From an uncultured Acidobacteriota bacterium (GTDB lineage Bacteria > Acidobacteriota > UBA6911), in the NCBI GenBank assembly GCA_963827655.1, contig CAWHCF010000051.1, positions 13,322 through 77,321 on the forward strand: a stretch of 64,000 bases of DNA. The letters are read 5' to 3'. A program made the position numbers and the translations under genes. Below the pieces are notes generated by a model. It searched no databases, had not been told where the DNA came from, and saw only the letters and a list, made by a program, of their open reading frames with translations. Shown here piece by piece: positions 1 to 64,000 of this stretch. Each line of letters starts with the position of its first letter. Position 1 is the first letter of the stretch.

Positions 1-1882
1 GGCTGAACTTCTGGTGCCAGGTCGATTCCGCGCCACCACCGACCCGGGCGATGATCACTTCAACCAGGTACGGCTTGCCGTCTTTTGTCGCCTGTATGCC
101 GCGCTTCAGCGCTGCCTGGATGGCGCCCGGCTCGCTGACTTTCTCACCGCGCACGCCCTGACTCTCGGCCAGCTTGACAAAGTCGATCTCGGGATCGCCC
201 AGATAGAGCCCGTGGAAACGGCCGGTCTCCGCCATGCGCTTGCCATAGCGGACATAGCTGTTGCGCACGGTCTGGTAGTTGTAGTTGTTCCAGACCACGG
301 TCAGGATCGGAACCCCGTAGCGCACCATCGACCAGAATCCCGAAGCGCTGTACATCACCGACCCGTCGCCGATGCTCAAGATCACTTGCCGGTCGGGCGC
401 TCCCAGCTTTGCTCCAATGGCGGCGCCGACTCCCCAGCCCAGCGACGCGCCGGTATTGCCCAACCACAGCTTTTCGTCGGGACGGTAGCCCAATCGGAAG
501 AGGCCGTTGCTACCGGTCAGGTTCTCGCTCACGATAATCGCATCAGGATCGGCAGCCTGATCGATTTCGTAGCCCAGACGATCCGGGTGTATGGGTCGTG
601 AATCGAAATTTTTCTTGGCGTTTTGTGATTGCGCAGCCTTCGACCTGGCGACATGATCTTTGACGGTTTGCCGCCGCTCGTCGCATAGTTTCTGAAGTCG
701 AGCCGGAGTTACAGCCGCCTGCAGCGCGTCCATGAGGTCCCGGAAGGTCTCGCGCACATCGGCGACGATAGCCAGATCCATCGGCTGGGTGCGTCCGAGC
801 ATTTGGGTGTCCATCCCCGCGGCGACCACGCGCGCGGAGGTTTCGATGAGCGGCTTCTCCGGAATCGCCAGTCCACCCAGGTCGCGCGTGCCGAATTGAA
901 CCACGAGGTCCGCGCTTCCGACAGGATAGGGACGGTCATTTGCGAAGGTACCGGTGTACTGCGGGTGTTCCGTAGGGAAGTTGCGGAAAGCCTGGGTTCC
1001 GGTGGCCGCCGGGAGCCCCAGCATTTCGCACAGCTTCACGGCCTCGGCCTGGGCGCCGGACTTCCAGACTTCATCGCCCAGAATCAGAATGGGCCGCTGG
1101 GCGTCAATCAAAAGTCGCGCAAGTTTTTCGACCTGGTCTTTCGCCGGGCGCGGCCGCGCCTGGATCATGAAGGTTTCGCGGGGCCAGATTTCGCCCTTCA
1201 AGCCGGGCGCCTCCAGCGCCAAGCTGGAATAGCAAACATAGACCGGCCCTCCCGGAGCAGTCGCGGCAGTCTTGAACGCTCTCCGGGTGACGACCGGAAT
1301 AGACCCGCCGTTTCGGACCTCCCACGAGATCTTGGTGAACTGACGATTGACATCGGCCTGGCTGAAGCCGGGACGGGGCGCAAGAAGAACGTCGTCACTG
1401 TAGTTCGAGGAATCGAGCATTCCCGCGGTTACCACAATCGCCGATCCGTCGCGATGAGCGTTGTAGAGCTGGCCCGCCATCTGAGCGGTCCCCGCGATGG
1501 CGTGAACATTGACCAAGGCCGGCTCTTGGGTGACCTTGTGGTAACCATCGGCCATGGGAATCACGATCCCCTCGTGCAAGCCGACGATCACTTGAAGCTC
1601 GGGCCGGTCCGTCAATGCGTCGAAGAAACCTACCTCGAACGATCCCGGATTCGTGAAAACATACTTCGCACCGGCCGCCTTCGCCTGTTCAACCAGCAGG
1701 TCTCCTCCGGTTCCCGTCACGATGCGGGCTCTTATTCCATCGGGGGCCGGCTTGGTGCCTTCGTCGGCAGCCTCGATAATTGAGCCGGCGGCGCCCGCCG
1801 TGAACCCGGCCGCGACGAGTTGAGTGAGGAAACCACGGCGTGAAAGATTTCCGTCGAGGTAATCTCGCAAAAGTTCTCGCAT
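1..1882 (-). CDS. Thiamine diphosphate-dependent enzyme (benzoylformate decarboxylase/ALS-like) with Tat signal; runs off the left edge
   Basis: Not in the ORF track because there is no stop in the window. Manual translation from ATG 1882 (RBS GGGAGG): MRELLRDYLDGNLSRRGFLTQLVAAG...VFTNPGSFE...GLHEGIVIPMADGY... C-terminal ThDP motif IGDGSVMY...VVWNN; first and last codons are in the same frame. Confidence 0.88.
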   Translation of the reverse strand, partial: MRELLRDYLDGNLSRRGFLTQLVAAGFTAGAAGSIIEAADEGTKPAPDGIRARIVTGTGGDLLVEQAKAAGAKYVFTNPGSFEVGFFDALTDRPELQVIVGLHEGIVIPMADGYHKVTQEPALVNVHAIAGTAQMAGQLYNAHRDGSAIVVTAGMLDSSNYSDDVLLAPRPGFSQADVNRQFTKISWEVRNGGSIPVVTRRAFKTAATAPGGPVYVCYSSLALEAPGLKGEIWPRETFMIQARPRPAKDQVEKLARLLIDAQRPILILGDEVWKSGAQAEAVKLCEMLGLPAATGTQAFRNFPTEHPQYTGTFANDRPYPVGSADLVVQFGTRDLGGLAIPEKPLIETSARVVAAGMDTQMLGRTQPMDLAIVADVRETFRDLMDALQAAVTPARLQKLCDERRQTVKDHVARSKAAQSQNAKKNFDSRPIHPDRLGYEIDQAADPDAIIVSENLTGSNGLFRLGYRPDEKLWLGNTGASLGWGVGAAIGAKLGAPDRQVILSIGDGSVMYSASGFWSMVRYGVPILTVVWNNYNYQTVRNSYVRYGKRMAETGRFHGLYLGDPEIDFVKLAESQGVRGEKVSEPGAIQAALKRGIQATKDGKPYLVEVIIARVGGGAESTWHQKFS

Positions 1883-1953
1883 GGAACCTCCCGACAAGTG
1901 CTCTTTATGTCCTGGTGATGAGAGATTACCGCAAAGACAGCAAGAAGAAAAGA

Positions 1954-3046
1954 TCAGCGGCTCGGGGGTTGGATCCGGCGAACCCGATGCGCCTCGCTAT
2001 CTCCCACCAGGATGGATCCATCCCGATCTGAAAACACACCGTGAGGACGTGCGAACCTGCACGCCTGCGCATCGCCATCCGGTCCGTCTCCTCTCTCTCC
2101 CGTGCCCGCGATCAGCTCGAGAGTGCCGCGGGCAAGATCTATCATGCGAATGCTGTGACTCTCGGTATCCGCCAGATAAACGTTCCCGCCCGGCCCGATG
2201 CTGAGACCTTTGGGCCCGGAGAGAGTTGCTGCCTTCGCCGGACCTCCATTTCCCGTGAACCCTTTCTCACCCGTCCCGGCAACGTGGTAGATAATGCGCC
2301 GGGTCATGTCGATCTTGTAGACGGCATTCCCTTCGCGCAAGGCAAGCCACAGGTTTCCGTCGCGGTCGAAGTCGAGCGCGCGCGGGCCGTTCAGCGGCGC
2401 GCCCTCGAGCCTGGCGCCGTCGGACGTGCGTCCCTTCTCGCCGGTGCCGGCGAAGGTGGAGATCATCCCTGTCTTCACATCAATCCTGCGAATGCGATGG
2501 TTGCCGATGTCGCAGATATATAAATCACCATTCCGATCGAATTGAATACTGTGAGGCTGGCTCAATGAGGCGGAGGTGGCAGCGCCGCCGTCGCCCGAGA
2601 ATCCCGGCTTTCCGGTTCCGGCGACCGTGGAAATGTTCCTCGTCCTGGCGTCGACCCGGCGCACGGTGTGATTCAGTCTCTCGACGAAGAACATGTTTCC
2701 CGCCCGGTCGAAGCGGACCTCGTAGGGTTCGTTGAGCTGGGCGAGCGTTGCACTACCGCCGTCGCCCGAATAGCCTGCCTTGCCCGAACCGGCCACGGTC
2801 GAGATCGTCCCGTCCGACGCGATTCTGCGGATGACATGGTTGCCGACTTCGCAGACGTAGAGCGCCCCGTCGGGCCCGCGGGCAATACCGTAAGGATTAT
2901 TGACTCTGGCCTGCCCGCGCCGGCCCGTTGTCGCCGGAGTAGCCGGCCTCTCCAGTACCGGCGATCGTCACCGTCCGCCAGCCTGTGGCAAGGGAGTTCA
3001 ACAGAACTGCCAACAAAACGAAAGCAACGCGCATTTGAGCCTCCAT
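1954..3046 (-). CDS. Secreted NHL-repeat beta-propeller protein (frameshift near 2915)
   Basis: Repeated TVAGTGKPGFSGDGG..A.L..P motifs in ORF 1954..2796. The upstream frame gives a signal peptide (MRVAFVLLAVLL) and a first repeat (TIAGTGEAGYSGDNG). Confidence 0.85.
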
Positions 3047-3103
3047 CGTCACGGCGAAGTTGCATGCAGTAGAGTGTCATTGTACTTCGTTCTCACTTTT
3101 TTT

Positions 3104-3212
3104 AACCACCAAGACACCAAGGTTCGTTCGGGACGAAGCCCCGAACGAAGGCCCCCTTGTGAACAACATGTTGTTTGAACGTTTCACCAAGTGCCCAAGA
3201 CACGAAGAAACA
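3104..3212. repeat. ~105-bp structured intergenic element, copy 1 (nonamer-repeat ends plus internal hairpins)
   Basis: Aligns by eye with 34388..34497; hairpin TTCGTTCGGG-N-CCCGAACGAA. Confidence 0.7.
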
Positions 3213-3233
3213 CTAAGGCTCAAAAGGCGGTCC

Positions 3234-3242
3234 TGTTATAAT
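3234..3242 (+). promoter_or_regulatory. Extended -10 promoter element
   Basis: TGTTATAAT, 35 nt upstream of ATG 3277. Confidence 0.5.
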
Positions 3243-3276
3243 GAGCCACCGTTATCGGTCAACCTGAGGTTCCTCT

Positions 3277-5621
3277 ATGACCCGGCGTTCACGGGTTTTA
3301 ATCGTTTCGTTAACGATAGTTACTTCAAGGTTCATCGTGTTTCAGATGAGAGCGTCTTCGACCCCGGCCTGGGCCTCGGAGAACTCGGAAACAAGCGAGA
3401 CCTGGGCCTTCCATCCCGTGAAGCATCCTGTGGTTCCGAAGGTGAGCAGCACGTGTCGTACGCCGATTGACGCGTTCATTTTCCGGAAGCTCGAACAGGC
3501 CGGACTTGCCCCTGCTCCTCCGGCCGCGCGCCTTCAACTGATCCGGCGCGTGACTTACGACCTGACGGGTCTGCCCCCCACGCCGGAGGAGGTAGACTCG
3601 TTCCTCCGAGACAGCTCGGGCGCTGCCTTTGACAAAGTGGTGGAACGGCTGCTCGCTTCGCCTCGCTACGGCGAACAGTGGGGACGGCACTGGCTCGACG
3701 TCGTGCGCTACGCCGACACGGATGGCTATTCCAATGATTACGAACGGCCCAATGCGTGGCGCTATCGAGACTACGTCATTCGCAGTTTCAACCAGGACAA
3801 GCCCTACGATCAATTCATTATCGAGCAAGCTGGCCGGCGACGAGCTGGAGGCGGGCAATACCGGAGAACTTGATCGCAACCGGCTTCCTGCGAATGGGAC
3901 CCTGGGAACAGACCTCGATGAGTGTGGCCGCAGCCACGCGGCAGCAATTTCTCGATGACGCGACTCAGACGACCGCAACTACTTTTCTGGCCCTGACGGC
4001 CCGATGCGCCAGCTGCCACGATCACAAGTTCGATCCCATTCCGATCCGTGACTACTACCGGTTGCAAGCGGTGTTTGCGCCGGTCCAGTTCGAGCAGCGC
4101 GCGGCGCCGTTTCTGCCCGCGGAAGACGTCGCTCGCTTTGATGACGCTGTGACGCAAGTCAAGCGCAGGATCGAAGAAAACGAACGCCGGCGCAAGGCTC
4201 TGGAGGCCGGAGCCCAGGAGCTTCTACTCAAGCGGCACGGCGTTTCCCAGATCAGCGAACTTCCAAGAGAAGTTGTGCGCGATGGCGTGGCCGACGAGGC
4301 AGGGGAACAGATCCGGGCGCTCAGAAAACGTATCGAGTACTATCAGCGCGAGCTGCAGCGGTACCAGCCGCTCTCGCTCAGTGTTTCGAGCGGCGGAGCG
4401 GAAAAAAAGATCCCTACGCCGGACACGCACATTCTGATCGGAGGCGGCCTGGAATCGCCCGGCGACAAGGTGTTGCCCGCGGTGTTCAGCGCCGCGCAGG
4501 GCGCTGCAGTGACCATCCCTCAGGCAACCGAAGGGCGCAGGCTTGCCCTGGCCCGCTGGATCGCCAGTCCATCGAATCCGCTGACGGCGCGCGTAATGGT
4601 GAACCGAATCTGGCAGCATCACTTCGGCCGCGGCCTGGTGAAGACCGGCAATAACTTCGGCAAGACGGGGGAGAGACCGACGCACCCGGAGCTGCTGGAC
4701 TGGCTGGCCGGCTACTTCGTCGAGCACGGCTGGAGCATCAAGGCTATGCACCGCCTCATTGTAAAATCGGCGGTGTATCAACGTTCGGCTGCACATCCCG
4801 AGGTTGACAGGCTTCGCCAGGTCGACCCCGAAAACAAGCTGCTATCGCATTTCTCACCTCGAAGGTTGGCAGCGGAGGAGTTGCGCGATTCAATTCTTGC
4901 GGCGGCGGGCGCTCTGAATCTGGAGGCGGGAGGTCCGGGGGTTTTTCCGGAGATCAATCGGGACCTGGCGCTGCAGCCGCGCCAGATCATGGGGACGATC
5001 GCGCCGGCGTACGAGCCCTCGGCCGCAAAGACGCAGCGGAACCGTCGCACGATCTATACTTTTCAGCAGCGCAACCTGCCGAATCCGCTGCTTGAAGTAT
5101 TCAACGGACCGAACCTGAACGAGTCGTGTGAACAGCGCGACGCCAGTGTCACGGCGCCGCAGGTATTTGCTCTTTTCAACAGCCAGTTCTTGAACGACGC
5201 AGCCCTTGAAATGGCGCGCAACGTCGATTGCGGTCTTCGGACTGCGGATTGCGGATTGAAGGAGGACAAAGCGATTGGGCAATCCGCAAGCCGCAGCCCG
5301 AAAGCCGCAATCGAGCGCGCGTTTCTCATGGTGTTCCAGCGACGTCCTGCTCCTCACGAAATGACGCGCTGCCTTGAGCACCTCGAAAGAATGAACCGGT
5401 ATCACGCGGCAGGTCCGCCGCGCACGGAAATCGCTCCCAGGCGGATCGTGCGCAGCATTATCGGGGAATTGACAGGAAAACAATTCGATTTTGAAGAAGA
5501 CTGGGATCCGGCGGCTTACGAGTTCAACCTGAAGCCCAGTCAAGTAACGGCCGGCGTCCGCGCTCTGGCCGAACTGTGTCTCGTGCTGCTGAACTCGAAC
5601 GAATTCGCTTATGTTTATTGA
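3277..5621 (+). CDS. DUF1549/DUF1553 (PSCyt2/PSD1) planctomycete-type protein (frameshift near 3830)
   Basis: [85 protein letters not shown]; split over ORFs 3277..3873 and 3756..5621. Confidence 0.92.
5224..5314. repeat. TGCGGAT-type heptamer inverted repeat lying in frame inside the DUF1553 CDS
   Basis: 35-nt arms 5224..5258 and 5280..5314, 31/35 complementary, 21-nt loop. Confidence 0.85.
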
Positions 5622-5692
5622 CGATTTACGATTGACGATTGACGATTGAAAAGTCGTCGGCCGATTCCAATCGTCAATCGTAAATCGTCAAT
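5617..5692. repeat. GACGATT/AATCGTC heptamer-array hairpin (site A)
   Basis: Left arm ATTGACGATTTACGATTGACGATTGACGATTG; right arm CAATCGTCAATCGTAAATCGTCAAT; contains the upstream gene's TGA. Confidence 0.95.
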
Positions 5693-5705
5693 CCTGAGGA
5701 CGATG

Positions 5706-7128
5706 ATGGCCTATCGAAATTCTCCAGTCAGGATCGCAGCGCCGGATCGACGAGAGTTCATCTTCCAGCTGGCAGCCGGGATCGGCTCGGTCGCGCTGTC
5801 GTCTTTGATTCGGCAGGATGAGGTCCGGGCAGGAATCCTGGCGGCGAAGAAGCCCCACCATCCGGCGAAAGCCAGGGCATGCATCTTTCTCCTGATGGAA
5901 GGGGGCCCGAGTCACATCGACACGTTTGATCCCAAGCCAAAGCTGCAGCAGCTCCATCTGACCGAATTTGTTCGCGAGAGCCAATATGCATCCGCGATGG
6001 AGAGCGGCAAACGCTACTACGTGTCCAGCCCTTTCAAGTTCATCCGGTCATCCCGGACAGGATTGGAGATTTCAGAACACTACGAGCCTCTCATGGAATG
6101 TGTGGGCGACATCTGTTTCTATCGAGGTCTCGTCGCTGAGAGTACAAACCATCCTACCGCGCTCTATCATTTGAACACGGGCAACAAATTCGGAGGCGAT
6201 CCGGCCGCCGGAGCCTGGGTGACATACGGGTTGGGGACCGCTGAACGAGAATCTTCCGGCTTTCGTGGTGCTGCCCGACATCATTCATCCTCAGGGCGGG
6301 AGCGCGAATTGGTCCAACGGGTTTCTCCCGGCCCAGTATCAGGGGACGGAGTTTCGTCCTGCCGGACCGCCGATCCTGGACCTGAATCCGCCTTCCGGAG
6401 TGGCGCCGGAGGTGCAGCGGCAAAACCTGGACCTGCTGCGCGCCCTGAATGAATATCATCAAGAAAAGCAGCCGTGGCATGGGGAGCTGGCGGCGCGCAT
6501 CGAGTCGTATGAACTGGCCTACCGGATGCAGGCTGAGGTTCCGGCGGTGGTCGACATCGAAAAGGAACCTGAAGAAACCAGACAAATGTATGGCATTGGT
6601 GAAAAGGAAACCGACAGTTTCGGCCGGCGTTGTCTCCTGGCCCGGCGTCTGGTTGCTAACGGTGTGCGCTTCGTTCAGGTGTACTCTACCGGCTGGGATT
6701 CCCACGATTACATCGAGCGCGCGCACTCTAACCGGATGCGCGCCACGGCGAAGCCCATCGCCGGGCTCCTGAAGGATCTCAAGCGCACCGGACTACTGGA
6801 GAGCACCCTGGTTGTCTGGGGCGGCGAGTTTGGCCGTTCCCCCGACAATGGCATCCGGGGGGGCGCCAAGGCTTTCGGACGGGATCACAACGCCAGGGCA
6901 ATGACCGTCTGGCTTGCCGGCGGCGGCGTCAAGGCCGGCGAAGTGATCGGAGCCACCGACGAGATCGGCCAGCAGGCCGTCGAGGTGGTTCACTCCATGC
7001 CCGACTTCCATGTAACTCTGCTCCACCTGCTCGGACTGGATGACGCCAGGCTCCGCTACTTTCACCAGGGAAGGGAGAAGCAGCTCAGCCAGTTCGGCGG
7101 TCGCGTCATCAAGGAATTGCTCGCCTGA
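5706..7128 (+). CDS. DUF1501 family protein with Tat-like RRxF signal (frameshift near 6240)
   Basis: DRREFI, CIFLLMEGGPSHIDTFDPKP, FGRRCLLARRLV..GVRFVQ, WDSH, TLVVWGGEFGRSP, GRDHN; split over two ORFs. Confidence 0.92.
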
Positions 7129-7159
7129 CACCGCGTCGGTGTGGTTGATCCGAGATGCA

Positions 7160-7229
7160 GTGTTTCTTCGCGTCTTCGTGGTTGAGTTCTGACAAAAATA
7201 CCACTAAGACTCAAGACACGAAGAAACAC
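7160..7229. repeat. Nonamer-family inverted repeat between convergent genes (possible bidirectional terminator)
   Basis: GTGTTTCTTCGCGTCTTCGTGGT ... ACCACTAAGACTCAAGACACGAAGAAACAC. Confidence 0.8.
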
Positions 7230-7248
7230 CAGATCTTGCAAAAAAGTT

Positions 7249-8677
7249 TCACGGGAAGATTCCTAGTTCCATGTACGAGCGGGCAATCTTGTCGATGGCG
7301 CTGAGGAAGGCTGCGGTTCGAAGATCCTTGAGCTTCGGGTTTGCCTTCAAGGCATCTCGAATGCCGTTGTAGGCCACGACCATCGTTTCCTCGAGACCGG
7401 AGTTAACCAGGTCCAGCTCGTCCGCGCCGCGTACGACGGCGGCCTTTTCCCCTTCGGTGAACTGTTTCCCCGTAGCCAACTCGATCGCCCGAAGCAGGCG
7501 CTGCTCCACGGCCTCCTCGTAACGCTTTCCCATGCGGCCGAAACGTACGTGCGACAGGTTCTTGAGCCACTCAAAGTAGGAAACGGTTACGCCTCCCGAA
7601 TTGGTGTACACGTCGGGAATGATCAGGACGCCCTTTTGCAGGAGAATCTCTTCCGCCTCGGGAGTAGTGGGACCGTTGGCGGCTTCGAGCAGGATTCTGG
7701 CCTTGATCTTGTGGGCATTCTTCAGCGTGATCTGGTTTTCGAGAGCGGCCGGGATCAGGACGTCGCAATCCAGCTCGAGAGCATCCTCTGTGTTCGGGAT
7801 GTTGGTCGCTCCCGGATAGTCGAGTATGGAGCCTTTCTCCTTGCGATGGGCGAAAGCCTTCGCCTCGTCGAGGCCTTTGGGATCGAGAATGGCTCCCTCC
7901 CGTTCGGCGATGGCAATAATCAGGGCTCCACCTTCCCGGCAATACTTTGCCGTATGGTAACCGACATTCCCGAGTCCCTGAACTACCAGGCGTTTCCCTT
8001 CGATCCCTTGAGACTAAGCCGAGCGCCCGCATGTCTTCCTTGTGGGAGCATGCTTCGCGCAGGGCATAGTAGACTCCCCGTCCCGTGGCCTCGCGGCGTC
8101 CCTGGATGCCTCCCTGGGTGACCGGCTTGCCTGTCACGCACGCCAACCCATCGAGATGGCCCGGATGGATGGCCATATAGGTATCGGCAATCCAGGCCAT
8201 CTCTCGCTCGCTGGTTCCGTAATCGGGGGCCGGAACGTCGATGCCCGGCCCGATGAAGTTCTTCTTCGCGAGCTCATGAGTGTAGCGGCGAGTCACGCGC
8301 TCGACCTGCTCTGCGGTGTACCGCTGCGGATCAAGCTGAACCGCCCCCTTAGCTCCTCCATAAGGCACATCGACGATGGCACATTTGTAGGTCATCAGCG
8401 CGGCCAGGGCCATGACCTCGTCTTCATTGACACTAGGACTGAATCGAATTCCCCCCTTCACCGGCAGCTTGTGGTGACTGTGTTCGACGCGCCAGGCGGA
8501 GATGACTTCCAAGGTGCCGTCGAGGTTGCGCAGAGGAAACTGAAAGCGATAAACGCTATTGCACTTTTTGATCTGGTTGAGCAGCCCTTTCGGGTACTTG
8601 GTGAAAGCGGCCGCCCGGTCAAACTGGCGCGTGACATTGCCGAAGAAGCTGTGCGTATTGTCAGTCATGACCGCCAT
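7249..8677 (-). CDS. gdhA: Glu/Leu/Phe/Val dehydrogenase, glutamate dehydrogenase type (frameshift near 8015)
   Basis: [64 protein letters not shown]. Confidence 0.92.
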
Positions 8678-8772
8678 CCTTCAGGGATTGCTGGTGACTG
8701 GCTCCAAATTGCGTGGCGAAACTTCGATCCGTTGGCCTTTTGATAAGCAATGGAGCCTGTCCCCGAATTTCC

Positions 8773-10355
8773 TCAGTATGCCACGACCGGGAGAGTGGCG
8801 AACTCGTTACTTGTGAAAAGCAGGGCAAGAGCGGCCACCGGCCCGGTGCTTATCGCAGTCACGGTTCCGCGGAAGGTAAACGTGACAATATCCGCAGTGG
8901 GAAATACCTGCGTCAAAAAAGCTGCGAATTGCCCGCGCGGCGGAAGGCTGAGGGTGCGGCTTGCCAGATCGGCGCCGGTTTCGTTACGCAGGACCAGCGT
9001 AACGGTCACCGCCGTCTCCGTGGTATTGCTCAGGGCAATGCCGCTGTCGATCTGACCGAAGGGATCTCTCTGCACGGCCACGAAGAACCGCGCCAGCGGA
9101 GGACTTGCGCCCACGGCGGCAAGGCCTCGAAATCCCGGCAATGAGCTGGCAAACAAAACCGTGCCGCTCGCCGGGAAGTTCCGAGGAGATCAGAAGAGAG
9201 CCGACTCTCAGAGTGGAGCCAGGATCAGCGCTGCGCAAGGTCAGAGAACCCAGCGCATCCACGAGCGCAGTGGCTTTGCTGCGTGTGCTTCCACCCAGAT
9301 CCGCCTGCAGCGGATTTCCGCTCTGATCGAACAATTCCGCCGTGACCAGCGACGATCGACCCTCCACAGGATTGCCGACCACGGTCTCTGTTGAGATTCC
9401 ACTCCCTGAGGCGAAGTGAGCAAAGAACAACTTCTCGGGCTGAACTACAAAGGCCTCGTTGGCGCCGGTGTGGCTCCCCCCGCCCGCCTGCGTGGCCCCG
9501 GCCGGTATGTAGATTCGATTGCCGATGGCCGCGGCGCCGATCCCGTGCCTGGGCGTCGGCATAGGATCAAGCGACTTCCAGGAATCGGTCGCCGGGTCAT
9601 AAACCTCCGCCTCCTGGAATATGCCGATCGGGCTGTTGGGATTTCCTTCGCCGCCGAATGTATAGAACTTGTCCCGGACAACGGCGCCGGCATGTCCCGA
9701 GCGGGCCGTCAGCATCGGGGCCCTGGGCGTCCAGGTGTTGGTGGCGGGATCGAAGACTTCGAGCGCAGCAAGATTTCCCGGCCTGCCTCCGGCGACATAC
9801 AGTTTTCCGCCAATGGTTCCAGCGGCCAGGTGATTACGGCCCGTCGGCATCGGCGGAAGCTGCGTCCACATGCCGGTAGCGGGATCGTAGACTTCGAGTT
9901 CCCGTCCGGTCACACCGGTGCCGGCGCCGCCGACTGCATAGATTTTTCCCGAGATTGCCACAGAACCGAGCGCATTTCTCGCCGTCGGCATCGAGGGGCG
10001 CGGGGTCCACTGATCCGTGGCCGGGTCGTATTCGAACAGGGCGTTGGTAGAACCGTTCGCCGTGTTTCCACCCATGACGTAGAGTTTCCCACCCAGTGAA
10101 GTCGCTCCCGGATGATCGACCGCGATCGGAAGCGAGGCCACAATCCTCCAGGTATTGGTCGCAGGATCGTACTCCTGCACTCGGTTGGTCGAGGGGAGCC
10201 CGCCAACGATATAAATCTTGCCGTTGAGCTCGGCCGCTCCCACTTCCTGCCGGGGATCGCCCGCGGGCGCAAGAGCGATCCAGGCTCCCTCGGCGGCAAA
10301 CAGCCGTGTAATGCACAGGGCTGAGAAGAATTGAAGACCCGATGAGTTTCGCCAT
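8773..10355 (-). CDS. Secreted Kelch-repeat protein with C-terminal beta-rich domain (frameshifts near 10300 and 9165)
   Basis: Six GG...Y(D/E)PAT..W Kelch repeats in ORF 8984..10243; C-terminus continues in ORF 8773..9156; start 10355 with RBS GAGGAGG. Confidence 0.8.
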
Positions 10356-10525
10356 GAGTTCCTCCTCGAAGGATAAAACAGAAGGACCTGTCGCCCTGAT
10401 AAATATAGAGAGACGTAATCAAAAGCAAGCTATCATACCCCTGCGCTCGCACCGCGAGGCTCTGCGGTATCGCGGTGGTGGCGCAAGAAAAACCAACCAC
10501 CGGGATGCGAGAAAGAGGAGGATCC

Positions 10526-11570
10526 ATGACCTGGGCGACTTTGGTACTCATCATTTTGTTTGCCCTCAGTTCGGCGCTGTGGGGAGTTCCGGCCGCGGGC
10601 GGGCTGGATATCTTCTGGTGCGACGTCGAAGGTGGTGCCGCGACCCTGATTGTGACCCCTTCACGAGAGTCGCTACTGGTCGATTCCGGCTGGCCGGGAG
10701 AGCGCGACCCGGAACGCATAGCGAAGCTGGCCCGGGAGGTTGCGGGGATCCAGCAGATCGACCATTACATCACGTCCCACTGGCATACCGATCACTTCGG
10801 AGGTATTCAACGCCTTGCGGAGCTCATTCCGATAAAGAACTTCTACGACCACGGGTTTCCCCAATTGCCGCAGAGCGACATTACGCCCCAGCTGGTAGAC
10901 AACTATAAACGCGCCTCCAAGGGGCAGACGACTGTCCTCAAGCCAGGCGACCAGATTCGACTGAAGCAACTCCAGGGAACTCCAAATGTCACGCTGAGAG
11001 TGTACGCCGCCCATGGCGTGGTGTCGGGCGAGAAGAGCGACGCGGGACAGATCCGCGAATGCACGGCAAACCCGAAGCACGAGGCCAAGGAGCTGGATAA
11101 CTCCGATAATGCAAGATCGCTTGCATTCGTGCTCGCGTTTCGGCGGCTGGGAGTTCTTTGATGCCGGCGATCTCACGTGGAATGTCGAGCACAAGCTCGT
11201 TTGCCCCAAAAGCCTCGTGAGTCCGGTTGACGTGTATCAGGTGACCCATCACGGCATGGATATCAGCAATCACCCGGCCTTGATCCAGGCGCTTCAGCCG
11301 CGCGTGGCGGTGATGAACAATGGCGCAAAAAAAGGCGGAAGCGAAGCGGTGGTCCGGCTCTTGAAATCAACTCCCAGTGTCGAAGCGCTTTTCGCCGTTC
11401 ATCGAAACGTGCAGACAAAACCAGAGGACAATGCGGATCCCGCTCTGACCGCCAACGACGTCGAGCAGTGCAGCGGGGAGCATGTTCGATTGTCGGTGGC
11501 CCCGGACGGGAAGAGTTACACGGTTGCGGTGCCGAGCAAGAAGACCAGCCGCACTTTTTCGACGAAATAG
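10526..11570 (+). CDS. MBL-fold metallo-hydrolase, ComEC/Rec2-like, secreted (frameshift near 11140)
   Basis: DVEGGAATLIVTP, LVDSG, SHWHTDHFGG, AGDLTWN, VTHHG; RBS GAGGAGG. Confidence 0.88.
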
Positions 11571-11615
11571 AGAAACCACCAGGACGCGAAGACGCCAGAA
11601 AACACGAACGCTTGA

Positions 11616-14600
11616 TCAAAATTCCAGCTTGAGGGCCGCCTGCATGACGCGCGCCGGGGCGGTCCCGCTGATCTGACCCGCCACCGGATTTCCGATCACG
11701 GCATTCGGAACATCGAAATTCGCCCGATTGAAGGCGTTGAACATCTCCCAACGAAAGCTGAGGCGATAGCGCTCGCCGATCGGGAAGTTCCGGTGGATAC
11801 CAAGGTCGACGTTATAGTAGCCCGGGCCTTCCAGGATTCCGCGCCCGGTGTTGCCGAAAGTGAACTGCGCGGGCGTGACAAAAGCTCCCAGGTCGAACCA
11901 GCGATCGATCGTCCGCTGGTCGCTCGGCAGGTTGCCGTCCAGCACCCGGTTTGGGCGCTCGCCGCCGCCTCCGGCGGAGTTCGAAACCGTGGCCGCCAGG
12001 GCCGGCGTAAAGCGCTGGCCGGTTGAAAAGCTCCAGATTCCCGAGAGATTCCAGTTTCCGACGATGTGCCCGAGCGCGCCGCTCCGCGCGTAGCGCCGCC
12101 CAATGCCGAAGGGCAGCTCATAGACATGATTGAGCACGCCCACGTGGGCCCGGTCGTCGGGCATTGCTCCCCATTCGCACCGGTAGCATTGGGCGTCCTG
12201 TGGCGGCCCATTGCCTCCGCCATTGATGTTCCCGGAGTTTGACATGTACTTCGACCACGTGTAAGAGAGCGCCAGCGCCAGACCCTGGGCATAGCGGCGC
12301 TCAACCCGGGTCTGGAGCGAATGGTACTTCGACGCGCCGTAGTTGGTGCGGTATGTGATGTTGGTGACATTCGGGTTGATCGGAAAGAAAGGCCGGCGCG
12401 GCCCTTGCGCTCCGGGTCCGGGCGACGACTGGTTGATGTTAACGTTTGAGATCAACCCGTACGTCCGGGACCCGACGTAGGAAACGTCGAGCAGCAAGTT
12501 GGGCAGAATCTCGCGCTGGATTCCAAGGCTCCACTGCATGGCTCGCGTCGCCTGGAGGTGGAAGTCCCAGGCGTTCGGATTTCCGCCCGAAAGCTGCACG
12601 GGGTCGTTGATGTCAGGGCGGACCGGCGCCGGCATACCGTCGCTGATGCGCAGCGGCGGCACCCCGTTCTGGTCGGTGCTGATGACCTGGAGAAATGAAA
12701 AGGGAAGGTTCTTGTACAGCTGACCGCCTCCCTGGCCCGCCTCGACGTACGAGACGCCGAAGCCGCTGCGCAGGACCGTCTTCTGATCTGATGTGAGCTG
12801 GTAGGCAATGCCCATGCGGGGCGCAAGGTTGTTGGTGTCGAAGTCGCGCAGGCGGCGGCCGCTGTCCCCGCCCGCCAGGACCAGGCGGCCCGTGGCAACA
12901 TCGAAGTTCGACCAGTAGTCCTTGACCTCATAGGGCGGAGCGAACAGCTCGTAGCGCAATCCGAAGTTCCAGGTCAGCCGGTTGGTAACCCGCCAGGAAT
13001 CGTCGGCGAAACCGGACAGGTTCCAGAAACGCATCCCGAAAATTCCTTCCAGGATATTGCGATTGACTCCGTTCGGCACTCCGAGGGCGAAGTCCGCCAA
13101 AACGGTTTGAGCCGTGGTCGAGCCGATCTGGCGCGAGAACTGGCCGTTGAAGGTGTAGGCGCCGCGCGTGGGAAAGGCGGAGAAGCCGTTAAAAAGGTGG
13201 CGAACGTACATGCCGCCAAACTTCAGGGTATGGGAGCCACGAACCAACGTCATGATGTTCTCGAAATGCGCGCTCGTGGTCTGGCTTGACTCGGGGAAGG
13301 TGGAGTTATCGCCGATGACCTGAAAACCAGTGATGGAAAACGCGGGCAGGCCGCCCGACTTGTCGTTGATGTTGATCCCGGGGATCCCGAGAGCATCGGC
13401 CGTGGCGAAGGGATTTCCCAGCGGATCGATGAACTGGTTCCAGCGCACGACCCCCAGGCGGCTCTCGTTCACCGTGGCGGCGCCGAGCACCTTGGTGAAG
13501 TTGAGCGTGGCCGATTGGTTCTTCAGAGGCACAGTGGTTCCCGACTCCGGGCCGGTTGCCGAGAGAAAGGGACCGATCGGAACTCCGCCGGCGTTGTCAA
13601 CAGGAAGCGCCCCCGGCACCGTCAGGTCCGTGTCATCGAAGCTGTACTTGAAGAAGAGCCGATCGGAGCTTCCGACGTTCTGATCGATCCTGACATCGAA
13701 CTGGTCTGTGCGCTGCGAAAGCGTCGGATTGAAAACGAAGTTTCGCGTCGCCGCCGGCGAGGTTGGGGCCGGCAGCAAGGCCATCAGCTTGAGGGCGGCC
13801 GGATCCAGACGCGCAAGCGGGATGCGGTTTCCGGGGAAGGGCTCGCGGGCCGTCGTACTCCCCGGGACCAGGCTGTAAGGATCGTAGATGGGGACGCCGA
13901 GCCCGGCGAAATCGCCGGTTGCGACCATCTGGCGCTGGGCCAGTGTCGGTATGGTGGAAGTGACCGTCCGCGGCTGCCGGATCCGGATTCCCTGGTAGTC
14001 GGCAAAGAAGAAGGTACGGCCGCGAGCGAGCGGTCCGCCCACTGTGCCGCCAAACTCGTTGCGGCGGAAGGCTGGCCGCGGCAGCCCGGCGCGGTTATTG
14101 AAAAACGTGTTGGCGTCAAGTTTGTCGTTGCGCAGAAACTCGTACAGGCCGCCGTGAAACTCGTTTGTTCCCGAGCGCGACTGTACCACCGTGACGGCGC
14201 CGGCGGCGGTCCCGTATTCGGCCGAGTAGTTGCTGGTCAGAACGCGAATCTCCTGGATGGAGTCGACGGTAGGGACCATTATCAAGGTGTTGAGCCAGAG
14301 GTTTCGGTTCCCGATCCCGTCAATCAGGTAGCTGTTATTCTGGGCGCTGGAGCCGTTGACACTGATGTTTGTGCTCCCCCTCATCGCGTAGGGAGAGGTT
14401 TCGAGATTGCCGCTGGATCCGGTGTGCGCGCCAGGCGCAAGCAGCATCAGCGAGGTGAAGGTGCGGCCGTTGAGAGGCATGTTCGTCATTTCCTGGTTGG
14501 TGACGAGGTTCGAGACGGCAGCGGTCTGCGACTGAAGCAGGGGGGCGGTCGCCACCACTTCCAGCGTCTCGGAGACCTGGCCGACCCGCAGCTCGAGGTT

Positions 14601-14921
14601 CACCGTGAGGGTGTCGGCCGCGGTGAGCTCGAAACCCGAACGGACCAGCTTCTGAAATCCGGGCATCTCCACCGTGATCGTGTACGCGCCGGTAGGGATT
14701 GAGTAGGCGACGTACTGCCCGCTCGAATTGGCTTCGACCCTGCGGCTGAACGCCGTGGCGTCGTTGGTCAAAACCACGACGGCGCCGGGAATAACCGCCC
14801 CTCCCTGGTCGCTGACGGTGCCCACGATCGTTCCGCTCAAGGCCTGAGCAAAGGAGAAGGCCGCCAACAACACGACAAATGCGCCCGGAAGGACGCCTCG
14901 CAGCAACAGAAGCTTCGACAT
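11616..14921 (-). CDS. TonB-dependent receptor, Oar-like, with carboxypeptidase-regulatory-like N-terminal domain
   Basis: GTIVGTVSDQGGAVIPGA, EFLRNDKLDA, NEFGGTVGGP, ending EMFNAFNRANF...ARVMQAALKLEF; start MSKLLL after AGGAG. Confidence 0.95.
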   Translation of the reverse strand: MSKLLLLRGVLPGAFVVLLAAFSFAQALSGTIVGTVSDQGGAVIPGAVVVLTNDATAFSRRVEANSSGQYVAYSIPTGAYTITVEMPGFQKLVRSGFELTAADTLTVNLELRVGQVSETLEVVATAPLLQSQTAAVSNLVTNQEMTNMPLNGRTFTSLMLLAPGAHTGSSGNLETSPYAMRGSTNISVNGSSAQNNSYLIDGIGNRNLWLNTLIMVPTVDSIQEIRVLTSNYSAEYGTAAGAVTVVQSRSGTNEFHGGLYEFLRNDKLDANTFFNNRAGLPRPAFRRNEFGGTVGGPLARGRTFFFADYQGIRIRQPRTVTSTIPTLAQRQMVATGDFAGLGVPIYDPYSLVPGSTTAREPFPGNRIPLARLDPAALKLMALLPAPTSPAATRNFVFNPTLSQRTDQFDVRIDQNVGSSDRLFFKYSFDDTDLTVPGALPVDNAGGVPIGPFLSATGPESGTTVPLKNQSATLNFTKVLGAATVNESRLGVVRWNQFIDPLGNPFATADALGIPGININDKSGGLPAFSITGFQVIGDNSTFPESSQTTSAHFENIMTLVRGSHTLKFGGMYVRHLFNGFSAFPTRGAYTFNGQFSRQIGSTTAQTVLADFALGVPNGVNRNILEGIFGMRFWNLSGFADDSWRVTNRLTWNFGLRYELFAPPYEVKDYWSNFDVATGRLVLAGGDSGRRLRDFDTNNLAPRMGIAYQLTSDQKTVLRSGFGVSYVEAGQGGGQLYKNLPFSFLQVISTDQNGVPPLRISDGMPAPVRPDINDPVQLSGGNPNAWDFHLQATRAMQWSLGIQREILPNLLLDVSYVGSRTYGLISNVNINQSSPGPGAQGPRRPFFPINPNVTNITYRTNYGASKYHSLQTRVERRYAQGLALALSYTWSKYMSNSGNINGGGNGPPQDAQCYRCEWGAMPDDRAHVGVLNHVYELPFGIGRRYARSGALGHIVGNWNLSGIWSFSTGQRFTPALAATVSNSAGGGGERPNRVLDGNLPSDQRTIDRWFDLGAFVTPAQFTFGNTGRGILEGPGYYNVDLGIHRNFPIGERYRLSFRWEMFNAFNRANFDVPNAVIGNPVAGQISGTAPARVMQAALKLEF

Positions 14922-14968
14922 GATTTTCTCTCCTTTATTGCGCTGGTGCTTAACCGATTTTTGGAGAA

Positions 14969-15123
14969 CCGTCCCCGTTCCCGTTCCCCGTTCCCGTTCC
15001 CGGTCAATCAAGTATAGCTGCGGATTCAGTCGCTAACCCACTGGGCCTGAGATATCGGGGTCGTAAACGGCATTACTATAGGATACCGCCGGAAAAACGG
15101 GAACGGAAACGGGAACGTGTACG
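14969..15123. repeat. CCCGTT/AACGGG hexamer-array inverted repeat in a divergent promoter region
   Basis: CCGTCCCCGTTCCCGTTCCCCGTTCCCGTTCCCGG ... CCGGAAAAACGGGAACGGAAACGGGAACG. Confidence 0.8.
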
Positions 15124-15194
15124 AGGAGGAAATCCCCAGTTTGTAAAGCACCCTTCTTTGCCTCTTGCCATCTTCGTGGTAAGTTGTCCTTCCT

Positions 15195-15737
15195 ATGTCG
15201 ATTCTTCGATTCCTGGGGTTGGACCCGGCGAGGTCCGCGCCCTCACAGAGTTCGGCTGAAACTGAGACGGTGCGCAAGATCGTGGGCGCGCTGGATAAGC
15301 TTGAACCTGAACGGGCGAAGTTCATCGCGTCGTTTGCCTACATCCTGAGCCGCGCCGCACGCGCCGATCTTCATATCAGTCCCGAAGAGACCCATGCGAT
15401 GGAGCAGATCGTCATGGAAAAGGGGGGACTGCCGGAGGAGCAGGCTGTTATCGTGGTTCAGATGGCCAAGACTCAGAGCATTCTTTTTGGCGCGACCGAG
15501 AACTATCTGGTCACACGCGAATTCAACAACATCGCAACACGAGAAGAGAAGATGGCGCTGCTTCACTGTCTGTTTGCGGTCTCCTCGGCAGACCAATCGG
15601 TCAGCACCGTCGAAGACAGCGAGATCCGGCAGATAGCCAGCGAGCTGAAAATCGAGCACCCAGACTTCATCACGGTACGGACTTCTTACCGGGAACACCT
15701 GGCGGTCTTGAAAAAGCCTCCGGTTACAGAACGCTGA
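15195..15737 (+). CDS. TerB family (tellurite-resistance-like) protein
   Basis: Two TerB-like repeats: AARADLHISPEE and LFAVSSADQSVSTVEDSEIRQIASEL. Confidence 0.8.
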   Translation: MSILRFLGLDPARSAPSQSSAETETVRKIVGALDKLEPERAKFIASFAYILSRAARADLHISPEETHAMEQIVMEKGGLPEEQAVIVVQMAKTQSILFGATENYLVTREFNNIATREEKMALLHCLFAVSSADQSVSTVEDSEIRQIASELKIEHPDFITVRTSYREHLAVLKKPPVTER

Positions 15738-15799
15738 AGCCGGCCTTTCCTTGCGTCGACCATCGAGTTCACGACGCCAAGACGCAATCAGGAGCTGCC

Positions 15800-17164
15800 A
15801 TGAAGCGATACAGTGCACCGAGAGCGTTGTTGTTTTTCGGGTTGCTTTTCGCCCTGGCCTCACCTCCCCGGCTGGGTGCTCTTCTCGCGCAGGCGAGCCA
15901 GGGACTGCCATCGGGCAAGCCCGAGGAGGTGGGGATGTCGTCGGATCGCCTGGCGCGAATCCGGGTCGCGATGCAGCGTTACGTCGATCGCAAGGACGTT
16001 CCCGGTGTCGTCACGCTGGTTGCCCGTCACGGCCGCGTGGTCCATTTCGAAGCCCTTGGCTACCGGGATGTCGAGGGCAAATCACCGATGACCGGCGACG
16101 CGATTTTTCGCATTGCCTCTATGACCAAGCCGATCACTTCGGTGGCCGCAATGATGCTTTTCGAGGAGGGACATTTTCTCCTTTCCGATCCGATTTCCAA
16201 ATGGCTGCCGGAGTTCTCCCAGATGAGGGTAGCTCAGCTCCCGTCTCCCGGGGAGCGAGTCGGCGCGCCCTACAAGCTGGTACCGGCGGCGCGGCCGATT
16301 ACCATTCGCAATCTGCTGACTCATACGGCCGGCCTCCCCAATGCCTATCGCGGATTAACCCAGGCTGAATATCTCAAAGCCTCGCCGCGGCAAAATCCGG
16401 CTGAAACGGTCGCCGACGTCATCCGGCGCGTTGCGAAGCTGCCCCTGAACTTTCACCCGGGAGATGCCTGGGAATACGGCCCGGCAACCGACGTGGTCGG
16501 CCGGCTGGTGGAGGTAGTCTCGGGAAAGACCCTGGATGAATTCTTTCGCGAGCGGATTTTCAAGCCGTTGAAGATGGTCGATACCCACTTTTACCTGCCC
16601 AAGTCGAAGTTAGGGCGCTTCTGCGCCCAGTACGAACCCGACGAGAACAAGAAAATCAAGCTGGCCGACGCGCCCAACACAGAGAGCCGATTTGTGAAAG
16701 AACCCCATGTCTACCATGCCGGAGCCGGGGGTTTAGTCTCCACCGCGACGGACTATCTTCGTTTTCACCAGATGATGCTGAACGGTGGGGAACTGGATGG
16801 TGTGCGCCTTCTCGGACGCAAGACGGTTGAATTGATGACCTCCAACCACATCGGTGATCTTCCGATCTGGCTCACCGGACCCGGTTTTGGATTCGGCCTC
16901 GGGTATTCGGTTGTCACCGACGTGGGAAAAACCGGTCAGCCGGGATCGGTCGGGAACTACGGCTGGGGAGGCGCGTTTTGCACGTATTTTTCCGTGGACC
17001 CTTCCGAGGGAATGATCGCGATTCTCATGACGCAGGTGCGTCCTTACGACCACCTCAATATTCGCCAGGAATTCCTGGTTCTGGCCAACCAGGCGATCGT
17101 CGACCCGGGCAATCGAAAGACCGCGCCGGCCTCTTACGGTCCTGTTTCTGCGAACAATCGCTGA
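15800..17164 (+). CDS. Serine hydrolase, beta-lactamase class C/esterase family, secreted
   Basis: FRIASMTK (SxxK), LLTHTAG, WEYG, WGGA; signal peptide. Confidence 0.93.
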   Translation: MKRYSAPRALLFFGLLFALASPPRLGALLAQASQGLPSGKPEEVGMSSDRLARIRVAMQRYVDRKDVPGVVTLVARHGRVVHFEALGYRDVEGKSPMTGDAIFRIASMTKPITSVAAMMLFEEGHFLLSDPISKWLPEFSQMRVAQLPSPGERVGAPYKLVPAARPITIRNLLTHTAGLPNAYRGLTQAEYLKASPRQNPAETVADVIRRVAKLPLNFHPGDAWEYGPATDVVGRLVEVVSGKTLDEFFRERIFKPLKMVDTHFYLPKSKLGRFCAQYEPDENKKIKLADAPNTESRFVKEPHVYHAGAGGLVSTATDYLRFHQMMLNGGELDGVRLLGRKTVELMTSNHIGDLPIWLTGPGFGFGLGYSVVTDVGKTGQPGSVGNYGWGGAFCTYFSVDPSEGMIAILMTQVRPYDHLNIRQEFLVLANQAIVDPGNRKTAPASYGPVSANNR

Positions 17165-17203
17165 CCAAGAAGACGAAGACGCCAAGAAGAAGAGAGGAAA
17201 CGA

Positions 17204-18799
17204 ATGCGCACCTTCAGAAGACTTTGCTCGATTTCGTTACTGGCGCTCCTGGTAAACACCGGCGTGCCCGTCGCCCAGGACAGTCAGGGCAGGCTCGAGG
17301 CCTTGAAGCGCGAGGCCGCGAACCAAGTGGATTCGATGAAGGACTTCACGCAGCAAGTTGTGGACATGATTTTCAGCTTCGGCGAACTTGGCTTTCAGGA
17401 GGTTGAAACCTCCAAGTATTGCATCGACATTCTCAAGAAGAACGGCTTCCAGGTCCAGGAAGGTATTGCGGGAATTCCGACGGCTTGGATGGCGAGCTGG
17501 GGATCCGGGAAACCTGTCATTGCCCTGGGATCGGACATCGACGGAATTCCTCAAGCTTCTCAGAAGCCCGGGGTCTCTTATCGCGATCCGCTGATCGTGG
17601 GGGCGCCGGGGCACGGTGAGGGACACAATTCGGGTCAGGCGGTCAATATTACGGCGGCTCTCGCAATCAAGAAGCTGATGGAGCGGGAGCGCCTCCCCGG
17701 AACGGTTCGTCTCTGGCCTGGAGTTGCCGAAGAGCTGCTCGGCACGAAGGCCTATTTCGTGCGCGAGGGCTGCTTCAAGGACGTGGACGTCGCTATCTTT
17801 TCCCATGTCAGCGATAACTTGAGCGTTTCGTATGGCTCCGAATCGGGTAACGGGTTGGTGTCCGTGGAGTACACGTTTCAAGGAGAGAGCGCCCATTCCG
17901 CGGGGGCTCCATGGCGAGGCCGCAGCGCGCTCGACGCGGTCGAACTCCTGAACATCGCCTGGAACTTCAGGCGCGAACATCTGCGAATCCAGCAGCGTTC
18001 CCACTATGTCATCACCAATGGCGGTGACCAGCCCAACGTCGTGCCGTCGAACGCCGCCGTCTGGTACTACTTTCGCGAGACCGACTACCCGCGCACCAAG
18101 GAGCTGCTCGAAATGGGGAACACGATGGCGCAGGCGGCCGGGATGATGACGGCCACGAAAGTCAACTGGCGCATACTCGGTTCGGCCTGGCCCCAGCATT
18201 TCAACAAGCCGATCGCAGAATCCGCCTACGAGAACATCACCAAAGTGGGCCTGCCGCAATGGAGCGAAGCCGACCAGATTCTGGCCAAGGCAGTCCAGCT
18301 CGAGGTGAAATCGGAGGAAAAGGGACTGAATACTGAACTTGCCAAACTGGAGGAACCGATCAAGGAGGAAAACAAGCGGGGCGGCGGTTCGGACGATATC
18401 GGGGATGTCTCATGGTCGGTGCCTACGGTGACGCTGCGATACCCGTCAAATATCCCGGGGTTACCGGGTCACAACTGGATCAACGCCGTTGCCATGGCGA
18501 CTCCTATCGCTCACAAAGGAGCCACGGCGGGAGCCAAGGTGATGGCCATGACAATGCTCGATATCCTGCTGAAGCCGGCGCTGGTCGAGCAGTCGTGGGA
18601 GTATTTCCGCAAGGTTCAAACTAAAGACACGAAATATACGCCTTTCATTGGTCCCCAGGACCGGCCGGCAATCGAGCTGAACACGAAGGTGATGGAGCGT
18701 TACCGTCCGGAGATGCGCAAGTACTACTTCAACCCCGCCCGGCACAAAACCTACCTCGAGCAATTGGGAATCAGCTATCCCACGGTGAAGAAGCCGTAG
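17204..18799 (+). CDS. M20 family amidohydrolase (AbgB-like aminobenzoyl-glutamate hydrolase), secreted
   Basis: ELGFQE, GHGEGHN, PGVAEE, AHSAGAPWRGRSALDA, GGSDDIGDVSW. Confidence 0.9.
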   Translation: MRTFRRLCSISLLALLVNTGVPVAQDSQGRLEALKREAANQVDSMKDFTQQVVDMIFSFGELGFQEVETSKYCIDILKKNGFQVQEGIAGIPTAWMASWGSGKPVIALGSDIDGIPQASQKPGVSYRDPLIVGAPGHGEGHNSGQAVNITAALAIKKLMERERLPGTVRLWPGVAEELLGTKAYFVREGCFKDVDVAIFSHVSDNLSVSYGSESGNGLVSVEYTFQGESAHSAGAPWRGRSALDAVELLNIAWNFRREHLRIQQRSHYVITNGGDQPNVVPSNAAVWYYFRETDYPRTKELLEMGNTMAQAAGMMTATKVNWRILGSAWPQHFNKPIAESAYENITKVGLPQWSEADQILAKAVQLEVKSEEKGLNTELAKLEEPIKEENKRGGGSDDIGDVSWSVPTVTLRYPSNIPGLPGHNWINAVAMATPIAHKGATAGAKVMAMTMLDILLKPALVEQSWEYFRKVQTKDTKYTPFIGPQDRPAIELNTKVMERYRPEMRKYYFNPARHKTYLEQLGISYPTVKKP

Positions 18800-18858
18800 C
18801 TAGTTTTGTGTTTCTTCGCGTCCTCGCGTCTTAGTGGTTGTTTTTTTCATGTATGAGC

Positions 18859-20802
18859 ATGAAAGACGAGATTATCTGGCGGCCTTCGGAAGAGTATTCG
18901 GCTTCGGCGAACGTTCGCCGTCTTATGGACCGGCACGGCATTAATAGCTATGCCGAACTCCTCGCGCGCTCGGTGGCCGACATTCGCTGGTTTTGGGAAG
19001 CGTGTCTGGACGACCTGGGCGTCCAGTGGTATGCGCCTTATAGCGAAGTCCTCGATGATTCCCGCGGCTTTCCGTGGGGCCGCTGGTTTGTGTCGGGAAA
19101 GATTAACCTGGTTCACAATTGCCTGGATCGTCACCTCGAAACTCGTCCGGACCAGGTTGCAGTTTTGTGGGAGGGGGATGACGGACAAACGCGGACGGTG
19201 ACTTATCGGGATCTGAATTCGGAAGTGTGCCGGATCGCGGCCGGCATGCATGAACTCGGCATCGGCCGGCACGACACGGTCGGTATTTACATGCCGATGG
19301 TTCCGGAAATCGTGGCGGCGTTGTTCGCGGCCTGGAAGATCGGGGCGGTCGCGGTGCCCGTATTCGCGGGGTTTGGTCCGGAGGCGCTCGCGGTGCGGCT
19401 GCGCGATTCGGGCGCGAAGCTCCTTTTCACGGCCGACGGATCGTACCGTCGAGGGAAACATGTTCGCACCAAGGACGCGGCCGACCAGGCTCTGCAGTCG
19501 GTTCCGTCCGTCAAGTCGGTGATTGTACTCCGGCGCACCGGTGAGCCGATCTCCTGGGTCGATGGGCGGGATCTCTGGTGGGACCGCGTGGCCGTCAACT
19601 CGTCGGCCGATGTTCCGACCGAGCAGCTCGACGCCGAAGACCTTTGTCTGGTTCTCTACACCTCAGGAACGACAGGCCGTCCGAAGGGAACGCTTCACAC
19701 GCAGGGCGGTACGTTGGCGAAGGTTGCAAAGGAGCTCGCCTACTTCATGGACGTGAAGACCGGCGATCGATTCTTCTGGCTCACGGATATGGGATGGATG
19801 ATGGGCCCCTGGGAAATCATCGGGACGACATTCCTGGGAGCGTCGGTGCTTCTGTTCGAGGGAGCGCCCAACTGGCCCAACCCGGACCGTGTGTGGGAAA
19901 TGGTGGACCGGCATCGACTCACGCACCTGGGAATTTCTCCGACGGCCATTCGCCTTCTGCGTCGTTCGGGCGATGCCTGGGTGGAACGTCACGACCTGGA
20001 CTCGCTTCGGATTCTGGCGTCGACCGGGGAGCCCTGGGATCTGGAATCTTATCTCTGGTTCTTCCACAAGGTAGGACGCGGACGCCGCCCTATCATCAAT
20101 ATCTCGGGCGGCACCGAGCTTATGGGCTGCCTGCTGGCAGCGCCGCCGATGTCAGAAATGAAGCCTTGCTCGCTCGGCGGACCCGGGTTGGGCATGGATG
20201 TGGACGTCGTTGATGACGAGGGAAGACCGGTCCGCAATACGCTGGGTTATCTGGTGCTCAAACAGCCTGCGCCGTCGATGACCCGCGGCTTCCTTAATGA
20301 TCCGCAGCGATATATCGAGACCTACTTTTCACGCTGGCCCGGCGTCTGGTTCCACGGGGATTGGGCGCTGGTCGACAAGGACGGTTTCTGGTTTATCCAC
20401 GGCCGCGCGGATGACACCATTAAAGTTGCGGGCAAGCGGACGGGACCCGCCGAAGTTGAATCCGCGCTCATTGCGCACGAAGCTGTCTCCGAAGCTGCGG
20501 CCATCGGAATTCCTGACGAACTTAAAGGGGAGACCGTCGCCTGTTTTGCAGTCCTGAAGCCGGGAAACGAGTGGAGCGATAAACTCTCCGAAGACCTCTC
20601 CGACCAGGTGGTGGAACACCTGGGAAAGACCCTTCGACCCAGGTTCATCTATTTTGTCAGCGCTCTTCCCAAGACGCGTTCCGGGAAAATCGTGCGCGGC
20701 GCGATCAGACGAAGGTTTCTGGGCGAAAGCGACGCGGATATTTCGTCGATCGAAAATCCCGAGGCGCTGGAAGCAATCCCACGATTGACGATTGACGATT
20801 GA
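18859..20802 (+). CDS. acs: Acetyl-/acyl-CoA synthetase (AMP-forming)
   Basis: YTSGTTGRPKG, STGEPW, GRADDTIKVAGKR, LPKTRSGKI; the stop codon falls inside the heptamer repeat. Confidence 0.88.
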   Translation: MKDEIIWRPSEEYSASANVRRLMDRHGINSYAELLARSVADIRWFWEACLDDLGVQWYAPYSEVLDDSRGFPWGRWFVSGKINLVHNCLDRHLETRPDQVAVLWEGDDGQTRTVTYRDLNSEVCRIAAGMHELGIGRHDTVGIYMPMVPEIVAALFAAWKIGAVAVPVFAGFGPEALAVRLRDSGAKLLFTADGSYRRGKHVRTKDAADQALQSVPSVKSVIVLRRTGEPISWVDGRDLWWDRVAVNSSADVPTEQLDAEDLCLVLYTSGTTGRPKGTLHTQGGTLAKVAKELAYFMDVKTGDRFFWLTDMGWMMGPWEIIGTTFLGASVLLFEGAPNWPNPDRVWEMVDRHRLTHLGISPTAIRLLRRSGDAWVERHDLDSLRILASTGEPWDLESYLWFFHKVGRGRRPIINISGGTELMGCLLAAPPMSEMKPCSLGGPGLGMDVDVVDDEGRPVRNTLGYLVLKQPAPSMTRGFLNDPQRYIETYFSRWPGVWFHGDWALVDKDGFWFIHGRADDTIKVAGKRTGPAEVESALIAHEAVSEAAAIGIPDELKGETVACFAVLKPGNEWSDKLSEDLSDQVVEHLGKTLRPRFIYFVSALPKTRSGKIVRGAIRRRFLGESDADISSIENPEALEAIPRLTIDD

Positions 20803-20942
20803 CGATTTACGATTGAGGACCACTTCGGGAAAGTTTCCCGGTGAAACCCACAGGGATATTGTGTCGATAGAATATCCCGCGAGGTTTGACGATTGTCGGT
20901 TGTTGGTTGAAATCGTCAATCGTAAATCGTAAATCGTCAATC
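20781..20942. repeat. GACGATT/AATCGTC heptamer-array hairpin (site B)
   Basis: ACGATTGACGATTGACGATTGACGATTTACGATTG ... AATCGTCAATCGTAAATCGTAAATCGTCAATC; ~95-nt loop. Confidence 0.93.
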
Positions 20943-20998
20943 GGCTCGGCTTGCTGTGATAGAATAGACACCAGTTAACGTCCCCCCGGAGGGTGATC

Positions 20999-21873
20999 AT
21001 GAAACGACGCGATTTCCTGAAGTGCGGCGCCCTCGCAGGCGGCGCGGCTACCGTCAGCCTGCACAACTTCCCGTACCATTTATTTGCCGCAGAGAAGAAA
21101 AAATACGCTCAGGACATCATCACCCTTGGAAGAACCGGCATCCGCCTCTCGCGGCTTGCCCAGGGGACCGGCACGGTCGGCTCCAAGAAGAGCTCGAACC
21201 AGACCCGAAAACTGGGCCTGGAAGGCCTGGCCGATCTTTTTCGCGCCGGGGTCGACCAGGGGCTATCTTTCTGGGACACCGCTGACGGCTACGGAAGCCA
21301 TCCGCATATCAAAGAAGCGTTGAGAACCGTCAAGCGCGAAAAGGTAGTCATCATGACCAAAACCCGGGCCAGCACCGAAGCCGAGATGCGCGCCGATCTC
21401 GAGCGCTTCCGTCAGGAACTGGGCACCGATTATATCGACATCTTGCTGCTTCACTGTATGCTCGATGCCGATTGGCCGCAGAAGAAAACCGGAGCCATGG
21501 CCGTGCTGAGCGAAGCCAAAGAAAAGGGGATCATCGAGCCCACGGCGTCTCATGCCACACCCTGGGCGCTTTGAAAACGGCAGCGGCGACCGATTGGGTG
21601 GAGATCGACCTGGCCAGGCTGAATCCGATCGGCTCGCACATGGATGCAGATCCGGCGACAGTGGTCCCGGTATTGCATGAAATGAAATCGAAAGGGAAGG
21701 GCGTTATCGGAATGAAAATCCTGGGCGAGGGGGATCTCCGGCATGAGGTGGATAAAGCTCTGCAATATGCCCTGGCGCAGGACGTCCTGGATTGCTTCAC
21801 GATAGGCGCCGAAAATCAAGGCGAACTGGCAGGTTTGCTCAGCAAGATCCCCGCTGCCAGCGTTCGAGCCTAA
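20999..21873 (+). CDS. Aldo/keto reductase with Tat signal (frameshift near 21535)
   Basis: MKRRDFLK, LGRTGIRLSRL..GT, FWDTADGYG, LGTDYIDILLLH, GVSCH, GMKILG. Confidence 0.9.
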
Positions 21874-21887
21874 CCGGAGGTGAAACC

Positions 21888-22676
21888 ATGTATCGACGTG
21901 CCAGTCTAATTGTAGTTCTGCTGAGCTCTGTTCTGGTGTGGGCGGCGGACAAGGATTTCTGGGACACGAAGCCCTACAGCGAATGGAATGATAAAGAAGT
22001 CGAAAAACTGCTGAAGAACTCCCCCTGGTCGAGGAGCGTAACCCTCAGCATGGGGACGATGGGAGCGCCGGGCTATGGCAACGAATCCCGGCAGCAGTAC
22101 CCGCGCACCTCCGGCGGAGCCGGCACCCAGACTCCCGGCGGAGCCGGCACCCAGACTCCCGGCGGCGCTGAGAGTGACCCCGTCGGCGGCGGGCAGCGAG
22201 GCCCCGGCGGGGTGGGTGATCCTTCAGAAAGGCCCAGCATCCCGCTCGTCGTCCACTGGTACTCCCGGCCCGTTCGGGAAGCCTTCGCGCGCCGCGTCCA
22301 ACTTCGCAAGCCTGAAGCGCCTAAGGAGCAGCTGGATAGTCTGCTCAATTACGACGACCCGACTCACTTTGCCATCCTGATCACCGGCTTCCCGGGGAAT
22401 ATGCCCGGCAGCGCGCCGGCCGAACTCGTCCAGAGACTAAAAGAAGAGACTTATCTTCAGAAGAAGAACAAAGAAAAAATTCCGCTGGCGGAGGTCGTAC
22501 CGCCTTCCGGACCGGGGCAACCTTTAATCCTGAAGTTTCTCAGCGAAGCCGATGGAAAACCGGCCCTGACGCTGGAGGACAAAGAGGTAGAACTGGTATC
22601 GAGACTGGCGGGAGATTCGTTGCGAGCCAAGTTCAAGCTGGCGGATATGGTCGTGAACGGGAAGCTCGAACTCTAA
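21888..22676 (+). CDS. Secreted hypothetical protein with Gly-rich linker
   Basis: RBS GGAGGT, signal peptide, FWDTKPYSEWNDKEVEKLLKNSPW, C-terminal KFKLADMVVNGKLEL. Confidence 0.75.
   Translation: MYRRASLIVVLLSSVLVWAADKDFWDTKPYSEWNDKEVEKLLKNSPWSRSVTLSMGTMGAPGYGNESRQQYPRTSGGAGTQTPGGAGTQTPGGAESDPVGGGQRGPGGVGDPSERPSIPLVVHWYSRPVREAFARRVQLRKPEAPKEQLDSLLNYDDPTHFAILITGFPGNMPGSAPAELVQRLKEETYLQKKNKEKIPLAEVVPPSGPGQPLILKFLSEADGKPALTLEDKEVELVSRLAGDSLRAKFKLADMVVNGKLEL
22111..22165 (+). repeat. Perfect 24-bp in-frame tandem duplication (GGAGTQTP x2)
   Basis: CCGGCGGAGCCGGCACCCAGACTC twice, plus a partial third unit. Confidence 0.9.
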
Positions 22677-22688
22677 GAGAAATACCTG

Positions 22689-22745
22689 CCACCACAAGGA
22701 CGCGAAGCCGCGAAGAATCTTTCGCGGCTTCGTGCCTTCGTGGTC
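22689..22745. repeat. Nonamer-family hairpin between convergent genes
   Basis: ACCACAAGGACGCGAAGCCGCGAAGA-atc-TTTCGCGGCTTCGTGCCTTCGTGGT. Confidence 0.8.
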
Positions 22746-23607
22746 AAAACAACACCTGGGCCAGACGCTTCCGGTACTCTTCCGCCAGGTCGCTTCTTTC
22801 CCCAACCAGCGCGAACACGGTCAGCATCGCCTTGCGCGCCGTCTGGTCTTGAAAATTCTTGTCACGGCTCAGGACGGAAAGAAACTCCTCCAGGGCTCCG
22901 CGGAAATCACCAGCCACAACCAGGCAGCAGGCATGAGCGTACCGGGCTTCGAGGTTCGTCGGTTCTGCCGCCGCGCGCGCGGCGGCTGCGTCCGGTCCAC
23001 CGTTTCGAGTGCAGACGACCTGGAATTCGAGCGATTGCTTGAGCTGCTGGGCTTGGCCCGACGCCGGCGACGAAACCGAAACCCGGTTCCAGAATGACTC
23101 AGCTCCGGCCGTGTCGCCCGCGGTGGCGCGCATCTTTCCCAGCTCCACCAGAGCGCCCCCATGAGACGAATCGAGTTCGAGCGCGGATTCAAACTCACGT
23201 TGCGCCTCGTCGGGAAGCCGGCGCTCGAGCAGCGCCAGCCCCTGGCTGTACTTGCGGTCGGCGGCGGTTGGACAGTGCTTGCGCAGAAAACTACGCGCCT
23301 TGCTTTCGGAAACGGCGCCCATGAACTCGTCCACCACGGTGCCGTTCTTGAAGAGTTTTACATTGGGAATGCTCCGGATGGCAAAGTGTTCCGCGAGTTC
23401 CGGATTCTCTTCGGTGTTGACTTTGGCCAGCAGGAAATCGCCTCCGAATTCCTCAGCCAGGCGTTCCAGGACGGGACTCAGAACTCTGCACGGCCCGCAC
23501 CAGGCCGCCCAGAAATCAACGGCCACTGGACGCTTGAACGATTCGTCAATTACCGACTTCTGGAAGTCGGAGAGCTGCACATCTCTCACGTGAAGGGCTG
23601 TCGCCAC
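22744..23607 (-). CDS. cnoX: Thioredoxin-TPR chaperedoxin CnoX/YbbN
   Basis: VDFWAAWCGPC thioredoxin domain plus C-terminal TPR ending YRKRLAQVLF. Confidence 0.88.
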   Translation of the reverse strand: MATALHVRDVQLSDFQKSVIDESFKRPVAVDFWAAWCGPCRVLSPVLERLAEEFGGDFLLAKVNTEENPELAEHFAIRSIPNVKLFKNGTVVDEFMGAVSESKARSFLRKHCPTAADRKYSQGLALLERRLPDEAQREFESALELDSSHGGALVELGKMRATAGDTAGAESFWNRVSVSSPASGQAQQLKQSLEFQVVCTRNGGPDAAAARAAAEPTNLEARYAHACCLVVAGDFRGALEEFLSVLSRDKNFQDQTARKAMLTVFALVGERSDLAEEYRKRLAQVLF

Positions 23608-23625
23608 TCGAAAACCCCTTTCCGC

Positions 23626-23745
23626 CGATTGCAGATTTACGATTGACGATTGACGATTTAAAAATCAATAGTCAACGTTTGCTGCCAGGCTATCCGTCAA
23701 TCATCAATCTGCAATCGTCAATCGTCAATCGTACAATCGTCAATC
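23626..23745. repeat. GACGATT/AATCGTC heptamer-array hairpin (site C), overlapping the P450 3' end
   Basis: CGATTGCAGATTTACGATTGACGATTGACGATTT ... CAATCATCAATCTGCAATCGTCAATCGTCAATCGTACAATCGTCAATCG. Confidence 0.9.
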
Positions 23746-25069
23746 GGCCCAGCATGCCATGCTTGGGCCGGAGCGTAATGAGCGGCTGAAGCTTCACTGG
23801 ATGCCCCGGAACGAGCCGCATGCTCCACTTCTGTGCCAGAGTAGCCAGAACCAGCACTCCTTCGAGCCATGCGAAGGATTCCCCGATACAAACCCGCGGA
23901 CCTCCGCCGAACGGGAAGTAGGAGAACTTGGGACGCGCAGCCTGAGCTTCCGGCGTCCACCGTTCCGGATCAAACCGGTGCGGATCCGGGAAGAAGCGCG
24001 GGTCATGATGCATCACAAACGGGCTCATCAAGACGATGGACCGCTCCGGCAAAAGGTAGTCATCGATTCTGTAGGGGCTCATGGCGCGGCGGCCGATGGC
24101 CCAGGCGGGTGGATAGAGGCGCATGGCCTCGGAAAACACCATCTCGGTATAGCGTAATCTGGGCACATGGTCGAGGGTGGGGAGCTGGCCGGCGAGCACG
24201 GCCTTGAGCTCTTCGTGCAACCTGGCTTCTGCATCAGGATTCTGTGACAGCAGATACCAGCTCCACGTAAGCGCATTGGCCGTGGTTTCGTGGCCGGCGA
24301 GAAAAATGGTCATGGCCTCGTCGCGCACCTGAAGATCAGTCATGCCGCCGCTGTCCCCCTCCTCGTCCTGAGCCAGAAGGAGCATGGAGAGAAGATCGCC
24401 CCGGTCGACCCCGCGCGCGCGGTGTTCGTGGATGATCCGGTAAATCGTGGCATCGAGACGCTCGCGCGCTCTTCGAAATCGGCGATTGCTGGGAAGCGGA
24501 AGCCGGTCGACGACACCGGAAAACGGCGTCGTGACTCGCCTGAATACTTGCATGACGTCGGTAAGGGCCTGGCCGATCTCTTTGGCCTCCGCCTCCACGT
24601 CGGCATCAAACAGGGTTTTTGCGACGATCGAGAGGGTGAGGCGCATCATCTCCTGCGCCATATCCACGGTGGCGCCTTCTTGCCAGCGCTGCGCCAGGCG
24701 GGCGCTGTAGTCGGCCATCACGCCTCCGTAGGCGGCGATCCGGTCCCGGTGGAATGCAGGCTGAGCCAGGCGTCGTTGACGGCGGTGAAATTCATCCTCG
24801 CTGGTCAGCAAACCGTTGCCGAGGAAGCGCCGCGCAATCTCGAGCCCGCGGCTCTTGTGAAATAGACGGCTGTTGGTTACCAGCACATCCCTGATGTAGT
24901 CGGGATGGTTGAGCAGGAAAACGTCCTGCGAGCCCAGCTTGAAATGAACGATATCGCCATAGGTTTGAGCCAGCGTGGTCAAGAAACCGATCGGGTCCCG
25001 GCGGAATTCAAACAGACTGCCGAAGATCGGCTTGCCCTTTGGTCCTTGCGGGCGTACGGCGGCTGTCAT
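23690..25069 (-). CDS. Cytochrome P450
   Basis: AGHETTA I-helix, EAMR (ExxR), [16 protein letters not shown] heme ligand. Confidence 0.96.
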
Positions 25070-25122
25070 TCAAACCCTCTCTTTTTGGGCGTCTTCACAT
25101 GCTTTTGCGGTGAGCTTCGCCT

Positions 25123-26046
25123 TTAACTCAAGGGACGGGAGGCGCTGACGGGATAGTATTGATCGATTTTCTTCTTGAGGAATTCGACGCTGCGAGCCAT
25201 CTGCTCCAATCCGTCGACGCCGTCTTCGACCGAAATCCACCCGCAATAGTTGATCTCACGAAGGATTTGAAAGATGGCGTCGTAGTCATTCAACCCTTTG
25301 CCGATCTCTCCGTGAAGCAGGTCGGGCGAGTAGCCGAGAGTCCCGTCAGCCTGCTTCAGATCCTGCAGCCGGGCGTTTCCTTTCAGGTAGCGATCCGAAG
25401 CCTGCATGGTGACAACGCGATGTTTCACCTTCCGCAGGAAGTCGACCGGGTCTTCGCCCGCGAGTATGGAATTGCTGGGATCGTATTGCACACCGAAGTT
25501 GGGTGAATCGATCTGTTCAATGATCTTGAGGTAGACCTCGCTTCGCTGGGCAAATTCCGGGTAGCGCCAGAGCCCGTCTTTGTAATGATTCTCCATGCAC
25601 AGAGTGACGCCGCGGGGAAGGGCATATTCCAGGCTGGCTCGAATTCCCTCGACGGCCCAGCGCACTCCGTCCTCCGGAGACGTCTCCGGATGTCTCTGCC
25701 CGGAGAGCGTCCGGCAATAAACGGTTCCCAATTTCAGACTGAGGTCGATGGCCTCCTCCTGACGGTGGAGCTGGCGAACGCGCTCGGCCGCATCGGGATG
25801 AGTGAAATCAGGCGAAAAGCAGAGCATGGATGTGCGCAATCCGGCTCTGTCCATGGCAGTGAGCACCTGATCAAGCTCTGCGGCATCGCGCCGCTGGAAG
25901 AAGCCGTCATACATTTCGATGGCCTCTATGTCCAGTGTCGCGGCCTCATCGATCCACTCGAGAAGCGACATCCGGGCACTGCAGAGCTGGTCGAAATAAG
26001 CTTTGGGAAAAACGGAAACGGATGGCCGGCTTGCCTGGGCGTTCAC
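25123..26046 (-). CDS. Sugar phosphate isomerase/epimerase (xylose isomerase-like TIM barrel)
   Basis: LCMENHYK, YDPSN, GWISVED. Confidence 0.85.
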   Translation of the reverse strand: MNAQASRPSVSVFPKAYFDQLCSARMSLLEWIDEAATLDIEAIEMYDGFFQRRDAAELDQVLTAMDRAGLRTSMLCFSPDFTHPDAAERVRQLHRQEEAIDLSLKLGTVYCRTLSGQRHPETSPEDGVRWAVEGIRASLEYALPRGVTLCMENHYKDGLWRYPEFAQRSEVYLKIIEQIDSPNFGVQYDPSNSILAGEDPVDFLRKVKHRVVTMQASDRYLKGNARLQDLKQADGTLGYSPDLLHGEIGKGLNDYDAIFQILREINYCGWISVEDGVDGLEQMARSVEFLKKKIDQYYPVSASRPLS

Positions 26047-26675
26047 TTTAGCAGTAGTTTCGCCCCTTCTTCCTTGGACAGCGGGCGGATCTTGACGTTA
26101 CGGAAAGAGACCTGGCCGTGGTCTCCCTGCAGCCGGAGAGGGCCGGGGGCGTCGTCACGTTCGCTGCTCGCCCCGGTCCCCTTGGGACCTACGTCGATAT
26201 TGTCGAGTATCTTCTGGTTGTTGTGGCGAACCGTGAGGCGCTGGCCGACAAAGACGATGTCAAACGCTTCCCACTCGCCCACTGGTTTGCAAGCGTTCTT
26301 GGCGGGTGTGGTACGGCGATAGAGCGCGCCGCAGCTACCGAAGTCAGACGGCTTGCCATGGCTATCAAGGATCTGGATTTCGTATCGATCGCGCATGTAG
26401 ACACCCGAGTTGCTGCCGGGCGCAATCTTGAACTCAACGTGGAGTTCAAAATCATTAAAATCCTTGTCGGTCATAAGGTCCGTCCCTTTGGCCGCAGTGG
26501 TGTAAACTCCGTTCTCGACTTTCCAGAGATTCGGACCGTCGGGCTTGCGAAGATGCCAGCCCTGAAGATCTTTTCCGTTGAAGAGGGAAATCCAGCCATC
26601 GGAATACAGGTTGCCCGCGGACAACGTTCCAATGATCGATAGAATAGAAACTTGGATGACGGATCGGGTTCTCAT
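26043..26675 (-). CDS. DUF1080 family (3-keto-disaccharide hydrolase-like) secreted protein
   Basis: WISLFNGKDLQGW, NSGVY, YEIQILD, LQGDHG.VSFRNVKIR. Confidence 0.9.
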   Translation of the reverse strand: MRTRSVIQVSILSIIGTLSAGNLYSDGWISLFNGKDLQGWHLRKPDGPNLWKVENGVYTTAAKGTDLMTDKDFNDFELHVEFKIAPGSNSGVYMRDRYEIQILDSHGKPSDFGSCGALYRRTTPAKNACKPVGEWEAFDIVFVGQRLTVRHNNQKILDNIDVGPKGTGASSERDDAPGPLRLQGDHGQVSFRNVKIRPLSKEEGAKLLLK

Positions 26676-26770
26676 GCGGACTCTCTTCCTCCTCGAATGC
26701 TATTGCCGTGCCCCAACGACTTGATCCAACCATAGTCTGGTTCGGGTTTAGATTTCAATACATGTTTTTC

Positions 26771-26951
26771 CGATTGCGGATCATCTCCGATTGCGGATTA
26801 TTCCGATTGCGGATTGCGGATTTCAGATTGCGGATTGGAAAAAACGGAGCATGCTGTTGGGTCGACAGTCACGTGCGCGCACTATGAAACAGATAACGAA
26901 ACAATCCGCAATCCGACAATCCGCAATCCGAAATCCGCAATCCGCAATCGG
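26771..26951. repeat. TGCGGAT/ATCCGCA heptamer-array hairpin in a divergent intergenic region
   Basis: CCGATTGCGGATTGCGGATTTCAGATTGCGGATTG (26803..26837) vs CAATCCGCAATCCGACAATCCGCAATCCGAAATCCGCAATCCGCAATCGG (26902..26951). Confidence 0.93.
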
Positions 26952-26952
26952 A

Positions 26953-28137
26953 ATGGCCGAGTTCTTCGGGCTTCGCGCCAATATCGTGGCGTTGCTGGCC
27001 GCGATAATCTTTATCGGCAGCGGCGAGGAACTCTGGATTCGATTTGTGCCCAAGTACCTCGAGGTTCTTGGCGCCGGAACTTTTGTAATCGGGATCTACG
27101 ACGGCCTCAAGACACTGCTGGGTGCGGTGTACGCTTACCCCGGCGGGATCTTGACCGATCGATGGGGACACCGGAAGGCGCTGTCGTTTTTTACGGCGCT
27201 CTCGATCGCCGGGTACCTCATTGTCTATGCGATTCCGCACTGGGCCGCTGTCCTGGGAGCCACCTTTCTTTTTCTGGCCTGGGCTTCGTTTTCGCTTCCG
27301 GCCACGTTCTCACTGGTGGGCACGAACCTTGCGCCGGAAAAATATGGAATGGGAATCGCCCTGCAGTCGATCATCAAGCGTATTCCGGTTCTGATTGGAC
27401 CGGTTTTGGGCGGTATCCTGATCGACAGGTTCGGCCTGCATGCCGGCATCCGTATTGGGCTCCTGGCCTCCGCCGTCCTGGGGTTGATTGCGATGCTGGT
27501 CCAAAACAGGATTTCCGAGATTGAGTTGCGCGGCGCGAAGGACGTCCCGCTGCGGTTTCGCTTTGCGGTTGGGCAGTTCCGGCCGGAACTGCGGCGTCTC
27601 CTTCTGTCAGACATCCTGGTTCGCTTCTGCGAACGCATCCCGGCAGCCTGGGTGGTTATCATGGTAATGTCGCGCGCCGGCTTGAGCGCCAGGGAATTCG
27701 GCTATCTAACCGCATTGGAAGTTGCCGTCGCGATGCTCTGCTTCATACCGGTCGCCTACCTGTCGGATCGTTATGGTCGAGAGCCTTTTGTGATCTTGAC
27801 CTTTGTGTTTTTCACGCTCTTTCCCCTCGCCTTGCTTCAGGCGCAGACCTTGTCCTGGCTCGCGCTCGCCTTCACGATTCGTGGTTTGAAAGAGTTTGGC
27901 GAGCCTGCGCGCAAGGCGCTCATCATTCGGTACAGCTCCGGCTCGAATCAAGGACAACTGATAGGGGCGTACTATCTGATTCGAGACATTACCGTCACAC
28001 CGGGGGCGCTGCTCGGCGCCTGGTTGTGGGCCGCCGGACCCGAGGTCAATTTTTGGGGAGCATTTCTTTTCGGTCTGCTGGGCACCGCGTACTACGCCTT
28101 GACGGTAGCACGTATTGCATTGACGATTTACGATTGA
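26953..28137 (+). CDS. MFS transporter
   Basis: About 12 hydrophobic segments, GGILTDRWGHRK and LSDRYGRE motif A. The N-terminal 54 aa of ORF 26791 is repeat-derived, so the start is placed at MAEFF. Confidence 0.88.
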   Translation: MAEFFGLRANIVALLAAIIFIGSGEELWIRFVPKYLEVLGAGTFVIGIYDGLKTLLGAVYAYPGGILTDRWGHRKALSFFTALSIAGYLIVYAIPHWAAVLGATFLFLAWASFSLPATFSLVGTNLAPEKYGMGIALQSIIKRIPVLIGPVLGGILIDRFGLHAGIRIGLLASAVLGLIAMLVQNRISEIELRGAKDVPLRFRFAVGQFRPELRRLLLSDILVRFCERIPAAWVVIMVMSRAGLSAREFGYLTALEVAVAMLCFIPVAYLSDRYGREPFVILTFVFFTLFPLALLQAQTLSWLALAFTIRGLKEFGEPARKALIIRYSSGSNQGQLIGAYYLIRDITVTPGALLGAWLWAAGPEVNFWGAFLFGLLGTAYYALTVARIALTIYD

Positions 28138-28207
28138 CGATTGACGATTGAAACCAGATGGCGGCGCGCCTCTTTAAATCGTCAATCGTCAATCGTAAAT
28201 CGTCAAT
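28119..28207. repeat. GACGATT/AATCGTC heptamer-array hairpin (site D)
   Basis: Perfect 31-bp inverted repeat (28119..28149 / 28177..28207); left arm identical to site A. Confidence 0.95.
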
Positions 28208-28217
28208 CGTCTGTGGG

Positions 28218-28246
28218 TTGACATCGTTCGCGCGTCGCGGCATACT
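28218..28246 (+). promoter_or_regulatory. Sigma70-type promoter
   Basis: TTGACA-17 nt-CATACT, immediately after hairpin D. Confidence 0.6.
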
Positions 28247-28347
28247 CGATTGGATGTTTCTCTAATCCGATTGAAATCTTTCTTAGTCCGGGATGATGCG
28301 CGACTCAATATTCATGAGTGGCATGCCCCGTTTTTGGGAGTGGCCCT

Positions 28348-29712
28348 ATGTCGGAAAAGATGCAAATCAACCGCAGGGAGTTTATTCACCGGAGCGCGAT
28401 CGGAGGAGCCGCCGTCGGGATGGCTCTGGAGGAATTGCATGGCGAAAGCCCGGACCCCATTGCTCCCGTGCCCGCCAATGAAAAGATAACGGTGGGTGTG
28501 ATCGGCGTCGGAGCCCGGTCACATGAGCTGATGCAAGCCATCATGACTCTGGCCAATACCGAAATCGTGGGAGTTTGCGATGCATACACCGGACGCGTTG
28601 AGCGCGCCGTGGCCCGCACGAAAGGGAGGGCGAAAATCTACAAAGACTATCGCGAGATACTCGCCGATAAATCGATCGACACGGTAGTCATCTCAACGCC
28701 GGATCACTGGCACGCCACGATGGCGGTTGACGCGCTTCGGGCCGGCAAGGACGTCTACATTGAAAAGCCGCTGACCTATACGGTCGAAGAAGGAAATACC
28801 ATTATTTCCGAGGTGAAAAAGAGCGGGCGAATCCTGCAGGTGGGAAGCCAGGGAATGAGCTCGCGCATCCAGCAGAAGGCTCGGGAACTGATCGCATCCG
28901 GAAAACTGGGACAGGTAACGATGATTCGCGCCTTCTATAATCGAAATACGGCCGGCGGCGCCTGGATCTATCCCATCCCGCCGGATGCCTCTCCGGCGAC
29001 GGTCAACTGGGAGATGTTCCTGGGACCGGCCCCGAAGCGCCCGGTAGATTATGCGCGCTTCTTCCGATGGAGATGCTATCAGGATTACTCAGGCGGGATC
29101 TCAACGGATCTCTTCGTTCATCTATGCACCAGCATTCATTTCATGATGAACGCCAAGATGCCGGCCCACGTTGTGGCCATGGGCCAGCTCTATCGCTGGA
29201 AAGAGTCTCGAGATGTTCCGGACACGATCAATGCCATCCTGGAATATCCCGAGGGTTTCACCGCCAACCTGAGCAGCACTTTCAACAACCAGACGGGTTC
29301 CGAAGGAGGAGGGTTCCAGATCCTCGGCACCAAAGGAAGCCTGGTGCTCGGCGGGTCAGGAATGACTTTTAATCCGGAAATCACGCACGAAGACAATCGC
29401 TGGATCGTAGAGAGCTGGGCCTCTGGACTGCAGGAGGCCTATTACAAAGACCCAAAGGTCCGGACTGAAGAGTTGCCGGGGACCAGGGAACCCGAGGTTA
29501 TTCCGGGACAGGAGCAATACCGGGAAATCGGATTGGAAGCCACGGTGATCCACTTCCGTAATTTCTTCTCTTCGGTCAAGACGCGAAAGCCGCCGATGGA
29601 AGACGCCCTGGCGGGGCACCGGGCGGCCTCTTGCGCCCATTTAATCAACCGATCCGCTCGCGAAAAGAAAATGGTGAGCTGGGATTCGTCAAGAGAGACA
29701 CTGAAAACCTAA
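28348..29712 (+). CDS. Gfo/Idh/MocA oxidoreductase with Tat signal
   Basis: INRREFI, VGVIGVGAR, ISTPDHWH, GKDVYIEKP, LQVGSQ. Confidence 0.93.
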   Translation: MSEKMQINRREFIHRSAIGGAAVGMALEELHGESPDPIAPVPANEKITVGVIGVGARSHELMQAIMTLANTEIVGVCDAYTGRVERAVARTKGRAKIYKDYREILADKSIDTVVISTPDHWHATMAVDALRAGKDVYIEKPLTYTVEEGNTIISEVKKSGRILQVGSQGMSSRIQQKARELIASGKLGQVTMIRAFYNRNTAGGAWIYPIPPDASPATVNWEMFLGPAPKRPVDYARFFRWRCYQDYSGGISTDLFVHLCTSIHFMMNAKMPAHVVAMGQLYRWKESRDVPDTINAILEYPEGFTANLSSTFNNQTGSEGGGFQILGTKGSLVLGGSGMTFNPEITHEDNRWIVESWASGLQEAYYKDPKVRTEELPGTREPEVIPGQEQYREIGLEATVIHFRNFFSSVKTRKPPMEDALAGHRAASCAHLINRSAREKKMVSWDSSRETLKT

Positions 29713-29809
29713 GATTTTCTTTACCAGACGTCTCTCGGCTGGGGCAGCCCCGCCGGTCGCGCGCTGATCGGTCAGGTACGGCAGCGGCCCCATCCCGGAG
29801 GTCAAAGTT

Positions 29810-30340
29810 ATGATCGAAACTCGAATTCATCGCCGCGTTCATCGCAATCGTAAGAAACACCGCATTCCATTGTCGAAACTTCTTACCTCCGAAGTCGTCA
29901 AGACTGTCGTGGCTCATCCGCGCCGGCTCGAAGAGTTGATTAACATGCTGGATGACCGGGATCGGTGGTTGCGGGACCGGGCGGCCAAGACGCTGGCTCG
30001 GCTTTCCGAGTCACATCCCGGACGTCTCATCAGGGTCGTAGAGCGCCTTCGAGAGGCTCTGGCCGACGATTCGGCCTACGTTCGATGGCATCTTGTCTAC
30101 ACGCTGGGCCGCGTCGGTACACATTTCCCATTGCGTGCTCCTCGCTTCCTTCCGGATCTGAGCGCTCGGCTCGACGATGAAAACCGGATGGTTCGTATCC
30201 TGGCGTCGAGGGCGTTGAATAGCCTGGCCGTGAAAAAACCTCGGATGGTCGAGGAGGCTTTTGAGTCGACAAAGCGGGGTGTTCCGTCTTCACTCGCGCG
30301 CATCCTCCGTGACGCCGGCCTTCGGTCGAAATCATCCTGA
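29810..30340 (+). CDS. HEAT-repeat protein
   Basis: LDDRDRWLRDRAAKTL, LADDSAYVRWHLVYTLG, LDDENRMVRILASRAL. Confidence 0.75.
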   Translation: MIETRIHRRVHRNRKKHRIPLSKLLTSEVVKTVVAHPRRLEELINMLDDRDRWLRDRAAKTLARLSESHPGRLIRVVERLREALADDSAYVRWHLVYTLGRVGTHFPLRAPRFLPDLSARLDDENRMVRILASRALNSLAVKKPRMVEEAFESTKRGVPSSLARILRDAGLRSKSS

Positions 30341-30472
30341 TTCGAGGCGCCGCTCTTCGCAAGCTATGTGGATGCAGGGCCCCGCGTAGCCTCACCGGCC
30401 TAGAGGTTCAAAAAACGGAACAAGTTGTGTGGTACTGCGTAGATATACCTGGGTGTCCATGGACTCGAAAAG

Positions 30473-31738
30473 ATGATAAGAGCATTCGTTATTCTCTGCG
30501 CCTTCGCCTTTTCTTCGGCGATTTCATTGGGCGCAGCTCTTCCTCAAGAAGATAGTTTTTCCAAGAACTTCAAGAAGTTCAAGGACGTGATTTCGGGTGT
30601 GGATTTCTTCGCCGGGAACCGCGCGGACCTGGCGCCGTTTGAGAAGCCGATCGCCGAGGCGCGCGAGAAGCTCTCAGCCTTTCTCGGTGACGATCTTGCC
30701 AAGGGAGCCATTGTGATCTGCTCGAAACTCGAGCAGAAGGACTCCGTGAACGAGATCAAAGTCCTCCGCATGGGCTATCGCTGGGTTCTGATACAGCTCA
30801 CTCCGGAGGCATCGAACCAGGAGATGCTGGCAAACCTCAAATCTCGCTCGGGCGGACAGCTGCCTCCGGAAATGCTCGAAAGGCTTCAGAATCCCTCTCC
30901 TGAAATGAAGGCTGCCGCCCAGGCTGGCATGGTCTCGACAACCGCTCGCCGATGTGCCAATGCCTTGATTTCCATGTCCGTGGCCAAGGACAAGGAGTTT
31001 CGCTCGTCAAGACTCGATGACACGGGAAGAAGCCCACTGTCCGATTGGTTGGATATCGGTCTGGCTGCCTATGCGTCAGGAACGGCGAACTCTAACCTGA
31101 GGTTCCTTCAGGATCGCATGGAGGAAGCTTTCCCGTTGGAAGACGTTCTTGGGATGTCGCGCCCTTTCGTTGCGCCTGGGCAGGCGGGAGGTGTAACGGG
31201 CGGTCCGACGGTCATGTTCCGTCCGGCCGGGGGCGCCGAGCCTGGTCCTGGTACGGGGAATCCCGGGCGGGGGCCCCGTCCGGGAGTTGAGGCTCCTCCG
31301 CCGGGTGAGGTTGTCATTCGCCCAGGCTCCGGTCCGGGTGGGGGCGCCGAACCCGCTCCCGGCGCCGGAGTCGGAACTCCGGAACGCACGCCCCGCTCGG
31401 GAACGGAGGCTCCTCCACCGGGTGCAGTTACGATGCGCGGCGGCTCCACCTCTGCCGCCATGCCCAAAGAGGTACAGGATCGGATGCTGTTTGATGCGCA
31501 AGCCGCTACTTTTTTCAATTATCTGATCCAGAAGGCCGGGGTCGAAAAAGGAAAAGAACTGGTCGAGTGGGACCAGGCAGGGAAGGACCCGGTCGAGTTT
31601 GTGACCCGCCCTGATGTTTTTGGACCGGACCTGGAAAAGACTGAAAAGGAATGGCAGGTCTGGCTGAAGAGCCAGAAGGCGCCGGCCCCCATCCGCATCA
31701 TGACCGGCGGGCCGCGCTCCACCGGGCGTCCTGAATAA
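30473..31738 (+). CDS. Secreted hypothetical protein with duplicated Pro/Gly-rich insert; degenerate gluzincin/DUF1570-like
   Basis: Signal peptide; DWLDIGLAAY, FDAQAATFFNYL..KAG, LEKTEKEWQVWL; two GGAEP...EAPPPG.V..R units. Confidence 0.6.
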   Translation: MIRAFVILCAFAFSSAISLGAALPQEDSFSKNFKKFKDVISGVDFFAGNRADLAPFEKPIAEAREKLSAFLGDDLAKGAIVICSKLEQKDSVNEIKVLRMGYRWVLIQLTPEASNQEMLANLKSRSGGQLPPEMLERLQNPSPEMKAAAQAGMVSTTARRCANALISMSVAKDKEFRSSRLDDTGRSPLSDWLDIGLAAYASGTANSNLRFLQDRMEEAFPLEDVLGMSRPFVAPGQAGGVTGGPTVMFRPAGGAEPGPGTGNPGRGPRPGVEAPPPGEVVIRPGSGPGGGAEPAPGAGVGTPERTPRSGTEAPPPGAVTMRGGSTSAAMPKEVQDRMLFDAQAATFFNYLIQKAGVEKGKELVEWDQAGKDPVEFVTRPDVFGPDLEKTEKEWQVWLKSQKAPAPIRIMTGGPRSTGRPE

Positions 31739-31880
31739 TATGGCTGTGATTACTCGACCATTCTTGCGCCGCTGGCTCGTTCTTGCGCACTCAAGAGGCG
31801 GCTCTTAGACAAGGGATCCATTGTCCGTGGTTAACGTGAGAGCTCGATTGGGAAAAAGCAGGTCAAGCGGGGCAATCCGC

Positions 31881-33114
31881 ATGCTGCTCCGCTGCGGCGT
31901 GATTCTGGCGCTTGGGGGTCACCTCTGGTTCGGGAACGTTGCGGCGCAAGGTCCGCCGGCTCCTTCCAAACCGGAAAAGGGGGAGTCTTTTACCGTGAGT
32001 GCGGAGGACGTTGTCCGGACTTTGCTGGTGACCGGAGAATTACGCGCGTCGCGGTCCCGCGATATCCTGGTTCCGGACGTGAGGAGATCGTTCGGCGCCA
32101 GCATCACATTCCTGGTTCCGGAAGGCTCCCAGGTAAAGCAGGGGGAGCGCATCCTCGAGTTTGATGCCACGAGCACACTCAGCCAGAAAGCCGAATCGGA
32201 ACGCAAGCTTGACGAGGCCAAGCTCAAAATCGAGAAAACCAAGGCGGATACCGAGGCTCTGCGCTGCGATCTCTTGAACGAGCTGGCACTCGCGGAAGGT
32301 AATTTGAAGGTGGCCGAGCTCTACGGCAAAATCAGCCAGGAACTTCTTCCGGCAAACCAGTATCAGAAATACCAGCTGGATCTGGAGAAGGCGAGGCTCG
32401 CCCTGGACAAGGCAAAGGAACGACTGGCCAACCACGAGGACAGCATCCCTGCCCAGCTCGCGCTGGTCGAGCTGGAGCGTGAGCAGGCCGAAATCGAATT
32501 GAAGAAAATCGACGCCGATCTTGCGCTGCTCGAAGTGGACGCGCCGCAGGGCGGCATCATTATTTACGGTGACAATTGGGCCAACAACAGGAAGGTTCAG
32601 GTCGGCGATACCCTCTTCCCGCGCATGACGGTGTCTGACTCTGCCCGATCTTTCCAGCTTGCAAGTCATCGGTCACGTCTACGACACCGAGGTGCGATTC
32701 CTCTCTGCGGGAATGACCTGCGAGTTCAGTCTCGACGCGGTTCCGGGAAGAGTATGGCGGGGGAAAATAGCTTCCCTGACCAGTGTCGCCACGCGCAAGG
32801 GGTTCGCATCTCAGCACAAGGTTTTCCGCGCGGTCATCGAACCCGAGGCTGTGGATCTGACGGTAATGAAGCCGGGAATGACGGTTCGTGTGGAACTCCC
32901 CCTGGCCCTGGCATCGCGCGCTATTGCCATTCCGCGCGAGTTTCTGGGCGTCGACCTTCGGAGAGAGTATTACGTGAAGAAAGGAACCAGTCTGGGGACG
33001 GCCACGATCCAACCCGTGAAGGTCGGGGTCTTCAGCTACCGGCTGGTGCAGATCCTGGACGGGCTCAAAGCCGGAGACACTATCGTTCCGCTTCGTCCAG
33101 CGGGGAGCATGTGA
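31881..33114 (+). CDS. Efflux periplasmic adaptor (MFP/HlyD family) 1 (frameshift near 32635; start may be 31821)
   Basis: LVPEGSQVKQGERILEFD lipoyl half, coiled coil, VDAPQGGII; C-terminus in ORF 32659..33114 (MKPGMTVRVE). Confidence 0.85.
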
Positions 33115-34349
33115 TGTCGCGGAAATCGACCGTTTATCTGGCAGTCATCATCCTCCTGGCTTCGGGAATTCTCGGTTTCTGGCTTTATCGCTCGTCACGT
33201 AGCGTAGCGCTAGCGGCAGCCGCCGAAAAGGATCTATTGACCGTTACCCGCGCGGACTTCCCCTTGATCGCCACGGCCCCGGGAATCCTGGAATCTCCCC
33301 GCAGCGTCAGTATCGGTCCGCCGCGAGTTCCCCGGGAGAATCGTTTCAGGCTGGCGCGCATGGTGGAGGAAGGAAAACACGTTTCCGAGGGGGACTTTCT
33401 CCTGGAATTCGACGGCTCGGACCTCAACCGCAGGCTGCGCGAAGACACGGCGAACTTTCAGCGGGTTCAGGAGGAATATCAAAAGAAGCGCTCCGACTTC
33501 GACATCCAGGTGCGAGACCTGAAGCTGCAGCTCGAGCAGGCCAAGGCCGATCTTGACAAACTCGAGAACAAGCTGAGCCGCCAGGCTGAGCTGGAAAGCG
33601 CCATAGTCATAGCCGAGACCCAGATCCGGCGCGACATGGCCAAAAAGAAAGTTGAGCTGCTCGCCAAAAAGCTGGACCACGTCACCGAGAGCGGACGGAT
33701 CGATCTTCAGATTTCGCGCACCAACGAGAACCACTACCGATCGCGCATGGATACCTTGCTGGATGCGATCGAATCGCTCACGGTAACCTCCCCGGTTGCC
33801 GGCGTGGTCATTTACAAGCGCGACTGGAACAACGAGCCGCGGCAGGTAGGAAGCTACGTTTTTGTGCTCGACACCGTGCTGGAGATACCCGACCTGTCGT
33901 CCATGCGCGCGAAGGTCATGGTGGACGAGGTCGACGCCGGCAAGGTTCAGGTAGGGCAGGAAGCCCGGGTCCTGGTGGACGCCCTGCAGGGAAGAGTATT
34001 CTCCGGAAAGGTGGCCTCGATCAGCGCCATTCTGAAGCAGGCGGCATTCGACCGCCCCCAAAGGATTGCCGAGGCGCTGGTGGAATTACAGAGCTCGGAG
34101 ATCAAACAACTGCGGCCCGGCATGAGCGCGCGCGCGCAGATCCAGGTAGGCCGGCACTCCGATGTCGTGGTGATCCCGCTGGCGAGCATTCAGGAGCGGA
34201 ACGGACAATCGCTGGTTCAGGTCTGGAATGCCGAGAAACTCACTTATGACTGGCAGTCGGTTCAGCTGCTCACCAACGACGGAGTGTCCGCGGTGATCAG
34301 TTCCGGATTGCAACCCGGGCAGCGGATCCGGGCCACGCCGAAGGCCTGA
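33114..34349 (+). CDS. Efflux periplasmic adaptor (MFP/HlyD family) 2
   Basis: ATG overlaps the previous TGA (GTGATG); N-terminal TM, MVEEGKHVSEGDFLLEFD, VTSPVAGVV, LRPGMSA. Confidence 0.88.
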   Translation: MSRKSTVYLAVIILLASGILGFWLYRSSRSVALAAAAEKDLLTVTRADFPLIATAPGILESPRSVSIGPPRVPRENRFRLARMVEEGKHVSEGDFLLEFDGSDLNRRLREDTANFQRVQEEYQKKRSDFDIQVRDLKLQLEQAKADLDKLENKLSRQAELESAIVIAETQIRRDMAKKKVELLAKKLDHVTESGRIDLQISRTNENHYRSRMDTLLDAIESLTVTSPVAGVVIYKRDWNNEPRQVGSYVFVLDTVLEIPDLSSMRAKVMVDEVDAGKVQVGQEARVLVDALQGRVFSGKVASISAILKQAAFDRPQRIAEALVELQSSEIKQLRPGMSARAQIQVGRHSDVVVIPLASIQERNGQSLVQVWNAEKLTYDWQSVQLLTNDGVSAVISSGLQPGQRIRATPKA

Positions 34350-34387
34350 CGCCTGATGGCTCGGAGCCTTCGTGGGCGGAAAAAACC

Positions 34388-34497
34388 AACCATGGAGACT
34401 CAAGGTTGGTTAGGGGACTTCGATCCGAACCAAAGGCTCTTCTGAACGACAACAGGTTGGTTTGAACATCTCGCAAAGCCTCCAAGAAACGATGAGC
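34388..34497. repeat. ~105-bp structured intergenic element, copy 2
   Basis: Aligns with 3104..3212; hairpin TTGGTTAGGG-N-TCCGAACCAA. Confidence 0.65.
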
Positions 34498-34549
34498 TGG
34501 CGGAGACGGAATACAAAAGGAAGCACGATGACTTATCGCAGTCAAGAAT

Positions 34550-35902
34550 TTGAAACCACGTCCGAAGAGCCGTAACACTCGAGCGGTCCAGCTCGTCTTT
34601 CTCCTGGCGATCGTGGCCACGGCGGCCGCGGCTCTCGCCTATCGGGAGCCGCTGTGGGGCCGGGTCACACGGGTCCTGGCTACCGCGAACGAAGAACCCA
34701 TCCCGACCCAGAACCTCGAGAGGGTTTCTTTCAGGCTGGAAACGCCAGCCGTGGGCGAGATCATCGGTCTGGAAACCGTACCGGTTCCAACGCCCAGCAC
34801 GCGCGGCGGGGGCCTCAAAATAGCCTGGTTGATACCCGAGGGGAGCTTTATCAAGCCGGGTGATACCGTGGTCCGGTTTGACAGCACCGATGCGCAGCTG
34901 AATCTGGAACAGCAACAGAACACGCTCGAAGCCAACCAGGAACGGACCAAAATCACCACGGGCAAGCAGACCACGGACGAGAAGGTTCTGGGAATCGACC
35001 GGACCGATGCCGAAAAAGAGTACCAGCATGCCATGACGGTCATGCCGCAGGACGAGACGATCTTTTCGAAATGGGATATCATCGAAGCCAAGATCAATGC
35101 CGGCTTTGCCAAGGAACGGATCAATTTCCTGTCAAACAAGGGAAGGGTCCAGAAGCGAATCGCGCGCGCAGACCAGCAGATACTGGCGATCGAGAAGAAC
35201 AAGGCGCGCGCCGAGATCTCCGTCGCCCAGCAGACGCTCGATTCTCTCGAGTTGAGGGCTCCCAAGGGGGGACTTGTCCTGTACCGGCGAGATCGGATGC
35301 GGGAGCCCCAGGTGGGCGAAGAGTCCTGGCCCGGTCAGGTGCTGGTGGAGGTCGTGGATCTGCACGCGCTCCAGGCGCGAATCTACGTTCTGGAGAGGGA
35401 TGCGGCGGGACTGGCTCAGGACAAAGCGGTTACTATTCGACTCGACTCAATTCCGGAGAAGACCTTCCACGGAACCATAAACTCGGTGGCTTCGCTGGCA
35501 CAAACCCTCGAGCGCAACTCGCCGCTGAAATATTTCGCCTGCCAGGTTACCGTCCAGGACGCTTACGAAGACATGCCGCGCATCAAGCCTGGAATGTCGC
35601 TGAAGGCGGACGTGATTCTCGAGAAATACGACTCATGCTTCGTAGTCCCGGCCAGTGCCATCACCCTCAAGGGCGCGGAGGCTCTGGTTCATGTGAAACA
35701 GGGAGACCGTTTCGTGCCCAGGCCCGTCACAATCGGCACCGGTACTCACGGGCAGTCCGTCGTATTGAGCGGCGTCAAGGATAACGAAACCATAGCAATG
35801 CGAAATCCCTTCGAAACCCGCAAGGCTCACCTGCCCGATTTCAGCAAGGCATCGGCGACGGGGTCCGGCATGGGTGGGGGGATGCGCATGATGATACGCT
35901 GA
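34550..35902 (+). CDS. Efflux periplasmic adaptor (MFP/HlyD family) 3
   Basis: LIPEGSFIKPGDTVVRFD, LRAPKGGLV, IKPGMSL, VVPASAI. Confidence 0.88.
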   Translation: MKPRPKSRNTRAVQLVFLLAIVATAAAALAYREPLWGRVTRVLATANEEPIPTQNLERVSFRLETPAVGEIIGLETVPVPTPSTRGGGLKIAWLIPEGSFIKPGDTVVRFDSTDAQLNLEQQQNTLEANQERTKITTGKQTTDEKVLGIDRTDAEKEYQHAMTVMPQDETIFSKWDIIEAKINAGFAKERINFLSNKGRVQKRIARADQQILAIEKNKARAEISVAQQTLDSLELRAPKGGLVLYRRDRMREPQVGEESWPGQVLVEVVDLHALQARIYVLERDAAGLAQDKAVTIRLDSIPEKTFHGTINSVASLAQTLERNSPLKYFACQVTVQDAYEDMPRIKPGMSLKADVILEKYDSCFVVPASAITLKGAEALVHVKQGDRFVPRPVTIGTGTHGQSVVLSGVKDNETIAMRNPFETRKAHLPDFSKASATGSGMGGGMRMMIR

Positions 35903-35989
35903 GGCGAGCTTCTCCATCGCATCAGCATCCGCCATAGTATTCGGCGAACGCCTTCCCAGTTTGGAATGAAATACAAGCATTGATTCAAT

Positions 35990-36023
35990 CTGAAAGCTGA
36001 CGGCTGATGCTGACGGCTGACGG
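35990..36023. repeat. CTGACGG-type heptamer tandem array
   Basis: CTGAAAG CTGACGG CTGATG CTGACGG CTGACGG. Confidence 0.75.
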
Positions 36024-36046
36024 GTCTTTGCGACTTCGCGGTAACC

Positions 36047-37282
36047 ATGTTCAGTTTCGAAAGTATTCGCGGCGCTCTCAGTAACCTCGGCCGGCGGAAG
36101 CTCCGCTCCTTCTTGACCATGCTGGGAATGATCTTCGGCGTGGGGGCCGTGATCGCCATGCTCTCGATCGGCGCGGGAGCGGAACGGGAGAGCCTCAGGA
36201 TTATCGAGAATTTCGGCATCCGCAACATCATCATTCAAGCCAAGGAATTCAAACAGGAAGAGCTGAAGCAGATCCGCACGGAATCGCTCGGGCTCGCGCT
36301 GCGCGACCTGGAGGCGCTCGAGGCCGTGCTTAAGCCGAAGCCGCTGGTCTCAGCCAAGAGGGTGGTCAAGACTTTTCAGGTGATCTCCGACAAGGGACGA
36401 AGCGACAGCCGCGTCCTTGGAGTCAGCAGTACCTTTCCCACGATTCAAAACCTGAAGCTTGTCCAGGGCTCGTTCTTTCTCCCCTTCGATGAAGAGGCCT
36501 CCAATCAGGTCTGTGTTCTGGGGATGACCGCCAAGCAAAAGCTGTTCGGATTCGGCACCGTCCTGGGCGAGCGGATCAAAATCAATGACCAGTGGTCGAC
36601 CGTCATCGGCGTTCTCGCCGACGCGAACGTGGAGAAGCAGGAATTCGAAGGGGTAAAAATCCAGAATCCAAACAACGACATCTACATTCCCATCACGACC
36701 TCGTTAAAAAAATTCGAGAGGGACACGCTCGACAACGAGCTCCATGAAGTCGTAGTCCAGGTAGCGGACAGAGGGGATCTGAGGGAGCAGGCGGCTGCCA
36801 TCAGCAATCTCATGTCGACGATGCACCGCTACGTGGATGACTATTCGCTGATCGTGCCGGAAAAACTGCTGGAACAGAATCAGAAGACCCAGGGTATCTT
36901 CAACATCGTGATGGGAGCTATCGCCAGCATCTCCCTTCTGGTGGGGGGAATCGGAATCATGAACATCATGCTGGCTTCGGTTCTCGAGCGGACGACCGAG
37001 ATAGGACTGCGGCGAGCGATCGGGGCCCGCAAGCGCGACATCCGGGTTCAATTCATAGCCGAGGCGCTGGGGCTTAGCCTCGCGGGCGGCCTCGCGGGTA
37101 TCGCCCTGGGATACGCCATCTCACGGGGGGTGGCCATCTATTCCGGGTGGAGCACTATAATCACGGCAGCCTCGATAGGCTTGTCGTTCGGAGTCAGCTC
37201 GCTGGTAGGGCTGATCTTCGGCATCTACCCCGCCGTCCAGGCGTCTAATCTCGATCCCATCGAGTGCCTGCGCTACGAGTAG
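36047..37282 (+). CDS. ABC transporter permease, MacB/FtsX family (no fused ATPase)
   Basis: LRSFLTMLGMIFGVGAVI, ISLLVGGIGIMNIMLASVLERTTEIGLRRAIGA, DPIECLRYE. Confidence 0.95.
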   Translation: MFSFESIRGALSNLGRRKLRSFLTMLGMIFGVGAVIAMLSIGAGAERESLRIIENFGIRNIIIQAKEFKQEELKQIRTESLGLALRDLEALEAVLKPKPLVSAKRVVKTFQVISDKGRSDSRVLGVSSTFPTIQNLKLVQGSFFLPFDEEASNQVCVLGMTAKQKLFGFGTVLGERIKINDQWSTVIGVLADANVEKQEFEGVKIQNPNNDIYIPITTSLKKFERDTLDNELHEVVVQVADRGDLREQAAAISNLMSTMHRYVDDYSLIVPEKLLEQNQKTQGIFNIVMGAIASISLLVGGIGIMNIMLASVLERTTEIGLRRAIGARKRDIRVQFIAEALGLSLAGGLAGIALGYAISRGVAIYSGWSTIITAASIGLSFGVSSLVGLIFGIYPAVQASNLDPIECLRYE

Positions 37283-37327
37283 GGTTGTGTTTCTTGGCGT
37301 CTTGGTGTCTTCGTGGTTAGGCTGAAG

Positions 37328-38632
37328 TCAGGGCCGGTTGAGATACTTTTCGTAGAGCCGGGTGTGTTTGGTTTCGAGGCTGACATTCTTTCCGGCGATA
37401 AACAGATGTTTCACCTGTGTCCGTATCTCGAGCAAGTCGCCGTCCGTAACCACGAGGTCGGCGATTTTCCCAGTCTCAATGCTTCCCACTTTGGCTGCCA
37501 CACCCAGGATTTCCGCGGGATTCAGAGTCACGGCCTTCAGCGCGTCTTCGTGAGAAAGGCCGTAGGCCTCGGCGAACCCGGCTTCGTAGGGCAGATTCCT
37601 GACTTCTGAGCTGCTCGACGAGGTCAGTGCGAACTTGATCCCGGCCCTTGCCAGATCGCGGGGCAGCGTGAACCGGGCGTCATAAGGATCGTCCTCCCGG
37701 TCGGGCAAGGCGACGATCGAGCCGAGTATGACCGGAATATTCTCTCGCTTCAAAAGCTCCGCTGTCTTGTTGGCCTCGCGTCCGCCCTGGAGAACGACCT
37801 TCAGCTTCTCTTTCCTGGCGAAGTCGACCGCGTTCTTGATGTCGCGTTCGGAATCAGCCTGCAGGAATACCGGCAATTCTCCTTTGATCACCGGAACCAG
37901 GGCTTCGAGCTTCCGATCTCTTTCCGTGCCGGGATTGGCTCCGCGAGCTTTGTCGTAGTGGCGGGCCGCCTCGAACAGATCGGACAGTTCCTTGACTCGC
38001 TTTTCGTAATTGCGCTTGATTTCAGCGAAGCTTCGTCGCTGCGCGCCGCCCCGGCCCCCGCCGCCGGCGCGAGAACGTTGAGCCGGGTCGAGACTCGGAA
38101 AGTCAAGGACCAGTCCCGCAGATTTCAGGAGGGCCATTTCGTCAACAGTCCAGCCGTCGAGATGGAGCAAGGTCGCCTGGCCCGCGATGATGCCGCCCGA
38201 AGGGGCGCTCACACTGGCCGTGATGCCGTTCACGCGGGCAACGGGAATGTGTTCGCTGGCTGGGTGGATGGCGGTGAATGCCAGCAGGTGAGGATTATAG
38301 TCACCCATCTCGGAGGCGTCGTTGGTGGCCGGAACCGATGTGATCTCGGTCAGCCCCAGATTGCTCCAGGCATTGATCATCCCGGGATAAACTTCGAGTC
38401 CCTGACCGTTGATTATCTGCGCGCCGGCCGGAATCTTCACCCCCGCACCGACGGCGGCAATCTTGCCATCAACGACAACCACGGTGGCGCGAGACAGCGT
38501 TCCGGACGAGCCCAGGGTGTGAACCTTGGCGTCTCGTATGGCATAGACCCGGTTGTCGCCGGCCGCCCACCCGGCCAGCGCAAGAGCGGAGAGCGCAAGC
38601 GTCCAGTTCACCAGTGTGATTGGTTTTCTCAT
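37328..38632 (-). CDS. Amidohydrolase-family protein, secreted, lacking the HxH metal ligands
   Basis: VYPGMINAWSNLG in place of DxHxH; TLNPAEILG, GSIETGKIADLVV. Confidence 0.85.
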   Translation of the reverse strand: MRKPITLVNWTLALSALALAGWAAGDNRVYAIRDAKVHTLGSSGTLSRATVVVVDGKIAAVGAGVKIPAGAQIINGQGLEVYPGMINAWSNLGLTEITSVPATNDASEMGDYNPHLLAFTAIHPASEHIPVARVNGITASVSAPSGGIIAGQATLLHLDGWTVDEMALLKSAGLVLDFPSLDPAQRSRAGGGGRGGAQRRSFAEIKRNYEKRVKELSDLFEAARHYDKARGANPGTERDRKLEALVPVIKGELPVFLQADSERDIKNAVDFARKEKLKVVLQGGREANKTAELLKRENIPVILGSIVALPDREDDPYDARFTLPRDLARAGIKFALTSSSSSEVRNLPYEAGFAEAYGLSHEDALKAVTLNPAEILGVAAKVGSIETGKIADLVVTDGDLLEIRTQVKHLFIAGKNVSLETKHTRLYEKYLNRP

Positions 38633-38643
38633 GATCAACCTCG

Positions 38644-40065
38644 TTATTCTTCCGGTGGAGCCGCAGCTGTCGCGGTGACGTCCGTGGGTGGTCCGCGGCG
38701 GGAATCCGGGCGGCGCTCACGATCCTGGTTCTTCCGGTCCATTTCCTTGAGCTCCTTCCGTTCCTTTTCCGTCAGCTGCCGCAGTTCCAGGTCTCTCTTC
38801 ACATCGAAATAGACCTGACCGTCGATCAGGACCTTTTGCGCAACAGCGTAGACACTCAGGGGATGCCGGTTATAGATCACCAGGTCCGCATCCTTGCCCG
38901 GATCAATCGAACCGACGCGCTGGTCGACGCGCAGTTGCTTCGCTGGATTCAGTGTAACGAGCGCCAGCGCTTCCTGCTCGCTGAGCCCGCCGTATTTCAT
39001 GCACTTTGCCGCCTCCTGATTCAGGTGGCGGGCCTCTTCCGCGCTGTCGGAGTTGATCGATACCAGGACCCCTTTGCGCGTCATGATGGCCGCGTTGTGG
39101 GGTATGGCGTCATAAGCCTCGACCTTGTAGGCCCACCAGTCGGAGAAGGTCGACGCGCCGGCGCCGTGGGCGGCGATCTCCCTGGCGACCTTGTAGCCTT
39201 CAAGCACGTGCTGGAAAGTGGCGATCTTGAAACCAAACTCGTCCGCCAGGCGAATGAGCATCAGAATCTCGTCGGCGCGGTAGCCGTGAGAGTGCACCAG
39301 CCGCTCGCCGCGCAAGACCTCGGCCAGCGCTTCCAGCTTCAAGTCTCTGCGCGGAGGTATGGCAGTCCGCTCTCCGCCGGCGGCGCGTTTCTTGTAGTCG
39401 TCCCATCTCTGCATGTACGTCCGCGCCTCAATAAAGGCTTCGCGGATCACGTCCTCGACCCCCATGCGCGTCTGGGGATACCGGCCCGGCGTCGTGCTCG
39501 GCCCGGCGCTGCGGGAGCGCTTCGGGTTCTCGCCCAGAGCGAACTTTATTCCCGGTTGGGCGCCTTCAAAAATGAGCCCTTTTGCGTCCTTCCCCCAGCG
39601 CAGCTTGATCAGCTGGTTGCGGCCGCCGATCGGGTTCGCGCTGCCGTGAAGAATATTGGAGGAGGTGACTCCCCCCGCCAGGTCGCGATAGATGTTGATG
39701 TCGGTTGAATCAATGACATCCTCGACACCGACCATGGCCGTCACTGCCAGGCTCCCTTCGTTCACGCCGCCGGCGGTCGCGATATGCGAATGGCAGTCGA
39801 TAATTCCGGGCATTACATACTGCCCGGAGCCGTCGATGACGGTTGCCCCGGCCGGGGCTTTCACCTCGGGCCCGACCTCGGCGATCTTGCCGTCGCGGAT
39901 GAGTATCGACCCCTTGGGAATGGTGCCGTGGGACACGGTCAGAATCGTCGCGTCCTTGATCAACGTCAGGCCGGCGCTTGAAGCGGCTGACTGGGGATCG
40001 AATGCCAGCAGATACGAGGCGCACGCGATGAGTATCAAGGCTGCGGTCAAAACATTTCTCTTCAT
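38644..40065 (-). CDS. Amidohydrolase-family protein, secreted, catalytic type
   Basis: [52 protein letters not shown]. Confidence 0.92.
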
Positions 40066-40095
40066 GATCTACGGCCTTTCTGGTGGTGCCGGCAT

Positions 40096-40568
40096 AGAAG
40101 CCAGGAGTCAGAAGTCAGAAGCCAGAATCGCCTTTGCATATGCATTCAGCAGGCGGCTGACTTCCTCCAGGAGATTCATCCTTCCTTCTTGAGGTCTACC
40201 GTAACCTAGGTCGTGTGCCAGCATCAGGTAGTAGCGGCTCTCTTCAAGCGAACCCTCGGCAATGTTCATGAATCGCGCTTTGTCGGCCTTGCCTCGCCGC
40301 TTGAAACCTTCTGCAACGTTCGCCGGTATGGACACGGCGGCCTTTCGCATTTGCTGCACCAGGCCATAGATCTCGCGCTGCGGGAACGATTCCGTGTAAC
40401 GATACACTTCGAGCACAAATTCATGAGCTTTCTGCCATACCAGTAGATCGCGGAAGGTCTTTGCGCTTGGCCGCTGTGCTTGCATCATATTACTCCATCT
40501 CGTGATGTTATCCTTTCAGGTAGTGCGACCCCCTTCTTGCTCCTGACTCCTGACTTCTTGCTTCTGAC
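40096..40568. mobile_element. Candidate element: four-helix-bundle gene bracketed by inverted AGAAGTC-type heptamer arrays
   Basis: Left arm 40096..40127 AGAAGCCAGGAGTCAGAAGTCAGAAGCCAGAA; right arm 40534..40568 TTCTTGCTCCTGACTCCTGACTTCTTGCTTCTGAC. Mobility is inferred, not shown. Confidence 0.55.
40108..40488 (-). CDS. Four helix bundle protein (23S rRNA IVS protein / TIGR02436 family)
   Basis: FRDLLVWQKA, FPQREIYGLVQQMRKAAVSIPANVAEG, IAEGSLEE..Y.L.LA.DLGY. Confidence 0.95.
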   Translation of the reverse strand: MMQAQRPSAKTFRDLLVWQKAHEFVLEVYRYTESFPQREIYGLVQQMRKAAVSIPANVAEGFKRRGKADKARFMNIAEGSLEESRYYLMLAHDLGYGRPQEGRMNLLEEVSRLLNAYAKAILASDF

Positions 40569-40603
40569 GTGAACAAAATTCTTCGTAAGCTCGGGCCAAC
40601 GGT

Positions 40604-41968
40604 CTAGAAGAGTCCGGCTCGGGCTTTTCCGCTGAGGGAGGAGCTTCCCTCGCAGCGGGAAGATTCCGGCTCAGGAATGTCGAATTTTGCCCCGTCGATG
40701 AAAACATGCTTCACGCGCGTACGCGAATCGAAGAGGTCGCCGGTGGCAACTACCAGATTCGCGGTCTTTCCCTTTTCGAGACTGCCGAACCGGTCGGCAA
40801 CGCCGAAAATCTCGGCCGGCGTCAAGGTAAGAGCGCGCAGGGCGATATCCTTGTCCAGACCGGCTTCGATGCTTCTGCTGATATTGCGCATGAAGTCGCG
40901 CGGATTTGTCATGTCCCCCGACTGGAAAGCGAATTGAACTCCGGCCCGGGCCAGGGCTGCTGCGGTGCCTGGCGCTGCCACTCTGCGACGCAGCACCTGC
41001 AGCTCCTCTTCGGCCGCCGGGTCTGCTTCGCGGTCTCTTTCCGGAAACTTGACTGACAAAAGCACCGGTACCTTGTTTTCCTTGAGCAGGGCGGCGGCCG
41101 TGGCAGCCTCCAGACCTCCATTGAGAATCATCTGGAGCTTGAAGGAATCTGCCAGGTTGATGGAACGCTCGATTTGCGCCGGCGTGTCACCCGGGAGCAC
41201 GACCGGCATCTGCCTTTTGAGCGCCGGCTGAAGAGCCTCGAGCGCCCGGTCATATTCAGGCCGCTCCGCGCCGCGATTCGCGTTGTAGATTCCCCACGCC
41301 CTTTCGTAGTGCTGGGCATCCAGGAGCTTCTGTTTTACAAACGCAAGAACTCCCATCAAGGAACTCGGGTAACTTCCTCCGAAGCCCCCGCTGGTCTGCA
41401 ATCCGATGTGCATCGCGACCGGTGACTTGACCACCATCTGGCCCGCTCTGATTCCCGATAGATTGATCAGCGCGCTTTGCCCCGGGAACAGACCTCGCCG
41501 CGGCGCCACGAGCGCGATGGTGATTCCTGAGGCGCGCGAGGCCTCGATCTTCCTGTTTGCCAGATTGATGATGTCGGCCGCGCTCACGTGCGGGGTCAGT
41601 GGCTGGCGCTCTTCCGGCGTGGCGGCGGGCGATTGCTGCGCCGGGACACCGGGACGGGCTCCAGGCGTTGTTCCCGCCGGCGGGCGCGGTTCTTCGAGTG
41701 TTGCATCGGACAAGCTGTCGATCAGCCCGGGATAAATCGTCAGACCCGTGGCATCGATAATACGGGCATCACCGGGCAAGGACACGCTCTCTCCGAGCGC
41801 TTCGATGATTCCGCCGCGGATCAGGATGGTCCCCTTCTCGATCGGCGCTGTCGAAACCGGGATCAGCCGCGCGTTGGTAAGGGCATAGACGGGCGGCTCG
41901 CCGGTCCGGACGCCGGGCGCCGCTGCCAGAACGAGCCCGATCAGGGCAATGATTCGAAACGACGTCAT
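40604..41968 (-). CDS. Amidohydrolase-family protein, secreted, lacking HxH (possible frameshift near 40660 extending it to 40516)
   Basis: IYPGLIDSLSD, YPSSLMG, ALTLTPAEIFG, GSLEKGKTANLVV. Confidence 0.85.
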   Translation of the reverse strand: MTSFRIIALIGLVLAAAPGVRTGEPPVYALTNARLIPVSTAPIEKGTILIRGGIIEALGESVSLPGDARIIDATGLTIYPGLIDSLSDATLEEPRPPAGTTPGARPGVPAQQSPAATPEERQPLTPHVSAADIINLANRKIEASRASGITIALVAPRRGLFPGQSALINLSGIRAGQMVVKSPVAMHIGLQTSGGFGGSYPSSLMGVLAFVKQKLLDAQHYERAWGIYNANRGAERPEYDRALEALQPALKRQMPVVLPGDTPAQIERSINLADSFKLQMILNGGLEAATAAALLKENKVPVLLSVKFPERDREADPAAEEELQVLRRRVAAPGTAAALARAGVQFAFQSGDMTNPRDFMRNISRSIEAGLDKDIALRALTLTPAEIFGVADRFGSLEKGKTANLVVATGDLFDSRTRVKHVFIDGAKFDIPEPESSRCEGSSSLSGKARAGLF

Positions 41969-41981
41969 CCAGATCCTCCTG

Positions 41982-42050
41982 TTGCGTCTTCGTGGTTAGA
42001 GTGTCGAACAAATACCACGAAGACACAAAGACACGAAGAAACGCCAAGAA
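41982..42050. repeat. Nonamer-family inverted repeat
   Basis: TTGCGTCTTCGTGGTT ... TACCACGAAGACACAAAGACACGAAGAAACGCCAAGAA. Confidence 0.8.
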
Positions 42051-42052
42051 TA

Positions 42053-42727
42053 TTACCGTACGTCGGCGCGGCGCAGGAGCACGTAGATCGCGCCCACGCC
42101 CCCATCCTTGGCTGGAGCTGAAGCATAGGCGACGACGTGGCGTGCCAGTCGACGGGTTGAAAGCCAGCGCTGGAGACTGTCCTTCAGTACTGCCTTATCG
42201 TTCGAATTGATGCCACGGCCATGTATGATTTTGACGCAGCACTCCTGGAAGCGCGCCATGTTCAGAATGAAACCTTCGACCAGCTGCCGGGCTTCGGTCC
42301 GGCTCAGGCCGTGGAGATCGATCTGTCCCTGGATTGAATAAAGCCCGCTTCGCAAATGAGGAAGAAATCGCTTGCCGGCCGGATCGACCCAACCCTCGAT
42401 GTATTCGGGATGATCGAGCATGGAGGCGAGAGAATCATCTGCGATGGCGGCCTGCATCAAGCGCAGATCCTCGAGTTCCTGGCTGCCGTTCGATTCAGGC
42501 GAAGGGAAAGGCGACGGAATCGGGGCGTGGCGCCAGCTTGAGCGTACCACCCCTTGCATGGCGTGGGAGAAGAGAGTTTCTTCCGAGTCGTCGGACTGAC
42601 GTTCCACCGGCGGCGGCTCGCGGTTTTCGGAACTGTTGAGCCTCAACCCGGCGCGCTCCAGCACGACATCCAGATGCTGAAAGGGATTATGACCGGCCTG
42701 GGACCTCTCTTTGCTCCGCTTGGACAT
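42053..42727 (-). CDS. Smr/MutS-domain protein (SmrA-like endonuclease)
   Basis: IDLHGLSRTEA, IIHGRG, DGGVGAIYVLL. Confidence 0.9.
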   Translation of the reverse strand: MSKRSKERSQAGHNPFQHLDVVLERAGLRLNSSENREPPPVERQSDDSEETLFSHAMQGVVRSSWRHAPIPSPFPSPESNGSQELEDLRLMQAAIADDSLASMLDHPEYIEGWVDPAGKRFLPHLRSGLYSIQGQIDLHGLSRTEARQLVEGFILNMARFQECCVKIIHGRGINSNDKAVLKDSLQRWLSTRRLARHVVAYASAPAKDGGVGAIYVLLRRADVR

Positions 42728-42776
42728 TCCGTGACCAGGAAGACACGAAGACCTCAATAAACACGGCCTCGCGCGG

Positions 42777-43902
42777 CTACTGAATGATGTAGTCCCGGGC
42801 AACCACGTCCCAATAGGTCTCGTTCTTGCCGGCTGTCTCGTTGGCGAGAAAGGTCTGAATCGAGTGCATGACGGTCGTCATGTAGTAACCGGGCATTTGG
42901 GCCGGATGCGGCTGCCACATGTTTGCATAGGCCCGGATGATGAACGCCTCTCTGGCAAGCGGCAGCGACCGGACATTACCGACATAAGGGGGCCAGCGCT
43001 CGCTGCGAAACAGATAGAACTCGACGTTAGAGGCGTACATGCACTTGACCTCGAGCCCGCGCAGCCGCAGCTCTCTCGCGACAGCCTGAAAAGCGTGAGC
43101 CCCTCCGAAGTCTCCGACCAGAGGAAGAATCCTGTTCTCGTGATGGAGTTTCTTGATTACGCGGAATCTCTCTTCCTGAGCGAGATAGTTCGTCTGCTGA
43201 CCCGATGGGTCCTTTTCTTCGAGCAGGGCGCGATATGAAGGATGATGAGGTCGAGGCGATCGGTGATAGCTGGTAAATTTGAGGTCCGGTCCACCCTCCA
43301 TGAATGCCTGAGCAATATAATCAATCGCCCGGAGATCCTCGTTGGTCAGGCCGATAATCCACGATTGGAGAAGCCGGATCGCCTCCTGTTTTTTCCGGGT
43401 TGCGAAAGTCTCATCATAGGTGGCCCGATCGACCCTGCGCAGAAGGTCGCCTATCCTGGCGCTCTGGGGGTCACTGACATCATGCGCAATCGCTCGTCCG
43501 AAGAGCCGTTCCAGATAAGCGACGCGGTTGGGGCTGAGCTCGAACAAAGCCTTATAGTACAAATGCTGCAGCGCATTCTGGCGCCGGATATCGATTATGA
43601 TTGCCAGCCGGGGGTGGACATCCGCGATGTAAGAGTAATTCTGGTCCGGGCCGACGCCAATGTAGACGCCTCCGCGCACACCGAGACGCCTTAACGCGGG
43701 TAAAACCCGCAGGTAGGCCGCCTCGTTCGAGACGAAGTTGTCGCTATCGAAGTAACCCTCGGGCTCGGAAAGGGAAGTCAGAAGTTGACCGAACTCCTTC
43801 AGCCCGATGGCGGAGTCAAGCGTTCGGACGGGCCGTCGGTGGGGAAAAAGGGCTGCAGGCGACCAGAATCAAGAGGATCTGGGATATACCGCGCAACGGC
43901 AT
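42777..43902 (-). CDS. Conserved hypothetical exported protein (frameshift near 43830)
   Basis: LSEPEGYFDSDNFVSNE upstream and in frame with GGVYIGVGPDQNYSYIA...DIRRQN, SNVEFYL; signal-like N-terminus in another frame. Confidence 0.72.
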
Positions 43903-43983
43903 GGGTTTATCGTAGTGGAAATTCCGCGCATAATCAATGACACCCCCGTCTATTCGGCAGAGTGCCCGGAACTTGCGCTAGCC

Positions 43984-44012
43984 TTGACTTTTAACCAAGG
44001 CTTGTGTAACTT
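43984..44012 (+). promoter_or_regulatory. Putative sigma70 promoter of erpA/iscA
   Basis: TTGACT-17 nt-TAACTT. Confidence 0.4.
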
Positions 44013-44074
44013 ATCTTTTTTATTCCTGCGGATTGAACACCCCTGGAAAAGACGTAGCTTGGAAAGGAGATTCA

Positions 44075-44395
44075 ATGCTTACCATGACCCCTACCGCCGT
44101 CGACAAGGTTAAATCTATCCTCGCCGAGCGAGGTGAGGAAGCCGGCCTCCGCATTTCAGTAATCGGGGGTGGATGCTCGGGTTTTCAGTATCAGATGACG
44201 CTCGACAAGCAACCCAATCCCGATGACCAGATCATCGAACAAGACGGCCTCAGAGTCTTCGTCGACACCCGTTCGTTGCTGTACCTCAATGGAACTCGAG
44301 TCGATTATGTTGATGGATTGACCGGCTCCGGCTTTAAATTCGAGAATCCGAACTCGAAGGGTTCCTGCGGTTGCGGAGAGTCCTTCTACGCCTGA
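44075..44395 (+). CDS. erpA: A-type Fe-S carrier protein (HesB/IscA/ErpA)
   Basis: GGGCSGFQY, FENPN..GSCGCGESF; RBS AAGGAG. Confidence 0.9.
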   Translation: MLTMTPTAVDKVKSILAERGEEAGLRISVIGGGCSGFQYQMTLDKQPNPDDQIIEQDGLRVFVDTRSLLYLNGTRVDYVDGLTGSGFKFENPNSKGSCGCGESFYA

Positions 44396-44424
44396 TCCGA
44401 TTTGTCTCACACGGTCTCATCATG

Positions 44425-44460
44425 AACGCGGGCCAAATTACCGGCCCGCGTTTTTCTTTT
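44425..44460 (+). terminator. Rho-independent terminator
   Basis: AACGCGGGCC-loop-GGCCCGCGTT followed by TTTCTTTT. Confidence 0.85.
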
Positions 44461-44547
44461 ATCGCGGCACACCGGAGGTTCCGGGCTTCCTTGCGATAAA
44501 GATTGATCCCACATAGCGAGCTCGACTCCTTTGGCAGGAGAGCTCAA

Positions 44548-44925
44548 GTGTTTCCTAGATATCGGGAAAACCGGATTACCCTCCGCGGTGTGAAGCTACG
44601 GCCACGGCTCGGTGTAACTCCGGGCGAAAGACGCCAGCCGCAGTGGTGTGAAGCGGACATCACGATCTGGGGAGACTTCGAGGCTGCCGCGTCAACCGAC
44701 TCGCTCGACCGGGCGGTCGACTACAGCAAGGTCTTGTCCACGATTCTGGAGACGGCTCATTCCCGGGAATACTACTTGCTCGAGGCTCTCGCACATTGCA
44801 TTGCCAGAGAAGTGTTGCAGGCGTTTCCGGCGCGCCGGGTTGGAGTTCGAGTTCGCAAGCGGCCTGCTTCACTAAAGGAGAAACTTGACCACGTCGAGGT
44901 CGAGGTCGAGGTCGAACAGTCGTGA
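44548..44925 (+). CDS. folB: Dihydroneopterin aldolase
   Basis: GVTPGER..PQ, DSLDRAVDYS, LLEALA..IA, VRVRK; GTG start after AGGAG. Confidence 0.85.
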   Translation: MFPRYRENRITLRGVKLRPRLGVTPGERRQPQWCEADITIWGDFEAAASTDSLDRAVDYSKVLSTILETAHSREYYLLEALAHCIAREVLQAFPARRVGVRVRKRPASLKEKLDHVEVEVEVEQS

Positions 44926-45046
44926 CGCGGCGGTGACCTCTTGGTGCTTTCGCTTCGAGGTGGTAACTTTGTCCTGACGCAGGTGAACGAGCGTCGCCAA
45001 CCGAAGAAAGCGGCGGGACACCCGCTGGGCGGGTTTCGGGCCTTAC

Positions 45047-45364
45047 ATGAACGACGACTTTCCCCAGGCGGAATTGAAGCTGGTCCCTCTATCGATCGAA
45101 AGCACGGAGTGCCGTGTCCCGGAGAATCTCACCCTGCTCCAATGCTTCCAGTATCTGAAGACTTATCCGATCATGATGGGTGGGTTTTGCTGGAATGCAG
45201 ACTGCCGTACTTGCGAAGTCGTCGTCCGAAACGGTTCCGAACCCGAACGGACCGTGCTTTCATGCCAGACCAGGGTCGCTCCCGGAATGACCGTCCTGAA
45301 AATGACCGACAAGCTTCGATTCTGTCTGAGGGAGCTTTTGTCGGTTCGCTCCTCAAGCGCGTAA
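45047..45364 (+). CDS. Small 2Fe-2S cluster-binding protein (NuoG/sarcosine oxidase N-terminal-like)
   Basis: FCWNADCRTC...LSCQTRVAPGM. Confidence 0.75.
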   Translation: MNDDFPQAELKLVPLSIESTECRVPENLTLLQCFQYLKTYPIMMGGFCWNADCRTCEVVVRNGSEPERTVLSCQTRVAPGMTVLKMTDKLRFCLRELLSVRSSSA

Positions 45365-45378
45365 CCCAAAGTGCTCCT

Positions 45379-45440
45379 GGTGTTTCTTCGTGTCTTGGCG
45401 TCCTGGTGGTATTGTTTCGCAGCGCTAACCACGAAGACAC
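45379..45440. repeat. Nonamer-family inverted repeat
   Basis: GTGTTTCTTCGTGTCTTGGCGTCCTGGTGGT ... AACCACGAAGACAC. Confidence 0.8.
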
Positions 45441-45547
45441 ACCACCAATATGTTAAATGGAATCCGGAGCGGAGATCTTCTATACTGAGCCCTTATCGTC
45501 AGCCCCGACAGTGACGGTGGCGACAAGAAAGGGACGAGGCAGCGCAG

Positions 45548-46021
45548 ATGTCCAATACACAGGGTGAAGGGCCGGGATTCTTCACATCGAAACTGGAACG
45601 GGCGGTCGGTTGGGCCCGCAAGTATTCGATCTTTCAGTACCCATTCGTCACGGCATGCTGCGGTATGGAGTACATGGCGGCAGCATCCGGGCATTATGAC
45701 ATTGACCGTTTTGGCGCGGGGTTGCCCCGATTTTCGCCGAGGCAGGCGGATGTGCTCTTTGTGGTCGGAACCATCAGTCACAAGATCGCTCCCGTCCTCA
45801 AGCGCATCTACGATCAGATGTGCGAACCCAAGTGGGTAGTGGCATTTGGCGTGTGTACCTGTACGGGCGGATTTTACGACAATTACGCCACGGTGCAGGG
45901 AATCGACACCATCATCCCGGTCGACATTTACATACCCGGTTGCCCGCCTCGACCGGAGGCGGTTCTGGATGGGCTGATGAAGCTCCAGACCAAGATCGAG
46001 AATCAACAACAGGCACTATAG
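45548..46021 (+). CDS. nuoB: NADH-quinone oxidoreductase subunit B
   Basis: TACCGMEYM, FSPRQADVL, QMCEPKWV, PVDIYIPGCPPRPE. Confidence 0.95.
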   Translation: MSNTQGEGPGFFTSKLERAVGWARKYSIFQYPFVTACCGMEYMAAASGHYDIDRFGAGLPRFSPRQADVLFVVGTISHKIAPVLKRIYDQMCEPKWVVAFGVCTCTGGFYDNYATVQGIDTIIPVDIYIPGCPPRPEAVLDGLMKLQTKIENQQQAL

Positions 46022-46029
46022 CGAAGATC

Positions 46030-47370
46030 ATGGATATGGCCGTTTCCAGCCGGGAAAGCAAGAGCATGCTGCTCAACGTGGGACCTTCTCATCCCGCGAT
46101 GCATGGCGTCATCCGGCTGGTCACCGAACTGGAAGGGGAGACGGTCGTCAAGGTTGAGGCTGAAATCGGCTATCTTCATCGCGCCTTCGAGAAGAGCTGT
46201 GAAAACTCTACCTGGACTCAGGCTATTCCGTACACCGACCGGCTCAATTATGTCTCGCCGTTGATCAACAACTTCGGGTATTGCGGCGCGGTCGAAAAGC
46301 TCCTGGGAGTTCAGGTGACTGAGCGCTGCCAGTACATTCGCGTCCTCATGAGTGAGGTGTCCCGGATAACCGATCACCTGACCTGCATTGCCGCCTCGGC
46401 AATGGAACTGGGTGCCATGACGGCTTTCCTTTACTTCATGAAAGCGCGGGAGGCGCTCTACGAAATTGTTGAAGAGGTGACCGGGGCCCGCTTGACGATT
46501 TCGTACGGCCGCGTGGGCGGAGTGAAAGCCGATCTGCCCGAGGGTTTCGACCGGAAGCTCGAAGGAGCCCTCCGGGCAGTGGAAAAGGAGATGGTCGAGG
46601 TGGACAAGCTCCTGACGCGCAATCGAATATTTTACGACCGCATGCGCGACGTGGGGGTTCTGACTCAAGAGGATGCCTTGAGCTATGGAATCACGGGACC
46701 GATGTTGCGCGCCTCCGGCATCAACTACGACGTGCGCAAGACTTTCCCGTACTTCGTCTACGATCGGATGGATTTTGAGGTCCCGCTGGGGGAACGCGGC
46801 GACAACTACGATCGATACCTGGTCCGCATGGAAGAGATGCGGCAGAGCCTGCGTATCATCCGAAAAGCTATGAAGGACATGCCGGGCGGGCCGATTAACG
46901 TCGATGCGCAGGGGAAAGTGATCGAGTCGTTCGACCTGGTGGACCAGGCCAAGATGGGAAAGACTGCCGGACTGGTGAATATCACTACCTCCGTGGAACC
47001 AACCCTGGACGGGACGCAACGGGTTTTTCATGAGCGGATCTTGCCTGATGAGAAACGAGTGGTTCTTCCGCCCAAGGAAGATACCTATGGGAACATCGAG
47101 GGCCTGATGAACCATTTCAAGATCATCATGGATTACCATGGCATCCGGCCGCCGGCGGGGGACACCTACTTCGCCGTGGAGGGGGCCAACGGGGAACTGG
47201 GGTTCTATGTGGTGAGCGATGGAAGCGACCGTCCCTATCGTGTCCGCGCGCGCGCGCCTTGCTTCTTTGCCATGGCCGGTCTGCACAAGATGCTGGAAGG
47301 ATACATGATCGCAGACATCGTCCCGACATTTGGTTCGATCAACATGATCGCTGGAGAACTGGACCGATAG
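46030..47370 (+). CDS. nuoD: NADH-quinone oxidoreductase subunit D, with internal insertion
   Basis: LNVGPSHPAMHGVIR, IGYLHRAFEK, DRLNYVS, GPMLRASG, EGANGELG, ending GELDR; no hydrogenase CxxC motifs. Confidence 0.95.
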   Translation: MDMAVSSRESKSMLLNVGPSHPAMHGVIRLVTELEGETVVKVEAEIGYLHRAFEKSCENSTWTQAIPYTDRLNYVSPLINNFGYCGAVEKLLGVQVTERCQYIRVLMSEVSRITDHLTCIAASAMELGAMTAFLYFMKAREALYEIVEEVTGARLTISYGRVGGVKADLPEGFDRKLEGALRAVEKEMVEVDKLLTRNRIFYDRMRDVGVLTQEDALSYGITGPMLRASGINYDVRKTFPYFVYDRMDFEVPLGERGDNYDRYLVRMEEMRQSLRIIRKAMKDMPGGPINVDAQGKVIESFDLVDQAKMGKTAGLVNITTSVEPTLDGTQRVFHERILPDEKRVVLPPKEDTYGNIEGLMNHFKIIMDYHGIRPPAGDTYFAVEGANGELGFYVVSDGSDRPYRVRARAPCFFAMAGLHKMLEGYMIADIVPTFGSINMIAGELDR

Positions 47371-47389
47371 AAACCGGACCGGGTGACGA

Positions 47390-48418
47390 ATGACATCTCT
47401 CGCTGCGCAACTGCACAATCGACTGGGTCTTCTCGCCAGCTATATGCTGCGGCGGTCGCGGGTTCCTGGGGGCCCCCTGACCCTGGCGATTGAGAGCACT
47501 GCAAAATGCAACCTCTTCTGCCCCATGTGCCCGCGCGAGAACATTCATTTCCCGCCGCGCGACATGGAGCTTTCGCTATTCAAGAAAATCATAGATGAAG
47601 GCAAGGATTTTCTGGAGTTCGCGGTCCCGTACGGTGTCGGAGAGCCGCTGCTGAATCCCGAGATCTTCGACATGATCGCATACTGCAGGCAGCTGGGCGT
47701 GCCCAGCGGCATCTCCACCAACGCAACCACGTTGACGGAGGATTCAAGCCGAAAACTCATTCAAGCCGGTCTCGACTACGTCATCTTTGCTTTTGACGGC
47801 GCCACCAAGGCCACGTACGAGAAATATCGCAAAGGGGCGGAATTCGAGAAAGTGCGCAGCAATATTCTGACTTTCTTGAGAGTCAAGAAGGAAATGAAGT
47901 CGAAGATCTTCTGCATCATTCAGATGGTGCGGTTGAAAGAAAACCGCCACGAGATCCCGGAATTGATCCGGATGTGGCGCATCGACGGCATCGATGAGGT
48001 CAGGATCAAGAAGGACGAGGTTCACAATACAGGAAGCGCGATTCCGGGCGATCACGCCCAACGCCCGCCCATGCGGCATCCCTGCTATCTGTTGTGGCGC
48101 GGGCCGATGTACATTCACTACGACGGCACGGTCTTTCCCTGCTGCTATATCTACCCCGAAGAACCCATCGGAAACGTGAAGAAGAACACACTGACGGAAA
48201 TCTGGAATTCGGAAAAGATGGTCCAGTTGAGAGAGGCGCACATTCGCGGGGATTTGAGTGAGTACAAGGCGTGCCAGAACTGCCCTGCGGCGCGACCCAA
48301 ACTCCCGGTCACGCTGGGAAGCTTTCTGGTAAACACTCACACAGTCAGAAAGGTGATACCCTTCTTTGAACGAATGGCGCAGATTCGGAATATCTCGGTT
48401 TTTGAAACGTTGAAGTGA
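47390..48418 (+). CDS. Radical SAM / SPASM-domain protein
   Basis: CNLFCPMC, GEPLL, C-terminal CYLLW...DGTVFPCC...IGNV...CQNC. Confidence 0.93.
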   Translation: MTSLAAQLHNRLGLLASYMLRRSRVPGGPLTLAIESTAKCNLFCPMCPRENIHFPPRDMELSLFKKIIDEGKDFLEFAVPYGVGEPLLNPEIFDMIAYCRQLGVPSGISTNATTLTEDSSRKLIQAGLDYVIFAFDGATKATYEKYRKGAEFEKVRSNILTFLRVKKEMKSKIFCIIQMVRLKENRHEIPELIRMWRIDGIDEVRIKKDEVHNTGSAIPGDHAQRPPMRHPCYLLWRGPMYIHYDGTVFPCCYIYPEEPIGNVKKNTLTEIWNSEKMVQLREAHIRGDLSEYKACQNCPAARPKLPVTLGSFLVNTHTVRKVIPFFERMAQIRNISVFETLK

Positions 48419-48442
48419 CGCAAGCGACGGGGATCTGGGAAA

Positions 48443-48843
48443 ATGAGTGAGGGCAGCCCGAGGGTTTTCAGCCTGGCCGAAGCAAATGATCTGGTGACTC
48501 TCGTGGCGGGACTCACCGAAGGAGTCGTCCAGCAGCTTGAAAGCATACGCCAGCGGTACAAGATCGGGGCAGGGAATCTCTCGCCTGATGTGCCCGAGTC
48601 GGTGCTCCAGGAGGTGGAGGAAGCGCTGCGGGACTGGTCTGACAAGATAAGCGGCCTGGGAGCTTCACCCAAGGGTTATTTCACAGTCGATTTTCAATCC
48701 ATCGATCCGGAGCTGCTCTATTGCTGGACTTATGGCGAAGAGAAGATCGCTTACACCCACAAGGTCTGGGAGAACTTTAATCACCGCCGCCCCTGGCGAA
48801 GAGCGCAGAATCTTCGACGGATCACCTGAAATGGATTAATTGA
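48443..48843 (+). CDS. DUF2203 family protein (probable frameshift near 48790)
   Basis: FSLAEAN, VDF, LYCWTYGEEKIAYTH. Confidence 0.8.
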
Positions 48844-48863
48844 GCCCGGCGCCGGTTGCGACG

Positions 48864-49046
48864 AGACTGATGAGAGAAATGGTCAAGTGGCCGACAGTTA
48901 CGTCAGACCCGTCGTGAGTAGACGTGGAAATTGGCCTGTGGTACGGAGTCAGGCCTTAAGTTCGGAAGTTCGTAGGCCCCCATAGCGGGATTCGGACGGG
49001 CTTGATAGCCCGTCCGCACATGTATTGGCAGGTTTTGCGACAGTCA
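48864..49046. mobile_element. MITE/REPIN-like element (two inverted REP-like hairpins with short terminal IRs)
   Basis: CGGACGGGCTTGATAGCCCGTCCGCACATGTATTGG is identical to 57605..57640; degenerate left REP GTGGCCGACAGTTACGTCAGACCCGTCG. Confidence 0.75.
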
Positions 49047-49188
49047 TCGGGCACTTCAGAGCGCCCGGTTGAACTGAACAGGCTCGAACTGAAGTTCGAG
49101 AAGCATGACACCGGACCGTCTGAATCGCAGAGGCTTACGGCGGGCTTACACCGCAGGATCGCCGCGCGCTGCTCTGTGGAGAGTTTAT

Positions 49189-49938
49189 TTGATTACCCTG
49201 AAGTCAAAACGGGAAGTGGAAATAATGCGCGATGCCAGCCGGATCGTCGCAGAGATTCTGCTTGAATTGCGACAGTTGTGCCAGCCTGGAATCACCACAG
49301 CAGAACTGGACCGTATTGCAGAAGAGAAGACCCGTAAACACGGCGCACAGCCCGCATTCAAGGGCTATCGGGGCTTTCCGCGCAGCCTCTGCACCTCGAT
49401 CAACCACGAGGTGGTTCACGGTATTCCAGGGAACAAAGCACTGAAGGACGGCGATATCATCGGCCTGGACTTTGGGGTTGTGTACCGGGGTTACTACGGC
49501 GACTCCGCCTTTACCGTCCCGATCGGAGAGATAACGCCCGAATTGAAGACGCTGCTGAAAGTCGCCGAGGAGAGCCTGTACCTTGGCATTCAGGAAATGA
49601 AACCCGGCAATCATCTTTCTGATATTTCGCGCGCTATCCAGATTCATGCAGAGTCCCACGGCTACTCGCTGGTAAAGGAATTCGGCGGGCATGGAATCGG
49701 CCGGCGCCTGCACGAAGATCCCATGGTTCTGAACTATGTCGCCAACGGCCGGGGCATCAAGCTCAAGCCCGGGCTGGTTCTAGCCATCGAGCCGATGGTC
49801 AATATGGGGACCGACCGGGTCCAGATTCTGGCCGACGGATGGACCGTCGTGACTCTCGATGGAAAGCCGTCCGCCCACTTCGAGCACACCATCGCGCTGA
49901 CCGACACCGGCCCGGAGATCCTCACGCAGGTAGCCTGA
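49189..49938 (+). CDS. map: Methionine aminopeptidase type I
   Basis: CTSINHEVVHGIP, GDSA, GHGIG..LHEDP, AIEPM, SAHFEHT; TTG start (MITLKS). Confidence 0.97.
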   Translation: MITLKSKREVEIMRDASRIVAEILLELRQLCQPGITTAELDRIAEEKTRKHGAQPAFKGYRGFPRSLCTSINHEVVHGIPGNKALKDGDIIGLDFGVVYRGYYGDSAFTVPIGEITPELKTLLKVAEESLYLGIQEMKPGNHLSDISRAIQIHAESHGYSLVKEFGGHGIGRRLHEDPMVLNYVANGRGIKLKPGLVLAIEPMVNMGTDRVQILADGWTVVTLDGKPSAHFEHTIALTDTGPEILTQVA

Positions 49939-49966
49939 TACGCGAAGGCGCCAGCAACCTTCTTTG

Positions 49967-50752
49967 ATGCCCGCTTCGATCCTCTCCTTCCTGCGGTGCC
50001 CGCGCTGCGCGGGTGCGGCGCTGGAAGAACGCGCTCAAAAGGTTTCCTGCAAGTCGTGCGCGAGCGAATATCCGGTCCGGCAAGAAATACTGGACATGAT
50101 GCCGGACGAGTCGGCCGAGGTCATAACGCCCTTCCAGCGCCTCATGCAGGCTGCGCCGGTGGCCAGGATCTACGAGCGGTTCTGGCGGCCGCTCGGCTAT
50201 TACGTCGCCAGCTCTCGTCCGTTCTCGGAGGAAGTGCGCGCCGTGCTCCAGCTCCAGCAAGAGACCGACCGCAGCCGCATACTCGACGTCGGCTGCGGAA
50301 CCGGTGTTTTTTCGCGCCCGCTGGCGCGCGCGGCCGGGCTCGTTGTCGCCTTTGACCTGTCCTGGCCCATGCTCAACCGCGCGCAGTGGCTCGCCCGTCA
50401 GCAGGGGACTTCCAACCTGGCTTTCATTCGCGGCACGGTTTTCAAGCTCCCGTTCATCGCCGGAGCGTTCCCGTCGATCAACTGCTGCGGCGCGCTCCAC
50501 CTGTTCGATCAACCTGATGCGGCCCTGCGCGAGATGGGGCGGGTTCTGAGTCCGGGAGGCCATGTGTCGATCCAGACCACGATTCGGCCCGACCACTCGG
50601 GCGGCATGGCCTACTTCCTGGAACGGTTCATTCGTTTCGGTTTCTTCAAGGAAGACGAGTTGAAAGAGCGGATGCGCCGCCACGGTTTCGAGATTGTCAG
50701 ATCGGAGCGGCACCGGATCAGCTTTACCCTGCTGGCGCGGAAAATCGCATAG
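49967..50752 (+). CDS. Class I SAM-dependent methyltransferase with N-terminal Trm112-like zinc ribbon
   Basis: LRCPRC...CKSC...YPV, ILDVGCGTG, RVLSPGG. Confidence 0.88.
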   Translation: MPASILSFLRCPRCAGAALEERAQKVSCKSCASEYPVRQEILDMMPDESAEVITPFQRLMQAAPVARIYERFWRPLGYYVASSRPFSEEVRAVLQLQQETDRSRILDVGCGTGVFSRPLARAAGLVVAFDLSWPMLNRAQWLARQQGTSNLAFIRGTVFKLPFIAGAFPSINCCGALHLFDQPDAALREMGRVLSPGGHVSIQTTIRPDHSGGMAYFLERFIRFGFFKEDELKERMRRHGFEIVRSERHRISFTLLARKIA

Positions 50753-50847
50753 CGCAGGATTGCTGCGGGCGGGGCGTCAGCGTCTTTGGGGTTAGCGGCG
50801 GTTCTATGGTAGTTTTACTGCTGCCCCCGGATCGGGAGGATTGAACG

Positions 50848-51807
50848 ATGTCGGCCAGAAAGCTCAAAGTAGAGAAAGAGCTCTTTTACACCTACCTCCG
50901 CCAGAACGGCTTGAAGCGGACGCACCAGAAGGACCTCATCCTGGAGACCTTCCTGAGCACCGAAGGACACCTGAGCGTGGAGGATGTGTATTCCCTGGTG
51001 AAAAAAAAGGACAAGAAGGTTGGCATCGTCACGGTGTTCCGCACCCTCAAATCTCTCACCGCGTGCGGCATTGCCAGGGAGATTGCCCTGGGAGACGGGC
51101 TGACGCGCTTCGAACACAGCTATCATCATCCGCACCATCATCATATCGTCTGCACCGAATGCCACAAGGCGATCGAGTTCGTTTCCCCGGAACTGGAAAG
51201 CATCCAGGCGGAAATCGTTCGCAAGTACCACTTTCAGGCGATTCATCACCGGTTTCAGATTTACGGCTTGTGTGAAGATTGTCGTGAGCACCGTCCGGTG
51301 CCGGCGTCGCCCAGGCTCGACACGGAAAAAATCTTTGCCCGCGACGCCCTGAAGATGGCGATCTGCATGGAGAAACGGGGCATCGAGTTTTATCGCGAGG
51401 CCTCGAGCCGCAATCGGGATGCTGCGGGTCGCGAGATCCTGGCGCGAATCGCCGAAGAGGAGGAGCAGCATCTCGCCGCTCTGCAGGAGGAGCTTGATAC
51501 CCTGAACCGGCAGGAACGAGGTCTGGAACAGGCGCCGATCTTTCTACACTTCGATCCCTGCGATCTCGAACGCCTGGTGCCTGACTTGAAGCAGCATGAA
51601 GTGAATGGAGAGTTCAGGCTTGGGGCGCGCCGCTCGCTGGAGCTCGCCATGATGCTGGAAGAAAGCGCCGCCGGGTTTTTCAAGGATTACGCGGAGAAGT
51701 TCATGGAGACTCGAGGGAAGAAGATCTTCGAGCACTTCGCCGAGGAAGAGCGGAAGCACTACGAATCGATCAGCCGGCGCGCCGCGGACATGCTCGTGGC
51801 CACCTGA
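50848..51807 (+). CDS. Fur-family regulator fused to a rubrerythrin/ferritin-like domain
   Basis: HLSVEDVY, TVFRTL, HHHHIVCTEC, YGLCEDC; C-terminal EKRGIEFY..EEEEQH..EESAAGFF..EEERKH. Confidence 0.88.
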   Translation: MSARKLKVEKELFYTYLRQNGLKRTHQKDLILETFLSTEGHLSVEDVYSLVKKKDKKVGIVTVFRTLKSLTACGIAREIALGDGLTRFEHSYHHPHHHHIVCTECHKAIEFVSPELESIQAEIVRKYHFQAIHHRFQIYGLCEDCREHRPVPASPRLDTEKIFARDALKMAICMEKRGIEFYREASSRNRDAAGREILARIAEEEEQHLAALQEELDTLNRQERGLEQAPIFLHFDPCDLERLVPDLKQHEVNGEFRLGARRSLELAMMLEESAAGFFKDYAEKFMETRGKKIFEHFAEEERKHYESISRRAADMLVAT

Positions 51808-51844
51808 CCGTGGTCGATCTCGACTAGCAATAGCGAGCGAGCCT

Positions 51845-52002
51845 CATACCGTTGAGAAACCGCTGGCGAAGCAAGCTTCGCCAAACCAAGGCGGTAGCAA
51901 CAGGCCGTGATCGGCCTTTGCTTAGCGCGCCGGCCGTTTGGTTGATGCTGGTGCTTCGGCCAGGCCCGGACGGCCTGCCTCGGAACGTTCTGCGACAGTC
52001 TC
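51845..52002. repeat. Degenerate palindromic element related to the 48864 and 56910 family
   Basis: TGGCGAAGCAAGCTTCGCCA hairpin (cf. 56980 TGGCGAAGCTTGCTTCGCC); end TGCGACAGTC shared with 49036..49045. Confidence 0.45.
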
Positions 52003-52067
52003 ACCAGACCGGCGCTGTCTGCTTTGACGAGAACACTGAGCGGCTGACGTCGAGACAGTCACTCGTG

Positions 52068-52829
52068 TCAGATGCCGGCGTACCAGGAATAGCCGGCTGA
52101 AGGCGCGCTAGAACCCAGTCCATCCCCGATTCCCTTTGCGCTATCCGTCACTGTAATTCTGGAAAGATACTTGAGATTCTTGTACCCGAGCTGGCGGGTT
52201 ACTTTCAAACGGAGCGGCGCGCCGTGATCTATGGGCATTTCCGGGCCGTTCATGGCGTACGCCAGCAGCGTTTGCGAATGCAGTGCGTCGTCCATGTCGA
52301 GACTGTCCCACCAATTATCGAAGCTGAAGAAGAACACATACCTGGCCTGCGGAAGCATTCCCACGAGTTCCAGCACGTGCGAAAGAGGCACACCGGTCCA
52401 TTCTGCAATGAAGGACCATCCTTCCTCGCAAGCCTGGTGCGTGATGTGGCTGCGGGACGGCAAGTCCCTCAACTCGGCGAGAGAAAACGCACGGGGACGA
52501 GCGACCAGGCCGTCAATCGTGAGCCGCCAGTCAGCAAATCCGCCGGCGAGCAGCCGTTGATAAGGCTCCGTCGTAGGCGCCTTTCCGTTCACCGGAATCA
52601 CTTTCGAAATCTGGCTGCGGTCGAATTCGCGCGCCATCGAAGGAAGCTTGGTGAGGAGCCGCTGCCCCGCATACGTAAGCGTCTCGCTCAGGCCATAAAT
52701 GCCGCGGCAATTCGCGGGAATTAGCCCGTAGCGATCCGCAACCCGCGCTGCAGCACCCAGTGCCCCAGCGCCGGCGACGGCGCCGATGCCTGTTTTGATC
52801 AGCTTTCGGCGAGAGATTTTTCCATTCAC
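52068..52829 (-). CDS. Molybdopterin-dependent oxidoreductase (MsrP/sulfite oxidase family) with Tat signal
   Basis: ISRRKLI, HQACEEGWS, HGAPLRL, GYKNLKYL, YSWYAGI. Confidence 0.9.
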   Translation of the reverse strand: MNGKISRRKLIKTGIGAVAGAGALGAAARVADRYGLIPANCRGIYGLSETLTYAGQRLLTKLPSMAREFDRSQISKVIPVNGKAPTTEPYQRLLAGGFADWRLTIDGLVARPRAFSLAELRDLPSRSHITHQACEEGWSFIAEWTGVPLSHVLELVGMLPQARYVFFFSFDNWWDSLDMDDALHSQTLLAYAMNGPEMPIDHGAPLRLKVTRQLGYKNLKYLSRITVTDSAKGIGDGLGSSAPSAGYSWYAGI

Positions 52830-53572
52830 GACAGCTCCTTTCCTGCGGCGCCCGCCGGTGCAGCGCCGCGTCCCGTGATCATGGCTCTCATCCGCATCTT
52901 GAACCCCGTCTGCCAGACCATCGCAACGTGGACAAGAGTAAAGAGCACCAGCGCGCACGACACAAAGAAATGAATCGTCCGCGCGCTTTGCTGTCCGCCG
53001 AATGCCGTCACCATGAACGGAAACACGGACGTGACCGCAGGCGACATTGCCAGCCCTGTCCAGATCATTAGCGGAAGAAAAACGAAAACGACGGCGGTGT
53101 AGCTGACCCGTTGCAGGATGTTGTAGCTTGCGAGTTCCTGCTCGCTGGAACGCTTGAAGCGCAGGTGATTGCTCACCACACCCGAGATCGCGCGAAGCCT
53201 AAGCTCGCCTCGCGCGGGCAGCAGGTTCCTGGTGAAGTGACGCGTCACCACGCCAGTCAAAACATACACGAGCCCAGTGAAAACAATCACCCACGCAGAA
53301 AGAAAATGAAGATAGCGGCCCGGGCCGCGGATCGGCACATCCAGCACGAACGGCAGCGGCAAGTCGATCAGAGAAGGGCCGCCCACCGCCCCGGTTTCGC
53401 CCCAATAAAGCCGTGGGTGCGCGAGAAGGATGGCAATTCCGCTGACCACGAGCACCGCAAAATTTACCGCCGAGATCCAATGCGTGATTCGAATCAGAGC
53501 AGAATGCCGCGGCGCCTCCAACTGCTCATAGGCGCGAAGAGCGGCTTGCGGAAGGTAAGTAGAGTCTGCCAT
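52826..53572 (-). CDS. Cytochrome b membrane subunit (Ni-hydrogenase cyt b-like), partner of the Mo enzyme
   Basis: RITHW, YLHF, YNILQR, ARTIHF, LVHV; 4-nt overlap with the Mo enzyme gene. Confidence 0.88.
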   Translation of the reverse strand: MADSTYLPQAALRAYEQLEAPRHSALIRITHWISAVNFAVLVVSGIAILLAHPRLYWGETGAVGGPSLIDLPLPFVLDVPIRGPGRYLHFLSAWVIVFTGLVYVLTGVVTRHFTRNLLPARGELRLRAISGVVSNHLRFKRSSEQELASYNILQRVSYTAVVFVFLPLMIWTGLAMSPAVTSVFPFMVTAFGGQQSARTIHFFVSCALVLFTLVHVAMVWQTGFKMRMRAMITGRGAAPAGAAGKELS

Positions 53573-53663
53573 AGGGAACGCGAACGGAGCAAAAGTAGCA
53601 GGAAAACTCACCGACAGGCAACAAAAACCCGCACCCAGACGGGCTCGACTTACAAGTTACACC

Positions 53664-53857
53664 GTTGCGCGGCTGCGCCCTGAAGTCACTATTCGTCAGG
53701 CGCAGGCTGAAATGGACGCCATCGCCGCGCGGCTCCGTCCGCTGCAGACGCCTATCTCGCCGGACCGCCCGTGATGGTGCGCGAAGTGGTAAAGGTGCTC
53801 AACTCAAAAGGCATCGGGAAGGAACGAATTCACTACGATGCGATTGCTGTCCGGTGA
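53664..53857 (+). pseudogene. Chimeric remnant: ADOP/ABC permease fragment joined to a ferredoxin-reductase C-terminal fragment
   Basis: 53664..53735 = VARLRPEVTIRQAQAEMDAIAARL; 53744..53857 = ADAYLAGPPVMVREVVKVLNSKGIGKERIHYDAIAVR*. Confidence 0.7.
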
Positions 53858-53890
53858 GTGGGCCATCACGGCGAGTCGATCCTACGCGAG

Positions 53891-53931
53891 AATGACAAAT
53901 GATAAATGACCAATGACCAATGATAAATGAC
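53891..53931. repeat. AATGAC(C/A) heptamer tandem array (STRR2-like), directly after the glcD stop
   Basis: AATGACA AATGATA AATGACC AATGACC AATGATA AATGAC. Confidence 0.9.
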
Positions 53932-55373
53932 TAGACCCACACGCCTTCGGGCAGCCGTTGCGGGTTCCAGCGCCCGGCTTCGCCGCAACCGGCACGCTGG
54001 GGAAGCACCTTCTCGGGGTTGCACAGTCCCTCCGGATCGAATGCGTGCTTCACCTTCAGCATGGCCTCCAGATCTGGTTCCGAGAACTGCCGGCCCATGA
54101 GGTCGCGCTTGTCGAGTCCGATGCCGTGTTCTCCACTCAGGCATCCACCGACGGCCACGCAGGCTTCGGTGATTTCGGCGCAGGCGGCCAGCATGCGCCC
54201 GGTCTCCTCCTCATTCTTTTCATCGTACAGAAGGATCGGGTGGAGGTTCCCGTCGCCGGCATGAAACACGTTGGCCATCCGGATCCCGTGTTTTTGCCCA
54301 ATCGCGTAGACACTGGCCAGAACCTCCGGAAGCCGGTTGCGCGGCACCACGGTGTCGGTCAGGTACATGTTGGGACTGAGGCGTCCGCATGCGCCGAATG
54401 CGCCTTTGCGGCCCGCCCACAAAGCGGCCCGCTCTTTTTCGTCGCGCGCCACTCGAATTTCAGTGCAGCCGTTGTTGCGGCACAGCTCGCGAATCTGATC
54501 CTCACGGACACTCAGTCCGGCGTCGAGCCCGTCCAGCTCGATGAGAAGGACGGCGCCGGCGTCACGCGGGTATCCCGCCCGGTAGCTCGAATCCTCCACG
54601 GCCTGGATGATCGCGCGGTCCATCATTTCCAGAGCCACCGGCACAATGCCCGCGGCCACGATGTCGGTGACGGTCTGAATCGCGGGCATCACCTCCTGGT
54701 AGGCGGCGAGCAGCGTCCGCGTTGCCGGAGTGATGCGAACCAGCCGCAGACGGATCTCGGTGGCGATACCGAAAGTTCCCTCGCTGCCGACGAAGACGCC
54801 GCACAGATCGTACCCCGGCGGGTCGGCGGCCGCGCTTCCGAGGCGCATCGCGTCTCCGTTGCCGAGCACGACGGTCAACTCCAGGATGTGGTTCACCGTG
54901 GTGCCATACTTCAGACAGTGAGGCCCGCCGCTGTTTTCGGCTACGTTCCCTCCCAGCGTACAGGCGACCTGGCTCGAGGGGTCGGGCGCATAGAAAAAGC
55001 CGTGGGGCGCAACCCGCCGGGACACTTCCAGGTTAATCACGCCGGGCTGGACCACGGCGGCGCGGTTGTCCTGATCGATATCCACGATCTCCTTCATGCG
55101 CGAGGTTCCGATGATCATTCCGCCCCGGACCGCCGTCGCTCCGCCGCTCAAACCGGTGCCGGAACCGCGGGCGATGAAAGGCATATCGTAGCGCCGCGCC
55201 AGCTTCAGCAGCCGGGAAACCTGTTCGGTGGAATCGGGCAGAACCACGAGGTCCGGCATGGACCGGTGGAAGGTCAACCCGTCGCATTCGTAAGCCAGGA
55301 GCTCCTCCGGGTGGTTCAAGACCTGGGAGGCCCCGACAATTTCTTCCAGCTCGCGAAAGAGTGTTGCGGGCAT
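53931..55373 (-). CDS. glcD: FAD-linked oxidase, glycolate oxidase subunit GlcD-like
   Basis: RGSGTGLSGG, YAPDPSSQ, GGNVAENSGGPHCLKYG, GSEGT, HAGDGNLH, GEHGIG. Confidence 0.9.
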   Translation of the reverse strand: MPATLFRELEEIVGASQVLNHPEELLAYECDGLTFHRSMPDLVVLPDSTEQVSRLLKLARRYDMPFIARGSGTGLSGGATAVRGGMIIGTSRMKEIVDIDQDNRAAVVQPGVINLEVSRRVAPHGFFYAPDPSSQVACTLGGNVAENSGGPHCLKYGTTVNHILELTVVLGNGDAMRLGSAAADPPGYDLCGVFVGSEGTFGIATEIRLRLVRITPATRTLLAAYQEVMPAIQTVTDIVAAGIVPVALEMMDRAIIQAVEDSSYRAGYPRDAGAVLLIELDGLDAGLSVREDQIRELCRNNGCTEIRVARDEKERAALWAGRKGAFGACGRLSPNMYLTDTVVPRNRLPEVLASVYAIGQKHGIRMANVFHAGDGNLHPILLYDEKNEEETGRMLAACAEITEACVAVGGCLSGEHGIGLDKRDLMGRQFSEPDLEAMLKVKHAFDPEGLCNPEKVLPQRAGCGEAGRWNPQRLPEGVWV

Positions 55374-55380
55374 GAATTGC

Positions 55381-55389
55381 ATTATACCA
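55381..55389 (-). promoter_or_regulatory. Extended -10 directly upstream of the glcD ATG (leaderless)
   Basis: Minus strand TGGTATAAT-GCAATTC-ATG, no SD. Confidence 0.55.
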
Positions 55390-55474
55390 ACCTTTTGCGT
55401 CTTCGCGTCCTGGTGGTATCGGTTCCGCCGTTGCCTGGACTTGTGCCCGGGTTTCCGCTAGAATCCGGACTCTG

Positions 55475-55966
55475 ATGAGACAACAACCACTCGGGTTTCT
55501 CGAACGCCTCTACATCATCGAAGTGGTTCGAGGATTATTCCTGACCGCCAGACACTTCTTCTCCAATTTTTGGCGACACGTGCTGCGGGCCTTTGGTTTC
55601 AAGGTGGGCAAGGGCCAAACCGTTACCTACCAGTATCCGGAGGAGCGCCGCCCCTTTGCCAAAAGGCTGCGCACGCGCCATCGGCTGACCCGGCGCGAAG
55701 ACGGCACGCCGCGATGTGTCGCATGCATGATGTGCGAGACCGTCTGTCCGGCGCGCTGCATCCACATCATCGCCTCCGAGCACCCCGACCCCAATATCGA
55801 AAAGGTGCCCAAGGTCTTCGACATCGATCTCGGAGTCTGCGTATTCTGCGGCTTCTGCGTGGAGGCCTGTCCCGAAGATGCCATCCGAATGGATACGGGC
55901 ATCGTGGAGCTGGCCTCGTACACGCGGGAGGGGATGATCTACCGCATGGATCAGCTGCTGGGCTGA
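55475..55966 (+). CDS. nuoI: NADH-quinone oxidoreductase subunit I
   Basis: VTYQYPEE, CVACMMCETVCP, CVFCGFCVEACP. Confidence 0.92.
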   Translation: MRQQPLGFLERLYIIEVVRGLFLTARHFFSNFWRHVLRAFGFKVGKGQTVTYQYPEERRPFAKRLRTRHRLTRREDGTPRCVACMMCETVCPARCIHIIASEHPDPNIEKVPKVFDIDLGVCVFCGFCVEACPEDAIRMDTGIVELASYTREGMIYRMDQLLG

Positions 55967-55990
55967 GGCACGACCGCAAACGCAGGGGCT

Positions 55991-56846
55991 TTATTTTTCG
56001 ACCAGGACGGCGCTGCCGAGACTGGCGGCGGGCTTGAGGTGGCGCAGCGCTTCCTTCAGGGGGCGGACCTCGAGGTTCTTGCGCACGGCGACGAGTTCCG
56101 CCGCGATGCTGATTGCTATCTCTTCCGGGGTCTCGGAACCTATCTCGATTCCAACCGGCGCGAAGACGCGCTCGAAGTTGCGCGGATCGATGCCCTCTCG
56201 TTCCAGGGTCTCGTACAACAGGCGGGTTTTTCGCCGGCTCCCCAGCAGGCCGATGTACTTGGCCGGCGAGAGAACGGCGAAGCGGAGGCAGGCGAGATCG
56301 TAATTGTGGCCTCGGGTCGCAATCAGCAGATAGGAGGAATCGTTGACGGGAAGTTTTTTGAACACCTCTTCCCAGGGTTCTATGTAGATCTCGTCGGCAT
56401 CGGGAAAGCGATCGCGGCTGGCGTACTTGATCCGATCGTCTACCACGGCCACCTTGAAGCCAATTCCCTTGACCACGGGCTGCCACGCGCTGGCCGACAT
56501 GACCTGCTCCAAAGATGAAAAGAGTCGGATCGGGAAGAATGGGCTCCAGGTACACCTCCATGACACCTCCGCAGAGCAGGCCGCTTTCTTCCGGGTCATC
56601 CTCGGTCAGATCGAAGCTGAGCAGCTTTGGTCTCTCGAGGCGCATGACCATGAGCGCCTCGCGGCAGACTTCGGCTTCCGTGCAGCCGCCGCCGATGCTA
56701 CCGACCTGGTGGCCGTCCTCATAGATAAGCATCTTGGCAGCGTCTTTTCGAGGCGTGGAGCCTTTGCGCACCACGATCGTAGCCAGAGCGGCCCTGCGCC
56801 CGCTGCGGCGCAGCTCGACAATCTCCTGGTAAATATCCCGGGACAT
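55991..56846 (-). CDS. xdhC: XdhC/CoxI family Moco-insertion chaperone (frameshift near 56485)
   Basis: GSTPR..AKM, GSIGGGCTE, CGGVM, FGAGHV, ATRGH..D, YIGLLGSRRK, APVGIEIGSETPEEIAISI. Confidence 0.9.
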
Positions 56847-56909
56847 AGAACGCCATTATGCCGCAGGAATAGCGTAAGCCGCAAGGGTAGCGAAGAGCCG
56901 CTGCGATTT

Positions 56910-57667
56910 GAAGCTGTGAAAAAATTGAGCCTGTGGCGCGGAAGACTCATGTGGCGACGGGTCATCAGACCCGTTGCGTGGCGAAGCTTGCTTCGCCCGG
57001 CTTTGTCCCGGAGGGACAAAGGATATTAGCCGGTGATGAAATCACCGGGGGCGGATGACGTGGTCTAACGCGCCCTGGCAGGGCGCGGGACGAGCCCTGT
57101 ATCCATGCCGTCGAGCTTGTGGAACCGCTTCCGGGTCCTGCGCCCCGCCAGGGCGCATTGGTTGGTATTGCTCCTCCCCGGTGGTTTCACCACCGGCTAA
57201 TTTCCGCTGTCCCTCCGGGACAGACGCTGCCGCCGTACAGACGTTCCCTGACCTTTACCTTTAACTCCTCATGGACAACATAATCATTGGAAAATGCTAT
57301 TAAGGCAGCTCAGAGCGGGAAATGGCCAAACTTGAGGCGACGGGTCATCAGACCCGTCGCAAATAACATGATCGGGAGGATTTAAGCATCGAAACGTTTA
57401 CAGGGGCGGGACGGTGCTTATAGCCAGTCCGCAATGATCGGAGGTTTTTGCCATGGCTCTGATGAGGCTGTTGAAAAACTCAGCACCGGATATGGCTCAG
57501 ACACTCTTCCAGACTGATGTGGCGACGGGTCATCTAGACCCGTCGCAAGATAACATGATCGGGAGGATTTACCCTTAAAAAGTTCGTTTTGTGCCACCGG
57601 GGGCCGGACGGGCTTGATAGCCCGTCCGCACATGTATTGGGCACGTCTATGCTTTTCGCAACCTGCT
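56910..57667. mobile_element. Tandem cluster of three REPIN/MITE-like elements
   Basis: G(T/A)GGCGACGGGTCATC(T)AGACCCGT(C/T)GC at ~56951, ~57334 and ~57518; partner hairpin CGGACGGGCTTGATAGCCCGTCCG at ~57605 (degenerate at ~57408); ends AGGCTGTTGAAAAACTC...GCTTTTCGCAACCTGCT. Confidence 0.75.
57005..57221. mobile_element. Nested 217-bp palindromic MITE-like element
   Basis: 46-bp terminal inverted repeats (41/46) that are themselves palindromic, plus inner IR GCGCCCTGGCAGGGCGC / GCGCCCCGCCAGGGCGC. Confidence 0.8.
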
Positions 57668-57696
57668 CCGGAACGATGTATCGATCTGGTCGACCT

Positions 57697-60600
57697 TCAG
57701 CGGGTCGCTTTCGAGGCCCAGTCCGCGCGAATCTCGTCCAGGCTCAAAGCGGAAACGGCACCGGTAGGGTCGATCCGTCGCGCGGCCAGGAGCCGCGCCA
57801 GCAGCGAAAGCTCCGCATCCGAGCCCCGCGACGAGTCGCGCGACAAGTCCCACTCGCGCACGGCACCGTTGCCGATCGTCACCAGGCGGAGGCCATCCGG
57901 GCTGAACGCGGCATGAACTACCCCACCGGGGTGCGAGAGCGGCGGTGTCAGGGGCTGGCCCGTGGCGACGTCCCAGATGCGAGCGGTGCCATCGCTGCCG
58001 GCGGTCGCGAGGAAACGACCGTCCGCGCTTACGGCAACGTGTTGTATAAGCGTCGCCGGTCCGTGGCCAAGCGGCGTCGTCGTCGGCTTGCCTGTGTCGG
58101 AGTCCCAAATGCGGGCGAACCCGCTTCCGGTCGCAATCACCAGCGCACGCCCGCCACTCGCAAACGACAGCCCCGTGACCCTGATGTTGTCCGGCCGGAG
58201 CGGGGGAAAGAGCCGACGACCGGTCGCGGCATCGAACACGAGCACACCCGTTCTTTGTTGTACCATCGCGAGCCTGGTGCCGCTCGGGTCGAATGTCGCC
58301 CGATCGACGTCGGGCACCTGCAGTCCCGGAATCTCGTGTCCTTTCCCCACGTCCCACATGCGAGCGCCTTCGGAACCGATCGTGAGCAATCGCCTGCCGT
58401 CCGGCGAGAACTCGATCTGCGTGAGGTATGAGTTGCCATGTGGAAGGACGAGCGACTTGGCCCCGGTCGCGAGATCCCAGACAGCGACTTCATGGCGGCC
58501 GCCCACCTGCCCGGCCGATGCCAGCTTGCGTCCGTCCGGGCTGAAAACAGCCTGGCGTGCCCGCCGGCCATGGCGCAGAGACTGGACCTCTGCGCCGGTG
58601 GTCGCGTTCCAGATCCGCACCAGGCCGTCCGCGCTAGCGGTCGCGATGCGCTGACCGTCAGGGCTGATTGAGGCCTGGTAGATCTGGGCGCGCGGCGACA
58701 GCGACACCGATGTCCACGCCGCGACATCCCACACCTTCACCTCGAAATCGCTGACGGTCATGACGTGCTTGCCGTCAGGATGGAACGCGGCTCGGTTAAC
58801 GGATTCGTGTGGATACTTCGGACCGGTCTCCAGATTCCAGACGCGGACGATCTCGTTCTGGGTGATGGTCGCCAGCCACATGTGCTCCGAGGAGAAATCG
58901 ACGCGGGAGATCGATTCCTCGTGGTACAAAGGCGCAGTGAGCAGATTCCCCGTGTTGGCATCCCACACGCGAACGGAGCGATCATGGCTCGCCGTCGCGA
59001 ACCTGCTGCCGTCGCGACTGAACGCGGCATCGAACACGACGTCGTCATGCGTGACGCCGAAAATTTCCCTCACGTCCTCGAGGTCCCACACGAGCACCCG
59101 GCCATAGCCGGTCGCGAGCACGGCGACCCGGCCGTCTGGACTCAGCTCAATGTGATTGACGTCGCTCCAGCTCTCGAGCAGCGTCGGCCGGCGGTCGTCG
59201 CCAATGTCCCACAACCTGGCCGTGTAATTGGCGAGCGTGAGCACTCGCCGGCCGTCGAGTCCTATATCCACTTCCTGGAGATTGTCAGTGTGTGGCACCT
59301 GTACGTGGGAGACCACACGACTTTCAGGGCCGAGGGTCCAAACGTGCGCGGTATTGTCCGTAGTGCCGCTCAACACGCGTCGTCGGTTCGCGGCAATCCA
59401 GGCGAACGACACGGGTTTTGCATGTTGAAGGGAAGCCAGGAGCGTGGCGCGGTCGAAATCCCACAACCGAAGTACTTGATCGTCACAATCGGTCATCAGC
59501 ACGCGGCCGTCGTCGCTGAACGCGGCATCCTTGACCGCGCATGGATGCGCCATCCGCGCGAGCGCGGCGCCGGAAGTACCGTTCCAGGTGCGTACGTCTC
59601 CTGCGGCGCCGGCAGTGGCGATCACGACGCGATTGGCGTCGGCATCGACGGCCAGCAGCCGCAGTCCGTCTCCCGGAAGCTTGAGCTGTACGCGCGTACC
59701 CGTGCGCGTTTCCCACAGGCGCGGCTCGACCGCGGGCCCGAGCTCGAACGAGGGGCGCCCGTCGCTCGAGACGAGGTCTCCTTCGACGGCGTTCGTGATG
59801 GCATAACGGTCTCCGCGGCCGAATGTGACCCAGCGTCCGAGCGAGCGACCGGTCGCTGGCCGGTCGGTCGCCCACATCTGGAGAAGCCGTGGATGCTGCG
59901 CGAGCGTCGAACGAAGCCGCAGCCTCTGAAGGTCGTGGCCTGGCGCGCCGGCTTCGAGGCGGAGGGCCTCGGCGAACCAGAGCGCGGAACCCGAGAGGTC
60001 CTTGTCGTCGAGCCGTCGCACCCCGTTCGCCACCACCAGCCGGACGAGACTCTGGCGGCTCTCTTCCCGCTGCTGCCGTGCCAGGTTTCGCTGCTGGATT
60101 GCGACGACGGCCCCCACCACGGCGCCGACGAGCAGAATCGTCAACGCCGCGACAGCCGCTGCGGTCACCTGCCGTGTCCTGCGGTACTGCTTGACGTCCT
60201 CACCCACAAGGTCGTCGATCGGGAGTTGTCGCAAGGTTGCCGAGAGCCGCGCCACGGCATCGAGGAATTCTGGGCGCCGTGGCGAGAGATCCTTGGCCGT
60301 CCTGGCCCAGCGCAGGTCCAGATGCAGGGGCTCGGCGTGGAACACGCCTCGCAACCGCGCGGGCAGGCAAGTCGTGCGCGTCCAGTCGAAATCGCCGGCC
60401 GCGTCATCCCAGCAGAGCTCGCCATCGGTCCAGACGATCAGCAGACGATCGGCCGATCGGACAGAGAGAAACGCGTCGACCTCCTGAGCGACCCACTGCG
60501 ATCGCGCGGCCTGCTCGGACGCGAAGAGGATGAAGTATTCAGAGGCTTCGAGCGCCACGCGGATCGCGTCCCACAGGTCCGGCGTGAGTCCGAGCCCGGT

Positions 60601-60762
60601 CGTGTCGCGGAATACCCGGATGGAGCGGCGGCGATACCACGGGGTGGCGAAGCGCTGCAGACTCGACTGAATGACCTCGACAAGCCGGCCGTCGGCCGCG
60701 TGGCTGTAGGACAGAAAGGCCGTGTACTGAAGCCCGACCGAAGATGGCGTGTTCGACGGCAA
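57697..60762 (-). CDS. TIR domain - transmembrane helix - WD40 repeat protein
   Basis: AFLSYSH, VFRD, SQWVAQEV (TIR); TM AAAVAALTILLVGAVVGAVVAI; more than 12 WD40 repeats (FSPDG..LATA..DG.ARIWD). Confidence 0.92.
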   Translation of the reverse strand: MPSNTPSSVGLQYTAFLSYSHAADGRLVEVIQSSLQRFATPWYRRRSIRVFRDTTGLGLTPDLWDAIRVALEASEYFILFASEQAARSQWVAQEVDAFLSVRSADRLLIVWTDGELCWDDAAGDFDWTRTTCLPARLRGVFHAEPLHLDLRWARTAKDLSPRRPEFLDAVARLSATLRQLPIDDLVGEDVKQYRRTRQVTAAAVAALTILLVGAVVGAVVAIQQRNLARQQREESRQSLVRLVVANGVRRLDDKDLSGSALWFAEALRLEAGAPGHDLQRLRLRSTLAQHPRLLQMWATDRPATGRSLGRWVTFGRGDRYAITNAVEGDLVSSDGRPSFELGPAVEPRLWETRTGTRVQLKLPGDGLRLLAVDADANRVVIATAGAAGDVRTWNGTSGAALARMAHPCAVKDAAFSDDGRVLMTDCDDQVLRLWDFDRATLLASLQHAKPVSFAWIAANRRRVLSGTTDNTAHVWTLGPESRVVSHVQVPHTDNLQEVDIGLDGRRVLTLANYTARLWDIGDDRRPTLLESWSDVNHIELSPDGRVAVLATGYGRVLVWDLEDVREIFGVTHDDVVFDAAFSRDGSRFATASHDRSVRVWDANTGNLLTAPLYHEESISRVDFSSEHMWLATITQNEIVRVWNLETGPKYPHESVNRAAFHPDGKHVMTVSDFEVKVWDVAAWTSVSLSPRAQIYQASISPDGQRIATASADGLVRIWNATTGAEVQSLRHGRRARQAVFSPDGRKLASAGQVGGRHEVAVWDLATGAKSLVLPHGNSYLTQIEFSPDGRRLLTIGSEGARMWDVGKGHEIPGLQVPDVDRATFDPSGTRLAMVQQRTGVLVFDAATGRRLFPPLRPDNIRVTGLSFASGGRALVIATGSGFARIWDSDTGKPTTTPLGHGPATLIQHVAVSADGRFLATAGSDGTARIWDVATGQPLTPPLSHPGGVVHAAFSPDGLRLVTIGNGAVREWDLSRDSSRGSDAELSLLARLLAARRIDPTGAVSALSLDEIRADWASKATR

Positions 60763-61058
60763 TGGCAGTCTTGCCGCCTCTCATGCTGTCTGTTCGCACA
60801 GGGATGCCAGGGCGGCAAGTTCCTCCCTCACGTTCTTAGACATCGCCTGTCAGCTGGGTCCCGGCGGTCTGACCGGCCCCTGATCCTCACGGAACCGCGC
60901 TCTCGCAGCCTCGAACGGATCCTTGAGACGTATCCGGATAGTCGAATTCAGCTGTAAGCTCGACCGCCGTCTAACGCAACTGCCCCTCAGAGCCCCAGGG
61001 TCGATCGCGACCGGATTTTACGTCAAAATGATGCGGCCGGCAGCGGTGCTGATCGGCC

Positions 61059-62891
61059 TCAATCCAGCCGCATTTTCTTGAGTAACCTGACGAATCTCGA
61101 GTCCGCCCGCAGATCGTCGACGCCGTAATCCACCTTGATCCAGAGAAGCCCTTGTGACTGGCTCGCCTCGGCCCGGTCGAGAGCAGCAAACGCGGCATCC
61201 TTGTCGCCGAGGGCGGCGTAGATTGTGGCAATCTCGTAGTCGTAGGCGGGTTTTCCCGCAGACACTTGCTGCAGCTCTGCGATGACTTTGACAGCGTCGT
61301 CTCTGCGGCCCAGTTTGGCATATGTGAATCCGAGATGGCCGAGCACCCAGGCCGTCCGGCGGATCGAGGCGGCCTTCTGGAATCGCTGAAGAGCTTGCTC
61401 GTAATCACCCAGGCCGGTCGCCGCCATTCCCAGGAATACCCAGGGTGCCGGTTGGGTAAGGCTGATTTTTTGGGAAGCTTCCAGCGGCTCGAAGGCCTTG
61501 CGATACTGGCGAGCCTTGATGTAAGCGTTGGCCAGTTGATTCAGATAATGATTATTATCTGGATACATTGCAGAAGCTCGCTGTAGCTCTTCCACCGCTT
61601 GATCGAACCGCCCGGTCGGGATGAGAACCAGGTAGGCGTAGTCAAGCCGGGCGTCAAGGTACGTGGGGTCAAGCTCGATCGCGCGTCGGAACGCCTGTGC
61701 GGCGCCGGTCCAGTCCTGTTCGTAATAGACTTTGACCCGCGCGACAGCCTGTTGGGCCTCGGCGAGCGTCGCATCGAGGGCGAGGGCGCGGCGGGCGGCG
61801 TCGGCAGCCTTCGGAAGTACGTCGCGGGGCTTGGCCTCCCCCCAGTCCACAGCCATGACCCACGCCAGAGACATACCCGCCCACGCCAGGGCATAGTCAG
61901 GATCGGCAGTGACGGCAGCCTGATAGAATTCAACCGACTCGAGGGGCGCGTAATGGCTAAGGTAAGCGGCGCGGATGTAATGATGCCAGGCTTCGACGTT
62001 GGGGCTGGGCGGACGGACCAGCGCGCGCTGCGTGGTCTTCAGATCCAGACGGAAGCGCCGGAAGATGTCGTCGGCGACCTCGTGCTGGATGTCGGAGAGT
62101 TCGGCGATCTCGCGCTCGTAGGTGTGGGTCCACAGATGAAATCCATCCCTGGTGTTGACCAGCTGTGCGATGACTCGAATGCGGCTGCCTTCTATCCGCA
62201 GGCTTCCCTCCAGAACAGCCTGCACCTTCAGCGTTTCGCCTATATGGCGCACGTCAACAGGCCGGGCCCGGTATTGTGAGACCGAGGTGCGAGAGGCGAC
62301 ACGCAGACCTGCCAGGCCTGACAAACTGGTGATCAACTCCTCGGTCAGACCCTCACACAGTTGCTCTTTGTCCTTCGACGGGCTCATGTCGACAAAGGGC
62401 AATACGGCAATGGAGGGGGTGGGCGCGGGCTGGGGCGCGGGCAGCGGCTTGACAAGCCAGCGGTAGGCGGCAATGGCGATCAGAGCCGCGAGGGCGATGC
62501 CGGCTGTGACTCCGAGCCGGAGACGGCGACCGGATTCAGGCGGCTGTACGGGGAGAACTTCGTGAAAGGTAGGGACATAACTCCCCTTGGGAATCTCGAT
62601 ATGCACCGGCTCGCCACGGCCTTCCGTTTCGTAATACGTGGCAAGCCGTTTCCGGAGCTTGGCAGCCTGCACTCGAACCAGTGAGTCGATCTGCGCGTCA
62701 TAGGACGACCGCCCGAAGACTTCCAGCGCAATGGTGTATTCCTTGATCTCATCGGCATGGCCGGATGCCGCCTTCTCTACTACGTAACGAAGGAGACTCG
62801 CCAGGGCATCGCTGTGGGCGAAGGTCTGGCCCGCGATAATACGATCCACGGCCGCCTTGACGTCCGGGGGCGGAGGTGTCTTTCCTTCCAT
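61059..62891 (-). CDS. Membrane-anchored regulator: N-terminal winged-helix-like domain, TM, TolB-like domain, TPRs
   Basis: LLRYVVE...IKEYTIALEVFGR...VRVQAAKLRKRLATYY...IEIPKGSYVP; SIAVLPFVDMS; VASRTS; LEGSLR; C-terminal LRADSRF..LLKKM. Confidence 0.88.
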   Translation of the reverse strand: MEGKTPPPPDVKAAVDRIIAGQTFAHSDALASLLRYVVEKAASGHADEIKEYTIALEVFGRSSYDAQIDSLVRVQAAKLRKRLATYYETEGRGEPVHIEIPKGSYVPTFHEVLPVQPPESGRRLRLGVTAGIALAALIAIAAYRWLVKPLPAPQPAPTPSIAVLPFVDMSPSKDKEQLCEGLTEELITSLSGLAGLRVASRTSVSQYRARPVDVRHIGETLKVQAVLEGSLRIEGSRIRVIAQLVNTRDGFHLWTHTYEREIAELSDIQHEVADDIFRRFRLDLKTTQRALVRPPSPNVEAWHHYIRAAYLSHYAPLESVEFYQAAVTADPDYALAWAGMSLAWVMAVDWGEAKPRDVLPKAADAARRALALDATLAEAQQAVARVKVYYEQDWTGAAQAFRRAIELDPTYLDARLDYAYLVLIPTGRFDQAVEELQRASAMYPDNNHYLNQLANAYIKARQYRKAFEPLEASQKISLTQPAPWVFLGMAATGLGDYEQALQRFQKAASIRRTAWVLGHLGFTYAKLGRRDDAVKVIAELQQVSAGKPAYDYEIATIYAALGDKDAAFAALDRAEASQSQGLLWIKVDYGVDDLRADSRFVRLLKKMRLD

Positions 62892-62909
62892 GGGTTACGG
62901 CCTCAGGTA

Positions 62910-62945
62910 ACGTACGGTTAACGTCCAGTGTACGTCCGTTCACGT
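62910..62945. promoter_or_regulatory. Helically phased direct repeats (candidate wHTH operator)
   Basis: ACGT at 62910, 62921, 62932 and 62942 (period 11/11/10). Confidence 0.5.
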
Positions 62946-62997
62946 CACATGCCAATCAACAATTCGCACAATGATCCTGCGCGGGGAGGGTTGCGTC

Positions 62998-63064
62998 GGT
63001 CACTCAGGGGGCCGGCCGCCGCTGTCTGGCGATGGCAACCGGGCGAACGCTTCAAAACCGGCAG
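62998..63064 (+). repeat. 67-bp diverged copy of 63422..63488
   Basis: 57/67 identical, ungapped. Confidence 0.85.
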
Positions 63065-63337
63065 AGAAGGCCATTCGCCCGACCTTTGGATGCGAGCGCA
63101 CGCTGATCTCTGGCCCAGGCAGGTGTGGATCAACGCTCGGGCGATCAGCAACCTTACGGCACTATCGCCGCCAGTGCCTTAAGAGCGTGATCCCGTTTTT
63201 GAGCAATTTGCGCCATATGGAGCGAGGGGAGGGAACGAATCCCTTCGGTGAGTCAAGCGAAATAATTGGCAGATTGAATTCAAGGTGAAGCGGAGCCGCG
63301 AGGCAAACGGGTCACGGTTTTTTCGAAGGAGAGTTTT

Positions 63338-64000
63338 ATGTCGAAGCTGACAATCCATAGCAGGCAACGGGCTGTTCGGGTACTGGCACTGGTCGCGTTG
63401 ACGAGTCTGGCCGGACTGGCGGGTCACGCAGGAGGCCGGCCGGCGCTGTCCGACGGTGGCAACCGCGTGATCGCTTCAAAGCCGGCAGGCCGGGCGCTCC
63501 GCCGCGCGGCAAAACGGCTTCTGCCAAGACTCAGGAATCCATACGGATTCTGAAGCAGCGAGGAGAGTACGAATCCCTGAGAGCGGCCGTGGAGAAATCC
63601 CGGTACGGTCTGCGGGAACAGAAGAGCACCAGCGTGTCCGGCTCTGCGAGCGGGTATATCGCATCGAACCATGCCCAGAACTTTCGGACGGAGTTCACGA
63701 AAACCGGGGTGCAGCGTCGAGCCGCGTTCGGCAGACCAGCCCGCGTGGCGGTGGGGGCTGCGCCTGACGGGCTATGGCTACGGCGAGGCGTTGCAGCCGC
63801 TGTCGAAGACCGAGATGTCTTCTGCCGGCAATCGCGTGGAGTATCGCTACTTTGTCACCCCTCCCTCGAAGGGGAAGGAAAAGGATTCGACTCCGCTCTC
63901 GGGAGGGAACGGAGAAGAGCGCGTCGCGCTGACCGAGTGGTATGTGAACGATGCGCGCGGGATTGAGCACGGGTTCACACTGTCCTCTCCGCCCGCCGGA
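63338..64000 (+). CDS. Secreted protein N-terminus of the type found in FG-GAP/integrin-like repeat proteins (two frameshifts, runs off the right edge)
   Basis: RBS AAGGAG; signal peptide; reconstructed YIASNHAQNFRTEF...WRWGLRLTGYGYG...NRVEYR...LTEWYVNDARGIEHGFTL. Confidence 0.7.

Follow-up and report, generated by a model that had tools for sequence, protein, structure and literature searches.

The 126-aa four-helix-bundle (FHB) gene examined here is most likely carried by a selfish, horizontally moving cassette, in which inverted arrays, each of about five AGRAGNC heptamers, stand on either side of the intact gene. The window, a stretch of 64,000 nucleotides from an uncultured Acidobacteriota bacterium of soil, holds this cassette within a run of amidohydrolase genes, together with several hairpins of similar build that enclose no gene. 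New in this work are a genome-wide census of the arrays, repeat units linked to protein clades, IS-like termini outside the arms and a cassette-less junction in 9/9 relatives. The genome thereby links PF05635 proteins and the intervening sequences (IVS) of 23S rRNA to a far wider phenomenon: cassettes enter ordinary operons, their arms track the protein clade, gene-less hairpins of cognate type occur by the hundreds in intergenic space, and at least one cassette family rides within an abundant, unannotated IS-like element.

The features of the window that bear on the cassette are collected in Table 1. Tandem Repeats Finder recovered a period-7 array of 4.6 copies at 40096-40127 and part of a second at 40540-40555, and a repeat finder paired 26-nt arms at 40096-40121 and 40533-40558, which are 85% complementary and 411 nt apart. 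The locus scores 17 for flank complementarity; in 392 control small ORFs the median score is 8 and the 99th percentile lies at 16. When the RNA was folded, the two arms closed the structure in both the MFE and the centroid prediction (-179.8 kcal/mol, z -3.17), and 0/100 shuffled sequences were as stable. The last residues of the FHB protein and its stop codon are encoded by the 3' arm (40108-40110 in 40096-40127), and the Shine-Dalgarno-like sequence of the 5' UTR is kept in all four full-length copies in the alignment. An earlier note, made from the letters of the window, had described inverted heptamer arrays around the ORF, a TGA inside one arm and the interruption of a co-directional amidohydrolase cluster; the repeat finders, the control ORFs and the order of the three minus-strand genes bear out this description. 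Rfam gave no match, rRNA included, in the window or at the 10 other FHB loci of the genome. A promoter belonging to the cassette was also sought. The consensus scan gave only ATAACA-16-TATGAT, which overlaps the start codon, and was rejected; TAGACC-N17-GAGAAT, picked by eye in the leader, reached 8/12, under the threshold of the tool, and was dropped.

Table 1. Cassette, neighboring genes and gene-less hairpins in the window (positions are those of the window).
Feature	Positions	Strand	Basis or detail
Gene-less heptamer hairpin, GATTGCG type	5226..5310		Tandem Repeats Finder
Gene-less heptamer hairpin, ACGATTG/CAATCGT type	5617..5693
Hexamer-armed hairpin, CCGTTC / GGGAAC	14948..15152	-
Gene-less heptamer hairpin, ACGATTG/CAATCGT type	20781..20943		loop 93 nt
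Gene-less heptamer hairpin, ACGATTG/CAATCGT type	23626..23746
Gene-less heptamer hairpin, GATTGCG/CAATCCG type	26768..26949
Gene-less heptamer hairpin, ACGATTG/CAATCGT type	28119..28211
Third amidohydrolase gene of the run	37328..38638	-
Downstream amidohydrolase gene, 473 aa	38644..40065	-	start 30 nt past the 3' arm
Whole repeated unit, 517 nt	40090..40606	-	limits set by paralogues (blastn against own genome); order: IS-like left terminus, 5' arm, 5' UTR, FHB ORF, 3' arm
3' arm, ~4.6 heptamers	40096..40127	-	TTCTGGC/TTCTGAC on coding strand
Intact FHB gene, 126 aa, PF05635 / TIGR02436	40108..40488	-	stop TGA 40108-40110
5' UTR with Shine-Dalgarno-like GAGATGGAG	40489..40532	-	alignment of four copies
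5' arm, ~5 heptamers	40533..40568	-	GTCAGAA/GCAAGAA/GTCAGGA on coding strand; complements 3' arm
Left terminus of IS-like element	40569..40606	-	TAGACCGTTGG..GAATTTTGTTCACG
Upstream amidohydrolase gene, 454 aa	40604..41968	-

PF05635 is among the largest uncharacterised bacterial families; its proteins and those of TIGR02436 are very common and have, to our knowledge, no known function, and the 23S rRNA intervening sequences have, as far as we know, lacked an explanation since about 1990. The window protein matches PF05635 over residues 13-115 (E 2.3e-35, 121.5 bits, cut-off 33.8) and TIGR02436 (E 3.1e-34, 117.5 bits, cut-off 24), as expected from its earlier assignment to the IVS/Avd-related family. 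The Avd models themselves stayed under their cut-offs (PF22296, 21.7 bits against 40; NF033474, 31.4 against 80). Among solved structures, the window protein is closest to 2GSC (E 9e-22) and 2RLD, both of which were deposited with five chains; the S23p homologue has been reported to form a toroidal homopentamer (PMC4990558).

Nine relatives have both genes that flank the cassette on one locus, and the cassette is present in 0/9 of them; the unit is therefore an insertion, as a comparison of orthologous clusters for empty or absent sites had been proposed to reveal. In 2/9 of these relatives the same junction holds gene-less hairpins of other heptamer families. Contigs of a near-identical population in run X12 diverge from the window at 40090 and 40634. 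The first TAG of the left terminus (40604-40606) is also the stop codon of the upstream amidohydrolase, and the cassette is shown, as judged from these alignments, to have landed at the extreme 3' end of that gene. Insertion at stop codons is not a rule, since the first TAG is the stop of a long upstream ORF in just 1/13 copies. For annotation this means that such cassettes split operons and may supply the stop codon of the upstream gene.

Searching the genome with blastn, we found 4 full-length and 15 internally deleted copies of the family. The window copy is the only intact one among the four full-length copies, the other three being broken. Several copies have deletion junctions in common (q126-130/q413-414 in 4, q141-143/q393 in 2, and q87/q399-401 in 2). 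Outside the arms the copies are bounded by both ends of an IS-like element of ~2.1 kb; its right terminus of ~50 nt (the trailer) is present in 14 of the 18 copies listed and is missing from the window copy. Trailer and leader align with the two ends of a 2.13 kb element that is present in four copies in genome G328, and also with elements in G329-G333. In these other Acidobacteriota the element carries an FHB gene beside a gene for a 538-aa protein, P0002, and the copies on contigs C4 and C26 of the source genome still contain the beginning of the P0002 gene, over a length of ~35 nt. The element ends, TTAGACCGTTATG.. and ..GCCTGGTTAG, are inverted only loosely. TAG/TTAG is found at both ends, and neither a variable duplicated flank nor a target duplication beyond TAG/TTAG was seen.

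P0002 has no sequence relative in Pfam, NCBIfam or the PDB, and its sole recognised part is a C-terminal winged-helix domain (residues 374-499; structure match, Z about 10). The model of the whole protein reached a pLDDT of 62 with residues 239-371 unmodelled, the N-terminal domain modelled alone from 5 sequences a pLDDT of 38, and the neighbors of P0002 in the ESM Atlas are all labelled 'hypothetical'. Its relatives number over 3,772 and typically lie on contigs of ~2 kb. It was not found in the source genome, the assembly of which is 90% complete. Copy number and termini suggest that P0002 is a transposase. The mobile, non-autonomous system proposed in the earlier note stands as regards the multiplied copies; in this family its boundary is formed by the IS-like termini outside the arms, which that reading had missed.

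The cassette belongs to a large population. We counted 585 heptamer arrays in the source genome and 153 short hairpins, the polarity of which is fixed, as well as 503 stretches that are self-similar at lag 7, as compared with 3-25 at lags 4-6 and 8-11. Arm length peaks at five units (out of 306 hairpin arms, 143 come to 5 when rounded, 87 to 4 and 51 to 6), and hexamer arms likewise have about five. Inspection by eye found inverted short-period arrays flanking 11/11 PF05635 loci. The flank score exceeded the control 95th percentile (10) at 7/11 of them, and the other four are broken or truncated copies. The earlier note had anticipated that the cassette belongs to a wider hairpin population and had proposed to test for enrichment of inverted arrays around FHB genes relative to other genes; these counts uphold both. 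The idea that period 7 was selected for stops in all frames is ruled out by the hexamers of two FHB subfamilies; it is also contradicted by the GATTGCG arrays, which as read have no stop codon.

All six sites that had been named as having the same architecture without a gene are inverted period-7 pairs with loops of ~20-95 nt. The interpretation of empty hairpins as deleted copies holds for the AGAAGCC-type and hexamer families, in which internal-deletion derivatives can be demonstrated. Two FHB cassettes with hexamer arms lie at C14:39149 and C29:139943; the hexamer-armed hairpin of the window matches both of their ends and is therefore an internally deleted copy. For the six named hairpins the interpretation is not supported, in that the CAATCGT/CAATCCG families, to which they belong, share arms alone, and neither loops nor flanks, with loaded cassettes. 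Because the loops and flanks of CAATCGT hairpins are unrelated to one another as well, their origin is unaccounted for by deletion. A tblastn search for FHB remnants in 11 long loops of CAATCGT/CAATCCG hairpins gave a best match of only E 0.036. The first reading as a whole is thus sustained in architecture, protein family, insertion and hairpin population, but not in this derivation of the six hairpins.

We then come to the relation between arms and protein. Relatives of the window protein, P0001 (61-78% identity), were drawn from Acidobacteriota, Nitrospirota, Verrucomicrobiota, Cyanobacteria, Balneolaceae, Planctomycetota and others. Flank complementarity scored at least 14 at 44/73 usable loci; among those with enough flank the figure was 42/68, as against 0/68 for displaced and 0/68 for shuffled controls. 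AGRA[GAT] words occur in 43/44 of the arms, and the median arm length around the relatives is 4.6 units. Relatives of the CAATCGT-type protein scored at least 14 at 20/28 loci (displaced controls 0/25), and their 20 arm sets contain AGRA words in 0/20 cases and RATT[GT] in 11/20. TCATTTG-like arms go with the L009-type proteins found in G007 and G008. The arm units are accordingly AGRAGNC in the P0001 clade, of GATTGNN type in a second clade and of TCATTTG type in a third. At the level of sequence comparison, then, protein clade and repeat unit are associated, both within the genome and across phyla. Such a link can also arise from plain co-inheritance of linked DNA. Among 80 P0001-relative loci the leader was found in none and the trailer in 13. 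These thirteen trailer-bearing close relatives are mostly without a 5' arm, as are the elements with P0002, and the arms are therefore not indispensable to the FHB gene. With four or five FHB protein types, each having its own repeat unit, this one organism offers pairs that can be tested.

How might such a cassette work? In the polycistronic transcript, the arms are expected to pair as a stem of 26-32 bp around the FHB mRNA. RNase III, the gene for which is present in the source genome, would probably either cut the cassette from the flanking cistrons or insulate it from them, because the same build in ORF-bearing 23S rRNA IVS is cut by RNase III; in the Coxiella IVS, with a 28-bp stem containing GACAGAT heptamers, the cuts are reported to lie within the stem (PMC4990558). 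The FHB protein, the solved relatives of which were deposited with five chains, may bind its own clade-specific arrays at about five units per arm, and such binding would link it with gene-less hairpins of cognate sequence, which number in the hundreds. The unit has multiplied as non-autonomous copies inside the two termini of the ~2.1 kb element, and the 538-aa protein of the full-length element may have driven the movement of this family in trans. We would give even chances to the whole explanation, with a mobile cassette, arms pairing in the transcript, a pentamer on its own repeats and P0002 acting in trans. Contigs from three RNA libraries of three studies (X1, X2 and X4) cover the cassette interior (40096-40565), which indicates presence only, as these contigs carry no end information; none covers the flanking genes, and this missing cover is not evidence.

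A further proposal concerns the code itself. Ring-shaped FHB pentamers could each read a run of five tandem units (heptamers or hexamers) in single-stranded RNA or DNA, every subunit binding one unit of a sequence specific to the clade, and the gene-less hairpins would then be dispersed binding sites that control stem formation, RNase III cutting or hairpin copying. We regard this proposal as speculative and rather unlikely. If it is true, the members of PF05635 would be programmable repeat-binding proteins, and the mobile intergenic hairpins with which they are linked would form a new class.

Several observations could be accommodated without a selfish cassette. The 153 hairpins occupy intergenic gaps of every gene orientation, with median distances of 8 nt to the left gene and 5 nt to the right one, and are also found between tandem paralogous genes, which would suit host-serving elements (REP-like mRNA stabilisers, terminators or insulators) in whose loops unrelated FHB genes landed or survived as passengers. 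The mutually unrelated CAATCGT loops fit this picture, as does genome G028 (92% complete), which has 316 matches to the (GATTGNN)4 pattern and in which no close cognate FHB gene was found; arrays therefore persist without the gene. It is nevertheless quite unlikely that the hairpins serve the host and the FHB genes are unrelated passengers, as AGRAGNC arms follow P0001 relatives, not the host, through many phyla, and 4/4 P0001-type copies have AGAAGCC-type arms in a genome where CAATCGT arrays are ten times commoner (334 vs 31). What is more, in 41 related genomes, which are kin rather than independent and include the unpublished G034, PF05635 is found in each of the 18 that have (GATTGNN)4 arrays, and no such arrays occur in any of the 8 without PF05635.

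The IS-like termini, the MITE-like deletion derivatives, the pairing of FHB and P0002 genes in multicopy 2.13 kb elements and the many P0002 relatives on short contigs could belong to a transposon acting purely as DNA. The arms would then be DNA-level sites, such as cruciforms or single-strand hairpins in replication or transposition, with no role in RNA, and the FHB protein a DNA-binding accessory factor. This we find unlikely, since the arms are internal to the termini and persist at ~44/73 loci without IS termini, and P0002 elements mostly lack the 5' arm; moreover, the rRNA counterpart, with the same gene-in-stem build, is processed at the RNA level (PMC4990558). Finally, the position of the arms, one containing the stop codon and the other ~45 nt before the start codon, means that a stem cut or a bound protein would affect the FHB mRNA. 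The arms might be an autoregulatory operator of the FHB gene only, through protein bound to the ends of its own mRNA or a stem that hides the ribosome-binding site, and the gene-less hairpins functionless relics, in keeping with the 3/4 full-length copies that are broken. That the gene-less CAATCGT arms are near-perfect repeats, 100/100 of one polarity and with a peak at five units, fits neutral decay poorly, and close relatives beside P0002 are without arms; hence an operator and nothing more seems very improbable.

The selfish cassette most resembles the ORF-bearing 23S rRNA IVS, of which the helix-45 IVS of Coxiella burnetii, encoding S23p, is an example; others are cited for Leptospira and Xanthomonas. 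By the account in PMC4990558, the IVS shares with the cassette a PF05635 protein, a gene enclosed by terminal inverted repeats (a stem of ~28 bp in the IVS) and tandem heptamers in the stem region, the number of which varies between strains in the IVS; the IVS is regarded as selfish and its stem is cut by RNase III. The long stem enclosing an ORF that defines an IVS was found here as well, in the complementary arms that pair in the folds. Unlike the IVS, the window cassette sits in a protein-coding operon, outside any 23S rRNA gene (helix 25 or 45); its genome adds hundreds of gene-less hairpins of cognate type and its family IS-like termini outside the arms, and cleavage of the cassette is a prediction. 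The DGR accessory protein Avd is a homologous four-helix bundle that binds nucleic acid in a mobile-information system, according to PMC10053308. Unlike Avd, the FHB loci have no adjacent reverse transcriptase, template or variable repeats. No reverse transcriptase was found beside the FHB gene at any of the 11 loci, the only RVT_1 matches (C22:192008 and C49:4426) being distant from all of them.

The family is MITE-like in its dispersed short intergenic copies (4 + 15), which have both termini of a longer element and fall into groups by common internal deletions. It appears to differ from MITEs in that the protein of its presumed autonomous element (538 aa) matches no known transposase family, the terminal inverted repeats are imperfect, clear target duplication was not seen, and a derivative keeps a gene that is conserved, intact and not a transposase gene, enclosed by inverted arrays internal to the termini. 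REP/BIME sequences and REPINs with RAYT are likewise hairpin-forming intergenic repeats in high copy number, each family of which has one cognate gene matched to its sequence type. Here, however, the cognate gene encodes an FHB protein and not a Y1 (HUH) transposase, and the arms are tandem heptamers and not a unique palindrome. The mobilising enzymes of the genome comprise one group II-like RT, which is apparently split, an RT fragment and a single Y1_Tnp-like gene; no arrays were found near any of them, including within 3 kb of the Y1_Tnp-like gene (C35:41712-42383). Our literature searches, with most subscription journals outside their range, found no publication on heptamer hairpin swarms in Acidobacteriota or on PF05635 cassettes with heptamer arms outside rRNA.

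The STRR sequences of cyanobacteria are intergenic tandem heptanucleotide arrays with several sequence families per genome, a feature that the source genome has in common with them; we know of no tie of STRR to PF05635 genes or to inverted pairing. Heptamer arms accompany P0001-type genes at two Calothrix loci (L083 and L089), a hint that the two may be connected.

The unit formed by the gene for a four-helix-bundle (FHB) protein and its repeat arms is mobile and horizontally spread, with clade-specific repeats; bounded by IS-like termini, it has given rise to multiple non-autonomous copies, and it has inserted at a gene junction. P0001, the FHB protein of the window, matched PF05635 (E 2.3e-35, 121.5 bits with a cut-off of 33.8) and TIGR02436 (E 3.1e-34), and its matches to models of Avd, the retroelement accessory protein, were below their cut-offs only. 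Among proteins of solved structure, the nearest to it are 2GSC (E 9e-22) and 2RLD, both deposited with five chains. The earlier note had described inverted 7-nt-period arrays around the gene, a stop codon within one arm and a position amid co-directional amidohydrolases, and this description holds. Tandem Repeats Finder (TRF) located the arrays, a repeat finder paired 40096-40121 with 40533-40558 (26-nt arms, 85% complementary, 411 nt apart), the TGA (40108-40110) lies inside the first arm, and all three neighbouring minus-strand genes encode amidohydrolases. Each of the six other sites named there is likewise an inverted period-7 pair. Folded as RNA, the 496-nt unit reached -179.8 kcal/mol (z -3.17; equally stable shuffles 0/100). 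Its MFE and centroid folds are both closed by pairing of the two arms.

Two short 8-nt-period motifs (TCTTGGCG and CACGAAGA types, at 37290-37315 and 42013-42048), in inverted orientation to one another, stand on either side of the three amidohydrolase genes as a group. TRF gave 843 period-8 rows genome-wide, and words like GTCTTGGCG adjoin several cassette copies.

Locations of the features discussed (window positions unless a contig, C, of the same genome or a locus, L, of another is given)
Feature	Location	Strand	Remarks
FHB ORF	40108-40488	-	126 residues
Period-7 array	40096-40127		4.6 copies (TRF)
Second period-7 array, partial	40540-40555		TRF
Amidohydrolase neighbours	37328-38638, 38644-40065, 40604-41968	-	
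Gene-less hexamer hairpin	14948-15152		CCGTTC / GGGAAC arms, about 5 units
2.13 kb IS-like element	L151:1031-3158 (G328)		also L150, L152, L153; L157-L161 in G329-G333
FHB loci, AGAAGCC arms	window; C32, C26:254324, C4		window's gene; three broken paralogues
FHB locus, CAATCGT arms	C26:290717		
FHB locus, GATTGCG arms	C6:206841		
FHB locus, TCATTTG arms	C26:213018		
FHB locus, AATCCTA arms	C46		truncated copy
FHB loci, GGGAAC hexamer arms	C14, C29		
FHB locus, CACGTG-like hexamer arms	C25		

The assembly holding the window as its contig C51 (8.18 Mb, 53 contigs, 59% G+C, 90% complete) contains 12 PF05635 matches at 11 loci. By eye, inverted short-period arrays flank all 11, and the unit varies with the protein type. 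The genome-wide comparison with other genes proposed in the earlier note came out in favour of the association: flank-complementarity scores at the 11 loci were 17, 8, 10, 24, 8, 14, 10, 21, 14, 12 and 12, the four low ones belonging to broken or truncated copies, against a median of 8 for 392 small control ORFs (95th percentile 10, 99th percentile 16). Ordinary genes between arrays mostly stood in array pairs of the opposite polarity, that is, they lay between two separate hairpins (28 cases). Seven pairs in hairpin polarity were wider than 300 nt, two of them enclosing FHB genes, and a third FHB gene lies in an array pair scored as direct by the script. On contig C14 (138688-139332) two CAATCGT arrays in hairpin polarity, separated by 579 nt, surround a small but complete hairpin together with an apparent piece of a transposase-like ORF; similarity to FHB genes was looked for there and not found.

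The nearest records of P0001 are mostly from Acidobacteriota, including Bryobacterales and Terriglobia. We examined the 80 best loci (61-78% identity), whose hosts are Acidobacteriota, Nitrospirota, Verrucomicrobiota, Desulfobacterota, Dadabacteria, Balneolaceae, Anaerolineales, Calothrix, Planctomycetota, Bacillota and others. The flank score was at least 14 at 44 of 73 usable loci and, among those with enough flank, at 42/68 as against 0/68 displaced and 0/68 shuffled; the arms were 7-nt periodic in 39 of these 42. At least two AGRA[GAT] words occurred in 43 of 44 arms, and RATT[GT] words in one. Proteins related to the CAATCGT-type one (at 43-63% identity; matches in 63 of 301 genomes of the phylum) scored at least 14 at 20/28 loci versus 0/25 displaced, and their high-scoring loci had AGRA words in 0/20 and RATT[GT] words in 11/20. 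L009-type proteins in genomes G007 and G008 have TCATTTG-like arms. The tallies across genomes take in an unpublished genome, G034 (locus L117, score 9). The repeat family thus follows the protein clade, both within the genome and between genomes, a linkage that is not by itself recognition. Since it does so, FHB genes do not simply drop into whichever hairpin is resident, and we ruled this explanation out.

Classic cyanobacterial heptamer repeats exist, and the Calothrix relatives of P0001 may link them to the FHB family. Of the Calothrix loci, heptamer arms of AGAATTC/AGGAGTC type occur at L083 (score 17), a weak short arm match only at L089 (score 12), and at L091 no arms were seen. In two Balneola records (L076, L086) the arms around P0001 relatives use an 8-nt unit (TTCAGGAG / TTCAGAAT), not 7.

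A blastn search of the genome with the window's unit returned four full-length copies, only the window's being intact, and 15 shorter ones in which about 75-130 nt remain at the 5' end and about 100-140 nt at the 3' end. Deletion junctions are common to several of the latter (q126-130/q413-414 in four, q141-143/q393 in two, q87/q399-401 in two), so their spread came after the deletion. Copies C28:1877 and C49:444257 have the upstream flank in common and may represent a single place that was duplicated. The gene-less hexamer hairpin aligns at its two ends with those of the FHB cassettes C14:39149 and C29:139943, which have hexamer arms, and, on that match, is one of the deletion derivatives of a second, hexamer-armed cassette family. 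The idea that empty hairpins are deleted copies is thus supported by shared ends and junctions for the window's heptamer family and the hexamer family. It is not supported for the six empty hairpins to which it had been applied. These belong with the CAATCGT, CAATCCG and TCATTTG hairpins, which match their loaded cassettes in the arms only and whose loops and flanks show no relation to one another.

In all copies of the window's family a leader of about 38 nt precedes the 5' arm (TAGACCGTTATGTCCGAGCTTATGAGAATTTTGTTCACAT). A trailer that extends the unit by about 50 nt beyond the 3' arm (..CCCGCTGCTTTTGGCGGGATATCAAGGGCGCAGCCCTTGCCTGGTTAG) is present in 14 of 18 listed copies and at 13 of the 80 loci of P0001 relatives; at the trailer-bearing related loci the FHB gene stands head to head with a second gene. 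In genome G328 the FHB gene and that for P0002, a protein of 538 aa, form a 2.13 kb unit present in four copies (three intact, one frameshifted) with sharp common boundaries. P0002 had no sequence match in Pfam, NCBIfam or PDB, the sole domain recognised being a C-terminal winged helix (residues 374-499, Z about 10). It has more than 3,772 relatives, and their contigs are typically about 2 kb long, like the element itself. We infer that P0002 is a transposase, and it is a candidate for a new transposase family. FHB genes that sit next to P0002 mostly lack arms. In five further genomes, elements of this kind have a far end that matches the leader of the copies here, from the TAG exactly. Two full-length copies here keep about 35 nt of the P0002 gene start, placed after the 5' arm and ahead of the FHB leader. 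P0002 was not found in this assembly (90% complete). Because of the matching termini, the remnants and this absence, we read the window's unit as a non-autonomous derivative of the IS-like element, from which P0002 and the right terminus are missing.

The first TAG of the element is where the upstream amidohydrolase gene of the window ends. Comparison of orthologous clusters, also suggested in the earlier note, found the cassette absent from between the two amidohydrolase genes in all nine relatives with both genes on one locus. Four (G005, G019, G017, G026) have a short spacer at the junction, three (G004, G009, G021) a longer upstream gene and no hairpin, and G007 and G028 carry gene-less heptamer hairpins of other families (GATTGCG and CAGGCTT, respectively), G028 with the longer upstream gene as well. 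Contigs of sequencing run X12, which match both genes at about 98% identity, leave the window at 40090 and 40634, near the unit's ends. The junction is thus a landing place that has been used repeatedly. The upstream orthologues at L015, L016, L019 and L021 (G004, G028, G009, G021) are extended at the C terminus by a domain of about 110 aa, absent from the upstream gene here and in G005, G017, G019 and G026. The X12 contig has, at the place of the missing cassette, a CGCAAAGA repeat related to the 8-nt-period motifs around the amidohydrolase cluster.

A period of seven is special in this genome: self-similar stretches (at least 18 of 21 self-matches each) numbered 503 at lag 7 versus 3-25 at lags 4-6 and 8-11. 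A looser detector, with array thresholds of our own choice, gave 585 arrays of at least 24 nt (CAATCGT 334, CAATCCG 105, TCATTTG 43, AGAAGCC 31, AATCCTA 22, others 50). Of the same-family neighbours less than 150 nt apart, 152 pairs were inverted and 18 direct, and polarity is fixed within a family, e.g. 5'-(ACGATTG)n-loop-(CAATCGT)n-3' (one-polarity pairs: CAATCGT 100/100, CAATCCG 31/31, TCATTTG 11/13, AATCCTA 4/4, AGAAGCC 5/5). The 153 short hairpins (median loop 39 nt) abut gene ends closely; with gene calls that are crude longest-ORF approximations, 78 of them lay in co-directional, 27 in convergent and 16 in divergent gaps, and 32 fell within ORF calls. The arm-length distribution is peaked rather than decaying, with 143 of 306 arms rounding to five units, 87 to four and 51 to six.

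Heptamer hairpins form a series in gaps between smaller genes at 20781-28211 of the window, and on contig C22 (225327-236961) they separate tandem genes of about 2.7 kb (about 770-890 aa). A solo AATGACA/AATGACC array of 5.9 copies lies at 53891-53931, with no inverted partner detected nearby. Within 3 kb of the sole Y1_Tnp-like (IS200/RAYT-type) gene of the genome (C35:41712-42383, 223 aa) there is no heptamer array.

In the Coxiella 23S rRNA intervening sequence (IVS), as described in PMC4990558, a PF05635-family protein is encoded inside a 28-bp stem with GACAGAT heptamers, which RNase III cuts internally; the arrangement resembles that of the window's cassette, an FHB gene within a predicted heptamer-bearing stem. 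By analogy, the arms would pair in the transcript and RNase III, whose gene is present in the genome, would then cut the stem. Speculatively, this cut could also remove the FHB stop codon, because it lies in the 3' arm. The FHB protein may read its own repeats, as the numbers would suggest: an arm comprises about five units, and the homologues with solved structures are pentamers (one so described in PMC4990558). Heptamers in the Coxiella IVS are thus already known from that text, and PMC10053308 and bioRxiv 10.1101/2024.02.27.582315 describe PF05635 as uncharacterised, IVS-encoded and Avd-like. Our literature search found no paper on FHB cassettes in operons, clade-specific arms, gene-less cognate hairpins or the P0002 element. 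What the window adds is a whole-genome census, the link between clade and repeat, the five-unit peak, the deletion series and the IS-like vehicle.

Swarms of hairpins were also sought in 41 relatives with the pattern (GATTGNN)3GATTG, one mismatch allowed. It occurred 541 times in the window's genome, 316-408 times in G007, G028, G035 and G039, and 1-54 times in each of another 13 genomes, and it was absent from 23 of the 41; the reversed-pattern control gave 0-20 matches per genome. PF05635 was present in 18/18 genomes with the pattern (G034 among them), and the pattern was absent from 8/8 genomes lacking PF05635, these genomes being kin and not independent. A close L010-type gene (54-63% identity) occurs in G007, G035 and G010, and as a fragment only in G039 (63% complete). 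None was found in G028 (92% complete), which has the arrays, so arrays can persist without their cognate gene.
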